From an uncultured bacterium (GTDB lineage Bacteria > Planctomycetota > Phycisphaerae > SM23-33 > FEN-1343), in NCBI GenBank assembly GCA_965372365.1, contig CBDVCA010000002.1, forward strand, positions 936 to 64,935: DNA of 64,000 nucleotides, in the 5' to 3' direction. Both the position numbers and the translations under genes were made by a program. The notes under the pieces are model-generated. The model saw only the letters and a list, made by a program, of their open reading frames with translations, was not told the origin of the DNA and did no database searches. How positions within the stretch are numbered: position 1 is the first letter of the stretch; each line of letters begins with the position of its first letter. This document shows, one piece after another, positions 1 to 64,000 of this stretch.

Positions 1-122
1 CCGTTTGGCCGTCGCGCGGCGGCTGGCTACCGATACGTAGGGACCCCATCTATATCTCATTATTACGCTTCCTAACGGATGTCGAGTAATCTTCTATCTG
101 AATCTCGGTGCGAATGCGATTG

Positions 123-2837
123 TCACATCATGGCCTTGTCCACGTCAAGGGTCACGAGTTGGAGCAGATCCTCATCGCTCATTTCGGTCAGCAGCTTCTG
201 GACTCCGCCTTCGAGGACGTCGCGGGCCAGTTGCTGCTTTTCCTCGATCATGGCGTCGATCTTTTCCTCGATCGTGCCGCGGCAGACGAACTTGTGCACC
301 AGGACGTTCTTCTCTTGTCCGATGCGGAATGCGCGGTCGGTGGCCTGATTCTCCACGGCGGGGTTCCACCAGCGGTCGAAGTGGATCACGTGCGAAGCGG
401 CCGTCAGGTTGAGGCCGGTTCCGCCGGCCTTCAGGGACAGTACGAAAAACGGCGGTCCGTCTTCCTGCTGGAACTGGTCCACCAGCGTCTTTCGGCGAGC
501 CACCGCCGTGCCCCCGTGCAAAATGAGCCCCTGTCGGCCGAATATATCCGACAGAAGCGCCTGCAGCGGGTCGGCGATTTCTCGGAACTGCGTGAAGATG
601 AGCGCCTTGTTCTGCCGGGACGCCAACTCCCGGCATATCTCAGCGAGGCGGGCGAACTTGCCGCTGGCGCTGGGGGCGTAGACGCCGTCGCCGAGCAACT
701 GGCTGGGATGGTTGCATATCTGCTTGAACCGCATGATGTACGACAATACCAGCCCGCGGCGCTGGATCCCGTCCAGTCCCTCCATCTGGTCGGCCATCTG
801 GCGGACGGTCTTGGCGTACAACGCGGCTTGCGGTTTGGCCAACCCGCAAAACGCGCGGACTTCGGTCTTGTCGGGCAAGTCGTCGATGACGCTGCGGTCG
901 GTCTTGAGCCGGCGGAGAATGTACGGCGCCACCAGATTGCGTAGCGGCGCGTAGCGCTCGGTCTCGCGGCTTTCCATCGCCTTGACGAACTGCTTGAACT
1001 TGCGGGCCGAGCCCAGCAGGCCGGGACACAGAAAGTCGAACATCGACCACAGGTCGCCCAAGCGGTTTTCCACCGGCGTGCCGGTCAGGGCGATTCGCGT
1101 GCGACTCTTGATCTTCTTGACGGCGCGAGACTGCCGCGTCGACGGGTTCTTGATCGCCTGAGCCTCGTCCAGAACGACCATACCCCACTGGACGTCGAGC
1201 AGCCAATCGCGGCGCAGCAACATGCCGTAGGTGGTCAGCACCGCATCCACGCCGTCGAGCTCGGCCGCCGGGTTCCGGGCCAGGGCGGCCAATTCGTCCG
1301 CGTCGGCTTCGGCCGGATGGACGAAACGCGAGGTCAGGTCAGGAGCGAACCGGGCCATCTCGGATTTCCAGTTCGCCAGCAGCGACGCCGGCAGAACCAG
1401 CAGGGCGGGTTCCCGCACGCGACCGGCTCGTTTCATCGCCAGCATCAGCGAGAGCACCTGGATCGTCTTCCCTAAGCCCATGTCGTCGGCCAGGCAGGCG
1501 CCCAATTGCAGGTTCGACATCAGCCACAGCCAACTCAGCCCCGCCTGCTGATACGGCCGCAACGTCGCCTTGAGCGCCTTGCCCGGATGGACATGCTTGA
1601 GATTCTCCGGGTCACGCAAGTCGGTCAGCGTCTCCCGCAACCACTCGCCTGGCTGGACGAAGGCCCACCGGTGGTCCTGGTCGTCGTCGTCGCTGTCGCC
1701 GTCGAGATCCGCCGGCGCCCCGGCCAGCAGTCGCATGCCCTCGATGAACGACACGCCGTCGGCTCCGGCTTCGGCGGCGACACCCCGCCAGTGGTCCAGG
1801 GCGTCGGCGAGCTTGTCGCGGTCGACCTCCACCCATTGCCCCCTCAGCATGACCAGTCCCTCGTCGGCGGCCATCAGCTCATCCCACTCGGCTCGGCTGA
1901 GTTTCTGGTCGCCAAGGGCCAAGGCGACGTCGAAGTCCAGCATCGCATCGGCGCCGAGGGCGTTTCGCTTGTTCTGGCCGATCGTGACGGCCACGCGGGC
2001 GCGCGGGCGCTTTCGCCACCAGTCGGGCAGCCGCACCACGATGCCGCAGTCTTCGAACAGGGCGACTTCCTTGAGGAATCGGTGGGCCTCGGCGGGCGTC
2101 CAAGCCAGCGGATGGAATACATCGCCGGAGTCCACGAGCTCTTTGACCAGCGGGCTGGACTGCGAAGCCAGTTGGACCGGCGAGAGCAGGCGGATCAGGG
2201 CCTTGCGGTTGCGGGCGCCGGCGTATTCCTGGATGGCTTTGTTCAGCGGCTGGTATTGCACGCGTCCGGCCCGGGACAGGCCAGGGGCGTACGTGGCCAT
2301 GAAGGCGAAGGGGTAGTCCTTGTCCCGCTTGTTCTCGGCCAAGTGGAAACACACGCGTCCCACCTGACGCCACTGCGGGGCGTGCTTGGCGAGGAAGGCC
2401 GACAGCCCCCCGGCGGTCGCGGCGACTTGGTCGCGAACCCATTGGTCCAAGGCTCGCCACAGGCCGCAAAACACCTCGGCGGTGAGATACTCGGCCCCCT
2501 GTATGGGCGGTGCGCTGAGCAATAAAGTGGCCGTCCGCGCCGGCGCCAGCGGCGCGGCCGGCTCGATATCGGTCTCGGCGGTCCGCGGCGTATGGCACAG
2601 TTCGGTCAGGTAGTGTCCGGCGAACCCTCGCCAGAATGCCAGCGACGGCGCCAACCCGGCCGCCAGGCCCCCGGCGGCGAGATGGAACAAACCCTCCCCT
2701 GAGCCGGCGGCGAACGCTTTGACCAACCGCCGGACAGCGGGGCTATCCGGCTCCGATGGCGGCCCGCTGCACACCAGCCGCAGGCGGCCGGACGGGGAAA
2801 CTGCCGTGTCGTAACTCATCATGGCTCTATTCGTCAA
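123..2837 (-). CDS. SNF2/RapA-like superfamily-2 helicase (904 aa)
   Basis: Uninterrupted 904-aa ORF. Helicase motif I LADDMGLGKT, motif II DEAQAIKN, motif III TGTPVENRLGDLWS. C-terminal helicase domain LKAGGTGLNLT ... HFDRWWNPAVENQATDRAFRIGQ. Long non-catalytic N-terminal region typical of bacterial SNF2 proteins. Stop TGA at 123-125. Confidence 0.85.
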   Translation of the reverse strand: MTNRAMMSYDTAVSPSGRLRLVCSGPPSEPDSPAVRRLVKAFAAGSGEGLFHLAAGGLAAGLAPSLAFWRGFAGHYLTELCHTPRTAETDIEPAAPLAPARTATLLLSAPPIQGAEYLTAEVFCGLWRALDQWVRDQVAATAGGLSAFLAKHAPQWRQVGRVCFHLAENKRDKDYPFAFMATYAPGLSRAGRVQYQPLNKAIQEYAGARNRKALIRLLSPVQLASQSSPLVKELVDSGDVFHPLAWTPAEAHRFLKEVALFEDCGIVVRLPDWWRKRPRARVAVTIGQNKRNALGADAMLDFDVALALGDQKLSRAEWDELMAADEGLVMLRGQWVEVDRDKLADALDHWRGVAAEAGADGVSFIEGMRLLAGAPADLDGDSDDDDQDHRWAFVQPGEWLRETLTDLRDPENLKHVHPGKALKATLRPYQQAGLSWLWLMSNLQLGACLADDMGLGKTIQVLSLMLAMKRAGRVREPALLVLPASLLANWKSEMARFAPDLTSRFVHPAEADADELAALARNPAAELDGVDAVLTTYGMLLRRDWLLDVQWGMVVLDEAQAIKNPSTRQSRAVKKIKSRTRIALTGTPVENRLGDLWSMFDFLCPGLLGSARKFKQFVKAMESRETERYAPLRNLVAPYILRRLKTDRSVIDDLPDKTEVRAFCGLAKPQAALYAKTVRQMADQMEGLDGIQRRGLVLSYIMRFKQICNHPSQLLGDGVYAPSASGKFARLAEICRELASRQNKALIFTQFREIADPLQALLSDIFGRQGLILHGGTAVARRKTLVDQFQQEDGPPFFVLSLKAGGTGLNLTAASHVIHFDRWWNPAVENQATDRAFRIGQEKNVLVHKFVCRGTIEEKIDAMIEEKQQLARDVLEGGVQKLLTEMSDEDLLQLVTLDVDKAMM

Positions 2838-3023
2838 TTCTCGGCGTCAGAACGTTCGGGTACGCCCATCCTACACGAAGCCCCCCGCCGGCGACAGCCT
2901 CGCTGTACCGAATCGAAGGCCCGGTCCGCCGCGACGAGAGGGGAGACGCATCCGTTGGTGAACTGCTCAATGCCGTTGTTCTCGCCGCCTCCCAATTTAT
3001 GTCGCACACGGCCTGCGGGTGCT

Positions 3024-3029
3024 ATAATG
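3024..3029 (+). promoter_or_regulatory. Candidate sigma70-type -10 box (TATAAT) in the divergent region between the helicase and the UbiA-family gene
   Basis: Perfect TATAAT hexamer at 3024-3029 in an otherwise GC-rich intergenic region. The upstream -35 candidate is poor (TTATGT, about 20 nt spacing). Sequence-pattern only. Confidence 0.25.
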
Positions 3030-3050
3030 ACTTGCACATCATGACGTTGC

Positions 3051-4244
3051 GTGGGGCGGGTTCATTGCAGCCCAGTGGGTCAATTGTGTCGTAATGGGGT
3101 GAAGCTGATGGGTCATGGACGACATAGCGATCGTCGGAATCTGCGGCGTGACAAGGGGGCAGAAGGTAAGTTGTGGATGGGTGGGGGATTACGAGCTGAG
3201 GCGTGTCCTGTTTCAAGCCCGGAAACTCTCCGGACGGGCCTGGGCGTGTCCCGAAATCGACAGGTGCGGCTCGATCGTCGGGCGAAGATCCTTGCGGGGA
3301 TTCGCGACCATATCTCCATCGCCCGGCCGGGGCAGTGGTCAAAGAACGTCTTCATGTTGCCGGGTGTCCTGTTGGGGACGCTGGCCTGCCACGGCGATCC
3401 GAATCTCGGGGTGCTGAACGGGGCAACTGTGGGGTGGGTCGCATTGGGTGTGCTGTCGACCTGTCTGGTCTGTTCGTCCAATTACACGCTCAATGAGATT
3501 CTGGACGCCTCCAGCGACCGCCATCATCCTCTCAAACGCAACCGTCCCGTCGCCGCCGGTCGAATCCGACTTCCGCTGGCGTACGCCCAGTGGCTCCTGC
3601 TGGGGATGGGCGGGCTTGCAGCGGCGTGGTGGATCGGGCGACCGTATTTCTACGCCCTGTCGGCCCTGTTCGTGATGGGCGTCGTCTACAATTCTCCCCC
3701 CATTCGATCCAAGGAATGTCCCTATATGGACGTCCTGTCAGAGTCGGTCAACAATCCGCTCCGACTGCTGCTGGGTTGGTACGCCGTTGGTTGTCCGCTG
3801 ATCCCCCCGGCCTCGCTGCTTTTGTCGTATTGGATGCTCGGTGCGTTTTTCATGGCGGTGAAGCGGTTCGCCGAACTGCGACACATCGGCGACCCCGAGA
3901 CGGCCGCGGCCTATCGATCGTCCTTCGCCTACTACACCCAGGAACGACTGTTGATCAGCATCGTGTTCTACGCCACGGCGTTCGCCCTCTTCGCCGGCAT
4001 ATTCCTTGTCCGCTATCAGGTGGAGTTGATCCTTGCCGCGCCGTTCCTGGCCGGGTTCATGGGCCTGTACATGCGTATTGGATTCCTGCCCGACAGTCCC
4101 GCCCAGCGACCGGAGTACTTGTACCGCCAGAAGCACCTCATGGCCTATGGGCTGCTGACGTCGGTTGTCCTGGTCGCCTGTTGCCTCATCCGCCTGCCCT
4201 GGCTGCAGCACCTGGTCCGGCCGACCGTTCCCAAGGGATTTTAG
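3051..4244 (+). CDS. UbiA-superfamily polyprenyl-phosphate transferase, decaprenyl-phosphate phosphoribosyltransferase (DPPR synthase)-like
   Basis: Motif NYTLNEILDASSDRHHPLKRNRPVAAGRI matches N-x3-D-x3-D ... RP of the UbiA family, in the form seen in DPPR synthases. N-proximal ARPGQWSKNVF motif. About 8 hydrophobic helices. The ORF as given starts at GTG 3051. A protein of family-typical size (~300 aa) would start nearer 3240-3270, so the start is uncertain. Stop TAG at 4242-4244 overlaps the convergent stop of the next gene (TTAG). Confidence 0.7.
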   Translation: MGRVHCSPVGQLCRNGVKLMGHGRHSDRRNLRRDKGAEGKLWMGGGLRAEACPVSSPETLRTGLGVSRNRQVRLDRRAKILAGIRDHISIARPGQWSKNVFMLPGVLLGTLACHGDPNLGVLNGATVGWVALGVLSTCLVCSSNYTLNEILDASSDRHHPLKRNRPVAAGRIRLPLAYAQWLLLGMGGLAAAWWIGRPYFYALSALFVMGVVYNSPPIRSKECPYMDVLSESVNNPLRLLLGWYAVGCPLIPPASLLLSYWMLGAFFMAVKRFAELRHIGDPETAAAYRSSFAYYTQERLLISIVFYATAFALFAGIFLVRYQVELILAAPFLAGFMGLYMRIGFLPDSPAQRPEYLYRQKHLMAYGLLTSVVLVACCLIRLPWLQHLVRPTVPKGF

Positions 4245-5698
4245 CGCTCTGTTCCGGGGACCGAGTGCCAGTCGGCGACGGTGTCAGTATGACGTGGAAT
4301 CGAAAGCACCAGCACCAACAGCAGCAGTACGGCGAGCGTCTGAGGCTTGTAGGAGTGTGCGACGGTCCACAGCGTCTTGCCGAGCAGTTCCTTCTGAGGC
4401 GCGAGGACGAATAGCGCCGCTGCGCCCAGGGCGATTTTCCGCCATAGTGGTTGCGGCCGGGTCAGCGTGTCACGCATGATCAGAAGCGCCGCCGGAACGC
4501 ACAGCACGAGGTGCTGGCCCCAACAGTAGGGAGATACGATCGCCATCACCATCATCGCGGCCGCCCATTCGGGGGGCAGATCGGCTGGGGCGGTCCGCCG
4601 ACCCCACTTGCGGCGGAATCGAATGGCCAGCGTCAGGCCCAGCAGGGCCGTCAGTCCCGCGGCGATAAGGTTTACGGCGCCATCGGGCAGATCCAGGAAC
4701 TGTACGAACGCCCAGTGCGGCCGGGCGTCGGGGGGCGTGGGCTCGCCTTTGACGACGTCATCGGGATGGGGTACGAACAGTTCGCTGCCGGGGGCGCCGT
4801 CCGGGCGGTAGGTTTGCAGGTACCGGCAGATCGCCAGTTTCAGGCATCGGTTCTGGTGCCTGGCGGGATCGATGCCGTTGGCGGTGGGATGCCCACGAGG
4901 GGCTTGGATGTCTTTGCGAATCTCGGCGCCAAAGATGCGGTGGGCCGCGATGGTCTTGGTCCATCCCAATCCGACCATTGGCGCCGCGACGTTCAACGCC
5001 ACGATGAACGCCGCCATCCATGCGGCCTCTCGCCAGCGGCGTTTGTAGAGCATCAGTGGAAGGAAGAGTACGGGGGTGAGTTTCCAGGTGGCGGCCATCG
5101 CGAGCATGAAGCCGGCGAGAACCGAACGCCGTCTCATGGTCCACCAGGCCGCGGCGGTCAGCATCGCGACCAGAATCAGGTGCAGGCCCGCGTCGTCGAG
5201 GTCTCGCGTGATCCACGGCAGCGTCAGGCCGACGGCGAAGGCGCCGGCCGCGAAGGCGATGGGTTTGTCCATTGTCGCCCCCTTGTGGCCAACCGTCCCG
5301 GCCATGCGACTCCACATCCGTAGCGACAACAGGAGCAATCCCACCGACAGCGCCCAGCAGAGGCCGCGTGTGATACGGTACGAGATCGGTCCGGACGTAT
5401 GATCGATCTCCAAAGCTTCGTCGGCCTCGCCGGTAAGGACCGACAAGGCGCCGAGCGGCGCATTGAGCAGCAGTCGACCGGGCGGATAGTGATGGAGCGT
5501 CGGCGGGCGGTCCGGCGTGAGGTAGGGCTTGCCCTGAATGAAGCCGATCCCCACCTTGAAGTGGAGCAGGAAGTCATTGTGCTTGCGTAGCACGCCGTTG
5601 ACGAACCAGACGCCGAGCACAATCATGAACAGAACCCATGCTGTCCGTCGGAAGATCTTGTTGACGTACCACGCGTGGAACGGCGCCGTGTTCTTCAT
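4241..5698 (-). CDS. Polytopic (~11 TM) membrane protein, putative GT-C-fold glycosyltransferase (DUF2029/GT87-like)
   Basis: ORF runs 4241..5761 (506 aa) with about 11 hydrophobic helices. Function is inferred from topology and from adjacency to a DPPR-synthase-like gene. The upstream ATG at 5761 directly abuts a GC hairpin. The internal start at 5698 (MKNTAPFHAWYV...) is preferred because it is preceded by GGGGAGA 7 nt upstream. Confidence 0.5.
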   Translation of the reverse strand: MKNTAPFHAWYVNKIFRRTAWVLFMIVLGVWFVNGVLRKHNDFLLHFKVGIGFIQGKPYLTPDRPPTLHHYPPGRLLLNAPLGALSVLTGEADEALEIDHTSGPISYRITRGLCWALSVGLLLLSLRMWSRMAGTVGHKGATMDKPIAFAAGAFAVGLTLPWITRDLDDAGLHLILVAMLTAAAWWTMRRRSVLAGFMLAMAATWKLTPVLFLPLMLYKRRWREAAWMAAFIVALNVAAPMVGLGWTKTIAAHRIFGAEIRKDIQAPRGHPTANGIDPARHQNRCLKLAICRYLQTYRPDGAPGSELFVPHPDDVVKGEPTPPDARPHWAFVQFLDLPDGAVNLIAAGLTALLGLTLAIRFRRKWGRRTAPADLPPEWAAAMMVMAIVSPYCWGQHLVLCVPAALLIMRDTLTRPQPLWRKIALGAAALFVLAPQKELLGKTLWTVAHSYKPQTLAVLLLLVLVLSIPRHTDTVADWHSVPGTER

Positions 5699-5761
5699 GA
5701 TCGCATCTCCCCGATTGTGGCCTTCCCCGTATTTCCTCGGCCGATCGGCATAATAGAGCAT

Positions 5762-5790
5762 CGGGGGCAGGTATTCAATACCCGCCCCCG
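5762..5790 (-). terminator. GC-rich stem-loop (about 12-14 bp stem) 40 nt downstream of the giant-gene stop; candidate intrinsic terminator or attenuator
   Basis: On the mRNA strand: CGGGGGCGGGUAUUGAAUACCUGCCCCCG, a near-perfect palindrome, followed by a U-containing tract (AUGCUCUAUUAU). Confidence 0.45.
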
Positions 5791-5828
5791 ATGGGATTCG
5801 CTATGACGATAGAGCTGGACGGGACCTA

Positions 5829-8800
5829 TCAGGGCATTGGAATATTCAGCCCCGTACCGCTCAGTGCGTCGAAGCTGTCGCCTGTCCACGCCGATGGGTA
5901 GCGGCGAGTCCAAGACTGCAGTTTCGGTTGATGCAATCGTCGAACGCGTCTGCGGTTCTCCAGTATGCTCGGGCGACGGTTGGCGGCTTGGACGGGGCCG
6001 ACGTCGGTTGTCTGGGCCTGTTCGGCGGCCAGCAGATCAACCGAATCGCCCAGAACCTTGGCCGGAGGAGCCATCATGGTCCCGAAGTTCTGTTTGAGAA
6101 GGACGAAGTCGTCAAGGTCAACTTTCTGATTGCCGTCGAAATCGCCTTGAGCCCAATTGGAGCCGGTCCCGAAGTTCCGCTTCAAGATGACGAAATCGTC
6201 CAAGTCGACGTCGCCGTCGGTATCGGCATCACCGGCCGTGGCCACGAGGATCTGCGCGGCGTAGTCGTCGCCACCGACGCCGTCGCCGTCGCCATCGAGC
6301 AGGTTCCCGGTCTCATCGGAGACACCCGCGGCGGCGAGGGTGATCGTGTAGTATCCGGCCTGCACGCCAAGGGACGACAGGTCCCACGTTGCGGTGTTGT
6401 TCTGACTGTCGTAGGTCAGGTCGCCCGGCGTCAAGCCCGACAGGTCCACCGGGGTGGAGGTGGTGTCGTTGTGGATCGACAGGTCGCCCACGTCGATCGA
6501 GGCCGAGACGTCCTCGTCGAAGGTGAAGGCCATGCTGGTCAACTCGCCCGGTCGGTCGAGCCCGCCGTTGCGGATCGTGTCGACCACCGTCGGCGACTGC
6601 TGGTCGCTCGGATCGACCATCACATCGAGCGACGCGGCTGCGGTTTCGACTGCATCCTCGGGCACGAAGACCTGCACCGTGTAGACGCCCGGCTCGGCCC
6701 ACGTGTGCGTGACCTGCACCTCGGCCAATACTCTCGGCCCAGGCCCGAACGGCCGGCCGTAATGGACGATCACCGAGCCGGGGGTGTCGAGCCCGTCAGC
6801 GGGGAGCCCGACGGCGACGTCATCGATCCCGTCGCCGTTGGCGTCGGCGCCGCCGGCGAGGAGATGGGTGGAGATAAGCGGCGTCCGCGTCAACTGGGCG
6901 GGGCCCATCTGGAACGGCGTGGTGTCCAGGCCGTCGCCGGAGCCAAGGTAGAGCAGCGTGATGCTGTCGCCGCCGGGCTCGTTGGCCGCGACGAGCAGGT
7001 CACCGAGGCCATCGGCGTTGAAATCTCCAGCCGAGGCCACCTGTCGGCCGAAGTAATTCGCGCCTTCGGGGCCGGTCAGCAGCAGGGGCTGCGGGTCCAG
7101 GCCGCCGGCGGAGCCGAAGTACACAAGAACCGTTCCGTCGCCAGGGGCGCCCAGTGCGACGTCGTCAAGCCCGTCGCCGTTGAGGTCGCCGAGGCCGGCG
7201 ACGCTCGCTCCGAGCATGACCGAGTCGGCCGAGCCCTCGAACATCTCGATCGGCCCGGTCAGCGAAGTGTTCGTTCCGGCGAACAGGCGGACAACGCCTG
7301 TGTGGACGCCGTCGCCGGCAGCCTCCAGCGGGGCTCCGATCAACACATCGTCGCGGCCGTCGCCGTCGACGTCGCCGGCGGCGCCGAGAGCGTACCCGAG
7401 GGCGCCGTTGGCTTGGTCGCCGGTGTAGGTCCAGGCCGGTTCGGTTGACAGGCCTGTGGCGCTACCGAGGAACAACTGAACGCGTCCGGCGCCGGCGATC
7501 TCGATGAGCGTATCGCCGACGATGATCTCGGTGGCGGCGTTCGGGTCCGAGACAAGTACGTCGTCGAACCCGTCGTTGTTGACGTCGCCGGCTCCTGCGA
7601 CCACCGTGGCGTTTTCGGCGTAGATTCCGTCGGTCAGCATCGGCTGGCCCAACGGCGAGCCGAACAGTATGAACACTTGGCCCTGTACCTGGACTTCGGT
7701 CATGCCCACTGTGCCGTCGGGGTAGACGATCGGTACGAGCCGGTAGAGGCGATGGCCGGGCGCCGAGATGGCGACGTCGCCGATTCCGTCGTTATTGACG
7801 TCGCCGGCCGCGGCCACCATTCGCCCGAACTGGGCGTTGTCCTGTGAGCCGTAGAAGGTGAAGGGCTCCGAGACGAATCCTTCGGTGGAACCGGCGTAGA
7901 TCTGCACTCGGCCGGCGTTGATGGAGTCTCCGTCGTCGTATCCGCCTTCGCCCACGATGAGGTCGGCCAGACCGTCGCCGGTGACGTCGACCAAGGCGAC
8001 CGACTGTCCGAATCGGCTGCCGATCCGGTCGGTAGTGATCATGTCCGACGGCCCCGCGAGCATCTCGGTCGGCGCCGGCAGGATCGGGACGCTGAGCGTT
8101 TCGGACGCTCCGTCTCCGTAGTTCACGGTTACGTCCAGGTCGCCGTCAGGATCGAATCGGCCGGTCGTGTCGGTGATGGTGATCGTGAACGTGACCTCCT
8201 CGCCATCGACGATGACTTCGCTGTCCGGCAGGATCTCGATATCCAACGTGTCGCCGGGGTTGATCAGGGCTACCGGCGATTGGATGTCGATACCGACCAA
8301 CTGGCCAACCACCACGTCGGTCAGCGTCAGGGCGCCGCCGGCTTGCAGCGACAGCATGCTCGAGTAGCGGTCGGTCAGCAGTTCCACGCTGCCGGCGATG
8401 ATGTCGCCGGGGGAGGTGACCAGGAGACTGCCGTCGGCCACAATCACGTTGGCCAACTCGACCGAGCCGACCGCGTCGATTTGCAGATCCCCGCGGCCGC
8501 GGATGTCGGCGTCGACGATGCCGACGTCGGTTCGCAGTACGACCCCGGTGTCGGAGGTTATGGTCAGCCGCTCGCCGCGAATCAACGCTTGGTCGCCGCC
8601 GAGGATGGTCTGGGCGGTCATACTGAGATTCAAACCTTCCAGGACGGTTCCGCCGTCGGCGTCGGAGGCGAAGCCGTTAAGCATCACGGCGTCGGTTGCG
8701 ATCAGTGTGGTGTTGCCGAACGTGTTATGGAGGGCGCCGTCGCCGACGAAGATGATGTTGCGTCCTTCGAGGGTCAGGTCGCTGTTGTACAGCCAGATGT

Positions 8801-11800
8801 TCGCCTCGATGATGATATCGTGCTCGGCGATGAGGTGCAGCGGCCCGTCGAAGAGCAGATCGTCGGCCGAGTCGATGACGATGCTCAGGCCGTCGGAGGT
8901 GAGCGTTTCGCCTCCGACGTTGGCGTCGGGCAGGTAGGCGGTCAGTCCGGCCGCCATGGTGAGGGTTCCGCCGATGACGGGGCCGTCGCCGGCTTCCATC
9001 GGAGCGATGCTTCCGACGTTCCTCGCCGCATCGAACAACGCGTCGCCGGTGGCGACGATGTCTCCGACCCTCACGTCGCCCAAGCCCGTCGCGACCAGCG
9101 TCAGGTCGCCGGTATCGACGCCGTCGGCGACGATCGTGCCGTCAGAGAAGACGGACAACTCGCCGCCGTGGACGTTTGTGGCGGTGACCGTGAAGGTGTC
9201 GACGCCTTCGGGGGTCACGTTATGCACGACCACACTGCCGGTGGCGTAGGTGTTGGCCATGAAGATTTCGGCCTGCGTGTAGAGCTCCGCTTCGCCGTCG
9301 GCGGCCACCCAGACCAGCGTGGCTTCCAGCAGGCTGCCCGGGGCGCCCATCACGGGGCCGGCGCCCGCCGAGAGCATGACCGTATCGGCTGAGACGTGGC
9401 CGCCGTCGATGATATAGAGCCCACCGTTGGCGGCGATCTCCACGACGCTGTGGCCGCTGATGCGACCGCCGATTTCGACGGCGTCGTAGCTCTCGATGTG
9501 TACGACGGGGGCGAACAGCCTGGCTTCGTCCAGGCCGGAGACGCCGCCGGTTGCCGCGATCATGTCGATTCGCATAGACGCCGAGATGGCGATGTCGGTC
9601 ATGCGAAGGTTGCCGGTGTCGAGTTGCTCGACCGGCAGCAGTCTGTCGCCGTTGTGGTAAACCTCGGTGAGCAGCGTGGGCGGCGTGACGTAGACTTCAT
9701 TCTCGTGCGACTTGGGATCGTCCAAAGCGATCTCGTGGGTCGGGACCTGATTGAAGATCGGCGTGAAGTCCAGGAACGTCACGAGAATGTCGTCACGTTC
9801 AACGACCTCGATCGCCAGGTCGGCGAGCGTTTGTCCGGGGTACAGTACGATGAGCCGGCCGCCGTCTTGGAGTTGGGCGGCGAGGTCGTCCAGGACGGTC
9901 TGGAAGCTGACGACGTGCTCGTCGTCTTCGGCGTCGCTGGTGAAGAACAGATCGGCTGACGCGAATTCCCGAGCGCTGTCGGCTTTGAGGAATCTCGCTC
10001 GGTAGTCGTCGACGGCGAACAGGTTGCTTTCGATCTCCACCTGTCGGGCCACGCCGGTGTCCTGTCGGATGTCGGTCACCGTCTGGGTCTCGACCTCGAC
10101 GAACGTGCGAACGGTGTAGGCGCCGTCGAAGACGTAGAACTCCGGCAGGGCGCCGGTATCCCATTGGTAGAGGGTTTCGAGGTCGTCGGTGGTGTCGCCC
10201 GGCGTGCCTTCGATGTCGTCGAGGCGCCGGTAGTAGTCCTGTCCGCCATCGGAGTACAGTGCGTGCTGGAGGATATAGAACAGGTCGTCGTCGATGGGCT
10301 TGGTTCCGTTGGCGTCGCGGAAGTAGGTTTGACCGGTTACCGAATGCGTGTAGAGGTAGTAGCCGGAGAACTCATCCTGGGCGACACGGTCGCCGGGATC
10401 TTCGGGCTCGTCGCCGTCCTTCAAGTCGAGGTCCAGTTCGACGTTTCCATTCACCAGCATGGCGTCGCCGGTCAGGCCGAGGGCCTCGATGGTGATGGTT
10501 GTGAGTCCGTCGCCGCCGAGCTGCGCCAATCGCAGATCGCTTTCCAACTGCGATTGCAGGACAAGCATGCCTTCCAAGTCGGTCTGGAGTTGTCCCAGGC
10601 GGTCGATGTCGAGCCACACGCCGTCACGATACCCGGCGGCTGTGTACTGGAGGTCGATGCCGTACTGCAGCGATTGCAGTTCGTGGGCCGCGACGAGATA
10701 GTCGACCTGGAGTTGCTGGAGGGTGACCTCGGCGCCGGCCAAGGCGGTGCGCTGGGTTCCCTTGGTCAGCAGGATGTCAGACAAGTTGCCCTGTATCGTG
10801 GTCTCTTGGGTGTCGAGCCCGGCCAGGACGCTGAGGTGGCCGGTGATATCGATGTTGTAGCCATCGGCGTCGTTCTGCAGGTAGCCCAATTGGAACGTGA
10901 AGTCGCCCTCTTGCTGGACCAGTCCGGGCTCGTCGGCCACGGCGCCTTGGAATTGGGCGTTCAGGTGGGTCCGTTGCGTTTGCAGGGGGGCCAGGTTGGT
11001 CTGGATATCGCCCAGATCGTACGGGAGCTCGCCGTGCGCCAGATCGATTTGTCCGACGACATCCCATCGCTCGGTGGACAGGTTCTGTTGCTGCATGTAG
11101 AGGTCGTTCTGCTGTACAGACAGTTGGCCGATCTCGTCCTCGAACATGCCGGTGGCGTCATTGATGAACCCCTCGATGTCCATTCGCTCGGTACTCAGGC
11201 CGCTCAATTGGACGCCGAGTGCGTCGCTTTGGGCCTGTAGCAGCGAGAGTTCGCCGCCCATGAGTTGCTGGGCCGAGGATAGTTCGGTTTCCAGGCTTTC
11301 GGTGGTCGCCGAGACCTGCGAGTACTGGGTCTGCAGCGGGGCCAACAGGTTGCTCAGACGCGTTTCCTCGCCGCCCAGCAATCCGTCGACGGTGTCGACG
11401 ATGCCCGTCACGGTGTTCCGGTCGGCGATGAAGCCGGCCTCGATCGACTGCAGATGCTGGAGGGAGTGGTCGTCGTATCCGATCATGTAGAGTTCGTACT
11501 CGATCACCGACGCCTGATCCTCCAGTTGCGTCTCGTCGGCGTACAGGCCCTGCAGGGTCACGTTGAGATCGTCGCGTTGGGTCATCAAGTTGAGGATGTA
11601 GTTGCGTTCGGTGGTCAGTGAACCCACTTGGCCCTGCCAGTAGCTTCGGTCAGACAACAAGTCGTTTCGCATCTCATCAAGGGCGTAGCGGTCCGTCGGC
11701 AGTTTCGGGTCGTATGCTCCGTCGCCGCCCTTATTCTTCATGAGCTGGTACGCCTGCGACGTTTCCCCGCTCTTGTCCAACTGCGTGAGCAAGACGTCCC

Positions 11801-14800
11801 GTAGCGACTCCAGATCCGATTGGCCGAGCTTAGCGAAGGTCCGCAGGAACAACGCGTCGGAGATCTCGCTCAATTCGATGTCGTACCCATCACCGAACTG
11901 GAGGTGTCCCAGGTTGAAGTACTCCCAGTCGATCGGGAAAATGTGGGCCGGCTTGGTCGGGTTGGGCTTGCCGCCGGAGCCGATTCGCTCCTCGACTTGG
12001 CCCAGCCAATACTGCAGGCGAGGCAGCATCGGGGATCCCTGGTACCCCAGATAGCGGTAGGCGACCTTGTAGAACTGCAGGTCCACTCTGTCGAGATTAT
12101 CGTTAATCGCCGCCACATAGCTATTCGCCTGGCTCAGATCGTATTCGACGGTCTCCAGCGGACGCTGCTGGTTCAGGCTGGCCAAGACCACGTTGAGAGC
12201 CGACTCGTTGTTGTAGATATCCTGCCAGACGATGTTCAGGTTTTCCCAGATCAGGTTCAGGTCCTGGGTCCAGACGATGGCGGTCTGAACGGTGGACAGG
12301 TCGCTCAGGATCGTCGACAGCATATCGAATTGGCCGAGCATGTTGACTTGGGACGTGATCGCCGGCGAGAGGGTCATCTGTTCCACATCGCCCATGTTCC
12401 GCAACTCTTCGTCGAGCACCGACGGGTCGGAGACGCCTCGCCACGTCTGGACGGTCTGGAGCGTTTGCTGGAGCGGGGAGATCTGTTGCCAGAGCCCCGA
12501 CAGTTGGGTTTGCAGGCTGTAGTAGTTCTCGTACCCGTCTACCGCGTTGATTGTCGACTGCATCGACGGGCTGAGCAGGTCGGCGTATTGCGACAGGCCG
12601 CGGACGCCGGAGTCGAGGGCGGAGAAGTCGGTCGTCCACTGCAGCCACTCGATCTCATAGGTCGCCATGCCGACTTGGCCTATGTCGTTGTTGACGATGT
12701 CGATGTCGGACTGAACCACGGTGTAGGTTCGCGTGGTGCTCAGGGCGCTGATGGCGTTCACCAGACTCTGGGTCAGCACGCTGTCGTACGTCGCCAGCGC
12801 CCGGACGCCCGGATCGAGGTCTTCGTACAGTTGCAGGCCCCACAGTATGTAGACGGCGTCGGCGGCGTTCTGCACCAACGTTGCCTGGTCATTGACGATC
12901 TGGATGTCGGTATCCACATTCGCCAACGACCGCACCTGCAGCGCCGCGATGACGTCGCTGACAGTGTCTCCCAGCAGGGCGGCGTGGTCGTCGCCCAGCG
13001 CCAGGAGCAGTTGGTCGATCACGGTGGGGTCGGTGACGCCCAGAAGGATGCTGATATCGTCGATCGCCGCTTCCATCGGGATGATCTGGGCGTCGAGGGC
13101 CGCGATCTGTCCGGGCAGGACGGTGATGAGATTCTGGACGATCGCCAGGTCGTCCTGCACGAAGGCCAGGTCGCCCTGGTTCTCGTAGATCTGCCATTGG
13201 AGTGACGACTCCTGGTTGGCCAGGTCGTACAACTCCATGGAGACGGTGTCGAACCCTGAATCGACGGTGGCCAGGAGGCGTCCGAGTTGATCGTCGCTGA
13301 GGCCCCCGAGATCCAAGGCGTTCAGCGCCCCCAGGTCGAGGGCGGCGGTCTCGGGGTTGATCCCCGTTGGCGGTACGTAGTTGGGGCGGCTGAGGATCTC
13401 GTCGTTGATGCCGGCTCTGACGGCGTCCAGCCCGCCCTGGAAGCTCTGGCTGTCGAGGATTGTCGTCTGGAGGTCGCCCAGTTGCAGCGTCAGGTCGGCG
13501 GTGTCGCCGCCGATCTGCCAGATCTGCGACTGTACGCCGCCCAGGAGGCCCTCGACGCTGCTCAGCAGCGACTGGGTCTGGTTACGCTGCTGGATGAGGG
13601 TCGCGTAGCCGGGCATCTGGTCGATCGTATCGGGCCAGGTGTCCTGCACGGCCAGCATGTCGCCGATATCGGCGAGCTGGAACTGAATCTGCTGGCGATG
13701 GATATCCAGCGGCACCCGGATCAACTGCTGAATCTGGCTGTCGAGAAGCTGGCCGAGGACGACGCCTTGGCCCGCTTCGGTGGTAACGCCCATCGCGGCC
13801 AGTCGCTGCCACGCGGCGACCGTGTCGATCTGATCCTGCAGATTCGCGGCCAGCGCGTCGAGCAACTGCTGCTGCTGGGAGAGCGTCTGGTTGACCACGC
13901 GGAAGCCGGGGAAGTTATCGGCCTCGCCGAAGAGGTTCACGTTGCCGCCGCTGCGGAGAGTGACCTCGCCCAGCGAACTGAGCTTCCCGGCCAGCGTCAA
14001 ACTGCTGGCGGCGTTGACCGACAGACTGGCTGCGTCCAGGTCGACCGGCCGGCCGAGCGAACTGATCGTGCCGAGTGTCTGGAGGTCCAATTCGCCGCCG
14101 GCCCTCACGTGTCCGGTAATCACCAGATCGGCGTCCGGGGTGAGTGTGATCAGTGAGACGCCGGCTCCGGCGACGAGCGAGTTGGCCGCACCGTTGGACT
14201 CGACGTACAAGCTTCCCAGTTGCGACTGGAGCGTCAGTTCGGCGCCCAGACCCGGCGCCAGCGCCCGTCCGACGATCAGCCCGTTCTGAGCGGCCACGAA
14301 GACCGAGCCGAGGTTCGCGTTGACCATCCCGACCCTGACGCCCGGGGACATTTCGCCCACGCCGTCGACGTCGAGAATCTCCACCAGACTGCCGTCGATG
14401 GAGTTGGCGATCGTCACCTCGTTGACGGCCGTCATGAGGCCGGTGATCGAACCTCTGGCCATCGCCATCAGCGTGCCGGCGACGATGCTCGGGGCGGGGC
14501 CTTCTCCGGCTTCGGTGGGGATGGAGAACTCGCTGATCGGCAGGGTGAGCCCGCCTCGAATCTCGCCGTCGGCGAACAGTTGGACGCGGCCGGCGGAACT
14601 GAACTCGCGCGAGAACGTGAACAGATCGCGTGCTTCGCGTTCGACGGTTTCGGGGTCTGCGCCTCCGAAGGAGCCCTCGTACGCCAGGCCCAACAGCCCC
14701 AGCACCTGCGAGTACATCGTGAAGGCGACGCCGGCGGTCATGTAGGCGCCGTTGGCGGTGAAATCGCTGATCGCGATGGCCCGCAAGTCGCCGGGTTCGT

Positions 14801-17800
14801 CTCGCACGTCGTTCTCGAGTTCGACGAAGGTGATGGGCAGGCCGAACTCGTCCAGGATGGGCTCGCCCGCCGAATCCAGCAGCGTCGAGATGAACTCGGC
14901 GGGGATGCCGGCCGGATCGATCTGGCGCAGGAGGCCGTTGAGCATTTCAAGTCGAATCGCCTCGGCTTCGGCGTCGTCGGCGGCGTACACGCCGCCGGTG
15001 ATCGAGCCGACGGTGATCGTCCCGCCGCTGCCGCCGGTGGTCTGGAGGCGAATGACGTTCGCATGAGGCGCGGCGCCCGACGTATTCCAGTCGGTCAGCA
15101 GTGTGACGTTCTGAGCGTCGATGTCGCCTGCGTTGACGATGGTGATATCGCCGTCGAGGATCTGCACGTTCGACAACACCAGGGCGCCGACCGAACTGGT
15201 CACGGTCAGGTCGCCTTCGGTCCCCACGTCGATGTTCAACGTGTTGGCTTCGGTGGTCAGCGTGGTCGGCCCGAAGGTGCGAACGGTCAATTCGTCGGCG
15301 ATGACGGCGCCGTCGGGATGGGTCATCTGGCCGTAGACGGTGAGGAACACGTCGGCGCCGCCGGCGGCCTCGATATCGTGAACTTCGAGCGTGACGCCGG
15401 CGAGGCCGATGGCTTCGGCGATCAGCGTGATGTCGTTATCGTCGGAGCCGCCCAGCGAGCGGATCTCGGTGGCGATGACGCCGCCGCCGATCGCCGAAAT
15501 GGTGATCGGCCCATCGGCGGTCTGAACCTGCGTAAGCGTCAGCCCGGCGGTATCGGGGCCGTCGCCGCCGGCGAGACCGACGATGTCGCTGTCCTTCAGG
15601 ATAATGGCGCCCGGGCCGGTGACGACGGCGCTGACCTCGGCGACGTGGAGGTTCTCCAGCGTGATGCTCCCGCCGGCGATCACGCCCAAGGTGACGGCGA
15701 CGAGGCGTCCGCCGGTGCCGGGGGCGTCGTCTTCGGTCGGCGCCATCTCGGCCGCGGCCTGGATTACTTCGCCGGCCGGGGCCGACAAGGTAATCGTGGC
15801 GGCCTGCAGTTCGGCGTCGATCAGCGAGATGTCCCCGGCGATGCTTCCGGCGGTCAGTGAGATTGTGCTACCGGCGCCCGACGCCAGCAGGAATCCGCCG
15901 ATGGTCGGTCGCAGATCGTCGTCGCCAAACATCGTCTCGGGCGTCGCGGCCGGATCGTGTATGTACACGCCGCCGGCGCCGTCGGAACCGGCCTCGACGG
16001 AAACGCCCTCCAACGCCTCGATGGCGGTGGTGATGATGACGTTGTCGCCGGCGGTGACGGCCACGTTGTCTCGGGCGAAGATGGCCCCGTTGATGACGAT
16101 GGCTCCGTCGGCGTCGATGGAGATGTCCTGGACGGGGTCGCCGTCTTCGGCGGGCGCCTCGGCTCCGAGGGTCCGCAGTTCGGCGGTTTCGCCGACGGTG
16201 ACGGCGCCGGCCGCGGCGTCGATATCGATCGCTTCGTCGGCATGGAGGTGGATCATGTCGTAGACCTTCGGGTCGACGGGCATCGGCTCGCCGACGACGA
16301 TCGATCCGGCGGCCGAGTTCACCGTAATGGCCCCGCCGGGGGCCGAAGCGTCGATGCCGGCCCGAACGAGGATGTCCGTCCCGGCGTTGATGTCGATGTC
16401 GCCGGAGGCCGACAGCGTGTCATGATCGAAGATCGACAGTTCGGTCAGTCCGTCGGCGGCCACGGCGCTGCTGGCGTAGTCCAGTCGCTTCTCGGTGGTC
16501 GCGACGTATCGCCAGTTGGTGATCTGCTCCATCTTGATGACCGGTACGATGCTCTCGATGGTTTCGTAGAGCGGACGCTTGTCGACGATGTCGTGGGCCT
16601 GGGTGAACGCCCGGTAGGTGATGTTCGTCCGCACGTCTTCGATGTCCCGCCAGTCGGTGGTCATCTTGTAGATATAGTCGTGCTGGGTCTCGCCGGTATC
16701 GTAGGCCGGAAGACTCCAATCGGGCTCGCGCTCGTAGACGGCGTGAAGCTCCTCCACGCCGTTGAGATCGTTCCACAGCCCCGAGGTCCACATCTGCAGG
16801 TGGTCTTCGTCGTTGTAGGGGCCTGCGTTGTTGGGCTCGTTCGGGTGGAAATTACTGTAGCCTGTCCAATTGGCGATCCAGCCGTTGGCGACCCGATCCA
16901 TCGACCAGGAGTCGTGGCTGAGGCCGTTGATGTTGTACCCGCCCAGCCAGACCGGCGAATCGATCATGTCGCGGACCAGGTCGTTCTCGGCCTGATCGTT
17001 GATCACCACCAGATGCCAGGGCCAGGAGAAGAGGGCGTTGGCGTCGTCCCAGTCGTACATGTAGTACGACAGGTAGTAATCCCTGCCCTCGAATCGGCGG
17101 ACGTTGGCCACGTCGTCCTCGTGCCTCGCCGAGTCGTTGAGGAGTTGGAGGTTGATGTTGGCCTGCTTGACGGCCACGCCGGCCTCGGCGTCGCCGGGGT
17201 TGATCTGGGCGTACACCCGTCGTCCGAACATGTCTACGTCGTACTCCCAGTTGCCGCCGGTGAACCCCGAGACGTTCCCGTACTCGTCGACGGTTCCGGC
17301 GTCGCCGAGGTTCCAGTCCTCCGGTAGCCAGTCGACTTTCACCGAACTGTCGTAGGTCGTCGCCGGCAGATAACCCAGGCCGTCCATCAGGAGCGTCTGG
17401 ATGATCAGGTTGGTCTCCTCGGAGGCCGCCTCGGTGGAGAAATTCGCGGCGAGCAGTTGGAGCAAGCCCGTGTAGACGCCGGCCACATTTGGCATCGACA
17501 GTTCGTTCGCCGACCGCCCGTCATAGATGCTCCACTGCTCGTAGGCGGTCGGGTCGTCGTCGGTCCAGACGTTGTGCGGGGTGTCCCTGTAGGTTACGAC
17601 CCACCGGCCCGGTTCGTTGTCGTAGTCTTCCAGCACCCACAGGTCACCCTCGACGGGGTTGCTGGGGGCGCCCTCGGTCAGCGAGGACCACTCCTGGATG
17701 TATTCCAGTTGTGCGACTTCGCGAACCTGGCCGACCAACTCGTACTCGTTGATGGTGTTGCCCACGAACTGCAGCTTCTTGGCGTCGGATTCGACGCTGT

Positions 17801-20800
17801 CGGCGCCCAGGGCGGTCACCTCGTACTCGGTCCACCATTGCTCCGGCGCCCGGACGTAGATGTCGGTTCCGTCGTCGAGCGTGTAGGGGTACACGTTCCA
17901 CTGCTGGGTGCTGAGGTCGACTTCCCACAGTTGGGCGGTGGGGATGCCCTGGTAGTTGCGGTTGATCCGCCCGAGGGCGACTTCGGTCCCATAGACCTTC
18001 TCCCATCCGTAGTTGCCGAGGATGGTGTCTTCGCGTTCGAAGAAGCTGGCGATGTAGATGTACGTGCCCGTGGTCTTGGCGGGGTTGCTGTACTCCTCGC
18101 GGTAGTCGCGCCCGGCGATGAAGAAGGTATCCGACCATTCGAGCAGGACGCTCTCGTAGTCTGTGGGGTCGACGCCTTCGAGCAGTTCCTCAACCCTATC
18201 CGACGGCGGCAGCCAGTGGCGGTAGGCGGCCTCGGCGACCGAGTCGTGTTCGATGGGATCATAGTGCTCGTCCCGGTCGAACGGCGTGAACTCCGGGAAC
18301 CAGAAGTCGAAGTACTTCTTGGTGACCGTGTAGCTGTCGGTGTAGATCCTCCAGTTCGGCCCCGCCAGCATCAGCGTCTCCGACGGCGTCGCCTGGAACC
18401 TGCCCTCGACGATCACGCCCGGTACGAACGTTTTGGATCCGACGCCGTCGTCGACCAGCACGCCGGACAGACCCAACGCCGACTGGCCGGCGAAGGCGAA
18501 TTCGCCGGCGGCTTCGGCCATGGCTTCGGCGATCCCCTCAGCGTTCTCCTCGTCATCGTCGGTGGCGAACACCAGTGAAACATTGGTGACCACCGTGACG
18601 CTGTCGTCCTGGGAAAGGTCGAAGATGGACCTGTCGTTGAGCTGCTGGTACACGCCGAGGTCGTCGGCAAGCCTGTGCTGGGTCAACGGATCGTAGGTGT
18701 AGATCGTCTTCTCGAATTCCTGGATGAACTGCACGTCGAAGAGCTTGCGGTAGTTCTTGCCGCCGCCGGCCAGGATGGCGGTGGCCTTCTCGCCGGCGGT
18801 CAACTCGTCCCAGGGCTTGTAGGGCTGTTGGACGTAGGAGCCCTCGATGAGGGCGTGGACGTCGTTGGCCATCATGTCCAGCACATCGCCGTAGGAAGCG
18901 GAGTCCTGGCTTGCGAACAGGTCGATGATCAGCTTTCCGTCGCCGCCTTCGGTGAGCGCCATCGCGCCGCCGTCCTGGAAGATGCCGCCCATTTGCGGAT
19001 CGCGATCATTGCGGAACGAACTGATCGCCTCGTTGACGGTCACGCCTTGGGCGAACGTCGTTCCCGGGTCGATGACCGGACCCTGGTAGTCGGTGACCGC
19101 CCGAATCAGTTCGAACATGTCCGGGTCGATCGGCTCGAATGCCGGTTCGCCGCCAACATCCAGCAGCAGGAACAGGCCGCCGTCGTCGTCGGGCGCCTTG
19201 CCGGGCCAATCGAGATCGTCGATGACGTAGTCGACGCCCGGTACGAAGTACTCGCGGAACTTGTCGGCGGCCGGCACGTTCTCCGACCAGTACCCGTCCT
19301 GGAACAGCCGCACTTCGGCGCTGCCGAACTCGCTGCCGACCTTCACGCTGATCATGTCGGTCTGCTCGGTCGTGATCGTCGGGATGTAGTGCACCACCGG
19401 ACGCTCGATGAAGCTGTCGGCCACACGATTGGAGCCGGTGACCACGTCGATGTAGACCGGCTCGTAGGTTATGTACGCCGGGGCGAACTGCAGGTCGTCG
19501 TTCATCGCGTCGTCGTAGGCCAGCAGCGTCACCTGGCCGGGGGCGTCGACGGTGATGTTTCCCGTCGCGGCCGATTGGAACCCGGCCGCCAATTTGCCTT
19601 CGGCGGCGATGACCACCGAACCGGCCGAATCGACCAGACCGGCGTCGACGTCGATATCCGCACCCGAAAGCACCTCGCCGCGAATCACCACGTGCCGGTT
19701 CGCCTGAAGCGACGCCAACGCCGGGTCGGCTCCGCCGTTGCGTGTTTCGCCTTCGACGGCCACGGTGCCGTAAACGTTAATGTCGTCGCCGATCAGCGAC
19801 ACCTGGCCTTGGGCGGCCACTAGCGCCCGGAAGTAGTACACCTGGCTGCGAGCTACGTAGACGGTTCCGCCGACGTCGGTGGCCGTCAGCGTCGTATGGG
19901 AGTCGGGAGCCCGGGCGATGGTTACACTCTCATCCAACGCCCAGACGTTGGCGCCTGTCACGTTGATTATGTCCTGGGCGTTCACCAGGGCGTCGGTCGT
20001 GATCTCCACGTCCGATAGCGACGTCAGATCGACTTGCCGTACGTCGACGGTCGACTCGCTCGCGCCGCCGTCGAGCTTCACCAGGCCGACCATGCCGTGA
20101 ATCCAGATGTCCTGGTCGCCGGTGACAACGATATGCCCGGCCGGGCCGGTGGTGTTCAGCACGCCGCCGCTGCGGCGGGCGGGCAGGTCGACCATGACCG
20201 GACCGGTCGTCGTCATCAGTTCGGCGATGCTGAGCTGGATCTCGCCGCCTTCGAGGCGATCGGCGCCCGGGACGCGGGCTTCCAGAACGAGGGGATCCTG
20301 CACCACGCGATTCCCGCCGGCGACCGGGGCGTCCAGGTGCGTCAGCGGTACGCCGTCGGCGCCGATAAGCTCGCCGCGGTCGTTGATGAGGTCGCCGGTT
20401 TGATTGATCAGGGCGCCCTGGTCGCTGATGAGATTGCCGTACACATCGGCGCGATAGTCGATTCCCAGGAGGTTCAGGACGGTCCAGTACTCCCCGGCGC
20501 CGTCGTTGAGCAGCGTGCCGGAGCCATTGAGCAGCAGCCCGTTGACGGCGATTAAGTAGCCCTTGGAACTGATCAGATCCAGATTCGTGTCGATCAGGTT
20601 GCCGGCGGCGTCCACGCGGTCGCCGTAGACATTGATCGCGACCCCAAATTCGTCGATGAAGTTGCCGTTGGGGTCGATGAGGTAACCGAACTCATTCATC
20701 AGATCCCCGTCGGCGTTCAGTCGCCGGCCGTCCACGTTGACGACGCGGCCTGCGGCGTCGAGATACTGGCCGATCTCGTCAACCAGGAACCACGCGCCGC

Positions 20801-23800
20801 TGACATCCTCGACGAGTTCATGGCCTTCCTTGTCGACGGTGACCGGGTCGCCGAGATCGTTGTACGTGATGTAGACGATGCCGGCGCCGAGGACTTCGAC
20901 GCCGCCTTCGGTGGCGCGGATCGGGACGCCGCCGTCGTCGACCACGACCTCGTCGAGGCCGTTGACTTCCAGCACGAAGCCGTAGTCGTCCACGAAGTCG
21001 CCGTTCATATCGATGGCGAAGTCGACCACGGCGCCGAGCGTGGTGGTGGCCGCGGCGGTTTGGGTTTCGTATAGCAGCTTGTCGACCCACACGCTGATGG
21101 CCTGTCCGCCGGCGAGCGTGGCGCCGGTGAGCGTCAGGTCGCGCCCGGCTTCAACGTGTCCGCTGACCCACAGCAGGCCCTCGCCGGAGACGATCGTTAC
21201 GTCGGAGTTGGGATCCATCGCCTGGATCGCCCCGAAGATGTTCACGCCGTCGCCGGCGTTGACGTTGATCGAACTGGGGGTGGGCAGCCCCTGGCTATCG
21301 GTGACGATGGCGCTGAGTTCGTTGACGGTGAACAGTTGCGCGCCGCCGCCGAGCACCTGGACGTCGACCAGGCCGGTCGCCTGGACGTACGATCCTCTGG
21401 TGATCGGGTCGCCTTCGTTGGCGGCCAGGCCGGCGGCCACGTCCAGATCGGTGGCGATATCCGGCCCGCCGAAGGTGACGGTGTCGGTTGCGACGATGCT
21501 GATCCCGGCGTTGTCGCCGCTCCAGGTCAGCGTGGACGGATCGCCGCCGTTGGCCAGGCGGCCGCGTTCGGCGCCGGCGTGGAGGGAGCCGATCATATCG
21601 AAGGTGGCGCCGCTGATCGTGATTCGGCTGTCGGCGTCTCGGGTACGGACCTCGCTGGCCGCGGCCACATGGACGCCTCCGGCGCCGGCGAGCAGCAGAA
21701 CGTACTGCGAACCGACCACGGCGGCGCCAAGTGGGAAGGTGTCGCCTTCGGTGAGGTCGCCGAAGACTTCCCCTTCGGCGAGTTCGCCGGTGGCCCCGCC
21801 GATGGTGATGCCCGGCGAGACGACCCGCACCTGTTCGCCCGGTGCGGTCAGGAAGTCGGTGGCTTCGGAGACGAACTCGAAGGTTTCCACGCCGCCGGCT
21901 TCGACCGAGCCGGTGATGGCCAAGGCGGTCGGCGAGTTAATCAGCACCGAGCCGAGGGCGTCGACGTCGCCGGTGAGGACGACCTCGGTGGCCGCGTCGA
22001 TCACGACTTCGAAGTTTTCCGGCAGCGGAGCGTTCGGGTCGGCCGGGGCCGGGGCGGCGAGTCCGGCGTTCTTGATCACGCCGTTGACGGTGATAACGTC
22101 GCCTTCCAGGACGATCCGGCCGTTGGTCTCCAGCCAGCCGCTCTCGGCGGTGACCAGTATGTCGTCGGTCTGGCTGACCACGTGGATATCGCCGTAGGTT
22201 CGGGGTTCTTCCTGCTGCAGCGAGCCGATGGGTCCGTCGACCACGACGCGTTTGTAGCCGTCCAGTTCGATGGTCTGAGGCGGGGCGGCCCCGCCGGTGG
22301 TCCCCAGCCAGGCGGTCGCCTCGAGGGTGATGCTGTCGGCGCCGGCCGCGGCGGCCAGGACATGACCGGCGGAGATGAGGATATCGCGTTCAGCGTGGAT
22401 CATGCCGCTGATGGTCAGCGTATCGTCGGCGGTGAGGATCACGTCGCCTTCGGTCCCGCCGGCGGTGAGATCGCCCTTGAGATGGCCGTTGGCGCCGAGG
22501 TCGAGGATGATGGGGCCGTCGATGGTCTCGAGGAAGCCGGACCAGTCGAGTTCGAGGCCTTCGGGGCCGCCGCTCATCTGAATCATCGCATCGCTGCGGA
22601 CCGAGCCGGCGATGTAGAGTTTGGCGTCGGGGTCGGTCGAGGTGAAGCTGACGACCGAGCCGTTGGCTTCGGCGATGATATTGAACGGTCGCGACGATAC
22701 GCGCGTCTGGCCGTCGGCCACCCGGTCGAGGCCGAGGTGCTGTTCGTTGGCGCCGGTGAGGGTTTGCAGCGCCGGGGCCGGGTTGTGGGGGTTGCTGAAC
22801 GTCGGATAGATACGGAACTCGTACTGGCTGGCGAACAGCAGCTTGCCATGCTTGAACTTCACGCGGACGATCGGGTCGGCGGCGCCGCCTTCGGTAATCG
22901 GGTCGTCGGCGAAGTCGTCCGGGTCGTATGGATTGCCGTCGAGATCGAAGAAGCTGCCGCCCCGGATGGCGCCGGGGATGGCTCCGTTGAGGGCGTTCTG
23001 CACGTCTTGCACCAGGGCGGTAATCTGGTCGCCGGTGGGATTGTCGGAGGTCGAGATGGCCGGGATAGTCACCTCGCCGACGATCTTCTTCACGCCGAGG
23101 TTCACCCAGACGACGACGGTGACGTCTTCGGGGATCTCGCCCTTGTTGCTGGCCCGGTTGGCCTCGATCACCTCGTTGGGCATGTCGGTCATGCCCAGCA
23201 GATGCTCGTTTTGGGAGGAGTATTCCAGTTGGAATTGCTCGAAACTGACCAACGAGAATTTCCCGCCGCGGTACTCGGCCCAGACGTCCTGACTGCCGAT
23301 CGTCAGCAGCAGGGCGTCGTTGATGTCCTCGAGGAGATCGTCGATGCTGGTGTTGTCGTCGGTGTCGGAGGCGTAGATGGTGACGGTGTACTCGTCCACC
23401 GGCGCGGCGGCGGCCAAGTTCGCCGGCAGCATTCGCAGGTCGAGCGTGACGTCCTCGCCGAAGGTCCGCCTGGGCGGCAGAACCTCGTCGGCGGCCAACT
23501 GCTGGCCGATTGGCGGCAGGACGGCGATGGCGATGTTGCCTGGCGTGACGTTGGTGAGGCCGAGTTCGGCGGCGGCGATTGAGCTATTGCCGTCGATGAA
23601 GAAGGGCGCGTCGCCGGTTAGAACCAGGTCGTACTGCTGTGTGGTCTCATTGAGTCGCAACTGGGCGACGATGTATTGCCCGGCGTACGTGCCGATCGGA
23701 TCGACGTGGCCGGCCTGATAGATCGGCGTAGCCGCCAGCGCCGTCTGAATATCCAGCAGCAGGTCGGTTGCGGAAGTGTTGTCGGCGGTGTCGGTTTGAC

Positions 23801-26800
23801 GCACGAGGACCTGTGCGGTCAGGAACACGCCTGGGCCGGTGTTGATGACCAGTAAGAGCGTGGCGTCGGCGGCGGTTACGCCGTCGCCGGGCAGGGCGGC
23901 GGGGGCGTCGATCTCGTAGTCCGGGACGGTCGCCGAAGAGTTGAGTACGCCTTGAGCGAAGCCCAACTGATCCAATTCGTCGGTAGGCCCGCTGGTGAGC
24001 GTGAAGTCGATGTCGCTGAGCAGGACGATCCGCCCGGTCGCATCGGCGGCGGAACCGACGCCGGAGCCGCCGGGGGTAGCTTCGAAACCGCCGACGGCGG
24101 TCGCGCGGATGTAATCGCCGAAGAACTCTCCCGGATGGCTCGGAATCGCCGTCGCCGCCAGCGCCACATTGATGTCGCGGACCAGGTCGGCGATGCTGGT
24201 GTTGGCCACCGTGTAGGGGGTCTCGCCGTTGGTGTCGACTGCGAGCACCGTTACCGAACCGACGCCGCCGTCGCCGCCGTCGAGCGACAGTTGCAGCGTG
24301 ATGTCTTCGCTGAGCACGCCGTCGATCATGCTGTCGACCGGCAGCACCCGGTACGTCTCCGGCGGACGAACCGCGGCCTCTTCGGGGGCGGCGATGATCG
24401 TAACGCCCAGCAGGTGGGCGTTGGTCGAGTCGTCGCCGATCGAGAAGGCGTGGGGGCTGGACAGCACGATTGCGCCGGCGTCGACGTAGGCGGTAATTTC
24501 GCGGAACCCGCCGCGGATCAACGCCGCCGTCACATCCTCAGCCAGGGCGGCAAGCGAGTCGGCCTCGGTGGCCCCGGTATTGTCGATCGTATCGGCCCGG
24601 AAAATCGTGATCGACCCTTCGACCACGGTGAAAACGTCGCGATCGATCTCCAGGGGCAGATCGGGCGAGAGGCGGATCGGGTCGTCGTTGGGATCGACCA
24701 GGGCTCGGACGATCGTGAGGGTGACGTTGTCGGGGAGGATGCCGGTGGTCCACAGATCCTCGTCGGGGGTGATGTCGAAGACGGCGTCGGGACGGACGGA
24801 GGCCGCGTCGGCCCCGTCGTAGACGCCGGTCAGACCCAGCAGGTCGGCCGCGGCGGACGTGGCGTAGACGTCGAAATCGACGGTCATGCTCGTGAAGGAG
24901 AGCGTCCCGCCCACGTCGGCGACCTGGATATCGAACCCGGCCGCGGCCAGGGCGGCCTCAACGTCCGCCGCTAGGTCGGCGACGGTGGTGTTGGCCGGAC
25001 CGCTTGTTCGGTCCGTGTCGGCGCGGGCGATGGTGACCGACGCTGTGGTGATAACGTCGTCGCTGTCGACCGCTTCGATGTCGAGCGTGACGTCCTGGGC
25101 GAGGACGCCGGTGGTCGGCGCGTCGCGTTCGCCGATCAGTTCGAATACCGAAGGCGCCCGGAGAGCGTTGACGCTTGCCCCGCCGTCGAGGGTCGTCAGG
25201 CCCAGCAGGTTCGCGTTGACCGAAACGGCGCCGTCGAGGGTGTAGTTCCATCCGCTGACGAATTGGATTCGATTGCCGTCCAAATGCGCCCGGATGCCGG
25301 GGAATCCGGCGAGGGTCAACGCGGCGTTCACATCGACGATAAGATCGGCCGGCGTTGTGTTGGTGGGGTCGACGGCGATCGTCACCGGGGCGGTTTCGAT
25401 CATGCCGTTGCGGTTGACCATGACGTCCAGCGTGACCGGATCGGTCAATACGGCGGCGGGGATATCGGCCTCGCCGGTGATGTAGGCGTCGTAGAAGATC
25501 TCCGTCGCCGGCAGTTCGTCGCCGCTGGTGAGGCCGACGAGTTCGAGATCCCCCGAGGCGACCTTGAGCTTGAATTCGTGCGCGCCGGTCAGCAGGATCT
25601 TGCCGTCCCGCAGCGATGCGGTGATGTAGTCGGCGAAGTCGCGGCCGCCTTCGTAGCGAGGAATGGCTGTCGCCGCCAGTTGGGCGTTGATGTCGTCAAC
25701 GAGATCGGCCAGACTCGTGTTCAGCGTCGTGTCGCCGACCGGTACGATGACCGCCCCGAGCAGTTCGTCGTCGATGTCGGTTTCTTCGATGCGGAGGATC
25801 AGCACCAGATCGCGAATCAACTGCCCCGTCGTCGGTACGGGCGCGTCGGGGGTAAGCACGGCCGGGTCGCGATGCTCGACGGTGTCCCAGTCGCCGCGAA
25901 GGCCCAGCAGGTTGACGTTCTCGGAGGTGTCGGCGATCTCGAAGTCGTACCCGAGCGTGCTGAACACGATCTTGCCGTCCACCTCGGCGGCCTCGATTGC
26001 GGCGAAGGCGCTTGTCGCGAGTTGGGCGTTGATGGTTGCGATGAGTTGGGCCTGGCTGGTGTGCAGGGCGGTCAACGCGGCCGGGATGATTACCGAGCCG
26101 GTGATCTCGCCGCCGAGGCCGTCGTCGATGCTGAGAACGAGCGTGACGTCTCGCACCAGTCGGCCGGTGGTCGGCAGGGCGACATCGCCGTGGATTTCGG
26201 CCTCGGGGTAGACGATCCGCGCCGTCAGCACGCTGGTGAGGCCCAGCAGGTCGAGGTTGACCGACGACATCAGCAGGTCGCCGGAGATCGGCAGGACGCT
26301 GAAGTCGTACGGCGCGTGGAGGATCAGCGATCGGCCGGTCCAGGTGGCGTCCATGTCGCTGAAGTACGTGCTGTCTTCCAACTCGTCGTCGAGCGTGACG
26401 ATGACCAGTGCGTCGTTGCCGTAGTCGCCGGCGTCGAGGGTTACGATCTCGGTGAAGTACCCCCCCGACCCGTCGCGCCGCTGTAGAAGGATGTCCACGT
26501 CGGCCGGCAGTACGCCGAGCAGCTTGAATTGGCCTTCGCCCACGAGGTAGGCTCGCGGGCCCTTGGCCCATTCGTTCGGTTCGATCTCGTGGAAGTGGGT
26601 CGGCGAGAGCACCTTGATGTCGTTGACGCCCTCGATTTCGATGTTGCTGAATTCGCCCCACGTTTGCACAAGGGCCGACCCGTAGATCAGCACGCTGGCG
26701 CCGGTGAAGTTGAACGGGTCGAGCGGATCGCCGACCAGAGGATCGGCGCCGCCTTCGATGTGAATCAGATCGCTGGCCTTGATCGTGGTGCCGATTCTCA

Positions 26801-29800
26801 CCTGGTGCTCGGCGATGATGATGATCTCGGTTCCGGTGGCGTCGAGGAACGGTTGGAGCTCCGAGCCGATGAACCCGCCGGTGGCGCCGTCGCGGACGGT
26901 GGTGATCTCGCCGCCGGCGATGAGGTGGCCTTCGATCTCGGCGTCGAATTTGGAGTCGATTTCGATAACGCTATCGTTCTCGTGCGTGGTGATCTCGCTG
27001 GAGCCCTGGATACGGACGCCGATCTCCCCGCCGGTATAGGGGTGTTCGGTGGTGTCCAAGTTCATGAGGGTGATCCGGTCGCTGGCGGCGATGTAGCCGC
27101 CGGTGGGGACCACGCTGCCGAACAGCGAACTGCCGGCGACGACTTCGTACCACGACGAATCGCGGCTCGACGCTACCGTCGCCGGGGAAGCGACGGTGGT
27201 GAACCCGAACAGATCGGCGTTGACCGAGCCGGCGTCGATTTCGAAGTCGTTGAGGCTGGTGAACTGCAGCCGTCCGCCGTCTTGGCCGGCGACGATGTTG
27301 TCGAGGTCGGCTGCGGCGAGGGCGTCGTTGAGGATGTCGACGAGTTGGGCGAGCGTCGTAATCCCGGCGGTGTCGGCCGGTGTGAGGGTGACCCCGGGGT
27401 CGTTGCCGGCGTCGCCGTCGTTAATGATCAGCGTGACCGACAGACCGGGGGTCAGCGACGCCGGGGCTTGGTCGGCGGTGACGGCCGCGTCGGCCCAGGC
27501 GAGGTTGGCTTGGTGGTCGCCGGCGAGCATGCCGAGCAGATCCATGCGGGTGCTGGTCGACTCGATCGTGAACGGTGCGCTGCTGGCGAATACGAGGCGG
27601 TTGTTGCGGATCTGGACCCGCAGGGCGTCGCCGAACTGGGCGGCCAGGGCGTCGGCGATCTGCGTACGCAACTCGTACAGGCGGGTGTTGCCCGCCGTGT
27701 CGGCGGCGTCGAGGGTCGTCGAGGCGGCCATGGGGGTTCCGCTCGGGTCGAGGGTGATGTCGAGTACGACGGTGTCGGCCAAGACAACTTCGGTCGCCTG
27801 GTTGACGGCCCAGCCGCCGATATAGACCTGGCCGGACGATTCGATGGACACTTCGCCGCCGACGGAGGCGTCCCAGTCGATCGTTTCCTTGATGAGGTTG
27901 CCTTCGCCGTCCCACAGTTGGCTCTTGGTGGCGCCGGCGTAGAGGTAGCCCATCATCTCGACGCCGCTTTCGCCGAAGATGCGAATCACGCCGGGGCTGC
28001 CGTCGGAGGTCCGCCCGGCGGCGGTCATGCCGCCGGCGGTGGTGACGATCACGCTGACGCGGCGTTTCTCGGCAAGGGGCAGACCGTCGTTGTCGGGGTC
28101 GAGGCTGACGTCGTCGTCGCTGGCCGCCCCACCGATGATGGTGACCGAGTCGCTGGCGAGGACGCCGCTATCGATGTAGACCTGCTCGCCGGCGGTGATG
28201 ATGACTTCGGAATCGGTACCGGACCACGTTACGCCCATTGGGCCGATGGCTCCGCCGGCCAGCACCGTGCCGAGGATGTCGACGTCGTTGGCGCCGTCGA
28301 TATGGATATTGCTGCCGTTCTGGAACGACGTGATCACGGCGGTGGCGTCGACGAATACGCTGGAGAGAATGCCCGTCTCGACGTCGACGGTCTCGCCGCG
28401 GCCGTAGATGTCGATGCCGTCTTCGACTTCGACGAAAGAGGTAGCGAACTTCACCCGCTGCCCGCTGTCGATCAGCAGGCCCGAGTTCGCCCCTCGCACG
28501 AAGATGCTGCCCTCGATAATGATGTCATCAGGGCCTTCCAGTCGCAGCAGGCTGTTGTCGGCGTAGGAGGTCAACTGGCCGGTGAGGTGGATGCTCGCGT
28601 CGACGGCGTCCCGCTCGTTGTAGTCATGGTCGATCGCGCCGGTCAGTTCCATGATGTTGGTGGAGGTAATGGCGCCGAAGATTCGCAACTCGTGCGGCGT
28701 GTTGATGACGACGTCGGCCCGGACGCCGTCGATCGGTCGCTTGACCCCGCCGACCCAGTGGGCGCCGGCGAGAATCTCGCCGCTGATGTAGACGGCTTGG
28801 GGGGCTTCGATGTGGATCAGGCTGCCGTCGCCGTCAGCGGAGATGACGCCGGCGATCTGGACCAGTTCGAAGAACGTCCCCGGCAGAATCTCGATGGTTC
28901 CGCCGGCGCCGTGGACCCAGTTCTGGCCTTCGAGCACGACGGAATTCTTCGTGATGATCTCGATGGTTCCGCCGGAGGCGAACGTTTCCATCGTGCCGGT
29001 GACGCCCTGGATGAAGTTGTTCAGCCACTTGCTGCTGTTGACCGGCGCCACGTCGGACATCATCGCCGAGGTGTACTCCTCGCCGTCACCCTGGATGTTC
29101 ACGCGGATATCGCCGTCGGTGCGGACCCAGCCGTCGACGATCATTCGGTCGCGGATCCCGTCGAAGTCCAGCAGATCGCCCCGGATACCGGAATCGGTCC
29201 GGCCGATGGGGTTGTTGATGTTCTTGTCCTTGATCTGCAGCCGATCGGTGTTCATCTGCATCACGACGGGCGGCTCGGCGCCGGGGGCGATCGCCTCGAC
29301 TTCGCCTTCGATGAAGATCTTGGCCGCGTTGAGGACGACGTCGTCGCGGAAGGCCGAGTCGCGGTCGCGGTCGGTCTGGTCGAACTTGACGATCGCGGCG
29401 TCCATCGCATCGCCGAATCGCATCACCAGAGTCGGGTTCGCGTCGCCCTGATCGTCGCCGATGGTGATCAGCGTGAAGCCGTTGGCGATGCCCGACAGGT
29501 CTCGCGTGGAGATCAACGCCGTGCCTTGGAAGATGCTGCCGTCGTTGTCGTAGGTCTTGTTCCCTTCGGGGCCGGAGAAATTTCCGCCGACGTGCCAGGG
29601 GAAGTTGGTGAACTCGGGGTAGTCGTCGGCGATGGCCGTCCAGTCGTTGCCCAACTCATGCTCGGCGGCCGTGCCCATGACGAACGTGGTGGCGTGGGGC
29701 GCGCGTAGCACCAGTTCGCCGGTTCCGATGACGCCGCCGACGGGTCGGTCGGTGGTGAGGTCGCGTCCGGCCGCGGCCGGGACGAAATCGAAGTCGTCGG

Positions 29801-32800
29801 CCAGCAGGATGATGTCCCTGTCGGCGGTGGGCGTGATGATGCTGCCGGTGTGCAAGGTCAGTCTGGCGTCGACGCCGAGCAGTTCCACTTCGATCGCGCC
29901 GTGGGCGCTGTAGAGCCCCACGGGGTTCTGGGCGGGCGTGTCGGAGAGGTCGACGCCGTAGACGACCAGGCTGTCGGTCTCGCGGACGAGGATTTCGCTG
30001 CCGTCTGCGAGGCCCTCGGTGCGGGTCAGCACCGTCAACCCGGCGACGGTGGTGATGATGGGGTTGGAGCCGGCGTACGAGGTGTTGTAGATGTTGTCGC
30101 CGGCCAGGATCAGGTGCGATCCGGCGCCGACGAATTCCATGTCGCCGGACAGGGTGATCACGCCCTCGGCGACCAGTCGCATCGATCCGCCGCCGGCGCC
30201 GTCGGTGGTTTCGCCGGTCGAGGAGGTAATGTCCACGTTCAGGTCGATGTCGGCGGGCGTTGCGGTATTGGCGGCGTAGATGTCCAGGCGGCCGTCGTTG
30301 ATCGCGTTGATCCGCTGGTTGACGATGATGTCGCTGAGGCGGATGAGCCAATCGAGGTCATGGGCGTCGATGGTGTGGTCGATGCGGCCTTCGCCGGCGC
30401 TGGAGCCGATGGTGTCGGAGGTGATATCGAAATCGCCCCGGGCCAACACGCTGCCGTCGAGCACGACATCTTCTTCGACGGTGAAGACGAAGTCGTCGCC
30501 TTCCAGATCGGTCGAAATCGTCAGGTTGCGAGCGTCGATGATCAAGTCGGTGTCGCCCAGCACGGCTCCGCCGGCGGTGGAGATGATCTCCAGGTCTCGC
30601 ATGTGGAAGGTCGTCTCGCCGGTATCGTCGATTTCCGAATCGACGACCGGCAGCGAGATCTGCTCGACGCCGTCGGTGTACCGGATGATCTCGCGGCCGT
30701 TGACGAGTTCGTGATCGTTGATGGTGAGTTGGTCGAACGGGCCGTCGACGGCGTTCATGCCGGTGAGGTTGTTCAGGATGATCCGGTCGAAGTCGGCGTC
30801 GTTGTCGATGATGCTGATGACGCCGTCGGCCTTGCTGGAGTTCTGCAGCCCCATCTCGAACGTGTACGTCGCCGACCCGCCGGTATCTTCGAGGGTCAGC
30901 GTTCCTTCGGGCAGATCGCGGAGGCGAAGCTCGTCGTCGCCGGTTCCCAGGATGATCGTGGAGATCAGGCCGCGGCCGAGGCGGAGTTCGGTGTCGCCGG
31001 TGGCGATCTTGACGCCGGTCTTGCTGATGTCGACGACCAAGTCCTCGGTCGTGCCGCTCATATCGATGATGCTGGCGCCGGCGGAGTCGGAGTAGCGATC
31101 CTGGCCGTAGCCGGCGATGAAGACGTACGTATCGATTCCGTCGCCGCCGCTGAGGGTGTCGTCGCCGGAGCCGCCGTCGATGAGGTCGGCGCTGTCGCCG
31201 CCGGTGATGCGGTCATTGCCGGCGCCGCCGATAAGCGTGTTGGCGCCGGAGCCGCCTTGGAGCGTGTCGTCGTCGTCGCCGCCGTCGAGGCTGACGGTTC
31301 CGGTTGAGGCGCTGGCGTACAGCCGATCCTCCCCGGCTCCGCCGGTCATGGCGGCGTCGCCGGTTCCGGCGGTGAGGGTGTCCTTTCCAGCGCCGCCGTC
31401 GAATTCGACAGCCACGCCGTCGAGGCCGGAAGCGTCGAAGCTATCGTCGCCGGATCCGCCGTCAGCGATAACCTTGGTGAAATCGCCGCTGGCGGTGAGA
31501 TCATCGTCGTAATCCCAACTCCAGTCGCCGTAGGAGACCTTGATCGAATCGGCGTCGCCGGTGATGGTGAAGCTTTCGCCGCCGTCGTCGGTGTCGAGGT
31601 ACTCGCGCTGGCCGGCCCGACTGCCGGAGTGGATCACCAGCGTATCGCCTTCGACGTGGGCCAGCACCGGCTGGACCTTCGGCGCGTTGTACTCCCACTC
31701 GGCGATGGTGACGTCGACGATGGTCCAATCGACCACGCGGGACATGATCTTGCCCACGAACGGGATGGAGATGCCCACGTCGACGAAGACATAGGCCTCG
31801 ATGTAGGCGCGACCGTGAATATTGACCAGGTTGGCGAATCCGCCGGCTGCGTCGTTGCCGGTGTAGTTCCACATGGTGTCGAATTCGGAGAAGTGGATCT
31901 TGCCGTCGTCGTTGACGTCTTGCAGGTCGATGCCGGTGGTGAAGCCGATCACGCCGCCGAGGCCCGCTTCGACCACCAGCGCCCAGATGGAGGCTTCGAG
32001 GCCGATTTCGGCGCCGAAGGAGAACTCGTCTTTCTCTGCGGGGTTGTCGCCGAGGCTGTAGTCGGCGATGAAGAATCCGTCCAGCGCCAGCCAGGGGTTG
32101 CCCGTTTCGATGGCCCGGCGGATGCCGTAGGTGTCGTACCCGAACCCGAGGTCGGCTTCGAGGTTGAACCCGCCGACGGCGCTGATATTGATGAGCACCG
32201 GCCCGGCGGTGATCGTCGCGATGACCTGGCTGAACCGCATGTCGTAGGTCAGCAGGGGCATTTCGTAGGTGAACAGGGTGGCGTCGCCGCCGGTGAGCAG
32301 CTTCATCCAGTTGCCGATGTCGGTGAGGTGGTCGAGGATCTCGAATCCGCCTCGTGCGGTGGACGAGCCGCCGCCGGAGACGCCGGAACCGCTGGAGGCG
32401 CCGGTGGAGTCTTCGGAGACGCCTGCGAGGAAGTCATCGAGGAACCCCGGCGCGTCGCCGTCGCCCCGGTTGGCCGAGGGCGAGTCGGTTCCCAGCCCGA
32501 GGATGTCGCCGAGCATGATTTCGCCGTCGGCGCTGAGCATCTGGTCGACCTGCTGGACGAGATCGAGCATGCTTTGTGCGGCGTAGAAGAACTGCGGGGG
32601 AATCTGCGAGTACCCGGCCAGTTCGGCGACGAAGTTGATCAGCCCGAGCAGGTTCGGGTCGTCCAGCATGATGTCGAGGCCCGGGATCGGCTCCAGCAGC
32701 ACGTCGATGATTGGCTCGATGGGCTCGAGGACGCCGCGGATGTTTTCGGCGATCGGCTTGAGTACGTCGCTGACGAAGGAGCCGACGTCGAGGCGCAGGT

Positions 32801-35800
32801 CATAGAGGCCGATTTCCGGTTCGGAGGCGCCGTTGGCCAGGTCCCAGCTCCAATCGAGGACGAAGTTGGCCTTGAGTTCGGGCAGGCCGTCGAAGCCGTC
32901 CAGCGACAGTGCGAACTCGAGGTTCATGGCCGCGTCGACGCCGAAGTTGACGCCGAACAGTTCGTCGATCGGCGACGAGAGCAGGTGGTTGAGCGTCATC
33001 CGGCTGGTCGCGGGGTCGCCCTTGATGTCGATATCGAGGAAGCCGAACAGTCCGCTGGGCTGGAAGCCCGTGACGCCGGCCTCGCGGTCGACGTCGGTCG
33101 CTTCGAGCTTGAGGAACAGCAGTTTGCCTTCGGCGTAGAAGGGCGTGACCTGGACGTTGTCCAGGGGCTTGCCGTCGAGGAACACGCCGATGCCGATTTC
33201 GAGTTCGGGGTCGGGGTCGAGTTCGGGGTGCTCTGCGTCTGCTTTGTCGTTGGTGCTCAGGTAGAAGCCGTTCAGGAGGCTCAGGCCCATGCCGAAGTCG
33301 AAGCTCCAGTCCATTTGCACGGCGAACCCGCCGTCGACGTTGAGCGCGAATCCCGGCACGTCGATGTCCAGCGGGATATCGACGCCGGTGCCGAACGCCA
33401 CGCCCCCCAGAGGCAGGTTGAATTGGATCGCGTCGGTGTCTCTGACGATCTGGGAGCCGCCGGGGGGGACGACGCTTTCGCCCGGCAGGTAGACGCCGTC
33501 GGAGTCGTAGACGAAGCCGTTCTCGGGCACCGGTTCGCCGACGACCCAGTCCTTGATTGCCACGCCGGCGGCGTCGTACCAGCCGACCAGAATGTCGCTG
33601 ACCTCGACGGTTCCGTTGCCGTCGCCGTCGAGGATGATGTTCAGCCCGGTGGGTCCGAACACGTCCCACATGCTGTCGCGGAGGAACTCGATGGCCTTGC
33701 CCGGCCCGTTGAGTTTGGCTCGCAGGTCGGCGAGGAGCCCGAGGCGCATGTCGCTGATGAAGGCCGCGGCGCTGCCGAGTTTGTCGCCGATCATCGGGAT
33801 ATCCTGGGCGAAACTGGAGCCGAGGACGTCTTCGACGCCGCCGAGGGCCATGTCGATGCCGTCGAGGATATAGGTGGGATCGTTGAGGATGCCCAGCAGG
33901 CCGAAATCGCCGCCGAGGGAGCCGACGATGTTGGGGAACGCGAACGTCACCGGCGAGGCGCCGACCCAGTCGTCGGAGTTGGTGATGTACTCGAACATCT
34001 TCAGCAGCGCCTGGTCGCCGTAGGCGGCCGAGTTGGTCTGGATTTCCAACGTACCGATGGTGATGCCGAAGATCTCGATCGGCAGATTCACGTCGAAGTT
34101 GCCCTTCAGGTCGAAGGTGAGGCTGTCCTTGATGAGTTCTTCGCCGCCGAAGTGGAACTTCTCGTCGTTGGGTACGCTTGCACTGGGCTGCTGGTCGACC
34201 GCCAGGGTGAAGGTGATCGCGTCGTCGGTCAGCGGGTTCTGGTCGCCGTCGAGCAGGACGCTTCCGCCCTTGATGCCGATATCGAACGGCTGGATGGACA
34301 GTTCGAGGTCTTCGGCGGCGATGGACGCCCCCAGTTGCAGGCGCGTGCCGATGTCGTCGGTTAGCAGCAAGGGCGTTCCGCCGTCGTCGTAGTCCCACAG
34401 GAAGAAGTCCAGACCGCTGAGGCCTTCGGTGTCGACGTCGCTGAAGTCGATGCCCAGTTCAATGGTGACGTTGGCGAAGGCTTTGAGCGTGAGCATGCCG
34501 CCGGCGTCGACGAAATCACTGAGCCCCTGCAGCGCCGCGGCGGCCGAGTTTCCGGTCATTTCCTTGAACGTCGCCAAGTCCAGCGAGAAGACGAACTGCT
34601 CTTCGAACAGCATCTCCCACTCGATGTGCATGTTGAGCGTTTCGCCGTCGAGGTAGATCGAGAAGATCTGATCGCGCCACGGCGTCGGGTCGGGGTAGTC
34701 GTCCTCGTGGTAGGTTCTGCTGAACCCGCCGACGCCGTCGGTCCAGTTGTCGTCGTCGATGCCGAGAGCGTTCTCGATAAGCAGTTCAACTTCCTGAATC
34801 ACGCCGGCGGGATTCTCGGCGGCCTCTTCGACCTTTTCGGCGAGGTCGTCGACGAAGTCCATCACGTCGGCCAGCGAGCGGTTCACCAGCGGAATGGTGG
34901 TGTTGTAGAAGGGTGTATCGCCCAAGGCGCTGTCGAGGAACCCCAGGCCGGCGCGGATGGCTTCGATGATGCTGGCGAAGTCCATGTCGCCGAAGTTGAA
35001 CACGTCGTCGAAGGTCGGGATGATGACCACGACGTGGCCGAGATCCTTGATCGCGTCGAGTTCGGCGGCGGTCTTGTCGCCCTGGGTGAACACGTCGATC
35101 TCGGACCAGTCGATGAGGTTCCCGATGGTGATCGACAGTTCCTTGCTGGCCAGGGACGACGCATCGACGCCGGGGATCGGGGTCTCGAGCGCCAGTTGTT
35201 TCAGCGCCGCGGAGGCGTACCCTTCGAAGTTGAAGTTGAATGCGTCGATCAGGGCGCCGCCGACCAGTTCGGTGAAGGAGAACTCGCGGTCGTCGGTGGT
35301 TTCGAGGTCACCGTCGGCGTCCAGCAGGATCTCGGCCTTGGCGTACAGGTGCACGCCGCTGCCGGCGCCGGGGCCGCCGGCGGTGAGGCCGATGAATCCG
35401 AGCCGGGCGTAGAATTCGAGGTCTTCGACATCGAGCCACGCTTCGCCCTTGATGTGGACGTTGTCGATGAGCATCGTGAGGCCCTCGGTCCCGGTGGGGC
35501 CGTCGAGGTCCAGCACCCAGTCGAAGCCGGCCTCGACTTGCGCCAGTACGTCCACCGTCGCCGACGTGCCGAGTTCGGCGATGTCGCCGAGGTCGATCCC
35601 CAAGTCCAGCGGGATGTCCTGGAGCCCGAAGCGGTCGTAGACGAACGTCGAGATGCTCGACTGGTCGATCAGACCGAGGTCGACCAGCCCGTACAGGTCG
35701 AAACCTTCCACGCCCAGGGCGCCGATCGCGACGTTCCCCAGTTGCAGGTCGCCTTGGGCCAGCATCAGATGGGTGATCAGATCGGCCACGGCCACGCTGA

Positions 35801-38800
35801 CGCCGGACTCGGCGCCGAGAAGATCTTCCAGCGATATCTCCCCGCTGACGACCAGCGGACTGCCGTCGAGGGCGTCGACGGTGATCAACTCGGCCGCTTC
35901 GAGGGCCGCGACCGAAATCATCGTCGTCGGGTCGAATTCGTTGCTGCCGATGAAGCCCATCTCCAGCAGGTCACGCAGTGTGTACGTGCTGGCGTCGGTC
36001 AGCAGGTCGAGGCTGACGTCGATAGCGTCGGAGACCTGGTCGGTCACGACCATGATCTCGTCGCGCTCGGTGCGAAGCGTGACGCCCAGGGCGATCAGTT
36101 GCGAAGCGGTAATCAGCCGCGAGCCGATCAGGTCGTCGTAATCGATGTACTGCCCGGCGGTGAGATCGCCGGCGTCGACCAGGTCCAAGTCGATCAGGTC
36201 CATCAGGCCGACATTGACCACGTCGGTGTTGATGAGGTCTTCGAGCGATACGTTGCCCCCCGAGACGATCCCGCTACCGTCGAGTGCGTCTTCGTCGATG
36301 GCCCCGAGGCTCTCCAGCGTGGCGACCGACAGCAGGGCGCCGCCATTGAAACTGGCCAGCGTGATCAGGTCGAAATCGACCAGATCACGCACGTCGATCA
36401 GCGACATATCCAGCATGTTGTTGAGGATATCCAGCTTGGGCAACTCGAAGTTCGGGTCGATGGCGCCCAGTTCGACGAGCGTTTCGAAAGACGCCTCACC
36501 GAGATTCTGTAGATTGCGAAGATCGAATTCGTGCAGGTTGAAGTCGAACAGGCTCGGCAGGCGGAGGATCTGGGTTTCGGGGTCGAAGGAGATTTCGACG
36601 CCTTCGGGGAGGATGCCGGCGTCGGAGAACTCGCGGATGAAGTCCTGCACGCTGCGGATCTGGGCGGGGTCGATCTTGCTGAGAATCTTGTCGTTGAACG
36701 CCGTCGCGAAGTCCAGCAGGTCGCCGAGGTTCTTGTTGATCAGCGGGATCTCGGTCTGCATGAAGTCGGCGCCGCTGAGGCTGTCCAGCCAGTTCAGCGT
36801 GCCCTGTAGCATGGCGATGAGCGTGCCGATGTTGAAATCGCTGAAGTCCAGCAGGCGGTCGAGGTTTTCGGTGGTGAACTCCAGCGGCGGCGCGCCCGCT
36901 GTCGGGAACAAGGCTCCCTCCAGCCCCACACGCGGCGTACCTTCGGCGGTGCTCCCCAGCGCGACCCCGCCCAGTTCGGCGTAGATGGGCAGGTCGGCGT
37001 GGACGGCGTTGCCGGGTTGGCCGCCGACTTCGTCGAACAGGCGGAATGCGATATCGGCCGCCGAGAACAGCAGGTCGCCGCGGGCCAGTTCGGTTGCGTT
37101 GTTGTACGAGAGCCGTCCGCCGAGGGTCAGGGACATCTCGCCCTTCTCGGCGTCGATGTCGCCGATTCCCACTTCCAGCGGGCCGACGGTGGCGCCGATG
37201 ATGAGGTCGTTGACCGAGCCGGTGGCGGTGAAGTCATAGTGGTCCAGTTCGAAGCTCACGTCGCCGCCGCTGGACCAGTCGAACGTCAGCTTCGCCTCGA
37301 CATCCTGGGTGATATTCAGGTCCAGCGTCGCGTCGCCGTCAATCGCCAGGCCGATGTTCTGGGCGCCGGCGCCGAGGTTGATGCCGACCGATCGCTCGAA
37401 CGGCATGCTCGTGGCGAAGGTGATCTCGATCGCGTCGCTTCCGATCAGTTCCCAACTGAGGGCCCCGGCCTCGCCGCCGAGGGTGGGCAGCCAGTTCTCT
37501 TGCAAGTACTGGAAGAACCCGCCCATGGTGGGCGCCCCGCCGCCGTAGTAGTCGGTGTCGCCCTGCCCTAGCGGGATGAGCGGATCGCGGACGAAGTCGC
37601 CCTGGTCCATGTGGGGGTTGAGGTAATGGCGAACGAAGTGGCCGATATTGAGGATCGAGCCGATACCCAGCACGCCGTCGAGGGTAATATCGGTTCCCGG
37701 GAGCGTGTCGGAGAGGAAGCTGCCCGAACTGATCGCCTCGCCGGTGGCCGCGTCGTATTCGATGACCAGGTCGCCGCGGAGGTCGATAATCGTCGAGCCC
37801 AGCATATCCATCGCGAGGAAGGCCAACTCGTCCAGGATGCCGCTGATATCCCGCAGGTCGGCGTCGAAGCCGGGGCTCAACTGGCCGTCGAAGAAGTCCG
37901 TATCGGCGAACGTCACCGTTGCCAGCGGCACAGCCGCGCCGCCGGCGCCCAGTTCCAGCGGCAGCGAGATGCTGACCTGGTTGGTGTGGACGGCGGCGCC
38001 GTCGCCGTTACGGATCGAGTCGAACCCGAACGAGCCGTCGTCGTAGGTCACCGTACCGCCGATATCGAGAGAGAGGCTGCCGCCGCCGTCGGTGCTCAGC
38101 TCGATGCCCTGGTAGCTGACGCCGAGGTCGATTGTGCTGGTCGAGAAGGCCCCGTCGAAGCCGAATTCGTCGAAGTCGAACGTGAACTCGCCGGTCGACA
38201 GGTTCACGCCCATGCTGAATTGCAGCAGCGTCGAAAGGGCGATGTCGGCGTCGAGGGAGCCGATCAGCGTAAGGCCGACGTCGCCGAGGTCGGTTCCGAC
38301 GTCGAGTGAGAAGTCGTCGTTGAAGCTGTAGCTGCCGTCGAAATGGATGGTGAGCTGGTCGCCGACGATGCTCGGTGTGATAAACCCGCCGCCGAGCCCC
38401 GCCCCGATGCCCGGCAGGGTGGGTACGTAGTGGGCGGTGAGGAACGTGACGAGGTCGTCCCAGATTTCCGTCGTCGTAACGCCGCCGTCCTGTACGGAGT
38501 CGACGCCGACCCAGTTGATTTCGTCAAGGTAGTCGAAGAGGTACGAGTCGATATCGAGCAGGGCCTCAAGCCCCGAGGCGGTGGGGACGTCGCCGAGGCC
38601 GTTGTCGTTGCCGGCGCCGAAGAAGCTGTCCAGCGAGCGTCCCGTGCCCGGCAGTTGGATATCCAGCAGTCCGGCATCCAGGAGGCCTTGCTTGAGGTCG
38701 CCGATGACGCCGGCGAGGTCTTCCAGCAGGCTTCGGATGACGCTGTTGGCCAGGCCGCCGAGGCCGCCGACGATATCGGGGGAATTAATCAGGATCGGAT

Positions 38801-41800
38801 CGTGGGCGCCGGGGGTTGCGCCGAACAGGTGGCGAAAAACCTCTTCCAGGCCGGTATTGGCCGTTCCGCTGCCTACGGGGGTGTTGGCGTAGGCGGGGTT
38901 GGAGCGGATCCACAGCGGCCACGTACCCAGGCCTTCGAATTGCGTGGTGACGCCGAACAGGTCCATCTCCAGCGGCAGCAGGACTTCGAACCCGCCGTCG
39001 ACGCCGGTGAAGATCACGTTATCGCCGAGGAGGGTCTCGCTGAAGCGGTACAGCCCGTCGTTGGTGACGCCCGTGCCGGGCTGCTGCTGGAGTTCGAAGG
39101 TGATCGTCACGAAGTCGGAGTGGTCGTCCGGGTCGCCCAGTTCGGGGTTGGTGGTCGAATCGCCGTCGGCGTCGATGGTGATGGCCGGATGGTAGAGAAC
39201 CGGGTCGAGGACGCCGTTCTCGTCGAGGTCGAACTGGGCGTTATCGAAGGTCGACAGGCCGATCGAATCGAAGATACTGAAGCTGATATCGAGCGATTGC
39301 CCCAGCACCTTAAAGCCGGCCGCGACGCGAGTGCCTTGCTGGAGCGGGGCGTCCCAGTCGTACAGGAACACGTCGACGGGCTGTCCGTCGGCGCGTGGGC
39401 CGAGGTCGACGCCGGCCTGGATCTTCAGTTCGGCGAAGGCGCTGAAGACCAGTTCGCCGGCGGCGTTGATCGAGACGAGATTATCAAGACCGGCCAGTCC
39501 GCCGGGCAGTCCGCCCGCCATCAGCCCCGCCAGGGCTTCGAGGTCGAAGTTGAACGGGACGGTTTCGGAGATGTCCTGGTCGAGGTTCAGGCTGAGCCGC
39601 AGGATGTTGCCTTCCATGCGGACGCCAAAAATGTCCGAGTCGGTATTGATATCGAGCCCGAGGACGTCCATCAGCATCCCGACCAGCGCCTGAACGTCGT
39701 TACCCGGATCGTGCAGGAACCGTTCGACCTTCGTCACGGCGTCTTCGAGATCGGTGATGACGCTCAGTAGTTCGGCGGGCGACTTGTTGATGATCGGCAG
39801 CTTCATATCCGGCAGCAGTTCGTACAGCGGCGACTCGGCGTCGGTCACCCAGAACGGCAACTGGTCGATCGCGTCGCGTACGTAGTCCCTCGCCCGCAGC
39901 AGCATGCTCATCAGGTCTTGGAGCCCGAGCAGTTCGCTGACGCCGAAGACGCCCGGCAGGTCTTGCAGATCAAGGGAGATGTAATTATCGTCGCTTTTGG
40001 ACAGCGACAGGTCGTCGACGCTCAGGACGATTTGTCCGCCGTGACCGATCGGGATGCCGCCAAGGCCGGTGTTGACCTTGATGCCGCGGAGCGTGGCCCG
40101 GGCCTCGCCGGTGGTTTCGACGACCCATTCGTCGTCGTCGGCGCCGGTGATCAGTTCGGAGACGAGGAACTGGCGGTCGCCGGTGGTGGCGAGGGCGCCG
40201 TCGGCGTCCAATACGCCGGTGCGGGTGATGTCGACGTGTACGAGGCTCTGGAGCCCGGCGACGTCGGCGAGCGTTACGCCGATGAATCCCAGGCGAGCGG
40301 CGACGTCCAGATCGCGAACGTCGAAGCCGACTTCGCCGGTAGCCGCGGCGTCATCGACCCACCACGTCAGCCCCTCGCTTCCGGTGGGGCCGTCGATGTC
40401 GGCGATAAGATCGAAGGTGGCCGCGGCGGCCGCGCTGATGTCGGCGACGGCGTCGGTGACCATGCCCACCAGGTCCAGGCCGTACTCGCCGGCCAGCGAG
40501 ATCGTCTGGTCGCTGAGGCCGAAGACGTTGGCGTCGTGGCCGTTGACGTCGCGAGGGGTGATCAGGCCCATTTGGGCCAAGTCCGCCGCCGAAAGCAGCG
40601 GCTCGTTATCGCCGGCCATGATCGTATCGATCAGGTCGTCGAGGTCGACGTGATCGTTCTCGTCGATCAGGCCCGAGTCGATCAGTCGCGCCAGCGGCAC
40701 GGGGGCCAGGTCCAGCGCGTCGTAGTCGACGGCGCCCAGGTCATCGAGCTCCGCTCGGGGGATAATCGCCTCGCCGGTGAGGCTGACTCCGTCCAGTTGC
40801 CCCTGCGTCGCCAGGCCGGCGTTGATGACGCCTTGGGTGCTGATCGTCACGTCCAGCAGGTCGGCGGCGACCAGGTCGGCTTCGGTGACGGTCTCGCCGG
40901 TGGCGGCGGTGTAGGCGCCGGCGGTCAGGTCGCCGGCGGCGACCGTAGCGGTCACCAATCCCGCTTGGGCGAGGGCGGCCGCGGAGATCAGTTCGCTGGC
41001 CAGCAGTTGGCGCGGGTTGATCGAGGCGCCCGACATGCCGGCGGCGGTGAGGGCGGCGTCGGCGACCAGTCCCGGGCCGGTCAGATCCGTACGGGTAATA
41101 TCGGCGCTGAAGAACCCGTACATGCCGAGGTCCGCAGCCGTAATCAGGTGCGACTCGGGATCGCCGCCATCCAGCAGCGTCGCCAGCAGTGCAGCCAGTG
41201 GCTCGGCGGTGAAGACGCCGCTGTCCACTTCGTCTTGTGTGGCCAGGCCGGTATCGACGAGTTGATCGCCGGTGAGCAGGTTCAGCGCGATCAATTCAGC
41301 CAGATCGACGGTCGCCTCGACGAGGCCGGCGTCGATGAGATCCTGCGCCGTCGCCAGACCCGACCCCAGCAGATCGGCGATGTCCACGCCGGTCGAGTAC
41401 AGGCCGTTGTCGATCAGGAGTTGCTCGGTGATGCCCAGCCCGGCGCCGATCAGATCGTCCTTGGCGGCTCCGCTGCGGAGCAGCTGGTCCAACGTGACCA
41501 GTTCCGACTCGATCAGGTCGGCGATCGCCACGTCGCCGGGCGCTACGCCGGCCGATTGCAGTTGCCCCAGCGTAACCAGCGGCGAGCCCACCAGCGCCTG
41601 CAGCGGCACGCGTCCGCTGCGGTCGTCCAGCGAGTTGTCTCGCAGTTGCTCCAGCGTGACCACGCCGGCGGTCAGCAACTCGGCCAAGTCCACGTGCGTA
41701 CCCAAGAGCCCCGCGGCCACCAGTTGCGACGCCGTCACCAGCCCCGCCCCGACGAGGGCGGCCGTCGCGACCGTGTCGAGCCCGTTGATGGCGTCGGCCG

Positions 41801-44800
41801 TCGCCAGACCCAGGTTCACCAGCAACTCCGGGTCGCCCAGATCGTCCAGGTCCATCGCCACGGTTCGCTTCAGACCGTCCAGACTCACTTCGGTCACCGT
41901 CAGGTCGCCCGGTTGGACGAGCCCGGCGTCGAAGAGTCCGCCGGGGGTGAGCAAGTGGATCACGCCGGCGTCGTACAGGTGCGTATCGGCGACCAGATCG
42001 AGCGAAAGCAGATCGTCCTTATCGACCGTCGCGGCCGGGTTGAAGTGGGACGGATCGATCACGCCCGTCCAGACGAGATCATACAGGTGAGCCAGATCGT
42101 CGCCCAGCAGGCTGGCGGCTCCGTTGAGGACGACTTCGTCGCCGACGATTACGCCGGCGGCGTCCAGCAAAGTCTGGTCGAGTACGTCGGCGTCCAAGAC
42201 GTCCTCGGTCTGCCGTGCGATTACCGACGCGGCCAAGTCTCCCGAATCCACCAACCCTTCGTCAATCAGCGACTCCAGCGACACCAGCCCCGATTGCAGC
42301 AGCGCGTGCAGCGAAACGTTCCCTTCGTCGATCAGCCCGTTGCCGGTCAGCGCCACCGACGTCGTCAGTCCCGACGTCGTCAGATCCGTCGCGGCCATCG
42401 CGATATTCTGGAAATGCCACCTAGCCAAAATCCCCTGATCGACCAAGTCTCCCAAGCCGGCGAAATTGCGGACGATCAGGTCGTTCACATCGACCAGTCC
42501 CGCCGCGGCGAGGTCGCCGATGTAGTGGTCTTCGACCACGTCGTACAGCCGAACCTCGTGGGCGCTGATGAAGTTGTTCAGGTCGCCGGGCTCGAACAGG
42601 CTCGACGCTTCGAGGTCGCGGATATCCAGCCCGATCGCCTGGTCGGCCAGGTCGGCCTCGGAGATGAATCCGGCGTCGATGAGCGAGGTGAGCGTTACGC
42701 CGGGAAGATCCAGCGTAAGCAGGTCGTACAGGTTGACGATCGGCTCGCGGTCGGCCGGTACGTCCACGCCGAAGTCGGCTTCGATAGTGGCCGCGGTCAG
42801 CGGCGCATCATCGAAATCGAAGTGCGTGAGGAATCCGGCGTCGATGAAGTCGGTCAGCGTGACGGTGAACAGGATCGAGCCCAGCAGCGTGTCCTCGGCG
42901 GCCACCGCGCCGTGAGCGACCAGCGGGGCGTTGCCTACGTGTACGACGCGGTCGAACTCGCCGTCCTCGAACATCGGCTCCCCGCCCAGCAACATCGCTT
43001 CCAGGACGCTCTGTTCGAAGACTTTGTTAATAAACGCGTCGGCGCGGAGCACGCCGCCGGCGACCAGCGACGCGAACGACAGATTCGGGTCGGTCAGCAG
43101 CGCCTCGATGAGGATGTAGTCGTCCATCCCCGCCACTTCGCCGGCAAGCCCGTTGTCGTCGACATATTTCTGCCCGACGGCGTTGGACTCCAGCAGGTCT
43201 TCGAGGCTCACGCGGCCGTCGACGAGCAGATCGCTTGCGGTCACCAAACCCACGTCGACCAGGTGTCGCAGGGAGACGGCGCTGTCGTCCCACAGGTCGG
43301 TCCATCGCGTCAGGCCGCTCCCGACGACGGTTTCCAGGTCGGTCAGCCCCGATGCCAGCAGGTCTTCCAGGTCGACCGTATCGCCGGTGACGCCGTTGTC
43401 GGTGAGGGCCTTGTTGCTGACGGCGTTGGTCGACAGCAATATCGCCAGCGTAACGGCGGTCGTCGTCAGGGGGGCGCCGGCGAGCCAGCCTTGGGCGGCC
43501 GCGTCGGAGAGGCTGAGCAGTTCGAGGTCGAGCAGGTCGTCGAGAGAGGCGATCCGGTCGTTGGGGCCGCCCGCCACCTGCAGCAGGGCGTTGTCGTCCA
43601 GCGCCCGCGGCGAGACCAATCCCGACGCCAGCAGGTCGTGTTCGCTGACGGTCACCGCGCTGAGGTCGAAGTCGCTCGCCGTCAGAACCCCGGCGTCGAT
43701 CAGGTCGCTGGTGCTCGCCAACCCTGCGCCCGCCAACGCGGCCGGCGAGACGATATCGACGCCGGCGGCGTTCTGGGTAACGTGCGGGGCCAGCAGGCCG
43801 GCGCCGATGATATTGGACGCCAGCAGGTCGTCGCGGTCCACGCCGCCTTGGACGAAGATCTCGTCCAGCGTCGCGTCGCCCAAGTCGGCCAGATTGTCGT
43901 TGGTCAGTAGCCCCAGTTCGTGCAACTGTTGCACGGTGACGGACGTACTGGCGACCAGGGCCGCGATCGATACGGTGTCGCCGTGGTCGATCAGCGACAG
44001 GTCTTGGAGGCTTTGAACGGTGGCCGCGTCGAGCCCCACGACGTCCAGGTCCACCTGGCCGAGGTCGTTCAGGTCGGCTACGTGGAGTTCGCCGAGCGTG
44101 ACAAGGTCTTCAATCGTCAGCAGGCTCGACTCGATCAGCGCCGCGGCGCCGAGGCGTTCGAGCAGGTTAGTGTCGAGCAGGTTGGTCGCCAGCAGGTCGG
44201 TTCGCGTGACGGTTCCCAGGTCGGGGAGGTCTTCGTGGGTGATGAACTGGAAGTAGACCAGGTGCCTTAACTGGATGGGGCTGTCGGCGAGGAGCGTGTC
44301 GAGGTCGATGATCGACCCGGGGCCGATGAGGCCGCCGTCGGCGATAATGTCGGTGAGAAGATCGCCGGCGACGTCGGCGATTTCGGAGGTCTTCCAGGCG
44401 TCCAGTATGGCGTCGGCGGGGCCGAGGATGCTCTGTCGGGCCAGATCCTCGAGGGTCATCAGGGTCGAGTCCAGCAGCGAGCGGATGGGCAACTGCTCGG
44501 TGATCAGATCGCGGAGGTCGACCAGGGATCCGGAGACCAGATCGGCCAACGTCGCGGCTTCGGAGTCCAGCAGTTCGTGGACATCCAGAGCGTTCAGCGT
44601 TAGGTCGGCTACGTTCAACAGGCTGCGGTTCACCAGTTCGGCCGCATCGAACAACGCCGCGTCCAGCACCTCAGACAGCGCCGCCGTCGTCGGTAGGAGG
44701 TTGCCGACGGTGACGAGGCCGGCGTCGAGAAGCTCCAGCAGGTCGACGATTCCCTCGTTCACGATCTGATGCAGCGAGACGGTTCCGCCGTTGACCAGCG

Positions 44801-47126: not shown

Positions 47127-47877
47127 GGCAAGCTCGACAAAACGAATGCGGCGACCCGGAGGGGGCTGATGTTGCCCCGGTAAGAGGTGACCGTAACGAA
47201 GTGACGAACCTGCCTTGACCTACAGGTTACGGGACCCCCCGAAAGAGCGCGACGTCAAACCGTCGCATGCCCCATCGAATACAGGAACCCGCCGCGTCTT
47301 GCTCCAAGCAAGCCGGCGCTGCTCCCGAATGGATCCCGATCGCATGGCATATCTTACGCGCATTTGGCGAAATCCAGTGCTGCATTCCTGGGCACATTGG
47401 GGCTCTTTGGTGTAAGTCCAGAGGAGATATACATGTAGGAGGGGGCGGAAAACGCCGTTCGCCTCGCCGTTCGCTATCGGAGCGGTCTCAGTGTCTCTGT
47501 TGAGGATCTTATCCGTATAAATGACACTGGTTTACCGGACTTTGAGCCGTGACGATGTGAGGACCCGATTCACAGATGAAGTATGCTTCGAATCGTCGAT
47601 TCCAGCCCCTTGGCGATCCGCATGAAGCCTTCGGCCCTATCACCCTCCCCCTCAAAACTCCGAATTCTCCTAGTTTGGGTTCGTTTGATTTCTTGCCTGC
47701 CAGTCCGTCTCTCCTTTCTACTCTCTCCGTTCTCCTCTCTATGCCGCCCTGCGGCATCCCCCCCCTCACTCTAATGGCGCGTTTCAGAGGTATCCCCCGT
47801 TCAGCCGGCCGGATTAGCTTGACGAGCGGGTGGGTCGCCGTAGGTTGTCGGCCGTATCGGGGTCGTGAATAGGGCAA

Positions 47878-48277
47878 GGCGCTTGTCGTTAGCCCCGTAG
47901 GGGCGTTTGGTAGTAGCCTCGGGCGCGAGCCCGTGGAATGGAGATACCCAACCGGGGGACGAGCCCCTGTAGGGGGCGATTGAAAGGGGCGCACATAGTC
48001 GAATCTCGGGCGGGCGATTGTCATCGGCGGCGACGTCGTTGATTACAGCCGACGCCAGACGGACCGTCATCGGAAGGTGACGTGTGAGGAGCCGGGTTCA
48101 ATCGCCCCCTGCGGGGGCTCTTTCCTTGTGGGCGCGCCGATTCCACGGGCTCGCGCCCGAGGCTACTACCAAACGCCCCTACGGGGCTAACGACAAACGC
48201 CTTGTGGGCGCGCCGATTCCACGGGCTCGCGCCCGAGGCTACTACCAAACGCCCCTACGGGGCTAACGACAAACGCC
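47878..48277. repeat. Long imperfect inverted repeat (arms ~107 nt, ~95% identical, spacer ~112 nt) with one arm terminus tandemly duplicated; MITE-like or structured-RNA element about 750 nt upstream of the giant-gene start
   Basis: The 62-nt core at 47878-47939 is the reverse complement (1 mismatch) of 48140-48201. That core, with a 15-nt leader, is repeated in tandem (77-nt units at 48125-48201 and 48202-48277). A second inner inverted pair lies at 47961-47984 (gagcccctgtagggggcgattgaa) and 48097-48120 (ttcaatcgccccctgcgggggctc), with 2 mismatches. Confidence 0.8.
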
Positions 48278-48403
48278 CCATGCGTCGGCGCCGGGGACTC
48301 GCGGCAGTTCCGAGCAAACGTGACTCGAAAGGCGAATTAAGTATGGTGTCCCCGGAACCAGCCGGAACCAGCGATCGGACTCAATTCCAAGCACGCTCTT
48401 GCA

Positions 48404-48883
48404 TCATGGCCGCGAATCGAGCAGGGTCGTTACGGCGGCGGGCAGGTCGGCATAGAAGTAAGCGACTCGGTGCTGTTGGTGGAGCTGGCGAATTCGCTCG
48501 TGATAGCGGCTGTAGAGATCGTGCTCGAATTCGTCGCCGGCGCTCTCGCATGAGAACACGCGGCAGCCCAGCGCGCGACGTTCGCGAGCAGTGCATTGCG
48601 ACTCTTGTTGGTAGGGGCAGCGATCGGCGGCCGCGGCGGCGGGGTTGACGGGGGTCGCGTGGATGAGCAGGGCCAGTTCGATCGTTGAGACGTAGAGCCG
48701 ATGCCCGAAGGCGGCGAAGTCGCAGCAGCGGCCGCAGGCGGTGCAGGTCTGGCCGGAGCCGGCGAGTTCGGCGTCGACGTCGCGGTACAGATCGGCCATC
48801 GCGGCCATCAGCGCGGGAATCGCCTGTGCTTGCCGAACGGCCGCGACCAAGTCGGGGTCAGGTTCGGTTCTTTTCATCTTCAA
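48404..48883 (-). CDS. YkgJ-family cysteine-cluster protein (CxxCxxCC putative Zn/Fe-chelating domain), copy 1
   Basis: CTACGRCCDFAAFGHRLYVS has the CxxCxxCC signature, with additional Cys at RCPYQQESQC and CRVFSC. 159 aa. Overlaps the upstream paralog by about 20 nt. Confidence 0.65.
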   Translation of the reverse strand: MKMKRTEPDPDLVAAVRQAQAIPALMAAMADLYRDVDAELAGSGQTCTACGRCCDFAAFGHRLYVSTIELALLIHATPVNPAAAAADRCPYQQESQCTARERRALGCRVFSCESAGDEFEHDLYSRYHERIRQLHQQHRVAYFYADLPAAVTTLLDSRP

Positions 48884-49313
48884 TATAGCCCAAGTCCCGC
48901 AGTTGCCCCCGATTCACGCCCGGGCATCGCACCCCGGCCATCGACCAGTCGGCGGGCCTGCGGAGGTTGCTCGGCCAGAACGGCCACGTTTGGCATTGCG
49001 ACGGTCGCACGGTGTAGATGGTGCAGTGTTTGACGCCGTCGCCGTCGGCTTCAAGGAACACGCAGTCCATGTTGGCTGCTTCGATCAGGCTTGTTCGCCG
49101 ACCCACCTTGCGCGTGTACGTGGCGCTGAACGCCTCGGTCGTCATCCCCAAATGCTCGGCCGCGGCGGCGATCTCTTCGGAGGTGATCCAGACGTACCCT
49201 TCTTCAGGGCCGCTGCAGCAGTGGCCGCATTCCTGGCACTCGAAAGCGAGACCATCGGCGTACCAGGGTCTATTGGGTTTTAGAGCATTTTGCATAATAC
49301 CTGTCGCCTTCAT
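48858..49313 (-). CDS. YkgJ-family cysteine-cluster protein (CxxCxxCC), copy 2
   Basis: CQECGHCCSGPEEGYVWI has the CxxCxxCC signature, plus C-x-F-L, HCTIY and RCPGV cysteines. The ORF extends to 49361. Starts at 49313 (MKATG) or 49295 (MQNALK) are more plausible, because the N-terminal codons there are AT-rich, as expected for a real start. Confidence 0.6.
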   Translation of the reverse strand: MKATGIMQNALKPNRPWYADGLAFECQECGHCCSGPEEGYVWITSEEIAAAAEHLGMTTEAFSATYTRKVGRRTSLIEAANMDCVFLEADGDGVKHCTIYTVRPSQCQTWPFWPSNLRRPADWSMAGVRCPGVNRGQLRDLGYIEDEKNRT

Positions 49314-49484
49314 GCTGGTTGCGGCATCGGTTGGCGGCGTCCGTTTCCATCGCCATAGCAACGGCTATGGCTGCTTCAACGTCCTTGCCAGCCTCGTCCT
49401 CACCGACGCCTGAACACGACATCTATTATGCAAAGTGCTCTAGCCAGGCCATACGGTTCGTTCCTTACTGTGGAGCGAACCATT

Positions 49485-52400
49485 CTACCGTCCGCCGGCG
49501 AGTTTCTGCAAATAGCTTTGCAGGATCTTGCGATATCGCTGCGGCAACGGGCGCTGGCGGGCCTGGTCGATGTCGTGACGGATGTGCTTGGGGACGGGGC
49601 CGGAGGCGTCTCGGATTACCTCGACGGGGCCGGCCAACGCATCGCGGCTGTCGCGAAGGGCCTCCAGCACCGTGTCGCGCCGACGCAGGGCGCTGCGGTA
49701 GTCGTTGCGGGCCAAGTCGCCGCCAACCCGGTTCATCAGCGTCACGGCTCGCTGGAAGGCGAACCCGCTGTAATCGGATGCGGCGAACCGTTCTCGCATC
49801 CGCTCGGCGTTGTTGATCAGATGAGCCTGCCGGCCGGCGAGCCGCTCCAGTTCCCGTTGCAACGGCGGCGGAACCGGCCCTTCGAGACCCTCGCCGGCGG
49901 CTCCGCCGATCTTGCCTCCGCCGGTGGCGCCCCCGGGGGGCGTGGTCGATTCGTCCTTGATCTGCCCGGTGCTGAACGGCTCGGGGGTCAGTCGCGTGGA
50001 CGTGCGGCGGCCGCCCTTACCGACGAAGGTGTCCTGGACGAACTCGCCGGTGCTCTTGCCTTGGCGACCTTCGCCCGAGCGGCCGCTGATTTCGCTGCTG
50101 TTGGGCAGCATGTTGCCCGTGACGCCTTGGGCGTTCATCGACGAGATCGGCCCGTCCATCGCCAGCCAGCCGGCGCCCTCGTCGAGGCTGTCGGCCGCCT
50201 GGGAGGTCACATCCTGCATCTCGGCGAACAGGTCCTCCTCCTGCTCCAGCAAGTCGCCGATGAGGTCCTCCAACTCGCTGGGCAACTCTGGAAGCTCCAC
50301 GTTGTCGATTCCCCCGGGGTCTTCCATATTCCACTGCTGGCGGTCGGGTGCGTCGGGGAGCCACTTCTCGATATTGGCCGTCAACTCCTCGGCGTTCTCG
50401 CCGGCGGAGGTCATGGCTTCGGTGGCGACGGCGATCTCGACGGCCCGGGCGGCCAGGGCGTCCTTGGCCATGGTTACGTCGGCCCGGACGCTGAGCAGTT
50501 CGGTCAGCAGCGAGGGGTTGGAGAAATCCTGCTGGGTCAGTTTGCTGAAATCGGTGAACGCATCGGTGAGGAAGCTCTCCCACTTGTCCTCGATGGCCCG
50601 CAACTCGTGCAGCAACCGCTCGTCGTCGGGGCTGAACTGATCGACGGGCTTCTTGGCCAGTCGCTCCGCGGCCGGAATGACGCGAGCATGCTCGCCGGCC
50701 AATTGCGTCAAATCCGCAGCCAATTCCCGCAATCGCTCGGCGTACTCGGGCGCCAGATCCTCACCGCCCGCTGTATCGAGGCGGTCGGCGGGGTCGCGAG
50801 CCATCATGGGCAGATACGCCAGCAGCATCTGGAGGCCTTCGATGATTCGATCCTGCGTCCCGATCAGCAGGTCGCAGGGTCTGCCGCGAGCGGTCAGGTC
50901 GGCCACGGTCGCTACGACGGCCGCCTGATTGCACGCTTGGGTCATCTCGTTGGTTCGCATCATCGCCAGGGCGTCTCGGGCGGGCGCCATCGGTGCGGTG
51001 AAGGGGAATTCGGCCAGGATGCGAGCCGTTTGGGTGCGGATTCCGATTTGCCCCTCGGTCGCGGCCGAGGCGTAGCCGTCGAACGCCGCCTTGGCACTCC
51101 CACGGTCCCGGGCGCCGATCGCGGCCAACTTCGTTCGCAACTGGGTCCGCAGTAACGCCTCGATCAGGCTGTGCAATTCAGCGAATCGCTCGGCCTTCGC
51201 CGCTTCGAGGGTCTGGGGATTTTGCACGAGGATCTCGAAGCCGTTGGCCGCCGCGGCCGTTTGCGGGCCCAGGTCGCCCAATCGCCGATTGTCGGTGGCC
51301 GTGGCTGTGCAGGTGAGCACCGTACCCACGGGCGTATCGGCGGGGATGTCGATCGAGTGCGTCAGTGCGGCCTCAGTGGGGATTGCGGCCAGCGGGAATT
51401 CATGCCGGCTTCGTCTTGAACCGTCCGCATCGCTCACCGACAGCGTCGCGGCCGTAAGGCCGTAGTCGTCCCGCGCGTGGAGGGTCACGTCGACCGAACC
51501 GCCGGGTGCGACGATGACGTTGGCCGTTGGTCGGCGGAACGCCACGACGGGAGCCGCGTCGGCGAGGGCGGTGATGGCGAACCAGCCGTCGGAGTCGTCG
51601 CCATCGGGGAGTCGCTGAATCACGCGGCCGCCGTCGTCGGTGAGCCGGATTCCGTAGCCGCCGTCGGCCAGGATGCTCATATCGGCCGTGAAGGTCCGCC
51701 CATCGTCAGCCGCGACCATGGGAGCGGGGGGGGCGTTCTTCCGTCGCAGTATCGCGCCGGCCGCCCGATGATGCAGGCGGATCGTCAAGGCGACCTTCGT
51801 GCCGGCCGGCGCCCGAATCGGCCCGGCGATATCGGTGTTCCGCTCGGCGTCGCGACCGATGTAGTCCGGGTACCGGTACGTCGCGTCGAGGCCCGCTACA
51901 CCGGGCTGATCGATCACGGTGATGAGATACCCCGGGCGGCCGGAGGGGATTCGGGTATCGCCGATACGAACGAAGTATCGCAGGTCGTCGGTTGGCGTAC
52001 CCAGGGGCAGCGAGTACGTGCGGCGGTCGGTCGCGATCATCATGGATCGGGCTCGGCCGGTGGGGTTGGCCGCGTCGGTGCAGACGATCTGTCCGGCGTA
52101 GTCGATCTGCTCATCGTTGGCGATGGTCACCGTCACGGCCACGCGGCTGCCGCTGTAGACCGTCACGTCGCCGGGGGTCACGCTCAGTACCTCGACCGCC
52201 CCGACCGTCGGCACGTACGCCCCGGGGCGGAAGACCGCCGTCATCGCTCGGGTCACTCGCGGCCATTGGGTCAGGCAGAGCGCCAAGGCTATCACCATCG
52301 AAGCCGCGGCCAGCCACGCCAGGCGTCGCAGGTGCTCGGTCCCGGCCGCACGGGTCAAGTCCAGCTTTCGCACCTTCGCCGCCGTCTCGCGAATCGCCGC

Positions 52401-52784
52401 GGCCGCCAGCCGGTCGCCGGCCTTGGCGTCGGCGGACAGTTGCAGCGTATTGATCAACCCGTTGTCCAGCCCGCCAATCCTCTCCTCGGCGAACCGGGCG
52501 TTCTGCGCGTCGTTCTGCCGCCACAGCATCGCCCGCACCGGCCCGGCCGCCGTCGTCGCCGTCGCAATCGCAATCGTCGCCGCCAGCAGCACCCACCGCA
52601 GCACCTCGGGCGGCTGGCCCGGCCAGTACCCCGCCGCCAGCGTTATCGTCACCACCATCGCCGCGGCCATCGTCAGCATCGCACACGCCGCCGTCGCCAT
52701 CGCCACCCGCCGCCGGCGCACCCACAGCCGGCGCAGTTCGGCGCCGATTACAGCCGCCGGTCGGTATGTGGGCATGGTTGTCAT
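49485..52784 (-). CDS. Large (~1,100 aa) membrane-anchored hypothetical protein with two N-terminal TM helices, a large beta-rich extracytoplasmic region and a Glu-rich, coiled-coil-like C-terminal region
   Basis: TM1 is MATAACAMLTMAAAMVVTITLAAGYW and TM2 is LAWLAAASMVIALALCLTQW. The ORF continues upstream to 53312, but that 176-aa extension is Arg/His/Pro-rich junk overlapping the MFS gene. ATG at 52784 (MTTMPTYRP) is the preferred start. Confidence 0.55.
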   Translation of the reverse strand: MTTMPTYRPAAVIGAELRRLWVRRRRVAMATAACAMLTMAAAMVVTITLAAGYWPGQPPEVLRWVLLAATIAIATATTAAGPVRAMLWRQNDAQNARFAEERIGGLDNGLINTLQLSADAKAGDRLAAAAIRETAAKVRKLDLTRAAGTEHLRRLAWLAAASMVIALALCLTQWPRVTRAMTAVFRPGAYVPTVGAVEVLSVTPGDVTVYSGSRVAVTVTIANDEQIDYAGQIVCTDAANPTGRARSMMIATDRRTYSLPLGTPTDDLRYFVRIGDTRIPSGRPGYLITVIDQPGVAGLDATYRYPDYIGRDAERNTDIAGPIRAPAGTKVALTIRLHHRAAGAILRRKNAPPAPMVAADDGRTFTADMSILADGGYGIRLTDDGGRVIQRLPDGDDSDGWFAITALADAAPVVAFRRPTANVIVAPGGSVDVTLHARDDYGLTAATLSVSDADGSRRSRHEFPLAAIPTEAALTHSIDIPADTPVGTVLTCTATATDNRRLGDLGPQTAAAANGFEILVQNPQTLEAAKAERFAELHSLIEALLRTQLRTKLAAIGARDRGSAKAAFDGYASAATEGQIGIRTQTARILAEFPFTAPMAPARDALAMMRTNEMTQACNQAAVVATVADLTARGRPCDLLIGTQDRIIEGLQMLLAYLPMMARDPADRLDTAGGEDLAPEYAERLRELAADLTQLAGEHARVIPAAERLAKKPVDQFSPDDERLLHELRAIEDKWESFLTDAFTDFSKLTQQDFSNPSLLTELLSVRADVTMAKDALAARAVEIAVATEAMTSAGENAEELTANIEKWLPDAPDRQQWNMEDPGGIDNVELPELPSELEDLIGDLLEQEEDLFAEMQDVTSQAADSLDEGAGWLAMDGPISSMNAQGVTGNMLPNSSEISGRSGEGRQGKSTGEFVQDTFVGKGGRRTSTRLTPEPFSTGQIKDESTTPPGGATGGGKIGGAAGEGLEGPVPPPLQRELERLAGRQAHLINNAERMRERFAASDYSGFAFQRAVTLMNRVGGDLARNDYRSALRRRDTVLEALRDSRDALAGPVEVIRDASGPVPKHIRHDIDQARQRPLPQRYRKILQSYLQKLAGGR

Positions 52785-52888
52785 GTTTGGCTCTCGACGC
52801 GACCAATGAGTATACCGTCGATTATACACCGTCCACACGTATCGACTAACGTGTTCCGACCCCAAACAGTGCAGAGGATGCGACCCGA

Positions 52889-54028
52889 CTACCGGGTCGC
52901 ATCGCTCAGGGCCAGCCGCTTCCTTCCTATCCAGAGCAGCACCAGCCCCGCCAGAGGCGCCGCGGCGTAGATGAGGTACATGCGCCGATAGCCGGTGTGG
53001 GTGACGAGCAGGCCTCCGCCGGCGGCGCCGATCGTTTGGGCGAGGCCCACGACGATGGAGATGTAGATGGTCATGGCCAGTCCTTGGCGGGCGCGGGGAA
53101 CCTTGCGGCGGATGAAGTCGATCGCGGCGGTGTGGCTCATGCCGAACGTGAACGCGTGCAGGCATTGGGCGGCTACGATGGCCGCCAGCGGGAGGGCGGT
53201 CGCGTAGAGGCTCAGGCGGATGGCGACGGCGAGCAGGGAACAGGTGAGCATGCCGACGACGCCGAGGCGGCGCAGGAAGAATCCGGCGCAGAAGAGCATG
53301 GGCACTTCGCATAGGGCGCCGACCGACCAGATGACTCCAGGGCTGGCGACGTCGTAGGCCTCGGTGAGGAATAGGGAGAAGAACGCGTAATGGGAGGCCA
53401 TGCCGAGTTGGCAGAGGAAGATCACGGCCATCAACAGCCAGAACGATCGGTCGAAATCGCCGTAGCCGCTGACGGCGCGGTGGTGAGCGGCCTTATGACT
53501 GTCGGGCAGGGCCGGCATGAACGGCAGGGCGATTGCCGTCGTGACGGCGAAGCAGGCCAGGATCGATGTGGATGAGTTCTTGTCGATGAGGCCGAAGCCC
53601 CAGATGACCAACAGCATAACAATGAAGCCCAGCGATCCCATCGCCCGCACCCGGCCGTACTGGCGGGCCGGGTCGTCCAACTCGCTGGCCGCGAGGGCGT
53701 CGGCGAGGGGGATGGTCGATCGGTAGGCGACGCCGAACAGGACCGTCAGTGGGGCGACGAGCCAGAAATGGCTCAGCCAGTTCATGGGCGCCAGTGCAGC
53801 CAGGGATACGAGCATGCAGACCCACAGCAGCATGCGTCGTTTGCCGAGCCGGTCGGCCAAGTGGCCCACCGCCACGGACCCCAAAGCTCCCGCCAGACCG
53901 AACACGCCTTGCAGCAGCCCGACGTCGGTAGTGTTGAACCCGCGAGCGGCGAGGAAGACCTGGAAGTACGGGGTGATGACCCCGAAGGTGACGAAGAAGA
54001 AGAAATAGTACAGGGCGAACCGGGTCAC
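52889..54028 (-). CDS. MFS-family transporter (about 380 aa, 12 TM-like)
   Basis: Hydrophobic 12-helix pattern. Loop motif GHLADRLGKRRML between TM2 and TM3 resembles the MFS signature G-x-L-a-D-r-x-G-r-r. The ORF extends to 54367, but that N-terminal 113 aa is Arg-rich junk. GTG 54028 overlaps the TGA stop of the upstream gene (GTGA). Confidence 0.7.
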   Translation of the reverse strand: MTRFALYYFFFFVTFGVITPYFQVFLAARGFNTTDVGLLQGVFGLAGALGSVAVGHLADRLGKRRMLLWVCMLVSLAALAPMNWLSHFWLVAPLTVLFGVAYRSTIPLADALAASELDDPARQYGRVRAMGSLGFIVMLLVIWGFGLIDKNSSTSILACFAVTTAIALPFMPALPDSHKAAHHRAVSGYGDFDRSFWLLMAVIFLCQLGMASHYAFFSLFLTEAYDVASPGVIWSVGALCEVPMLFCAGFFLRRLGVVGMLTCSLLAVAIRLSLYATALPLAAIVAAQCLHAFTFGMSHTAAIDFIRRKVPRARQGLAMTIYISIVVGLAQTIGAAGGGLLVTHTGYRRMYLIYAAAPLAGLVLLWIGRKRLALSDATR

Positions 54029-55611
54029 TGGCCGGCCTCGGATCGACCGGCCTGGCGGGGCGTCTTGCGATGAAAAGCGCTGGTCGGGCACAGATCGGCG
54101 TAGGCGGGGCCGTCCTCGCCGAGGGCGTCGGCGATGGGCCCTTCGTAGGGGCCGCTGACGCGTGCGGCGAACCCGCGTCCGACGTAGGTGAGAGCGTCCG
54201 GGCCGTCTGAGGATTCGGACTTTGCGACGCAGGCGCCGCAGAGGATGCACTTGTGGGGCTCGTAGGCTACCAGCGGGTGCGAGGCGTCCCGGTCGAGATG
54301 TCGGCGCTCGCCGACGTAATGGCTGCGGCTGGCGTCCAAGTCGGTGGCCAATCGTCGCAGCTTGCACAGGTCGTTATCGCGGCAGCCGCAGATGAGGCAG
54401 CGGCCGGCTTGGGCGACGGCCGACGTGTCGTCATCGACCGGCCCGGGCTCGGGTGCGTTGTGGGTCGGGCGCGACCAGAGCACATCCTGCTCGTCGTCGT
54501 CCAAGGACCCGTAACGGAGGGCGATGGGTTTTTGGGGCGTGATATCGCTTTCCCCGTTGATGTAGCGATGGATCGATTCGGCCGCGGCCAGTCCGTCGGC
54601 GACGACGCGGACCGCCAGGCCCTTTCGCCCGGCGCACGCTCCGGCGGCGAAGATGCCCGGTACAGTCGTGGCGTGCGTGGCGCGGTCGATGGTGATGACG
54701 CCGTCGGTCCAAACGATCCCCGCGGCCGTCAGGCCGTCGAGGTCGGCCTCGGCTCCGACGGTCAGCAGCAGGGCGTCATGGGTTGCGGCCAACTCGGTGA
54801 TCGATCCTTCATCCCTGATCGGCACGTTATATGCGAAGGCGACGCCCGCGGCTTCGACGGCGGCGATGTCGGCGGCTAAGACGTTAGGGGGTAATTCCGA
54901 TGCGTCGAGGGCTCGCAAAGATCCCCCTGACGCCTCGGCGGCTTCGTGGACGGTGACGGCGTATCCCAGATTCGCCAGTTTGTAAGCGGCCGCGAGGCCG
55001 GCGGGACCGGAGCCGATAATGGCGATGCGGCCGGAAGGTTCTTTGGCCCCTTCGCCGCTGACGGGGGCGGACGGGGCGATGACGCCTTCGGCGCCGGCGG
55101 CGTAGCGGTGCAGGTCGCGGATCGCCACGGTCTGGTCGCGGTCGTTGCGGCGGCAGGCTTTCTGGCAGGGGGCGGTGCAGATGCAGCCCAAAACGCCGGG
55201 GAGTACGAGCCCGGCCCGGGCGATCGCGGCGGCGGCCGGGAGGTCGCCCTGCTGAAGGGCTTCCATGAAGCCGGGGACATTCCACGTGGCCGGGCAGGCC
55301 AGTTCGCAGGGGGCCAGGCATTCGCCGAGGTGATCGGACAGCAGCAATTCCAACGCCGATTTGCGGGCCGCCTTCACTTCCTCCGAATCGGTCACCACCT
55401 CCATGCCCTCATGCACCGGCATGGCGCAGGAGGGTACGAACTTCTTGTGCCCGGCGATATGCACCGCACAGACGAAGCACGACTCCAGCGGCTTCATCCC
55501 CGGCGCGTAGCAAAGCGTGGGGATGTTGATTCCCAACTTCTCAGCCGCGGCCAGAATCGTGGTCCCGGCGGGAACCTCGACCTCTCGTTTGTCGATCGTC
55601 AGTTTGGGCAT
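54025..55611 (-). CDS. Iron-sulfur flavoprotein: N-terminal NuoG-type [2Fe-2S] ferredoxin domain fused to a GltD-like (glutamate synthase small-subunit family) FAD/NAD(P)-binding oxidoreductase, with extra C-terminal Cys clusters
   Basis: MPKLTIDKREVEVPAGTTILAAAEKLGINIPTLCYAP ... CFVCAV resembles the NuoG N-terminus. CLAPCELACPATWNVPGFM resembles the GltD Fe-S motif. RIAIIGSGPAGLAAAYKLANLGYAVTVHE is a dinucleotide-binding fold. CLICGCRDNDLCK and HKCILCGACV are C-terminal clusters. Confidence 0.75.
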   Translation of the reverse strand: MPKLTIDKREVEVPAGTTILAAAEKLGINIPTLCYAPGMKPLESCFVCAVHIAGHKKFVPSCAMPVHEGMEVVTDSEEVKAARKSALELLLSDHLGECLAPCELACPATWNVPGFMEALQQGDLPAAAAIARAGLVLPGVLGCICTAPCQKACRRNDRDQTVAIRDLHRYAAGAEGVIAPSAPVSGEGAKEPSGRIAIIGSGPAGLAAAYKLANLGYAVTVHEAAEASGGSLRALDASELPPNVLAADIAAVEAAGVAFAYNVPIRDEGSITELAATHDALLLTVGAEADLDGLTAAGIVWTDGVITIDRATHATTVPGIFAAGACAGRKGLAVRVVADGLAAAESIHRYINGESDITPQKPIALRYGSLDDDEQDVLWSRPTHNAPEPGPVDDDTSAVAQAGRCLICGCRDNDLCKLRRLATDLDASRSHYVGERRHLDRDASHPLVAYEPHKCILCGACVAKSESSDGPDALTYVGRGFAARVSGPYEGPIADALGEDGPAYADLCPTSAFHRKTPRQAGRSEAGQ

Positions 55612-55649
55612 CAGTCACCGTGCTCGATCATCATAGGCCGTTCGTTTTT

Positions 55650-55675
55650 CAATCCGCAATCCGCAATCCGCAATC
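55650..55675. repeat. Heptanucleotide tandem repeat (CAATCCG)x3.7 in the 67-bp spacer between the NuoF-like and GltD-like genes
   Basis: The run caatccgcaatccgcaatccgcaatc is read directly from the sequence. It begins 3 nt past the NuoF-like stop codon. Confidence 0.85.
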
Positions 55676-55678
55676 AAG

Positions 55679-57505
55679 TCATTCCCACCGTATGGCGTCG
55701 ACCGGACAGACCGGCACGCACATGTGGCATCGGGTGCATTTGTTCATATCGATCATGTGCTTCTCATAGGGCGTCTCGGCGATCGCATCGGCCGGGCACG
55801 CTTTCGCACAGCGTGTGCAGCCGATGCAATCGTCGGTGACGCTGTAGTGGATCAGCGCCTCGCACTTGCCGGCGGGGCAGCGGCCGGCGATGTGGGCCTC
55901 GTATTCCTGGCGGAAGTACTTCAGCGTCGTCAGCACCGGATTGGGCGCGGTTTGCCCGAGGCCGCACAGGCTGGTGGTGCGGATTTGCAGCGCGAGCCGT
56001 TCCAGGGTGTCGAGGTCGGCGGTCTCGCCTTGGCCGTTGCACAAGCGGTTGAGAATCTCCAGCATTCGCTTGGTGCCGATCCGGCAGAAGGTGCATTTGC
56101 CGCAGGATTCGTTCTGCGTGAACTGGAGGAAATAGCGGGCGATGTCGACCATGCAGTCGGAATCGTCGAGTACGACAAGGCCCCCCGAGCCCATCATGGC
56201 GCCGATGCCGATCAGGGCCTCGTAATCGACGGCGGTGTCGGCGTGCTCGGCGGGGATGCATCCGCCGGAGGGTCCGCCGATTTGCACGGCCTTGAACTGG
56301 CGACCGTTCTTGATGCCGCCGCCGAGGCCCATGACGATCTGGCGGATGGTCATGCCCATGGGGATTTCGATGAGTCCGCCGCGAGCGACTTTTCCGGCCA
56401 GGGCGAAGACCTTGGTGCCGGGGCTCGACTCGGTGCCGAGTTTGACGTACTTGTCGGCCCCATGGCGGATAATCCACGGCACGGCCGCGTAGGTTTCGAC
56501 GTTCGAGACCAATGTAGGCTTGCCCCACAGCCCGCTCTCTGCCGGATACGGCGGTCGCAGCCGCGGGGTTCCTCGCTTGCCTTCGACCGACGCGATGAGT
56601 GCGGTTTCTTCGCCGCAGACGAAGGCGCCTGCCCCCTGTTTGATCTGCACATCGAGGTCGAAACCGCTGTCGAAAACATTATCGCCAAGCACGCCGGCGG
56701 CTTTCGCCTGGTCGATGGCTTCGCTGATGTGCTGGACGGCCAGGGGGTATTCCTGGCGAATGTACAGGAACGCCTGGTGAGCGCCCACGGCCCGGGCGGC
56801 GATCGCGATGCCTTCGAGAATGCGGTGGGGGTAGGCCTCCAGCAGCATGCGGTCCATGAAGGCTCCGGGGTCGCCCTCGTCGCCGTTGCAGATGAGGTAC
56901 TTCACGTCCTCGGCTTGCCGCGATACGAGGTCCCACTTGAGCCCCGTGGAGAAGCCCGCTCCCCCGCGGCCGCGAAGGCCGGAATCGTGAACCTGCTGGA
57001 TCAGTTGCTCCGGCGTCAACTCGCCGACGGCTTTGGCCAGGGCCTCGTAGCCGCCGCGTTGGCGGTACTCGTCGATGCTGGTCGGGTCCATCCGCCCGTA
57101 GTCGGCGGTGGCGATGTGGACCTGCGGGTCGAGAAAGTCGCCGGCCGCCTGGCTTGCCGGGTCGATGCGGTATTGTTCGGCGTCTTCCCACGCTTCGTCG
57201 CGTGTGAGCTTTCGCCACACCGAGCGCACGGCCGCGGCGGGGCTGGTCTGCGGTACGTGCCGGCCGAGGATGGCGCTGACGGCCCCGGGGGTGACGTTGC
57301 CGTACAGGGTCGTGGCGCCGTCGGGGTCGGTTACTTCCAGCAGCGGCACCCTGTGGCACATGCCGACGCACCCGCCTTCGCGAACGTCGACGGCGTTGCC
57401 GAGCCGCTTCACTTCGTCCATCAGCGCCCGGTAGACGTCGGCGCTGCCGGAGGCTTGGCAGCAGGAGCCCAGGCCGATGCGGATTTCGGTGGTCCCGGCG
57501 GTCAT
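55679..57505 (-). CDS. NuoF-like NAD(P)H-binding FMN flavoprotein (HoxF/HndC-type) with N-terminal thioredoxin-like [2Fe-2S] domain and C-terminal 2x[4Fe-4S] ferredoxin domain
   Basis: GSCCQASGSA...CVGMCH is a [2Fe-2S] motif. GRGGAGFSTGLKW and ICNGDEGDPGAF are NAD/FMN-site motifs. ESCGKCTFCR is the NuoF [4Fe-4S]. C-terminal CIGCTRCAKACP and CTRCHMCVPVCP. A strong SD (GAGGAGGAGG) lies 5 nt upstream. ATG 57505 overlaps the TGA stop of the upstream gene (ATGA). Confidence 0.85.
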   Translation of the reverse strand: MTAGTTEIRIGLGSCCQASGSADVYRALMDEVKRLGNAVDVREGGCVGMCHRVPLLEVTDPDGATTLYGNVTPGAVSAILGRHVPQTSPAAAVRSVWRKLTRDEAWEDAEQYRIDPASQAAGDFLDPQVHIATADYGRMDPTSIDEYRQRGGYEALAKAVGELTPEQLIQQVHDSGLRGRGGAGFSTGLKWDLVSRQAEDVKYLICNGDEGDPGAFMDRMLLEAYPHRILEGIAIAARAVGAHQAFLYIRQEYPLAVQHISEAIDQAKAAGVLGDNVFDSGFDLDVQIKQGAGAFVCGEETALIASVEGKRGTPRLRPPYPAESGLWGKPTLVSNVETYAAVPWIIRHGADKYVKLGTESSPGTKVFALAGKVARGGLIEIPMGMTIRQIVMGLGGGIKNGRQFKAVQIGGPSGGCIPAEHADTAVDYEALIGIGAMMGSGGLVVLDDSDCMVDIARYFLQFTQNESCGKCTFCRIGTKRMLEILNRLCNGQGETADLDTLERLALQIRTTSLCGLGQTAPNPVLTTLKYFRQEYEAHIAGRCPAGKCEALIHYSVTDDCIGCTRCAKACPADAIAETPYEKHMIDMNKCTRCHMCVPVCPVDAIRWE

Positions 57506-59199
57506 GACGCCTCCTCCTCACCGACGGTCGCGGCGGAGTTGGCGTCGTCCAGCGGTCCGATCATCGGCGACGCGGCGGCCGCGTCGACCTTGCCTTCGGC
57601 GACGTTTGTGATAGCCTTTCGGGCGGTTTCGCCGGAGAGATGCCCGTAGGTAACCCCGTCAATCTGCATGCACGGGGCGAGGGAGCAGCAGCCGAGGCAG
57701 GCGACCGATTCGACGGTGAACTTGCGATCGGCGTCGGTGTCGGCGTCGCCTTCGAGGCCCAATTGCAGGCGAATCGCCTCGGTGATCCGCGGCGCCCCGG
57801 CCACGTGGCAGGCGGTGCCGTGGCAGACGCACACCAGATGCTCGCCGATGGGAGCCAAGCGGAACTGGTTGTAGAACGTGCTGATGCCCAGCAGTCGAGC
57901 CATCGGCAGACCGGTCAGCTCGCACACCTTCTCCAACGCCGGCCGCGGCAGGTAGCGGTGCTTGGTTTGGATCTGCTGCAACAAGGGCAACGCGGCCTGC
58001 AGGTCGGTTCCGAAATGATCGACCAACGTGGCGACATACGATACGTCGATCTCTTCGTCTTCGCCGACGATCCGCTTGACCGCGACCGACCCTCGCATGG
58101 CGGGGGCGGGCTCCATCGTTTCGACCGGGGGGGGGATGTACGTGGGTTCGGCCGGAGGCAGGCCGAGCCGCTCCAGCTCCAACGGGCAACTCTTGTAGCA
58201 TCGCGCACACGCCAAGCACGAATGGCTCTGGGATGCGTGCTCTTCGATCGCCCCGAACGGGCAGGCGTCGTTACACAGTTCGCAGTCGCAGCACTCCTCG
58301 GGCATCACCGTGACGGTTCGCTTGGCGACTCGCGAGCAGGCGCCGAGGATGGCGCCGTAGGGGCAAATCCACCGGCAGTAGGGCCGGCCGACGAACATGG
58401 CGACCGCCAGCAGTCCGCCGGTGACGATCCACATCCACCCGACCCCGGTCACCTCGAACACGCCGGCGAAGTCGCCGGCGAGAGCCGCCCGAAGGTTGAT
58501 GGCCCGGAACAGACCCACGAACGGGTCGAATCGGCAGATGATGAAGTCCGGATCGACGGCCAGGTTCCACCGGCCGAACAGCACCACACCCACGCCCCCG
58601 ACGGAGAAGTAGATCGCCATCGCGAGGTAGCCCCATCGCAGATACCGCAGGGGCTTGTCGATCCACAACGGAACCTGAATCTTGACCCGCAGCAATAGAT
58701 CTTGCACCACGCCGAACGGGCAAACGCCTCCGCAGAAGACGCGGCCGACCAGCAGCGCCGCCAAGATCGGCAGCAGGAAGATCAGCGTGACGACGATCGA
58801 GATCGTGTAGCTCGGGTCGGCCAGCGAGAGGGCGACGTTCTGGATCGACCCGATCGGGCAGACGCACCCGCTGCGGTAGAAGCCAAGGTACAGCAGGCTC
58901 GCGGCCATCAGGGCGATGAGCCACCTGCGGCTGCGTTTAGCCAGGATGATCCACGCCGCCATCGCCAACGCCGCGGCGTACGCGACGACGTCGACCACTC
59001 GCATGGCCTGGGAGCGGGGCTCGGGGTAGGTCGGCGTCGGCTTGGTTCCGACCTCGGCCTCACTGGGCGCCGGCTGGGCGTACCCGACTTCGCCTGCGGG
59101 GGCGAGTAGGAATGCATCGCCGCCGGTGTCGTCATCCCGGGCCGCGGCCAGGGTCGCCAAACAGAGGATCGCCACGCCGGTCAGCCCTGTCGCGAGCAT
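57502..59199 (-). CDS. Fusion protein: NapH/MauN-like integral-membrane polyferredoxin (N-terminal ~400 aa) + NuoE/HoxE-like thioredoxin-fold [2Fe-2S] ferredoxin (C-terminal ~170 aa)
   Basis: Membrane part has the NapH hallmark intramembrane motifs CVCPIGS and CGGVCPFG, plus two cytoplasmic 4Fe-4S motifs (CCDCELCNDACP and CLACARCYKSCP). C-terminal CVCHGTACHVAG ... CLGCCSLAPCM is the NuoE [2Fe-2S] signature. The ORF extends to 59436 but overlaps the upstream gene by 220 nt. ATG 59199 (MLATGLTGVAILCL) is the preferred start. Confidence 0.7.
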   Translation of the reverse strand: MLATGLTGVAILCLATLAAARDDDTGGDAFLLAPAGEVGYAQPAPSEAEVGTKPTPTYPEPRSQAMRVVDVVAYAAALAMAAWIILAKRSRRWLIALMAASLLYLGFYRSGCVCPIGSIQNVALSLADPSYTISIVVTLIFLLPILAALLVGRVFCGGVCPFGVVQDLLLRVKIQVPLWIDKPLRYLRWGYLAMAIYFSVGGVGVVLFGRWNLAVDPDFIICRFDPFVGLFRAINLRAALAGDFAGVFEVTGVGWMWIVTGGLLAVAMFVGRPYCRWICPYGAILGACSRVAKRTVTVMPEECCDCELCNDACPFGAIEEHASQSHSCLACARCYKSCPLELERLGLPPAEPTYIPPPVETMEPAPAMRGSVAVKRIVGEDEEIDVSYVATLVDHFGTDLQAALPLLQQIQTKHRYLPRPALEKVCELTGLPMARLLGISTFYNQFRLAPIGEHLVCVCHGTACHVAGAPRITEAIRLQLGLEGDADTDADRKFTVESVACLGCCSLAPCMQIDGVTYGHLSGETARKAITNVAEGKVDAAAASPMIGPLDDANSAATVGEEEAS

Positions 59200-59216
59200 C
59201 GCCGAGCGGAGGCGGT

Positions 59217-59927
59217 TCACGACTGGCCCCCTCCGTTGGCGGGCTTGCCCGGGGGTGGTGTGTAGCCGGGACGTTTGGATCGGACCGAGCCTCGATAGTA
59301 GGCTTTGGGGGGGCAACTGGGGGCGATGGCGCACTGGTTGCAGTCGAGGCACAGGTTGTGCCGCACTTGGAGGCGAAGCGAGGCGTTGCCCATCGGCGGT
59401 TTGCACGCCTCGACGCACAGGCCGCAGCCGTTGCACTTGGCTTCGTCGATGGTGTACTCGAAGAAGTTGTTGTACGGGTCGCCGAGGTCGACTTCACCTA
59501 CGACGCGTCGGGCGATGGCGTCCTGGGGGCAGACTAACTTGCTATGCGTGCCCTCGCGGCTTGTGCCGTCGGGGTAGGGGCCGAGGGTCTCGGCTTCCTC
59601 GTACGAATACACGTCGCTGTTGACGTCGAAATAGGCCGGGCAGATGAAGCAGTATCCGCAGACGTTGAAATCGTTGACGACCTTCACGGCCGAGTTGGGC
59701 AAGACGCATTCGGTCGCGCAGCGGCCCCAGCCCTGATCGTTCCGGTAGCTCTTGCACGTCGTGCAGGTGTTCGGGTCCAGTTGCCACACCTTGTCGGCGT
59801 CGGCCCGTACGGTGAGCCCGGCCGCGACCGATCCGGCGGCCACGATGCCGGCTCCGCGAGCGCAGTTCTTCAAGAAGTCGCGTCGCGTTGGTTTCTTAGG
59901 GTCACTCATCGCTATCTCCGCTCTCAA
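59217..59927 (-). CDS. Tat-exported poly-[4Fe-4S] ferredoxin, NapG/MauM-like
   Basis: Canonical twin-arginine motif TRRDFLKNCARGAGIVAAGSVAAG. Cys clusters CGYCFICP, CNGCGLCVEACKP and CLDCNQCAIAPSCPP. Confidence 0.75.
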   Translation of the reverse strand: MRAEIAMSDPKKPTRRDFLKNCARGAGIVAAGSVAAGLTVRADADKVWQLDPNTCTTCKSYRNDQGWGRCATECVLPNSAVKVVNDFNVCGYCFICPAYFDVNSDVYSYEEAETLGPYPDGTSREGTHSKLVCPQDAIARRVVGEVDLGDPYNNFFEYTIDEAKCNGCGLCVEACKPPMGNASLRLQVRHNLCLDCNQCAIAPSCPPKAYYRGSVRSKRPGYTPPPGKPANGGGQS

Positions 59928-60003
59928 AGCGAATCGTAAGTATACCAGAACCCGCCGTCTGAAGGTATCCCCGAAGCCGGTTTTCAGACCCGGTCGTTCA
60001 GCG

Positions 60004-60987
60004 TCAATGGGTCGGTTTGAACAGTCGCACGCGGCCGCCGGCGGTGTCGGCGACGTAGATGCGGCCGCCGGCGTCGACGGCTACGTCCATCTGCGTATTC
60101 TCCGGGCTGAAATGCGACGGGTCGATGACGGCCAGCAGCGAGCCGTCGGCGTCAAAAACCTTCACGCAGGCCGGGGCCTTTTGAGCGGCGACCACGACGC
60201 CGTCGTCGGCGATGGCGAGGTTGATGGGGTTGCAGCAGCCGGGGAACAGGGCCCGGTCGGTCGCGCCGTATCCGCCGAACGATGCGATCCGGGCGCCGTG
60301 GCGATCGTACGTTTCGATTGTGTGTGGGCCGGAGTGGGTGACCAGGACCCGCCCGGCGCCGTCGAGGGCGACGTCGAGGGAGTTGTTCGGCAGGCGGAAG
60401 CGTCTGGTGGGGGGGGTGTCGGGGACGATGTCGCCGATGTGGACGCCGCCAGTGTCGAAGACCCGCACGACCCCGGCGTCGGCGTCGGCGACCAGCACGC
60501 CGTTGGCGTCGGCGGCCAAGCCGGTTACACGCCCCAGCACCCCGTCGCCGATCACGCCGGACGATTCGCCTTCGGAGGTGTACTTGTCGACTCGCCCGGT
60601 GTGACCCACGTAGACATTGCCGCCGGCGTCAACGGCGATCGCCGTCGGGGCCTCGGGCAGATCCCACCCGCCCACGCGTGCGGCGCAATGATCGAAGACG
60701 ACCACCCGCCGGTCGCCCGCGGCGTACAGCCTGTTATCCGCCCCGACCGCTACGCCGACTGCACGCTCTCGGAAGAGGCGATCCCCGCCAATGACGCCCG
60801 CCGGTGCGTACCTTCGGGGCAGGCCGGTCGCCATGGCTGACGGCGCGGGGGGTTTCTGAGCCGGAGGGTTGACCGTATCGACCGGCCGGGTACGCCTGAC
60901 GGCCGCCCAAATCGAAAGGACGACGATCAGCGTTGTCATCGCCGCAGTAACCATTGTAGTGTGCCGCGTGCGGCTGGTATTTCCCAT
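60004..60987 (-). CDS. NHL-repeat beta-propeller protein with N-terminal signal-anchor
   Basis: Repeated ~40-aa units with (V/I)AxDxxGxxYVxD-type motifs (AVDAGGNVYVGHTGRV, ADANGVLVADADAGVVRVFD, VALDGAGRVLVTH, VAVDAGGRIYVADTAGGRVRLF). Hydrophobic N-terminus MVTAAMTTLIVVLSIWAAV. Confidence 0.7.
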   Translation of the reverse strand: MGNTSRTRHTTMVTAAMTTLIVVLSIWAAVRRTRPVDTVNPPAQKPPAPSAMATGLPRRYAPAGVIGGDRLFRERAVGVAVGADNRLYAAGDRRVVVFDHCAARVGGWDLPEAPTAIAVDAGGNVYVGHTGRVDKYTSEGESSGVIGDGVLGRVTGLAADANGVLVADADAGVVRVFDTGGVHIGDIVPDTPPTRRFRLPNNSLDVALDGAGRVLVTHSGPHTIETYDRHGARIASFGGYGATDRALFPGCCNPINLAIADDGVVVAAQKAPACVKVFDADGSLLAVIDPSHFSPENTQMDVAVDAGGRIYVADTAGGRVRLFKPTH

Positions 60988-61015
60988 CGCAATGATCCTT
61001 CTCTGTCGCTGTGCG

Positions 61016-62509
61016 TTATTGAGGCGCCGCCACCTCGATGCAGACCATCTTGCCCATATCCCGCAGGATGAGCTTGCCGCCGGCGTAGGCCATCGGCGCC
61101 CAGACGTCGTGGCCGCTCAGGACGGCCGCGGCCGCCTTCTGCCTATATCCCCCGGTGTCGGCGGCGATCATCCGCAGCGTTCCGGAGTCGCCGTCGAGGG
61201 CGAAGAGGGTTTCGTCGCCGATGAGCATCCAGTTACCCAGCCCGAAGGTTGCGTCGGGATGCCGCCACGCGACCTCGCCGTCGAGGCCCAGGCAGGCGAA
61301 TTGGCCCTTCTTGCTCGCGGCGTGATCGACGCCGAAGAGATGATTCCGGTACAGTACGGGCGTGTGGCAGTCGAAGTTGAACTGCTCGGGCGTCAGCGTG
61401 TAGGCTGTCTCGGCGGTGAAGACCCCGGCGTCGTCGGCGCTGACGGTGAGCATGACCGATCCGGCCTTGTAGCCGGCCGACATGAAGATCCGGCCGTCGT
61501 CGATCACGATCGGCGAAGGCGCCACGGCGGTATTGGCTCGCCACGGGGAGACCGTCACGTTGGGCCTGTCGGCGGCGTAGGCTTTGATCTTGGCCGCGGA
61601 GGCTTCGCTGTTGGGGGTCCAGAGAACTTCCCACAGCAGTGTCCCGTCGGCGGCGTCGACGCCGACCATGCCTTGCAGCGTACACCAGACGTATTGACGT
61701 TTGCCGCCGATGACGCCGGGCATCACCGACGAATGGCTCAGTTTGTGCTTGGCCTCGTTGGGCGTGGTCCAAACCACTTCACCCGTCGCCAGGTCGAACG
61801 CGGCCATCAGAGCCTTGCGACCGCCGACGCCCACGATGATGCGGCCTTCGTCGAGCAAGGGGCATTGGCCGTTGTACCACGGGGGGTTGCGGGCGCCGTA
61901 CTCGGCGGTGATGTTCCTCGCCCACACCCGCTCGCCGGTGGCGGCGTTGAACCCGTGCAGCGTGGCCTTGGGGTCGAAGCTGACGACATGGGTTCCGTCG
62001 GTGGCCGGGACCGTTCGGGTGATCGCGTGGTTGGGGCGGATCGGTCGGCGGTACGACCATCGCCAGATCTCGGCGCCGTCGGCGAGCGAGACGCATCGCA
62101 TCATCCAGTGCTGTTGGGTGCGATCGTAATCGTTGAAGAACACGCGCCCGCCTTCGATAACGGCGCCGCTATAGCCCATGCAGAGGTCGTCGAGCGTCCA
62201 CAGCACCTTCGGCCCTTCGGCGGGCCAGGTGTCGTACAGGCCGGTCGCGTCGGTCGCCGGGACGATTCCATCGCGATGGGCGCCCCGGAACTGCGGCCAA
62301 CTGCCCGTGTCGGTCGAAGGCTCCCCTTCGCCCGGCGTGAGGACGCCGACGTCGAGACGGGTCACGTCGACCTTCTTGGCCGGCGCCCGGGTCGCGGCCG
62401 GTTGGGCGGCCGGTTGAGCGGGGGGCGGGTCTTTGGATTCGTCCCCGCCGCCGCAGCCGGTCAGCAGGAGGGTTGTCGCCAGGACGGCGGCCGGCAGTGC
62501 GTTCTTCAT
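61016..62509 (-). CDS. Lipoprotein with PQQ-like (BamB/YVTN-type) beta-propeller repeats
   Basis: Signal peptide plus lipobox MKNALPAAVLATTLLLTGC. SWPQFRGAHRDG motif typical of PQQ-like propeller proteins. Repeated W-containing beta-propeller blades (AEIWRW, ERVWAR, EVVWTT, TLLWEV, EVAWRH). Confidence 0.75.
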   Translation of the reverse strand: MKNALPAAVLATTLLLTGCGGGDESKDPPPAQPAAQPAATRAPAKKVDVTRLDVGVLTPGEGEPSTDTGSWPQFRGAHRDGIVPATDATGLYDTWPAEGPKVLWTLDDLCMGYSGAVIEGGRVFFNDYDRTQQHWMMRCVSLADGAEIWRWSYRRPIRPNHAITRTVPATDGTHVVSFDPKATLHGFNAATGERVWARNITAEYGARNPPWYNGQCPLLDEGRIIVGVGGRKALMAAFDLATGEVVWTTPNEAKHKLSHSSVMPGVIGGKRQYVWCTLQGMVGVDAADGTLLWEVLWTPNSEASAAKIKAYAADRPNVTVSPWRANTAVAPSPIVIDDGRIFMSAGYKAGSVMLTVSADDAGVFTAETAYTLTPEQFNFDCHTPVLYRNHLFGVDHAASKKGQFACLGLDGEVAWRHPDATFGLGNWMLIGDETLFALDGDSGTLRMIAADTGGYRQKAAAAVLSGHDVWAPMAYAGGKLILRDMGKMVCIEVAAPQ

Positions 62510-62545
62510 GGATGTTCCCGTGGGCGTATCGCCGAGGTTGTCAGG

Positions 62546-63985
62546 TCAGGTGAGTATCAGTTCAACCAGGAACCCGCACAGATCGGCCAGTGCGGGTGGG
62601 TTCATGTGCTCGGCCCCGGCGGCGGCCCGGGCCTTCAGTCGGCCGACGAGGCTGTTGGCGGTCTTGAACACGCCGAGGCTGTCGAGCAGGGCGGTAAGGT
62701 CGTCGAGCGCCCGGGGCGACTGGGCCGCGGCGGCCAGCAGTGCGTTCAGTTGCTCCCGTTGGGTCGGGGAGGCCGTTTCGGCGGCCAGCGCGGTCAGGTA
62801 CGTTGGCCTCGCGGCGCGGGCGTCGTCGGCCCAGCCGGATAGGTCATTGAGCACCTGGAAGCCCACGCCGATGTGCCGGGCGAAGACGTCCAACCCCCGG
62901 TCGTCGGGGATTTGTCCGCCCCCCAGAAGCACCCCCGAAGCGAGAGCCGCGGCGAAGGCCGGGGCGGTCTTGAGGGCGTACACCTTCAGCACCTGCTGCG
63001 ACGGCGGGGCCGGCGCCCCGTCGCGTCGCCAGAGCAATTCGGCGCCTTGGCCCTGGGCGAGGTGTACGTGGGCCCGGCTCATGTGTTCGGCGACGCCGGC
63101 TCCGACGCCGTCGGGCAGTTCGCCGGCGGCCGTCGCGATCAGCCGATATCCGAGCCCGAGCAGGTAATCGCCGACGTTGATGGCCATGGCCTGCCCGTGG
63201 GCGCGGTGCAGCGTGGGGCGGCCGTATCGCTGATCGTCATCGTCTTCGATATCGTCGTGGGCCAGCGAGGCTTTGTGGAACGCTTCGATAGCGACGGCTA
63301 CTCGGGCGGCGCCGTCGCCGAGGGTTTCGGGGGGCGCGTCGCTGACAGCCGCGGCCGCGGCCAGGGCGATGAACGGTCGGAGCCGCTTGCCGTCGCCGGC
63401 GAGCCATCGGCGGGCGATTTCGCTGGTGGCGTCCAGGGCCTCACCGTGGGCGTTGGGTTCGGCGGGGGCGAGCAGGGCGTCGAGTCGCGGCGGTTCGAAG
63501 ACCGCCCCGGTCACTTGCAGCAACCCCAGCCACGAGCCTTTGGGCCGCGGCGCGGAGGGGTCGTGGGTTTCGACGTATTCGGCCAGCCACGACAGATCGG
63601 CGGAGGTGTCGTGGCAATTGCTGTTGAGCAGCGGCACGGCGACGGCCGGCACGCCGAGGCGCCAGATCTTGTCGAAGACCGCTTCGAGGCTGTCCAGGCA
63701 AGCGACGCCGACGACCGCCTCGATCGACCCGGAGGCCAGCGTCTTGACGACGATGGGGGTGCCGTCGGCGATGAGCGTGCGATACCCCAACTGCTCGGCT
63801 CGGCGGCGGATCGCGCCGATATCGCCGGGCCGATCGTCCTGGCCGCCGACGTGCTCCAGGCACCGGGGCAGCAGCAGCAGTCGACGCTCGTAGGGGACGC
63901 CGGTCAATGGATCGGCCCACCAGGCGTTGGCGGCCAGGACCATGGCGAAGCCGAGGTAATCATCGGGTAAGGCCAGTCGAGTCAA
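62546..63985 (-). CDS. trans-Polyprenyl diphosphate synthase-family protein with ~180-aa N-terminal Cys-containing extension (DUF116-like)
   Basis: First Asp-rich motif LAHDDIEDDDDQRYGRPTLH (DDxxD...RRG-type). Degenerate second motif GFQVLNDLSGWADD. The N-terminal region LLLPRCLEHV...AVVGVACLDSLEAVF...PLLNSNCHDT resembles DUF116. This is recollection and is unverified. The start lies within 15 nt of the window edge. Confidence 0.65.
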   Translation of the reverse strand: MTRLALPDDYLGFAMVLAANAWWADPLTGVPYERRLLLLPRCLEHVGGQDDRPGDIGAIRRRAEQLGYRTLIADGTPIVVKTLASGSIEAVVGVACLDSLEAVFDKIWRLGVPAVAVPLLNSNCHDTSADLSWLAEYVETHDPSAPRPKGSWLGLLQVTGAVFEPPRLDALLAPAEPNAHGEALDATSEIARRWLAGDGKRLRPFIALAAAAAVSDAPPETLGDGAARVAVAIEAFHKASLAHDDIEDDDDQRYGRPTLHRAHGQAMAINVGDYLLGLGYRLIATAAGELPDGVGAGVAEHMSRAHVHLAQGQGAELLWRRDGAPAPPSQQVLKVYALKTAPAFAAALASGVLLGGGQIPDDRGLDVFARHIGVGFQVLNDLSGWADDARAARPTYLTALAAETASPTQREQLNALLAAAAQSPRALDDLTALLDSLGVFKTANSLVGRLKARAAAGAEHMNPPALADLCGFLVELILT

Positions 63986-64000
63986 GGTTTTGCGTGCGAC

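Follow-up and report, generated by a model that had tools for sequence, protein, structure and literature searches.

In this study, we characterised a 1,715-residue repeat array (aa 481–2195, positions 40542..45686) encoded within a giant open reading frame of 13,765 aa (5829..47126) in a 64,000-nucleotide stretch of DNA, the window, from an uncultured bacterium of the Planctomycetota; the reading frame and all features described below lie on the minus strand. The array is built from degenerate 11-residue units with a predicted helix–turn structure, often grouped into blocks of ~33 residues, and its length is stable, not hypervariable, between species. Neither Pfam nor NCBIfam gave a match within the array, nor did a search of PDB sequences using its profile, and we take the array to represent a repeat family not described before. 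Its most likely identity, to which we give an even chance, is a folded, non-globular repeat region that forms a solenoid-like rod or spacer. The first-pass annotation had placed an array of ~1,750 aa at 40450–45800, which agrees to within ~100 nt with the bounds obtained here from anchors conserved in orthologues.

The giant protein contains no Cys, carries a net charge of −12 per 100 aa and displays no hydrophobic transmembrane-like stretch over its 13,765 residues; on inspection of the sequence, neither a classical signal peptide nor a membrane anchor was found. At its N-terminus, the motif EALEPRLMLS (aa 45–55, 46962..46994) scores 20.5 bits against NCBIfam NF012209, above the curated cut-off of 17, which places the whole protein among the LEPR-XLL giant proteins, with which it shares the N-terminal motif and the size class. 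The motif also occurs in the orthologues L002, L004 and L005. The NF012209 model covers this motif alone and is silent on the array, and apart from it nothing in the first 4,600 residues was matched by Pfam or NCBIfam. Further downstream, we observed a true RTX nonapeptide block (aa ~5215–5352, 31071..31484; Pfam HemolysinCabind E = 6.6e-10, NCBIfam RTX_toxin E = 1.2e-17), an FG-GAP repeat region visible also from self-similarity (aa ~13016–13467, 6726..8081; Pfam FG-GAP E = 3.2e-27, 6 stretches) and a C-terminal dockerin-like pair (DTDGDVDLDDF... / DFDGNQKVDLDDF...; aa 13631–13680, 6087..6236), for which Pfam Dockerin_1 gives E = 0.003 and 18 bits without reaching the gathering score of 22.9. 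A PKD part was also found by Pfam elsewhere in the protein. All four kinds of part are characteristic of extracellular proteins, and the giant LEPR-XLL protein is probably secreted or surface-exposed.

From self-BLAST with overlapping 300-aa chunks of the giant protein, a duplicated supermodule could be delineated, in which aa 95–593 match aa 3142–3661 and aa 2183–2791 match aa 3814–4406. In the first copy, the main array is flanked by a pre-array domain (aa 95–480, 45687..46844), paralogous to aa 3142–3539 and with no match in Pfam or PDB, and by a post-array domain (aa 2196–3140, 37707..40541), the start of which is paralogous to aa 3827–4406; neither fold was recognised, and PDB sequence searches with each flanking domain gave no match. 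The second copy comprises a pre-array domain (aa 3142–3539, 36510..37703), a short array of 287 aa (aa 3540–3826, 35649..36509) with a lag-11 periodicity of z = 5.3 and two module-profile matches, and a post-array domain (aa 3827–4406, 33909..35648). A shorter paralogous array had been noted before with a five-fold ratio; the shorter copy is real, but the ratio is six-fold (287 vs 1,715 aa).

Residue-identity autocorrelation of the main array peaks at a lag of 11 (z = 7.3 over aa 442–2225 and z = 9.2 over aa 480–2195), with lags 5 and 22 likewise raised, whereas z stays below 3 in two control segments from elsewhere in the protein. The Asp/Leu-rich degenerate repeat array claimed from first reading is thus real, and its motif LxxAGL(V/I)xxxDLxD represents the same 11-residue unit in another register of the consensus D-L-[IVL]-D-A-G-L-[VLI]-T-x-x, which we obtained as a position-specific scoring matrix by expectation-maximisation. 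Strong units number 72 in the array compared to 0–37 in shuffled sequences, and 20 pairs are spaced by exactly 11 residues compared to 0–3; units above 1 bit amount to ~85 within the array and to 0–6 per 250 aa elsewhere, the second array excepted. Blocks of ~33 residues following V(D/S)LxxLLxSGLxxLxDLhDxGLh occur 22 times, compared to none in 15 shuffles. Rather than repeating uniformly in tandem, the units form a degenerate mosaic, spaced irregularly (11, 15, 21, 22, 26, 33 and more) and broken up by islands unlike the repeat, e.g. aa 1340–1420. The region need not, therefore, be one uniform rod and could instead be a string of ~130-residue modules. A 145-aa module profile tiles the array, which may partly reflect the length of the model, so that we do not claim 13 discrete modules.

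The distinguishing mark of the array is its high Leu content, not its charge. Leu accounts for 18.8% and Asp for 12.9% of residues, Pro is low at 2.3%, Gly is unremarkable and Lys is almost absent. The extreme negative charge reported earlier is confirmed, at −14.6 per 100 aa, yet the remainder of the protein comes close to it (−11.3 to −12.4), and the term "acidic stalk" overstates it, since acidity is a property of the protein as a whole. A "salt-in" adaptation of a halophile was rejected as its cause, given that proteins encoded nearby range from neutral to basic. The acidity could also belong to a region that has no fold in the cytoplasm and becomes ordered or rigid in the extracellular space upon binding of Ca2+ or Mg2+, as RTX blocks and the Ig-like extenders of giant adhesins do. 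Ca2+ often confers stiffness on giant adhesins, and the Asp content, the near absence of Lys, the RTX block and dockerin-like pair in the same protein and the rank of Asp as fifth best conserved residue would be consistent with such a mechanism. However, within the 1,715 aa of the array we found no Dx[DN]x[DN]G loop of the EF-hand/dockerin type, no DxDxD with 3.5 expected by chance, and no GGxGxD, the HemolysinCabind match at aa ~5300 residing outside the array; no Ca-binding family, Dockerin and EF-hand included, matched array slices in Pfam even at E ≤ 10. Dockerin/EF-hand and RTX membership of the array were rejected on these grounds, and the proposed calcium-binding flexible spacer was not borne out. 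The Asp residues are instead placed in helix capping boxes ([STD]xx[DE]L, 55 observed vs 13.8 expected, z = 11.9), at helix starts and not in loops, and orthologues carry A, E, S, G or N in their place. Since the net charge of orthologous arrays additionally spans −9 to −18 per 100 aa and a Lys-rich phage relative (see below) keeps the repeat, we consider cation-dependent folding distinctly improbable.

Relatives of the array were collected by an exhaustive HMMER search, in which 41 of 1.84 billion representative proteins contained it, and by two contig scans; word-indexed homologue search is nearly blind to the family, with 1 match for a 400-aa slice and 2 for the profile. The comparison of array length across relatives that the first-pass annotation had suggested could be made over 11 orthologous loci and revealed two length classes, with nine arrays of 1,698–1,734 aa and two of 1,270–1,300 aa. 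The nine share 41–54% identity, and the orthologue alignments are collinear with 2–3 indels of at least 6 residues per 1,700 aa. The last quarter of the array (aa ~1780–2195, 40542..41789), in which the periodicity shifts to a lag of 26, is absent as a block of ~415 aa from two lineages (L005, L006). The length of the second array is conserved as well, at 275–287 aa, or ~395 aa in two loci, so that the six-fold difference between the supermodule arrays is itself conserved.

These lengths bear directly on the initial description of the array as length-variable, taken here as a rapidly varying stalk of the contingency type. The six-fold difference between supermodule arrays, the two length classes and the internal block duplications detected by self-BLAST (aa 655–827 with 1464–1650 and aa 987–1151 with 1781–1939) would fit this description. 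Against it stand the near-constant length in 9/11 loci despite the low identity, the conserved short second array and the lack of DNA-level tandem repeats, since TRF shows only 2–3-copy micro-repeats of period 8–18 and dispersed DNA copies are only 60–80% identical over 25–55 nt. A contingency stalk is therefore very improbable, and "length-variable" was not borne out in the comparison of the 11 loci. The related statement that the array is evolutionarily expandable applies in part, in deep time, where the supermodule arrays diverged in length and two lineages came to differ by a ~415-aa block.

Conservation within the array also speaks to its folding. Over six orthologous arrays of 44–54% identity, 72% of Leu, 64% of Phe, 58% of Gly and 50% of Asp residues are identical, the units keep their individual sequences position by position, with no homogenisation among them, and the lag-11 periodicity (z = 7.5–11) is retained in orthologues from genomes of 48–68% GC. 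An intrinsically disordered acidic linker, acting as an entropic spacer or polyelectrolyte brush, would agree with the biased composition, the strong negative charge, the lack of a Pfam match and low-confidence parts of a 331-residue structure model. It is largely refuted by the conservation pattern, in which Leu is preserved far beyond the ~45% overall identity along collinear sequences with almost no indels and the 11-residue register persists in all lineages. The high Leu and low Pro content, the unremarkable Gly and a pLDDT of 84–95 over 90 residues add to this, leaving disorder only a slight chance of being correct.

Structure prediction of array slices, likewise suggested beforehand, yielded helix–turn repeats in both models computed with AlphaFold2, for which alignments were shallow (12–13 sequences). 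The model of aa 600–930 (331 residues) displays ~25 helices of six residues that alternate with 5-residue loops, at mediocre confidence (pLDDT 67, pTM 0.43). The best-predicted module, aa 690–835 (44622..45059), reaches pLDDT 81.2 and pTM 0.72, with model residues 40–130 at 84–95, and has an internal paralogue at aa 1517–1650 (42177..42578). Its recurring pattern is strand, 6-residue helix, 5-residue turn, helix, turn and 3-10 turn, with strands at model residues 34–36, 66–67, 93–95 and 125–127, about one per 30 residues. Together with Leu, Phe and Gly being the best conserved residues, these strings of helices and turns support one of the possibilities raised in the first-pass annotation, an extended helical or solenoid rod.

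We therefore propose a model in which each 11-residue unit would form a two-turn helix, N-capped by T/S/D and starting with Asp (..T-x-x-D-L-h-x..), that stops at Gly; the short extended turn G-L-h-T would come next, with its Leu/Val side chains buried. Three units would make up each block of ~33 residues, the third having degenerated to a 3-10 turn and a short strand (V-S/D-L). If, as we infer from DSSP strings, strands of successive blocks pair, the chain would coil up as a solenoid-like rod, Leu-rich inside and acidic outside. Such a rod may keep the two flanking domains of unrecognised fold apart, serving as a rigid spacer whose length is set, and would extend over tens of nanometres, or 25–50 nm if ~52 blocks each rise by 5–10 Å. 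Foldseek searches of the aa 690–835 model against 350,542 PDB chains returned nothing similar and no solenoid (best E = 1.6, TM < 0.25), and the 331-residue model found no match in PDB and viral libraries; this empty result fits a new fold but also a wrong model.

Among known systems, a parallel in architecture is offered by the extender or stalk regions of giant bacterial surface proteins; examples are the ~120 Ig-like repeats of the Marinomonas ice-binding adhesin, the protein SiiE, and the helical-bundle repeats of Staphylococcus Ebh. As in these proteins, a very long repeat region is embedded in a protein longer than 10,000 aa with RTX, FG-GAP and dockerin-like parts, and it sits between non-repeat domains as what is probably a rod or spacer. 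Unlike the ~100-residue beta-sandwich or ~126-residue helical bundle of adhesins, the unit is an 11-residue helix–turn in ~33-residue blocks, and the units are highly diverged, not homogenised, with no Ca-binding motif and no Pfam or PDB relative. Big, Cadherin and VCBS families were absent from aa 1–4600 in Pfam, and with short predicted helices and a period of 11 the array does not belong with Ig-like/cadherin extenders.

Local resemblances lead elsewhere. RpoA-CTD and RadA contain an HhH hairpin similar to the array segment L-h-x-A-G-(L/I)-x-T-x-x-D-L, while the segment L-x-E-L-x-D-x-G-L recalls SAP. Both HhH and SAP/HeH membership were rejected, as no significant profile match and no structural match was obtained: no family of the HHH clan appeared at E ≤ 0.01 over aa 1–4600 or at E ≤ 10 on array slices, no HhH protein was among the listed Foldseek matches of the aa 690–835 model, and the sole related Pfam match was a weak one to DNA_pol_lambd_f, an HhH-containing finger domain (E ~ 0.1, 13 bits vs a cut-off of 29.8). 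The array helices are moreover shorter (6 residues) than those of HhH and SAP, and a surface as strongly acidic as predicted would rule out DNA binding, the defining property of these motifs.

The 33-residue block, with two short helices and an extended or strand element, resembles ankyrin, and the array pattern G-x-V-S-L-H-x-L-V-x-x-G (consensus part G-N-V-S-L-H-x-L-V-N-S-G) parallels ankyrin G-x-T-P-L-H-x-A-A-x-x-G, which we treat as a lead only. The second helix is, however, shifted by one residue relative to ankyrin, and the block shows an internal 11+11+11 pseudo-symmetry foreign to ankyrin; ankyrin membership was rejected, with no Ank family in Pfam and no ankyrin structure from Foldseek. 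The parallel is nevertheless relevant to the suggestion that the array is a ligand-binding solenoid scaffold in the manner of ankyrin, LRR or HEAT proteins, offering a long, position-specific surface of many non-identical units to proteins, polysaccharide or mineral cations and thus being more than a spacer. Conservation of each unit at its own position is typical of binding solenoids, and a scaffold of this kind would also explain the fixed array length. However, Pfam and Foldseek gave no ankyrin, LRR or HEAT match, the conserved residues are Leu, Phe and Gly of the putative core and not of the surface, and no conserved neighbouring gene points to a partner, with 0/8 neighbouring proteins matched in four orthologous loci. 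We regard a binding scaffold as unlikely.

Outside the giant proteins, a phage tail protein (P0035) with lysozyme-like, SLT and M23 domains matched the array with 28% identity over 130 residues (E = 6.4e-7 vs 1.84 billion proteins). It shares the 33-residue pattern G-x-V-x-h-x-x-L-x-x-x-G-x-x-x-L-x-E-L-x-D-x-G-L-I-x-I-x-x-F, by homology or convergence, and its repeat region has no match in Pfam or PHROGs. In contrast to the acidic array of the giant protein, P0035 carries only ~six repeats, Lys-rich and neutral, in a quite different protein; the fold would thus not depend on acidity. Repeat tracts of tail tape-measure proteins set tail length, which offers a parallel for a length-setting role. 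The solenoid-like rod could accordingly be taken one step further, to a new fold with three 11-residue helix–turn sides per 33-residue coil, unrelated to ankyrin, LRR, HEAT and beta-helices and acting as a length-calibrated molecular ruler. This reading, which we hold to be speculative and on balance doubtful, would account for ~1,700 aa being held within 1% at ~45% identity across lineages and for the presence of a related 33-residue repeat in a tape-measure-type phage tail protein.

Most of the sequence of giant proteins above 10,000 aa is unannotated. Such proteins are frequent among Planctomycetota and related phyla (bioRxiv 10.1101/2023.11.21.568195). The repeat family defined here, with its unit, boundaries and a confident local model, spans 2,000 of the first 4,600 residues of one of them, and the repeat definition together with the conserved length makes what was a "low-complexity" stretch a structural element open to testing. 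In practice, the gain is modest and consists in better annotation of a family as rare as this one. If the fold is new, it would add a class of short-unit helix–turn solenoid, and if the fixed length is functional, it would provide a handle on the distance between flanking domains of giant proteins.

The Leu-rich array is part of a single minus-strand ORF (5829..47126) encoding a giant protein of 13,765 residues, in which residue n starts at window coordinate 47126-3(n-1). Its residue-identity autocorrelation peaked at a lag of 11 (z=7.3; z=9.2 for aa 480–2195), with z=5.3 in a second array of the same protein and values less than 3 in two control stretches. An expectation-maximisation profile yielded the unit consensus D-L-[IVL]-D-A-G-L-[VLI]-T-x-x, with 72 strong copies in the array vs 0–37 in shuffles and 20 neighbours spaced by exactly 11 residues vs 0–3, confirming the repeat array noted in the first-pass annotation and defining its unit. 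A longer 33-residue profile, V-D-L-a-d-L-L-x-S-G-L-a-t-L-x-D-L-v-D-a-G-L-v-t..., was matched by 22 irregularly spaced copies and by none in 15 shuffles, while the last third of the main array showed a period of 26 residues. DNA tandem repeats beyond 2–3 copies of 8–18 nt were absent from the array, and its dispersed DNA copies were merely 60–80% identical; the array is a degenerate mosaic and not a clean tandem repeat. The negative charge, initially described as extreme, is indeed present in the array (-14.6 per 100 aa) but hardly differs from that of the remaining protein (-11.3 to -12.4), whose net charge is close to -12 per 100 residues along its whole length. What distinguishes the array is its Leu content (18.8% vs about 10%), together with little Pro and few aromatic residues.

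AlphaFold2 prediction of residues 600–930 from 13 sequences (pLDDT 67, pTM 0.43) gave some 25 helices of six residues, alternating with loops of five. For the best-conserved module, residues 690–835 (12 sequences), pLDDT rose to 81.2, with 84–95 for model residues 40–130, and pTM to 0.72. The predicted pattern recurs along the module and runs from a strand of 3 residues (T-V-S) through a 6-residue helix, a 5-residue loop (x-G-L-h-T) and a further 6-residue helix and 5-residue loop (A-G-L-V-x) to a 3-10 turn (V-D-x) and a loop leading into the next strand; strands lie at model residues 34–36, 66–67, 93–95 and 125–127. When the model is mapped onto the unit consensus, T/S/D at position 9 and Asp at positions 1 and 4 fall on N-cap and capping-box sites of the very short helices, and the array contains 55 copies of [STD]xx[DE]L vs 13.8 expected. 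Conservation across orthologues is highest for Leu (72% identical), Phe (64%) and Gly (58%); Asp is 50% identical, its substitutes being A, E, S, G or N. Judged from these alignments, such conservation is the signature expected of a folded core rather than of a disordered chain or specific metal sites. Of the two architectures envisaged at first, the extended solenoid rod is supported by the predicted repetition of short helices, loops and strands and by the Leu/Phe/Gly pattern.

The alternative, a calcium-binding flexible spacer, is not supported by the replaceable Asp or by the motif content of the array, which contains neither Dx[DN]x[DN]G nor GGxGxD, no DxDxD (0 vs 3.5 expected) and no calcium-binding family even at E<=10. 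This absence is informative, since true RTX and dockerin-like motifs occur elsewhere in the giant protein; non-specific cation binding by the acidic array surface is possible. On the minus strand, Pfam identified an RTX block near residue 5300 and, close to the C-terminus, six FG-GAP repeats and a weak PKD match, with no match in residues 1–4600. The C-terminal dockerin-like pair, DTDGDVDLDDFVILKRNFG / DFDGNQKVDLDDFVLLKQNFG (aa 13631–13680, window 6087..6236, minus strand), scored 18 bits, below the Pfam threshold of 22.9, and has a basic tail behind it; its G-x-V-D-L-x-D-F half is similar to the strand and helix with which the 33-residue block of the array begins. NCBIfam added solely a LEPR-XLL motif, EALEPRLMLS (NF012209, 20.5 bits vs a cut-off of 17), at aa 45–55 (window 46962..46994, minus strand), which also occurs in the orthologous loci L002, L004 and L005 as LELRLLLS, LEDRLLLS and LEPRILLS. 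As no classical signal peptide precedes it, the motif may belong to an uncharacterised export signal. The giant protein lacks cysteine altogether and contains only 1.0% Lys, its orthologues being likewise nearly Cys-free, and residues ~11000–12250 are Gln-rich (8–12%). Self-BLAST offsets of ~113–120 residues at 29–41% identity further revealed ~115-residue tandem repeats at aa ~6450–8065 (window ~22900..27800, minus strand) without a Pfam match, which may constitute a second unannotated repeat family. Nothing unusual flanks the giant ORF: GT87, UbiA and SNF2 helicase genes lie to one side of it and NuoF-like and ferredoxin genes to the other. Their products are not acidic, and the genes are not conserved next to orthologues. 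An upstream Arg-rich ORF (11% Arg; 1,275 residues; window 49485..53312, minus strand) has neither a Pfam or NCBIfam match nor a counterpart near orthologues and may not be a real gene, since long ORFs overlap it on both strands.

Chunked self-BLAST confirmed two supermodules, with residues 95–593 resembling 3142–3661 and residues 2183–2791 resembling 3814–4406. The N-terminal third (aa 95–4406, window 33909..46844, minus strand) is accordingly a duplication in the order pre-array domain, array, post-array domain; both copies are kept in every orthologue reaching that far, and the flanking domains have no match in Pfam, NCBIfam or PDB. Using 100–135-residue anchors conserved in orthologues on either side, we delimited the main array to residues 481–2195 (window 40542..45686, 1,715 aa) and the second to residues 3540–3826 (287 aa), both on the minus strand, so that the shorter paralogue exists as proposed but is 6-fold rather than 5-fold shorter.

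An exhaustive HMMER search with residues 441–1640 against 1.84 billion representative proteins returned only 41 proteins at E<=0.001, nearly all of them collinear pieces of orthologous giant proteins, these pieces being without exception acidic and Lys-poor. Contig scans led to twelve loci beyond the window, with GC contents of 48 to 68%; L001 stems from the contig encoding P0001, five loci from genomes that bear the labels Planctomycetaceae, Phycisphaerae (two), 'Desulfobacterales' and 'Spirochaetota', and seven from metagenomes. These orthologues are collinear with residues ~22–3200 at 41–54% identity and likewise possess the second supermodule. First arrays measured 1715 (window), 1701, 1702, 1698, 1698, 1734, 1733, 1728 and 1728 residues between anchors, and in two cases 1300 and 1270; second arrays measured 287, 281, 275, 277, 396 and 395. 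Given these lengths, the collinear alignment and the scarcity of indels of at least 6 residues (two or three per 1,700 residues in a six-sequence array alignment), the array is old and stable, and the suggested length variability is not borne out by the comparison across related genomes. Expandability applies on deep evolutionary time scales alone, on which growth took place in blocks; the two short arrays lack one single block (residues ~1780–2195). The 6-fold gap in length between the supermodule arrays has itself been conserved. The short arrays (~1,285 aa) are carried on long contigs, L005 (CAXXWC010000003.1) and L006 (CAVTHO010000010.1), whose MAG labels are Desulfobacterales and Spirochaetota, the other orthologues being labelled Planctomycetota; mis-binning, mislabelling or horizontal transfer could account for this. 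In L001, the ENA ERZ2470813 contig encoding protein P0001 (5.2 kb, 3.4x, a low coverage), the array is broken into three called genes with one reading-frame change, yet in translation its match to the window's array continues collinearly past that point. The split is probably an assembly error and illustrates the fragmentation of giant genes in protein databases.

Repeats outside these giant proteins were found in two matches of this search. P0035, a phage tail protein of 1,578 residues that combines lysozyme-like, SLT and M23 domains, contains at residues ~800–1005, a region for which neither Pfam nor PHROGs has an annotation, about six copies of the 33-residue pattern (28% identity to array residues 688–810; library-wide E=6.4e-7). 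These copies are Lys-rich, so the repeat does not depend on acidity. Repeat tracts are known to set length in this protein class, which is a mere parallel to the array and no evidence of its function. P0036, a protein of 912 residues that matched neither Pfam nor PHROGs, has at residues ~470–860 about seventeen repeats of 22 residues, DLISSGLISTADLVQANVLSID, which are near-perfect (lag-22 z=16.5) and whose relation to the array is uncertain.

The array, having no relative in Pfam, NCBIfam or PDB, represents a new repeat family and most probably, on the basis of the models, a folded, Leu-cored and acidic-surfaced solenoid-like rod inside a LEPR-XLL giant protein, the host of which is probably a planctomycete. 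Since this phylum is expected to harbour giant proteins with unannotated repeats (bioRxiv 10.1101/2023.11.21.568195), we consider it a well-defined variant and not a new kind of system. Its likeliest role would be that of a spacer or scaffold of set length between the two flanking domains.

Follow-up and report, generated by a model that had tools for sequence, protein, structure and literature searches.

What is the long inverted repeat that lies between a giant open reading frame and a gene for a YkgJ-like cysteine-cluster protein in a 64,000-nucleotide stretch of bacterial DNA (hereafter the window), and does it serve either of its neighbors? The initial annotation placed the repeat in a 1.28-kb leader of the giant gene. 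A 1.28-kb gap does exist upstream of that gene, but it is an intergenic region, running from the stop of the YkgJ-like gene (48404) to the earliest start available to the giant ORF (47126), and not a leader. The features of the locus are as follows (each Acido-Lenti-1-type unit comprises hairpins B and C, see below).

5829–47126, minus strand: flanking giant ORF of 13,765 aa, outside the element, its start ~750 nt away
47875–48277, no strand assigned: whole element (left arm, 112-nt spacer, right arm, one extra tandem unit)
47875–47984, minus strand: left arm; on this strand the order is hairpin A, variable linker, hairpin B, CTAC linker, hairpin C, 16-nt tail
47891–47936, minus strand: Acido-Lenti-1-type unit of the left arm (hairpin B 47917–47936, hairpin C 47892–47904)
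47963–47977, no strand assigned: hairpin A of the left arm, GCCCC-loop-GGGGC, adjoining GCGATTG
48097–48204, plus strand: right arm; hairpin A (48104–48118), variable linker, hairpin B (48143–48162), CTAC (48163–48166), hairpin C (48175–48187), tail
48124–48275, plus strand: exact tandem duplication of a 76-nt unit (linker, hairpin B, hairpin C, tail)
48143–48188, plus strand: Acido-Lenti-1-type unit of the right arm, copy 1
48219–48264, plus strand: Acido-Lenti-1-type unit, second tandem copy
48404–48883, minus strand: flanking gene for the YkgJ-like cysteine-cluster protein, outside the element, its stop 127 nt away

Geometry of the inverted repeat

The long inverted repeat with a tandemly duplicated arm end is present at 47875–48277 as described, and its inner spacer has the 112 nt given for it; the tandem unit is 76 nt long rather than 77, and its two copies (48124–48199 and 48200–48275) match exactly. 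The arms are less alike than the ~95% first estimated: whole arms (~110 nt) share 86.6% identity (97/112 columns of a gapped alignment), near-identity being confined to the outer 65 nt (47875–47939 with 48140–48204, 64/65, 98%), followed by ~20 nt that are unalignable and an inner part at ~86% (47956–47984 with 48097–48125, 29 nt, 86%). The second tandem copy provides a further pairing for the left arm (47878–47939 with 48216–48277, 62 nt, 98%). Cores of 24 and 32 nt each occur three times against 0.00 expected, and a chance origin of the inverted repeat is excluded. The arms are predicted to form the very long hairpin that had been anticipated, with folds of −163 kcal/mol as single-stranded DNA (z −15.9) and −273 kcal/mol as RNA of the minus strand (z −15.8).

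Each arm is built from the same series of elements—hairpin A, ~25 variable nt, hairpin B, the CTAC linker and hairpin C. The palindrome that forms hairpin B has 8 bp and a conserved A.A mismatch; in the left arm, its plus-strand sequence reads GTAG-CCTCGGGC-GCGA-GCCCGTGG (47913–47936), the GTAG at 47913–47916 forming the foot of the hairpin; the mirror image of this GTAG palindrome stands at 48143–48166 and again at 48219–48242. The peptide RFHGLAPEATTKRPYGANDKR, noted in spurious ORF calls over the repeat, is indeed shared by them, and is one DNA unit translated three times. The doubled "cgtcatcgg" of the spacer, taken at first for a symmetric sequence, is a direct 8-mer (GTCATCGG, at 48020 and 48066) at chance level. 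A CRISPR-like array (46-nt motif, ~28-nt spacing) was considered and rejected, the "spacers" being co-duplicated with the repeats and 100% identical in the window; a shared 20-mer in the right flank (48331–48357) likewise failed to hold up as a repeat.

The arm family and its Y1 HUH transposase gene

The arm architecture recurs in four contigs of GTDB metagenome-assembled genomes (MAGs), located by a 21-mer genome scan, and in at least 120 metagenome contigs. Searched with a covariance model, public contigs yield 266 copies at 124 loci, copy densities being biased upwards because the metagenome loci were picked by an exact hairpin-B pattern (a sequence-only nhmmer model recovered 158 copies against these 266 and was left out of the statistics). 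The hairpins show covariation, with 90.9% of cells paired and both sides changed in 11 of 13 pairs, values that none of 500 shuffles reaches, slid controls giving 29–46%. Hairpin A is found in 73% of arms against 31% of controls, and GGCTAC follows hairpin B in 135 of 172 copies, equivalent to the GTAG at the hairpin foot on the opposite strand. Adjacent copies (122 pairs) are arranged (−,+) in 76 cases, the orientation seen in the window, with 18 (+,−), 17 (+,+) and 11 (−,−); their spacings group at 93–136 nt, 147–274 nt (the window has 207) and 550–656 nt. Direct tandem periods in the family span 69–77 nt (76 in the window), and related contigs, themselves selected by the motif, hold up to 6–8 dispersed copies. 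Related copies often sit just past stop codons (loci L001 and L004).

The most widely spaced pairs enclose a gene. All seven of the pairs 550–656 nt apart contain an intact Y1 gene of 150 aa, which in intact relatives is positioned between the two A hairpins and can face either way with respect to the arms. The four proteins tested match Pfam PF01797 (Y1_Tnp) with E-values of 1e-23 to 1e-27; the NCBIfam IS200/IS605 model is passed (60–78 bits, cut-off 55), and the REP_Tyr_transpos model NF047646 gives 23.2 bits against a cut-off of 80. Complete Y1 genes in the motif-selected loci have the motif upstream in 9/9 cases and downstream in 8/9, and at L018, cut by the contig end, just the downstream arm is visible. 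A motif-blind comparison, using four homologous genes from a protein search, places a minus-strand motif just upstream of 4/4 and a plus-strand motif just downstream of 3/4. Among 120 homologues (median 150 aa) the motif Y...Q..HH is found in 118 and WQ in 115, alongside [DN]H[VLI]H and a conserved 30-aa C-terminal tail (...F.EE...FL..H...YDP.H); the closest solved structures are those of ISDra2 TnpA (2XM3, 2FYX). Internally deleted Y1 genes occupy the interval between arms 207–214 nt apart at L092 (twice) and L103, and intermediate doublets (147–352 nt) mostly hold no recognisable gene remnant.

The spacer of the window fits into this series:

47999–48091, plus strand: Y1 HUH transposase gene remnant in one frame, reading SNLGRAIVIGG and then DVVDYSRRQTDRHRKVTCEE, residues 41–51 and 111–130 of the 150-aa protein

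The remnant keeps the catalytic Tyr motif in degraded form (Y...Q..RH), and has lost the HUH motif and both the N- and C-termini. Its chain score of 88 exceeds the shuffle maximum of 67 (0/1000 shuffles), its best homologue (P0058) shares 62% identity over 21 aa (E 5e-4), and tblastn with the protein of L107 gives E 0.018. When all 120 homologues were compared with the whole 64 kb by tblastn, the nine best matches all fell in the spacer; a profile HMM of ten Y1 proteins run against the six-frame translation also has the spacer as its top match, at only 5.3 bits (E 1.3) for so short a remnant. At the nucleotide level, when the 112-nt spacer and the two outer flanks were compared with all loci by blastn, the only matches were GC-rich and of low complexity. 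By these protein-level comparisons, the spacer is the remnant of a Y1 transposase gene.

The locus is thus very probably a decayed REPtron, or REPIN-like element, at which a Y1 HUH (IS200/IS605-superfamily) gene once stood between the inverted hairpin arms that still bracket its remains. The suggestion of a MITE-like non-autonomous mobile element was the closest of the four initial readings, in that the element has lost the transposase gene that its relatives flank; what does not stand is the classical MITE, derived from an insertion sequence with a DDE transposase and carrying terminal inverted repeats and a target-site duplication. Inverted arms, small size and the lack of an intact ORF would all suit such an origin. 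The gene between the arms in relatives is Y1 HUH and not DDE, the arms are arrays of covarying hairpins instead of conserved linear terminal repeats, and the target-site duplications sought at 47875 and 48277 are missing, no direct repeat flanking the element (left flank ...gtgaataggg, right flank ccatgcgtcg...); the classical MITE reading is largely refuted, and we give it next to no probability.

Genomic setting and the Acido-Lenti-1 match

The initial annotation also offered a palindromic operator array controlling the giant gene. In its wider form, this explanation makes the repeat a cis-regulatory device of that gene, either a protein-binding operator array or a structured leader, and it draws on the position of the repeat in the long stretch between genes ahead of the giant ORF, where any transcript reading through from the YkgJ-like operon would cross it. 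Against this, the ORF starts ~750 nt away, the interior of the repeat is a dead transposase gene, and the identical type of arm adjoins unrelated genes elsewhere (kinases, DUF58, GTP cyclohydrolase, aldo-keto reductase). The YkgJ-like gene pair is syntenic in three relatives, with different genes downstream, and both the giant gene and the element are missing from the nearest relatives that have this pair. A cis-regulatory device is on these grounds highly improbable: as a kind of genomic repeat the element is an ordinary one, and it is no regulator specific to the giant gene.

A present role is a separate matter from origin, and the repeat could act as a terminator, insulator or mRNA-stabilizing hairpin after the YkgJ-like operon, as do some REP/BIME elements (PMC3733652 and PMC2817692 summarize these roles of REPs). 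It begins 127 nt past the stop of the upstream gene, both flanking genes are on one strand, the hairpin is very stable, terminator-like sites occur at 48104–48118 (plus strand) and 48211–48197 (minus strand), and the frequent placement of related copies after stop codons would agree with such a role. The terminator scan, with two sites against 1.4 expected, is not above shuffles, and the predicted role is compatible with the decayed-REPtron explanation, supplying no alternative origin. We regard it as unlikely; if neighbors are affected at all, be it by termination or stabilization of the YkgJ-operon transcript or by insulation of the giant gene, this would be a side effect of the long hairpin.

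Hairpins B and C together constitute the Acido-Lenti-1 motif (Rfam RF01687), a family of type "Gene; sRNA" with function unknown, "sometimes near group II introns" (Weinberg 2010, PMC2864571). Each of the three units in the window scores 36.5 bits (E 1e-6 to 3e-6) across the full length of the model (positions 1–46), 0.5 bit short of the gathering cut-off of 37 bits, so that there are zero matches at threshold; the shortfall is due to the A.A mismatch in helix 1. Our own covariance model R1, built from 40 Rfam seeds and 22 relatives, scores the window units at 56.2 bits, one window unit being in its training set, and finds one element locus in the 64-kb window. The units have the 8-bp hairpin, the 12-nt linker starting GGCUA and the 5-bp hairpin ending CU of the Rfam architecture; the RF01687 seeds lie in tandem arrays (periods 69–200 nt, for example 74 nt) with an A-type hairpin 26–30 nt upstream in their flanks, and the window has a tandem period of 76 nt with hairpin A 24–25 nt upstream of the unit. 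What sets the two apart is the 0.5-bit deficit and the annotation of the Rfam family as an sRNA. The literature searched records no link between Acido-Lenti-1 and a transposase. The gene-start codons AUGGGNCAUAC and their complements are absent from the Weinberg Acido-Lenti-1 seed-flank file, an absence that carries no information, as three codon variants only were tried.

This annotation brings back the two other initial readings, a structured regulatory RNA and a long-hairpin sRNA. The units would then be genes for a trans-acting structured sRNA, and their inverted layout a long-hairpin sRNA or antisense pair, an interpretation favored by the Rfam typing, by the grade of "probably RNA" that Weinberg et al. 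(PMC2864571) gave the motif from covariation, by the strong covariation of both hairpins seen here and by the predicted minus-strand RNA fold (−273 kcal/mol). Covariation fits single-stranded DNA hairpins equally well, however, and the motif occurs on both strands, with 76 of the 122 adjacent pairs arranged (−,+) and 18 more (+,−). Exact tandem duplications, a transposase gene that is consistently bracketed, and a spacer that is a pseudogene and not a conserved RNA point the same way, and a promoter and terminator consensus scan, on the whole uninformative, found no promoter-like site at the element; the RNA readings are disfavored, and an sRNA gene is in our judgment quite improbable.

Relation to known Y1 systems and a proposed mechanism

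The element has its nearest counterparts in the REPtrons and REPINs served by RAYT/TnpA-REP enzymes (Nunvar 2010, PMC2817692; Bertels & Rainey 2011, PMC3116915; Messing 2012, PMC3479197). As there, the palindrome carries a GTAG foot, in agreement with the GT[AG]G form, copies are mostly inverted doublets able to form a long hairpin, and a Y1 HUH gene is bracketed by inverted repeats, with gene-less doublets far outnumbering genes. The arm differs in being a three-hairpin composite of ~100 nt, as opposed to a single REP of 20–40 nt, and direct tandem arrays (69–77-nt period) are common; many dispersed copies per host are typical of REPtrons, whereas the window has one locus within 64 kb. The enzyme is of class 1 (Y...Q..HH) and not a class-2 RAYT (Y...NP). 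The system appears to work like a REPtron, but its enzyme is no canonical RAYT, because the Y...Q..HH motif is present in 118/120 homologues and NF047646 gives 23.2 bits against 80.

By motifs only, the Y1 proteins may be placed in TnpAY1 subclass 1.2, whose signature they carry: of the listed criteria (~148 aa, DH[IV]H, WQ, Y...Q..HH and a conserved C-terminal domain; Table 1, PMC6006769), the homologues show a median of 150 aa, [DN]H[VLI]H, WQ, Y...Q..HH and the 30-aa tail. Quentin, Siguier, Chandler & Fichant 2018 describe this subclass as "REP: no" and "generally without typical terminal secondary structure" (PMC6006769), whereas the genes here are flanked by covarying hairpin arrays, a difference that gives no ground for exclusion from the clade. 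The same source places the subclass in Cyanobacteria/Bacteroidetes; our named relatives are Planctomycetota, and the repeat-arm contig L001 belongs to a Verrucomicrobiota MAG.

IS200/IS605 elements and their PATE-type derivatives share the transposase fold and chemistry (ISDra2 TnpA supplies the nearest structures, and scores exceed the cut-off of the NCBIfam IS200 model), subterminal hairpins as recognition elements, the lack of target-site duplication and the existence of deletion derivatives. The ends of these insertion sequences (TnpAY1 subclass 1.1) are asymmetric, the hairpin on the left differing from the one on the right and both lying on one strand, whereas the present arms are symmetric and inverted; their enzymes have W[TS] and Y[IV]ENQ in place of WQ and Y...Q..HH. 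The TIRtrons and the Pseudomonas repeats in which a GTAG unit is joined to an unrelated stem-loop offer a further parallel (Di Nocera 2013, PMC3733652). That paper describes TIRYT Y1 genes flanked by long inverted repeats, and some repeats that are degenerate GTAG REPs joined to other stem-loops, also found as dispersed dimers and clusters; those TIRYT/RAYT proteins of its alignment that could be inspected all carry Y...NP, the common TIR motif GGGGWSAS is unlike the present arm, and the GTAG families of O. terrae and R. baltica encode different peptides. The supplements of Di Nocera 2013 (PMC3733652) contain no match to the arm sequence.

IS608/ISDra2 TnpA and the TnpA-REP of E. coli offer an analogy for how such elements might move. 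The Y1 enzyme would bind the hairpins in single-stranded DNA, for instance on the lagging-strand template, cut beside them via a 5'-phosphotyrosine intermediate and rejoin the ends, a cycle that could spread or rearrange units and doublets; we infer this single-stranded chemistry from the HUH and Tyr motifs, the nearest structures (ISDra2 TnpA) and the published work on TnpA-REP (PMC3479197, PMC6006769). In the window, internal deletions would have cut the gene to 93 nt, leaving a non-autonomous, REPIN-like hairpin doublet with one extra 76-nt unit in tandem; the copy would be mobile only if an intact enzyme were encoded elsewhere in the genome.

A broader proposition is that Acido-Lenti-1, in Rfam since 2010 as an sRNA, would be no RNA gene but the DNA recognition repeat of a widespread, unrecognized type of REPtron, whose three-hairpin arms with their GTAG-footed core would be bound and moved by enzymes of TnpAY1 subclass 1.2, a clade described with neither associated REPs nor a known role. 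We hold this tentatively, giving slightly less than an even chance that it is both true and not already described. If true, the elements span Planctomycetota, Verrucomicrobiota, Acidobacteriota, Lentisphaerota and many sediment metagenomes, with the window locus as one decayed example. The results suggest something concrete and testable that an orphan Rfam motif may do, namely serve as a single-stranded DNA recognition site for a transposase; structured repeats would be assigned to a Y1 HUH clade reported without any, and a type of REPtron would be added outside Proteobacteria. The environmental contigs show the full series of intact gene, internally deleted gene and minimal doublet, which bears on the origin of REPINs from transposase loci.

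For the window's own genome the element carries little weight. It is dead selfish DNA, and the ORF calls over the repeat, together with any "leader" or regulatory reading, should therefore be dropped. Elements of this kind are likely to break assemblies and to give rise to spurious ORFs in high-GC PVC genomes.

Anatomy of the inverted repeat

The element occupies the interval between two minus-strand genes, a YkgJ-like gene with its stop codon at 48404 and the giant ORF, whose earliest possible start is at 47126. It consists of a left arm, a spacer, a right arm and an extra tandem unit.

Features of the element, as located by repeat search, and the giant ORF
47875–47939 and 48140–48204: outer arm pair, 65 nt, 98% complementary
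48216–48277: partner of the left arm in the second right copy, 62 nt, 98%
47956–47984 and 48097–48125: inner arm pair, 29 nt, 86%
48124–48199 and 48200–48275: tandem duplication, 76 nt, exact
5829–47126, minus strand: giant ORF, 13,765 aa, single ORF

The inverted repeat described in the initial annotation is real, as judged by repeat search, core counts and fold scores; 24- and 32-mer cores each occur three times against 0.00 expected, and the predicted folding energies are −163 kcal/mol for ssDNA and −273 kcal/mol for RNA of the minus strand (each ~16 sd below shuffles), which together exclude a chance origin. The arm identity of ~95% first proposed was overstated, since the complete arms, when aligned globally, are identical in 97 of 112 columns (86.6%), distributed as an outer block with 64 of 65 positions identical, a middle ~20 nt that cannot be aligned and an inner block at ~86%. 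Likewise, the tandem unit was put one nucleotide too long at 77 nt, and cgtcatcgg, called symmetric, is merely a direct 8-mer. The peptide common to three ORF calls is one DNA unit translated three times; we rejected the element as coding sequence. The perfect identity of the two tandem units, together with the near-identity of the outer arms, points to recent duplication or conversion, either enzyme-mediated or by replication slippage.

Directly left of the element, the plus strand carries a pyrimidine-rich tract (47600–47800; GC skew −0.41, AT skew −0.41) that includes 2.4 copies of a 14-nt unit, TCTCTCCGTTCTAC, at 47708–47740. On the sense strand of the giant gene this tract is purine-rich with GGAG-like runs, and could form part of the gene's real 5′ UTR.

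Hairpin architecture and copies in relatives

An Rfam scan of the 64-kb window returned no match of any family at gathering score; the three units of the element each match RF01687 (Acido-Lenti-1) full-length at 36.5 bits (E 1e-6 to 3e-6, gathering score 37 bits) and comprise hairpin B (8 bp), a linker of 12 nt beginning GGCUA and hairpin C (5 bp). The RF01687 seeds (89, Weinberg et al.) are for the most part multi-copy in two genomes and frequently form tandem arrays with periods of 69–200 nt (74 nt, for example); their flanks contain an additional hairpin 26–30 nt upstream, as does the window. In relatives, hairpin A is typically CAATCGCCCC-loop-GGGGCTC followed by ~25 variable nt, hairpin B is CCACGGGC-NNNN-GCCCGAGG with a conserved A.A mismatch, followed by CTAC and a short linker, and hairpin C is of the same type as A.

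The hairpins are under structural constraint: in a 136-hit alignment 90.9% of cells are paired and both sides have changed in 11 of 13 pairs, values reached by none of 500 shuffles (slid controls are 29–46% paired). Counting fully paired stems of ≥5 bp no more than 62 nt upstream, hairpin A is found in 191 of 261 arms versus 31% of random 62-mers. The third pair of hairpin B (columns 3/25 of alignment A3) is a non-pair in 98 of 132 distinct sequences, being A.A in the window's subfamily and mostly paired in the Rfam seeds; this conserved mismatch may be a specificity determinant of the recognition hairpin.

Searching species-representative genomes with a unit-derived 21-mer identified four contigs, three belonging to a single unclassified MAG, one to a Verrucomicrobiota MAG and none to the window's genome; a 23-nt hairpin-B pattern identified at least 120 metagenome contigs. 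A covariance model built on 40 Rfam seeds and 22 copies from relatives recovers no units in the window beyond the three known (56.2 bits, against 10.4 bits for the runner-up) and finds 266 copies among the 124 loci listed, a density biased upwards by the choice of metagenome loci through the exact hairpin-B pattern. Adjacent copies in these loci (no more than 1500 nt apart) are arranged (−,+) in 76 cases, (+,−) in 18, (+,+) in 17 and (−,−) in 11; (−,+) is the orientation of the window, with the A hairpins facing each other.

Spacing between hairpin-B starts in (−,+) pairs
93–136 nt: 52 pairs
147–274 nt: 14 pairs; the window's spacing (207 nt) falls in this group
550–656 nt: 7 pairs
318, 352 and 1385 nt: the three remaining pairs

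Direct tandem periods of the motif cluster at 69–77 nt, such that the tandemly duplicated arm end of the window (76 nt) is normal for the family and not a peculiarity of the locus. Tandem arrays of 3–5 units with periods of 66–75 nt occur on three contigs (L060 10831–11175, L125 1398–1573, L087 2160–2496) and resemble those of the Lentisphaera seed genome. On a further contig (L090, 322–413), convergent (+,−) arms have one long common palindrome (CGCCCTACGGGCTCCGGAGCCCGTAGGGCG) instead of separate C hairpins, an arrangement resembling the “double foot” REPs produced by central deletion.

The Y1 transposase gene and its remnant in the spacer

Several arms adjoin an ORF beginning MGHTFS..., and translation with tblastn places a 150-aa protein in 10 of the 124 loci listed and internally deleted remnants of its gene on L092 (twice), L103 and L116. 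The protein (...HVIFSTK...DHVHLL...WQSGF..FSVS...YI..Q..HH...YDPEHYLD) matches Pfam PF01797 (Y1_Tnp) at E 1e-23 to 1e-27 and scores 60–78 bits with the NCBIfam IS200/IS605 model (cut-off 55) but only 23 bits with the REP-associated tyrosine transposase model; its nearest solved structures are of ISDra2 TnpA (2XM3, 2FYX). Complete genes (n = 9) are laid out C′-B′-A′, ~10 nt, ATG...stop, ~5 nt, A-B-C, with additional tandem units on one side in L051, L082, L091 and L107; in L082 the downstream arm is not recognisable. All seven (−,+) pairs spaced 550–656 nt enclose an intact gene, in either orientation.

The association also holds when the motif plays no part in selection. Homologues taken by protein search (2158 matches at E ≤ 1e-10) carry the names “REP element-mobilizing transposase RayT” (JGI) and “IS200/IS605 family transposase [Planctomycetes bacterium]” (NCBI), and on four independent contigs examined a minus-strand motif lies directly upstream of the gene in all four and a plus-strand motif directly downstream in three, with a three-copy array of 66-nt period on one. 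Their 10-kb flanks contain no further copies except a weak 17.9-bit match in L125.

By tblastn, the 64-kb window contains no intact Y1 gene. Its spacer, however, is by sequence a dead copy of one: positions 47999–48091 read in a single frame SNLGRAIVIGG|DVVDYSRRQTDRHRKVTCEE, aligning with residues 41–51 (NEFGRAIKVGG) and 111–130 (EVIAYIERQTEHHRTVTFQE) of the 150-aa reference protein from L107, the second block (tblastn E 0.018) including the catalytic tyrosine. The two-segment collinear BLOSUM62 score of 88 exceeds those of all 1000 dinucleotide shuffles (mean 47.5, maximum 67), as does the single-segment score (55, shuffle maximum 50), and a Y1 profile ranks the spacer first among 1660 six-frame segments, not significantly on its own. 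In a search of the whole window with 120 homologues, all nine of the top matches fall at 48029–48091 (best P0058, 62% identical over 21 aa, E 5e-4), and 41 of 206 matches with E ≤ 1 across the window lie within the 203-nt interior of the element. In the remnant neither terminus and no HUH motif is left; of the two adjacent H residues in Y...Q..HH, the first is replaced by R.

A like internal deletion, with arms 207–214 nt apart, is seen in L092 and L103. Most other intermediate doublets have no recognisable gene remnant, and among the 52 short doublets no domain scores i-E < 0.01. Since intact, internally deleted and gene-less forms all occur, they are compatible with a deletion series, which is not proof of one. 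On L092 such a non-autonomous derivative has in turn been duplicated: in each copy of a 1342-nt direct repeat (468–778 and 1812–2120), arms surround an internally deleted gene whose N-terminal 20–30 aa are joined to its final residues (in one copy, ...YDPEHFLD). A MAG contig with a motif arm (L002) also encodes a distant second Y1 homologue (5965–6363, minus strand, 29% identity to the L082 protein); more than a single Y1 clade may be present in this MAG.

Relation to REP systems and the neighbouring genes

Read on the strand complementary to that of the Rfam model, hairpin B is GTAG-CCTCGGGC-GCGA-GCCCGTGG (GGCTAC in 135 of 172 family copies), so presenting the canonical 5′-GT[AG]G foot of REPs on an imperfect palindrome. 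REPINs and REPtrons are defined by inverted doublets, a repeat-bracketed Y1 gene and gene-less doublets outnumbering genes (PMC3116915, PMC2817692, PMC6006769); the present family differs in its composite arm of three hairpins (~100 nt), its frequent direct tandem arrays and an enzyme outside the class-2 RAYTs. The homologues (median 150 aa, [DN]H[VLI]H, conserved C-terminal tail, WQ in 115 and Y...Q..HH in 118 of 120) have the motifs of TnpAY1 subclass 1.2 (Quentin et al, 2018, PMC6006769). Class 3 of that study, from Planctomycetes and Acidobacteria, was rejected as a different protein, its motifs being NHVH, W[TA] and YV..EQ with a CnGA foot (PMC6006769). All RAYT/TIRYT proteins examined from Di Nocera et al (2013) have Y...NP, and the GTAG families of O. 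terrae and R. baltica in that study encode other peptides; its Pseudomonas repeats joining a GTAG unit to an unrelated stem-loop offer a structural parallel to the arms.

There is good in silico evidence that the orphan Rfam “sRNA” Acido-Lenti-1 is the DNA repeat of a Y1 clade reported without any. By title and subject, the literature searched contained no tie of Acido-Lenti-1 to transposases or REPs, which may exist beyond it, and no later work on subclass 1.2. We consider the locus likely to be a relic of such a REP/transposase system, an ordinary kind of object, and not the regulator of the giant gene that had been suggested; its modest interest lies at the family level, in tying Acido-Lenti-1 to a Y1 transposase clade.

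Y1 HUH enzymes of IS608, ISDra2 and E. coli TnpA-REP act on ssDNA, where they recognise hairpins, cleave at a fixed position next to them via a 5′-phosphotyrosine and rejoin the ends (PMC3479197, PMC6006769). By analogy, the clade described here would recognise, cut and rejoin ssDNA hairpins in the same manner, a mechanism we think somewhat favoured; hairpin B together with GTAG would probably be the main site, and hairpins A and C accessory or alternative ones. As the window's copy is enzymatically dead, movement or rearrangement could occur only in trans. Since both neighbours are minus-strand genes, read-through RNA would contain the whole hairpin, and a putative side-effect as terminator or stabiliser of that RNA is plausible; a terminator scan at the element was not above background.

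Three 1500-aa samples of the giant protein gave Pfam matches in the C-terminal one alone (FG-GAP repeats and a weak, possible PKD), with none in the N-terminal and middle samples. On the other side, the YkgJ-like neighbour is 100% identical to a 134-aa database entry, with named relatives from Planctomycetota and Phycisphaerae MAGs; judging by these homologue names, the host is most probably a planctomycete. It belongs to an adjacent pair of YkgJ/CxxCxxCC-type cysteine-cluster genes overlapping by a few codons (48404–49361, minus strand), of which the upstream gene alone matches Pfam PF03692; the pair is conserved in Planctomycetota relatives (L132 9349–10483, L134 9565–10456). Three relatives retain the pair with different downstream genes, and both giant gene and element are absent beside it; conservation of the neighbourhood thus does not extend to the element. 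In L132, a weak two-hairpin match (11561–11606, plus strand, 25.4 bits, GGCCAAAC replacing GGCTAC) sits 1.1 kb downstream of the pair, in the gap between convergent genes, and could represent either a degenerate copy or a terminator unrelated to the family.

Follow-up and report, generated by a model that had tools for sequence, protein, structure and literature searches.

A conserved seven-function operon in its Phycisphaerae form: an apparent link from cytoplasmic NAD(P)H to periplasmic beta-propeller proteins

The minus-strand gene cluster described here, found in a 64,000-nucleotide stretch of DNA that was analysed as a whole (the window), reads as the form that a conserved operon of seven functions takes in Phycisphaerae, the operon encoding one membrane-spanning electron-transfer machine, an interpretation to which we give a probability of slightly over one half (roughly 0.55). 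The apparent task of the operon is to transfer electrons between NAD(P)H in the cytoplasm and a pair of beta-propeller proteins in the periplasm. An earlier, sequence-only reading proposed that NAD(P)H of the cytoplasm is connected, by way of NapH-like Fe-S centres, to a ferredoxin in the periplasm; in general terms this agrees with the evidence, and the topology is coherent. That reading regarded the terminal partner as unknown; this is not simply so, as two genes for extracytoplasmic propellers lie directly upstream, within the conserved unit. No description of this operon or system was found in the literature or databases searched.

Gene content and order, fusions, domain identities and closest solved relatives were established directly, and the features are collected in Table 1. 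The coordinates and strand of the five genes first described (A to D and the MFS gene) were confirmed, as were the domain assignments and the NapH-like::NuoE fusion, with Pfam placing both Fer4_5 and PF01257 in B. The start of A had been set at TTG 59927, which is the mechanical start of the open reading frame; the gene begins at ATG 59909. Translational coupling was borne out by overlaps of GTGA at A/B and D/MFS and of ATGA at B/C, and C and D are separated by 67 nt.

Table 1. Features of the minus-strand cluster and its upstream genes (positions in the window).
Feature	Coordinates	Strand	Evidence
MFS transporter	52889..54028	minus	MFS_1_like, E 8e-57
D: shortened BfuA/NfnA-like Fe-S subunit	54025..55611	minus	Fer2_4, Fer4_20, Pyr_redox_2
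C: NuoF/BfuB-type FMN + NAD(H) subunit	55679..57505	minus	Complex1_51K, SLBB, NADH_4Fe-4S
B: NapH-like::NuoE fusion, 572 aa	57502..59220	minus	Fer4_5 PF12801 + PF01257
B, C-terminal NuoE/BfuC-type thioredoxin-like [2Fe-2S] domain	57583..58059	minus	PF01257
B, N-terminal NapH-like part	58171..59220	minus	Fer4_5 (PF12801)
A: Tat four-cluster ferredoxin, NapG-like layout	59217..59909	minus	twin-arginine motif RRDFLK, Cys groups, Fer4_7/Fer4
NHL-repeat six-bladed beta-propeller, N-terminal membrane anchor	60004..60987	minus	Pfam NHL
PQQ_2-type (BamB-like) eight-bladed beta-propeller lipoprotein	61016..62509	minus	PF13360, E 7e-20
DUF116::polyprenyl diphosphate synthase	62546..63985	minus	PF01976 + PF00348

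The unit recurs widely. We sampled 80 distinct loci out of at least 591 species genomes, the hosts of these loci being mostly Acidobacteriota and Planctomycetota, and in at least 57 of them the genes for the PQQ_2, NHL, NapG-like, NapH-like, NuoE, NuoF and GltD-like proteins follow one another in this order on one strand; almost all of the incomplete loci are interrupted by contig ends. Three independent fusions tie the parts together, namely NapH::NuoE, NuoE::NuoF (14 loci) and PQQ_2::NHL (10 protein clusters, from genomes other than this one). NuoE is mostly free-standing and at times joined to NuoF, and in unfused loci the napH-like and nuoE-like genes overlap by 4 nt. The NapH::NuoE fusion is confined to a Phycisphaerae subgroup, where it is no assembly artefact, since the Fer4_5 plus PF01257 architecture occurs in about 21 clusters (90% identity) drawn from independent NCBI, JGI, ENA and Logan assemblies; all taxon-named members of these clusters are Planctomycetota/Phycisphaerae. 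The fusion argues that the cytoplasmic and membrane parts act as one machine.

It is highly improbable that two unrelated systems merely lie side by side, or that what we see is part of an ordinary Nap, hydrogenase or formate dehydrogenase operon with its catalytic gene beyond the window. The window does end 15 bases past the polyprenyl synthase gene, and a catalytic subunit beyond that edge had been suggested as a check. A contig of 95-97% identity, L086, carries ferredoxin-like, B12-radical-SAM, squalene-hopene-cyclase-like, DUF116 and polyprenyl synthase genes upstream, with no molybdopterin or hydrogenase subunit and no classical catalytic subunit among them. The reported absence of NapA, Nrf, hydrogenase and formate dehydrogenase genes likewise held, both for the window ORFs scanned and for the 80 related loci, and those loci contain no further conserved neighbour of any kind. 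Together with the covalent fusion and the 4-nt overlaps, which bind the two halves to each other, these results largely refute both forms of the idea.

Two flanking genes have a narrower distribution. Among the loci compared, an MFS gene follows D only in the window, L006 and L009, and this transporter, which among NCBIfam models comes closest to that of the 3-phenylpropionate transporter HcaT (135 bits; 259 required), is a lineage-specific addition. The DUF116::polyprenyl synthase gene lies 36 nt upstream of the PQQ_2 gene, and the same neighbourhood, with squalene-hopene-cyclase-like and B12-radical-SAM genes, occurs in L002, L006 and L086. DUF116/polyprenyl synthase genes are not adjacent to the operon in Acidobacteriota loci; the link of the DUF116 gene is limited to Phycisphaerae/Planctomycetota, and its relevance is uncertain. 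A few polyprenyl-synthase-like matches were seen several kilobases downstream of the operon in Acidobacteriota loci.

Judged by sequence, the NuoE/NuoF/GltD trio is an NfnABC/Stn-type module of the Bfu family, because all three parts are best matched by 9n5u, 9bov/9bp5 and 8oh5 and not by complex I; complex I NuoF proteins align to the core of C only. The C-terminal domain of B proved NuoE-like, as had been proposed (PF01257, E 4e-39, residues 399-539), with NfnC 9n5u_C (E 2e-39), 9bov_C and StnA 8oh5_A as its best PDB matches, at 40-43% identity and with the Cys ligands aligned. C matches NfnB of C. saccharolyticus over its full length (9bov_B, 729 bits), followed by 9n5u_B, 8oh5_B and HydB proteins. 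It has the BfuB-specific N-terminal domain, which gives a weak thioredoxin-like 2Fe-2S match in Pfam, and a C-terminal 2x[4Fe-4S] domain with two 4Fe-4S motifs. Across the trio, both the FMN/NADH core and the C1-cluster Cys ligands are retained. The GltD-like subunit D is closest to 9bov_A, 9n5u_A and 8oh5_C; NfnC/StnA, NfnB/StnB and NfnA/StnC are thus the best relatives of the NuoE-like, NuoF-like and GltD-like subunits, respectively.

D comprises a [2Fe-2S] domain, a GltD-type Cys-rich domain that by homology would bind two [4Fe-4S] clusters, what is left of an FAD-type Rossmann domain and, C-terminally, two Cys clusters. Its residues 3-288 align to 9bov_A 5-288 and its residues 274-518 to 9bov_A 422-676, with no counterpart of 9bov_A residues 289-421, such that it is without the NADPH-binding subdomain as well as the FDH-like C-terminal half. 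Its flavin motif reads GIFAAGAC in place of GVFAGGDAV, with the GD lost. L006 and L009 share the deletion, and nearly all other loci retain VVVVGGGNTAMD. Of the former description of D as a GltD-like flavoprotein, the GltD-like domains stand, but the NAD(P)H-binding Rossmann subdomain is missing. Without the NADPH subdomain and the GD motif, the "NAD(P)H" input of the window reduces to the NuoF site, and NfnABC-type bifurcation cannot run there as such.

Several features set the operon apart from the characterised NfnABC and StnABC enzymes. These come from thermophilic or acetogenic anaerobes, proved soluble on purification and work with free ferredoxin, whereas the operon's hosts are mostly Acidobacteriota and Planctomycetota and its BfuC-like subunit is fused to, or encoded beside, a membrane polyferredoxin. 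Its BfuA-like subunit lacks the FDH-like C-terminal half everywhere (~700 versus 963-1178 aa), and that of the window also lacks the NADPH subdomain. The Bfu identity alters the expected energetics, since the NuoE side is the low-potential ferredoxin branch. In NfnABC, ferredoxin docks between the NfnC C-terminal domain and the NfnB ubiquitin-like domain and is reduced by B3/B4 (PMC12018979, PMC11829005). BfuABC-type modules on membrane complexes have been predicted as Nuo-Bfu and Mbh-Bfu (Schut et al. 2022), these being complex-I-like or Mbh-like and proton-translocating, with quinone or H+ as third substrate (PMC9304861); here, by contrast, the membrane partner is a NapH-like polyferredoxin leading to periplasmic proteins. 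Acidobacteria are nowhere in the text of that survey, which leaves 17 BfuB clades without assignment (PMC9304861). The operon also recalls Rnf conceptually, where a NuoF-related NADH subunit (RnfC) and a polyferredoxin (RnfB) are joined through membrane subunits. C and B weakly match the NCBIfam RnfC and RnfB models through shared domains, all scores lying far under cut-off, but RnfA/D/E/G homologues and flavinylated subunits are absent from the operon.

The exported ferredoxin A has 15-16 conserved Cys in four groups, 15 of them kept in at least 96% of 81 orthologues, and probably carries four [4Fe-4S] clusters. In B, Fer4_5 matches two stretches (E 6e-19) and there are two CX2CX2CX3CP motifs. 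Its N-terminal part consists of a signal helix, a conserved periplasmic PTPT[HY]PEPR peptide, a region of five TM helices in which two CX3CP motifs lie on the cytoplasmic side, and then a cytoplasmic 2x[4Fe-4S] ferredoxin domain; family alignments show its invariant Cys. The positive-inside rule and the AF2 helices predict that the C-terminal Fe-S domain of B, and hence NuoE, is cytoplasmic. AF2 pLDDT is about 90 for residues 70-300 and below 50 for the disordered, Pro-rich linker between the NapH-like and NuoE parts (residues ~352-387), and domain orientations are not confident (pTM 0.61-0.64). No solved structure among PDB entries matched the membrane domain.

As in NapGH, NosGH and MauMN, adjacent and coupled genes encode a Tat ferredoxin with four Cys groups and, as its partner, a membrane polyferredoxin that has a 2x[4Fe-4S] domain in the cytoplasm as well as two CX3CP motifs. 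The NapG/NapH identity given earlier to A and B therefore survives at the level of the superfamily but not of the family: B scores 41.7 bits against NapH/MauN TIGR02163 (cut-off 213), and the NCBIfam NapG model does not match A. Unlike NapGH, the B family has a cleavable signal helix, the extra N-terminal periplasmic peptide, five TM helices and further invariant Cys, namely C119, C121 and C229, whose predicted location is periplasmic. The operon is also without a NapA, NosZ or MADH partner, and the Bfu module would replace or supplement quinol.

A compact NAD(P)H:quinone oxidoreductase that pumps no protons, which the earlier reading had allowed for, is conceivable, if distinctly improbable; the NapH-like domain would then reduce or oxidise quinone, and the NapG-like ferredoxin would form a side branch. 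NapGH and NosGH are commonly viewed as quinol dehydrogenases (cited in PMC8238504), and the membrane domain of B belongs to PF12801. Furthermore, L002 and L045 have a NapG/NapH-like pair and a propeller with no Bfu module, so that another donor, for example quinol, must serve there. Yet action on quinone leaves unexplained both the Tat ferredoxin with two exported propellers, conserved in nearly every locus, and the choice of NuoE as the fusion partner of NapH; in NfnABC, ferredoxin docks beside the mobile domain of the NuoE-like subunit (PMC12018979). B also falls under the family cut-off, and the tools applied here identified no quinone site.

The propellers look like enzymes, both having export signals and invariant residues grouped before the innermost strands, and they are candidates for the two periplasmic catalytic subunits. 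The PQQ_2 gene is immediately upstream of the NHL gene in nearly all related loci. Its lipoprotein product has the signal ...LLTGC, and homologues across phyla share 45-65% identity; H161, H185, H259 and C490 are among the invariant residues, H382 and C406 are kept in more than 90% of sequences, and many invariant positions lie just ahead of the innermost strands of successive blades in the AF2 model. The NHL protein has an invariant F-x-G-C-C-N-P motif (C251, C252); GCCNP is missing from generic NHL proteins, but hardly any family member down to E~1e-15 is without it. D168, K270 and K276 are invariant in operon-linked copies, with H222 in 99% and N201 in 97%. A fused PQQ_2/NHL homologue was modelled with an AF2 pLDDT of 92.7. 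Fold and profile searches returned generic relatives only (BamB, tetrathionate hydrolase, PQQ alcohol dehydrogenases, TRIM NHL domains), so no substrate or cofactor can be named.

Beta-propellers are also contained in NirS and ExaA. Both are known partners of extracytosolic NapH-like systems, and PF12801 NapH-like proteins, with NosR, PceC and others among the systems, are seen as modular transmembrane electron conduits to extracytosolic oxidoreductases (Meheust et al. 2021; PMC8238504), a likeness that extends to the operon. Those systems, however, use an outside ApbE-flavinylated FMN-binding domain (PMC8238504), whereas the operon relies on a Tat ferredoxin, FMN_bind and ApbE genes being absent from it. 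The same survey reported no NuoEF/Bfu donor for NapH-like systems, and the 31 clusters in which it found NuoF-like genes all involve MsrQ-like proteins (PMC8238504).

Electrons may instead flow inward, which we hold unlikely but worth weighing: the propellers would form a periplasmic dehydrogenase, oxidising an aldose or a donor of similarly low potential by, for example, a PQQ-like or metal-dependent reaction, with a lactonase-like NHL partner, and electrons would enter the Bfu ferredoxin branch through the NapG-like and NapH-like proteins to be combined with NADH in reducing NADP+ (the Nfn direction) or, in the window, simply to reduce NAD+. Bfu enzymes are reversible, NfnABC included, and the physiological NfnABC reaction is written Fd_red + NADH + 2 NADP+ -> 2 NADPH (PMC11829005). 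The PQQ_2 protein weakly matches PQQ alcohol dehydrogenases by profile, NapH-like proteins adjoin the PQQ alcohol dehydrogenase ExaA (PMC8238504), many NHL proteins of the family carry the label 'sugar lactone lactonase YvrE' or SGL from the source pipelines, and a sugar/phenylpropionate symporter-type MFS gene is coupled in the window lineage. Against this, the PQQ-ADH NCBIfam model gives 29 bits for a cut-off of 480, the NHL protein of the window matches SGL with a score under the Pfam cut-off, and no conserved neighbour in the 80 loci points to a substrate. PQQ-type couples have potentials too positive for NAD(P)+ reduction. The Cys-Cys motif that defines the family is, to our knowledge, no feature of lactonases.

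In the outward-flowing machine that we favour, physical assembly, replacement of ferredoxin by NapH, the direction of flow and the periplasmic chemistry are what we infer. In the Bfu-family module, NAD(H) would bind to the NuoF-like subunit, at its FMN, and in most lineages the BfuA-like subunit would also bind NADP(H), at its GltD-like domain. The NuoE/BfuC-like subunit would sit on the low-potential branch; in the window it is joined covalently to the NapH-like polyferredoxin, at the cytoplasmic 2x[4Fe-4S] domain, and this polyferredoxin may stand in for ferredoxin. Electrons would cross the membrane through the NapH-like protein to the Tat-exported four-cluster ferredoxin. From there they would reach the two-propeller enzyme, in which the PQQ_2-type lipoprotein would be combined with the NHL protein and its vicinal Cys pair, and which may reduce a periplasmic substrate, possibly by thiol/disulfide or metal chemistry.

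Relatives without one propeller (L006 has no NHL gene and L009 no PQQ_2 gene) or without the Bfu module (L002, L045) suggest that the parts can function in other combinations. In the window lineage, given the deletion in D, NADH at the NuoF site would be the sole recognisable cytoplasmic substrate, with an MFS transporter added. The cluster represents, for one lineage, a seven-gene operon that is widespread and unnamed, and the NapH::NuoE fusion is a lineage-specific variant of this operon and not its defining feature.

The operon lies on the minus strand as a run of ORFs within a region of roughly 0.65-0.70 G+C. A sequence-only reading had described a cluster of five genes here, encoding a Tat ferredoxin (A), a NapH-like protein fused to a NuoE domain (B), a NuoF-like subunit (C), a [2Fe-2S]/GltD-like protein (D) and an MFS transporter. 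This cluster is borne out by the ORFs, by Pfam and by the sequence itself, as are the start/stop overlaps GTGA between A and B, ATGA between B and C and GTGA between D and the MFS gene. Two β-propeller genes upstream of A, one of NHL and one of PQQ_2 type, were overlooked and enlarge the conserved unit. A scan for promoters and terminators returned nothing exceeding chance level.

Features of the operon and its surroundings (positions in the window unless another locus is named)
Feature	Position	Strand	Content
SNF2-family helicase with DUF3670	123-2837	-	Pfam-scanned ORF
UbiA-family prenyltransferase	3051-4244	+	Pfam-scanned ORF
GT87 glycosyltransferase	4241-5761	-	Pfam-scanned ORF
Giant ORF	5829-47126	-	13,765 aa (41.3 kb)
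Long ORF downstream of MFS	49485-53312	-	up to 1,275 aa; predicted TM segment
MFS gene	52889-54028	-	MFS_1_like (Pfam)
D	54025-55611	-	Fer2_4, Fer4_20, Pyr_redox_2 (Pfam)
C	55679-57505	-	Complex1_51K, SLBB, NADH_4Fe-4S, Fer4_21, C-terminal dicluster domain; weak N-terminal thioredoxin-like 2Fe-2S match (2Fe-2S_thioredx) (Pfam)
B	57502-59220	-	572 aa; Fer4_5 (PF12801) in two stretches, E 6e-19, then two 4Fe-4S motifs
B, C-terminal part	residues 399-539	-	2Fe-2S_thioredx/NuoE (PF01257), E 4e-39 (Pfam)
A	59217-59909	-	ferredoxin, Tat-type N-terminus, RRDFLK (Pfam and sequence)
NHL propeller	60004-60987	-	
PQQ_2-type propeller	61016-62509	-	lipoprotein signal LLTGC; with NHL, one of two genes directly upstream of A
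DUF116 fused to polyprenyl synthase	62546-63985	-	just upstream of the operon
DUF116/polyprenyl synthase region	L086 651-6677		
DUF116/polyprenyl synthase region	L002 1436-7447		

Scanning one genome per species with an alignment (A1) of the NapH-like domain revealed relatives in at least 591 species-level genomes. The 80 best loci, in which six-frame ORFs were searched with the window proteins, belong mostly to Acidobacteriota (Bryobacterales, Solibacteraceae and Vicinamibacterales) and Planctomycetota, and include single MAGs of Verrucomicrobiia and, by label, Acidimicrobiia. The order PQQ_2, NHL, NapG-like, NapH-like, NuoE, NuoF, Fer2_4/GltD recurs on B-homologue contigs of a Phycisphaerae MAG and of Acidobacteriota, and 57 of the 80 distinct loci carry all seven functions in that one order on one strand; nearly all incomplete loci among the 80 end at contig boundaries. 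The operon is widespread, and its NapH::NuoE form belongs to a Phycisphaerae subgroup. Source names of family members are generic, including '4Fe-4S binding protein', 'NAD(P)H-dependent oxidoreductase subunit E', 'BamB' and 'sugar lactone lactonase YvrE'. The NHL family numbers 85 representatives at E<=1e-30, a rough size only, the search having been dominated by giant multi-NHL proteins.

No further gene family constantly adjoins the operon in the 80 loci. The sole recurring neighbours, in about 25 loci, are extra PQQ_2 paralogues, which might draw, as alternative partners, on the same electron supply; they number one to three per locus and lie on either strand (e.g. L013, L072, L079). Locus L006 is without the NHL gene and L009 without the PQQ_2 gene, and in L002 and L045 one or more propellers accompany the NapG/NapH-like pair with the electron-bifurcating (Bfu) module absent within 10 kb. 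Genes for NapA, Nrf, hydrogenase or formate dehydrogenase had been reported missing from the window, and this holds: none occurs in the scanned window ORFs or in the contigs of the related loci. A related locus, L086, shares 95-97% identity with the window across the operon genes and reaches past its right edge; together with the 80 loci it leads us to reject a Nap, Nrf, hydrogenase or formate dehydrogenase operon whose catalytic gene falls outside the window.

Upstream of PQQ_2, L086 carries a ferredoxin-like gene followed by genes of B12-binding radical-SAM, squalene-hopene-cyclase-like, DUF116 and polyprenyl synthase type. L002 has a similar upstream set, L006 has a DUF116/polyprenyl synthase gene upstream, and in close relatives the ferredoxin-like gene of this set encodes 255 aa. 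Judged by its gene content the set looks like an isoprenoid lipid cluster, adjoining the operon only in Phycisphaerae/Planctomycetota. Isoprenoid genes do not adjoin the operon in the Acidobacteriota loci, where a few polyprenyl-synthase-like matches lie several kilobases downstream, and the link may therefore be local synteny. On the other flank, the long ORF directly downstream of the MFS gene has no Pfam match; it overlaps that gene, so that its real start probably lies further in. The giant ORF takes up some two thirds of the window; FG-GAP and PKD repeats occur in its C-terminal 1,200 aa, and its N-terminal stretch and one middle stretch are without Pfam match. The three genes beyond it are unrelated to the operon.

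The cytoplasmic part of the operon resembles the Bfu family of electron-bifurcating enzymes. In sequence searches C, D and the NuoE domain of B share their best PDB relatives, namely NfnABC of Thermococcus sibiricus (9n5u), NfnABC of Caldicellulosiruptor saccharolyticus (9bov/9bp5) and StnABC of Sporomusa ovata (8oh5). C aligns end to end (residues 7-606) with NfnB (9bov_B, 729 bits), and also with 9n5u_B and HydB proteins, and possesses the BfuB features of a NuoF-like FMN/NAD(H) core bearing the B1 [4Fe-4S], an N-terminal domain and a C-terminal 2x[4Fe-4S] (B3/B4) domain. Residues 388-546 of B best match NfnC, StnA and HydC (E 2e-39, 40-43% identity), NuoE-like subunits of BfuC type whose C1 [2Fe-2S] sits in a C-terminal thioredoxin-like domain, and with these the Cys motifs CHGTAC and CLGCC align; here, however, the BfuC-type subunit is not free but fused to the NapH-like protein. 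The NADH module of respiratory complex I (NuoEFG) is not matched: C falls short of the NuoF equivalog models (499 against a cut-off of 559, and 395 against 749), complex I NuoF aligns only to residues ~125-545 of C, leaving the Bfu-type terminal extensions, and nuo genes other than the NuoE and NuoF types are absent from the cluster.

In the Bfu-family enzymes NfnABC and StnABC the A subunit has a GltD-like FAD domain that oxidises NADPH, and a B1-FMN-C1 'flavobicluster' splits the electrons between NAD+ and ferredoxin (PMC11829005). The NADP(H)-binding feature of BfuA was not found in the window D. The alignment of this 528-aa protein to NfnA falls into two blocks, and residues 289-421 of 9bov_A, the NADPH-binding Rossmann subdomain, are missing between them; D also reads GIFAAGAC where relatives have GVFAGGDAV. 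Its earlier description as a [2Fe-2S]-GltD-like flavoprotein stands for the [2Fe-2S] and Cys clusters, which are kept, but without the NADPH subdomain and the GD motif D is best called an Fe-S subunit with a remnant flavin domain. Aligning the D orthologues of all loci revealed the same deletion in L006 and L009 and a smaller one in L067; AGAC stands in place of the flavin GD motif in the window, L006 and L009. L006 and L009 are also the sole other loci with an MFS gene after D, the loss of the subdomain in all three coinciding with a translationally coupled downstream MFS gene. Nearly all other D orthologues, of ~690-730 aa, keep VVVVGGGNTAMD and GGDAV, and all are without the formate-dehydrogenase-like C-terminal half of NfnA/StnC. 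Judged from sequence, the window lineage has a single recognisable nucleotide substrate, NADH, bound at the NuoF site; NfnABC-type bifurcation would be possible in the ancestral form, and not as such in the window.

The assignment of A and B to NapGH holds at the level of architecture. Fer4_5 matches B twice, FCGGVCP, YCRWICP and two CX2CX2CX3CP motifs are invariant, and A displays a conserved twin-arginine motif, RRDFLK, with 15-16 conserved Cys in four groups. At family level it is not supported: B attains 41.7 bits against a cut-off of 213 for TIGR02163 (NapH/MauN) and 38 bits against 234 for NF007013, its C-terminal third alone matching, and the NapG model gives no match with A. B further differs from NapGH in its extra signal helix and five TM helices. 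No association with NapAB, NosZ or mau genes was found in the window, L086 or the 80 loci.

The NapH-like family is strongly conserved (~50% identity across phyla), and no solved structure matching the membrane domain of B emerged from a PDB search. The AF2 model of B is confident over residues 70-300 (pLDDT ~90), and its helices, read with the positive-inside rule, predict a signal helix, a periplasmic PTPT[HY]PEPR peptide and five TM helices, the two CX3CP motifs and the dicluster domain facing the cytoplasm. The family also has three (nearly) invariant Cys in its NapH-like part (58171-59220 in the window), C119, C121 and C229, within the motifs GCxCP and ICxxDPF. They are predicted to face the periplasm and might make up an outer site, holding a metal or a cluster, that takes part in moving electrons through the membrane.

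How the two halves may connect is suggested by T. sibiricus NfnABC, in which the [2Fe-2S] domain of NfnC swings between the FMN and the B3/B4 clusters, and ferredoxin sits between this domain and the ubiquitin-like domain of NfnB (PMC12018979). The NuoE-like part of B is thus the counterpart of the subunit whose moving domain flanks this site. It is joined by a disordered Pro-rich linker (AF2) to the NapH-like protein, which has its own 2x[4Fe-4S] ferredoxin-like domain, and by this analogy we infer that the NapH-like protein takes the place of the soluble ferredoxin.

The NapH-like::NuoE fusion proposed by the sequence-only reading is real, PF12801 and PF01257 both being present in B, and the same architecture occurs in ~21 protein clusters from independent assemblies; those bearing a taxon name are all Planctomycetota/Phycisphaerae. 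NuoE is free-standing in 59 loci, fused to NuoF in 14, and fused to the NapH-like protein in four besides the window and the near-identical L086. The NapH::NuoE loci are the nearest kin of the window NapH-like domain (56-66% identity), consistent with the fusion having arisen once, in one Phycisphaerae subgroup. Indeed, the napH-like and nuoE-like genes of unfused loci overlap by 4 nt, so that loss of a stop codon would suffice. Additionally, PQQ_2 is fused to NHL in 10 protein clusters of 708-819 aa (P0259, P0261, P0272, P0288, P0294, P0295, P0308, P0315, P0329 and P0357), most with a signal-peptide-like N-terminus and with an NHL part of GCCNP type; in the AF2 model of P0295 both domains are confident and their relative orientation uncertain (pTM 0.64). 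Neighbouring parts are thus linked by three kinds of fusion, one within the periplasmic pair, one across the membrane/cytoplasm junction and one between NuoE and NuoF. These fusions and the synteny contradict the view that two unrelated systems happen to adjoin here, or that the genes are a piece of some classical operon, and we consider it highly improbable. The window fusion is best seen as evidence joining the two halves and not as the defining feature of the system.

Both propellers carry Sec-type export signals, from which metals, PQQ or protein-derived centres would be the only plausible cofactors. PQQ_2 is 45-65% identical across phyla, with invariant residues including H161, H185 and H259, and H382 in >90% of sequences; NHL is defined by an invariant F-x-G-C-C-N-P, a motif that generic NHL proteins lack. 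In the AF2 model of a fused homologue (pLDDT 92.7), many conserved residues come immediately ahead of the innermost strand in one blade after another, and further ones are assigned to loops of the same face. So placed, from secondary structure and not coordinates, they would surround the central axis, as in propeller enzyme active sites. As leads only, the vicinal Cys pair points to chemistry of the thiol/disulfide kind and the His-lined pocket to a metal site.

Relatives of the propellers in fold and profile are generic (BamB, tetrathionate hydrolase, PQQ alcohol dehydrogenases and TRIM NHL domains), and PDB profile searches with the PQQ_2 and NHL alignments return BamB, tetrathionate hydrolase, PQQ-ADH and designed propellers at repeat level. 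A PQQ-dependent dehydrogenase is not supported: the alcohol/methanol dehydrogenase model TIGR03075 yields 29 bits against a cut-off of 480, and the PDB matches to such enzymes are at repeat level (E 1e-7 to 1e-5), weaker than BamB. The lactonase-type clade III N2O reductase (NosZ) is rejected: Pfam finds PQQ_2 or NHL only, with no cupredoxin/CuA domain, and the conserved His are too few, three to four in PQQ_2 and one in NHL, where CuZ needs about seven.

Taken together, our findings favor a single machine, to which we assign a probability of about 0.55. In it, the Bfu-type NAD(P)H module would hand electrons to the NapH-like polyferredoxin, from which they would cross the membrane to the Tat ferredoxin and then the propeller pair, the latter reducing some periplasmic substrate. 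Flow in the inward direction, with the propellers oxidising a periplasmic donor and feeding the ferredoxin branch of the Bfu module, seems to us unlikely. Less likely again is the NAD(P)H:quinone oxidoreductase considered in the sequence-only reading, which leaves the conserved periplasmic genes unexplained, though such an activity may exist on the side. It is tempting to extend the single machine into a membrane-anchored class of bifurcating Bfu enzymes, in which the NapH-like polyferredoxin replaces soluble ferredoxin, oxidation of NADPH with NAD+ as high-potential acceptor drives low-potential electrons across the membrane to a two-propeller enzyme, and the window lineage is a simplified, NADH-only derivative; this extension is tentative. 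If it is true, a two-propeller enzyme of the periplasm, not recognised before, would use these electrons for a reduction otherwise out of reach, in a system common in Acidobacteriota and Planctomycetota, abundant phyla of soil and sediment.

Flavin-based bifurcating Bfu enzymes are known from anaerobes, as cytoplasmic proteins working with soluble ferredoxin. By sequence, the parts of the present system are of known kinds, the Bfu family and NapH-like conduits, and we classify the putative whole as a NapH-coupled Bfu complex with a two-propeller periplasmic partner. A survey of the Bfu family predicted the membrane-bound forms Nuo-Bfu and Mbh-Bfu, left 17 BfuB clades unassigned and never mentions Acidobacteria (PMC9304861). 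A survey of NapH-like proteins describes flavinylated systems, with NuoF-like genes beside MsrQ-like proteins only (PMC8238504). No description of the operon was found in the literature searched on NapH-like, NuoE/NuoF, Bfu and β-propeller subjects.

For the long-standing question of how, and from which donors, NapH-type proteins carry electrons through the membrane, the operon offers a compact genetic system, the window having seven genes, two of them fused, on one strand and several overlapping. Dominant soil phyla account for many of the species-level genomes, at least 591, in which it occurs. In it three fusion types join a Bfu module with a NapH-like conduit, a ferredoxin of the periplasm and a pair of exported propellers. 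If our reading is true, it would constitute a new route by which NAD(P)H-derived, possibly low-potential, electrons reach the periplasm, together with a new type of periplasmic enzyme.
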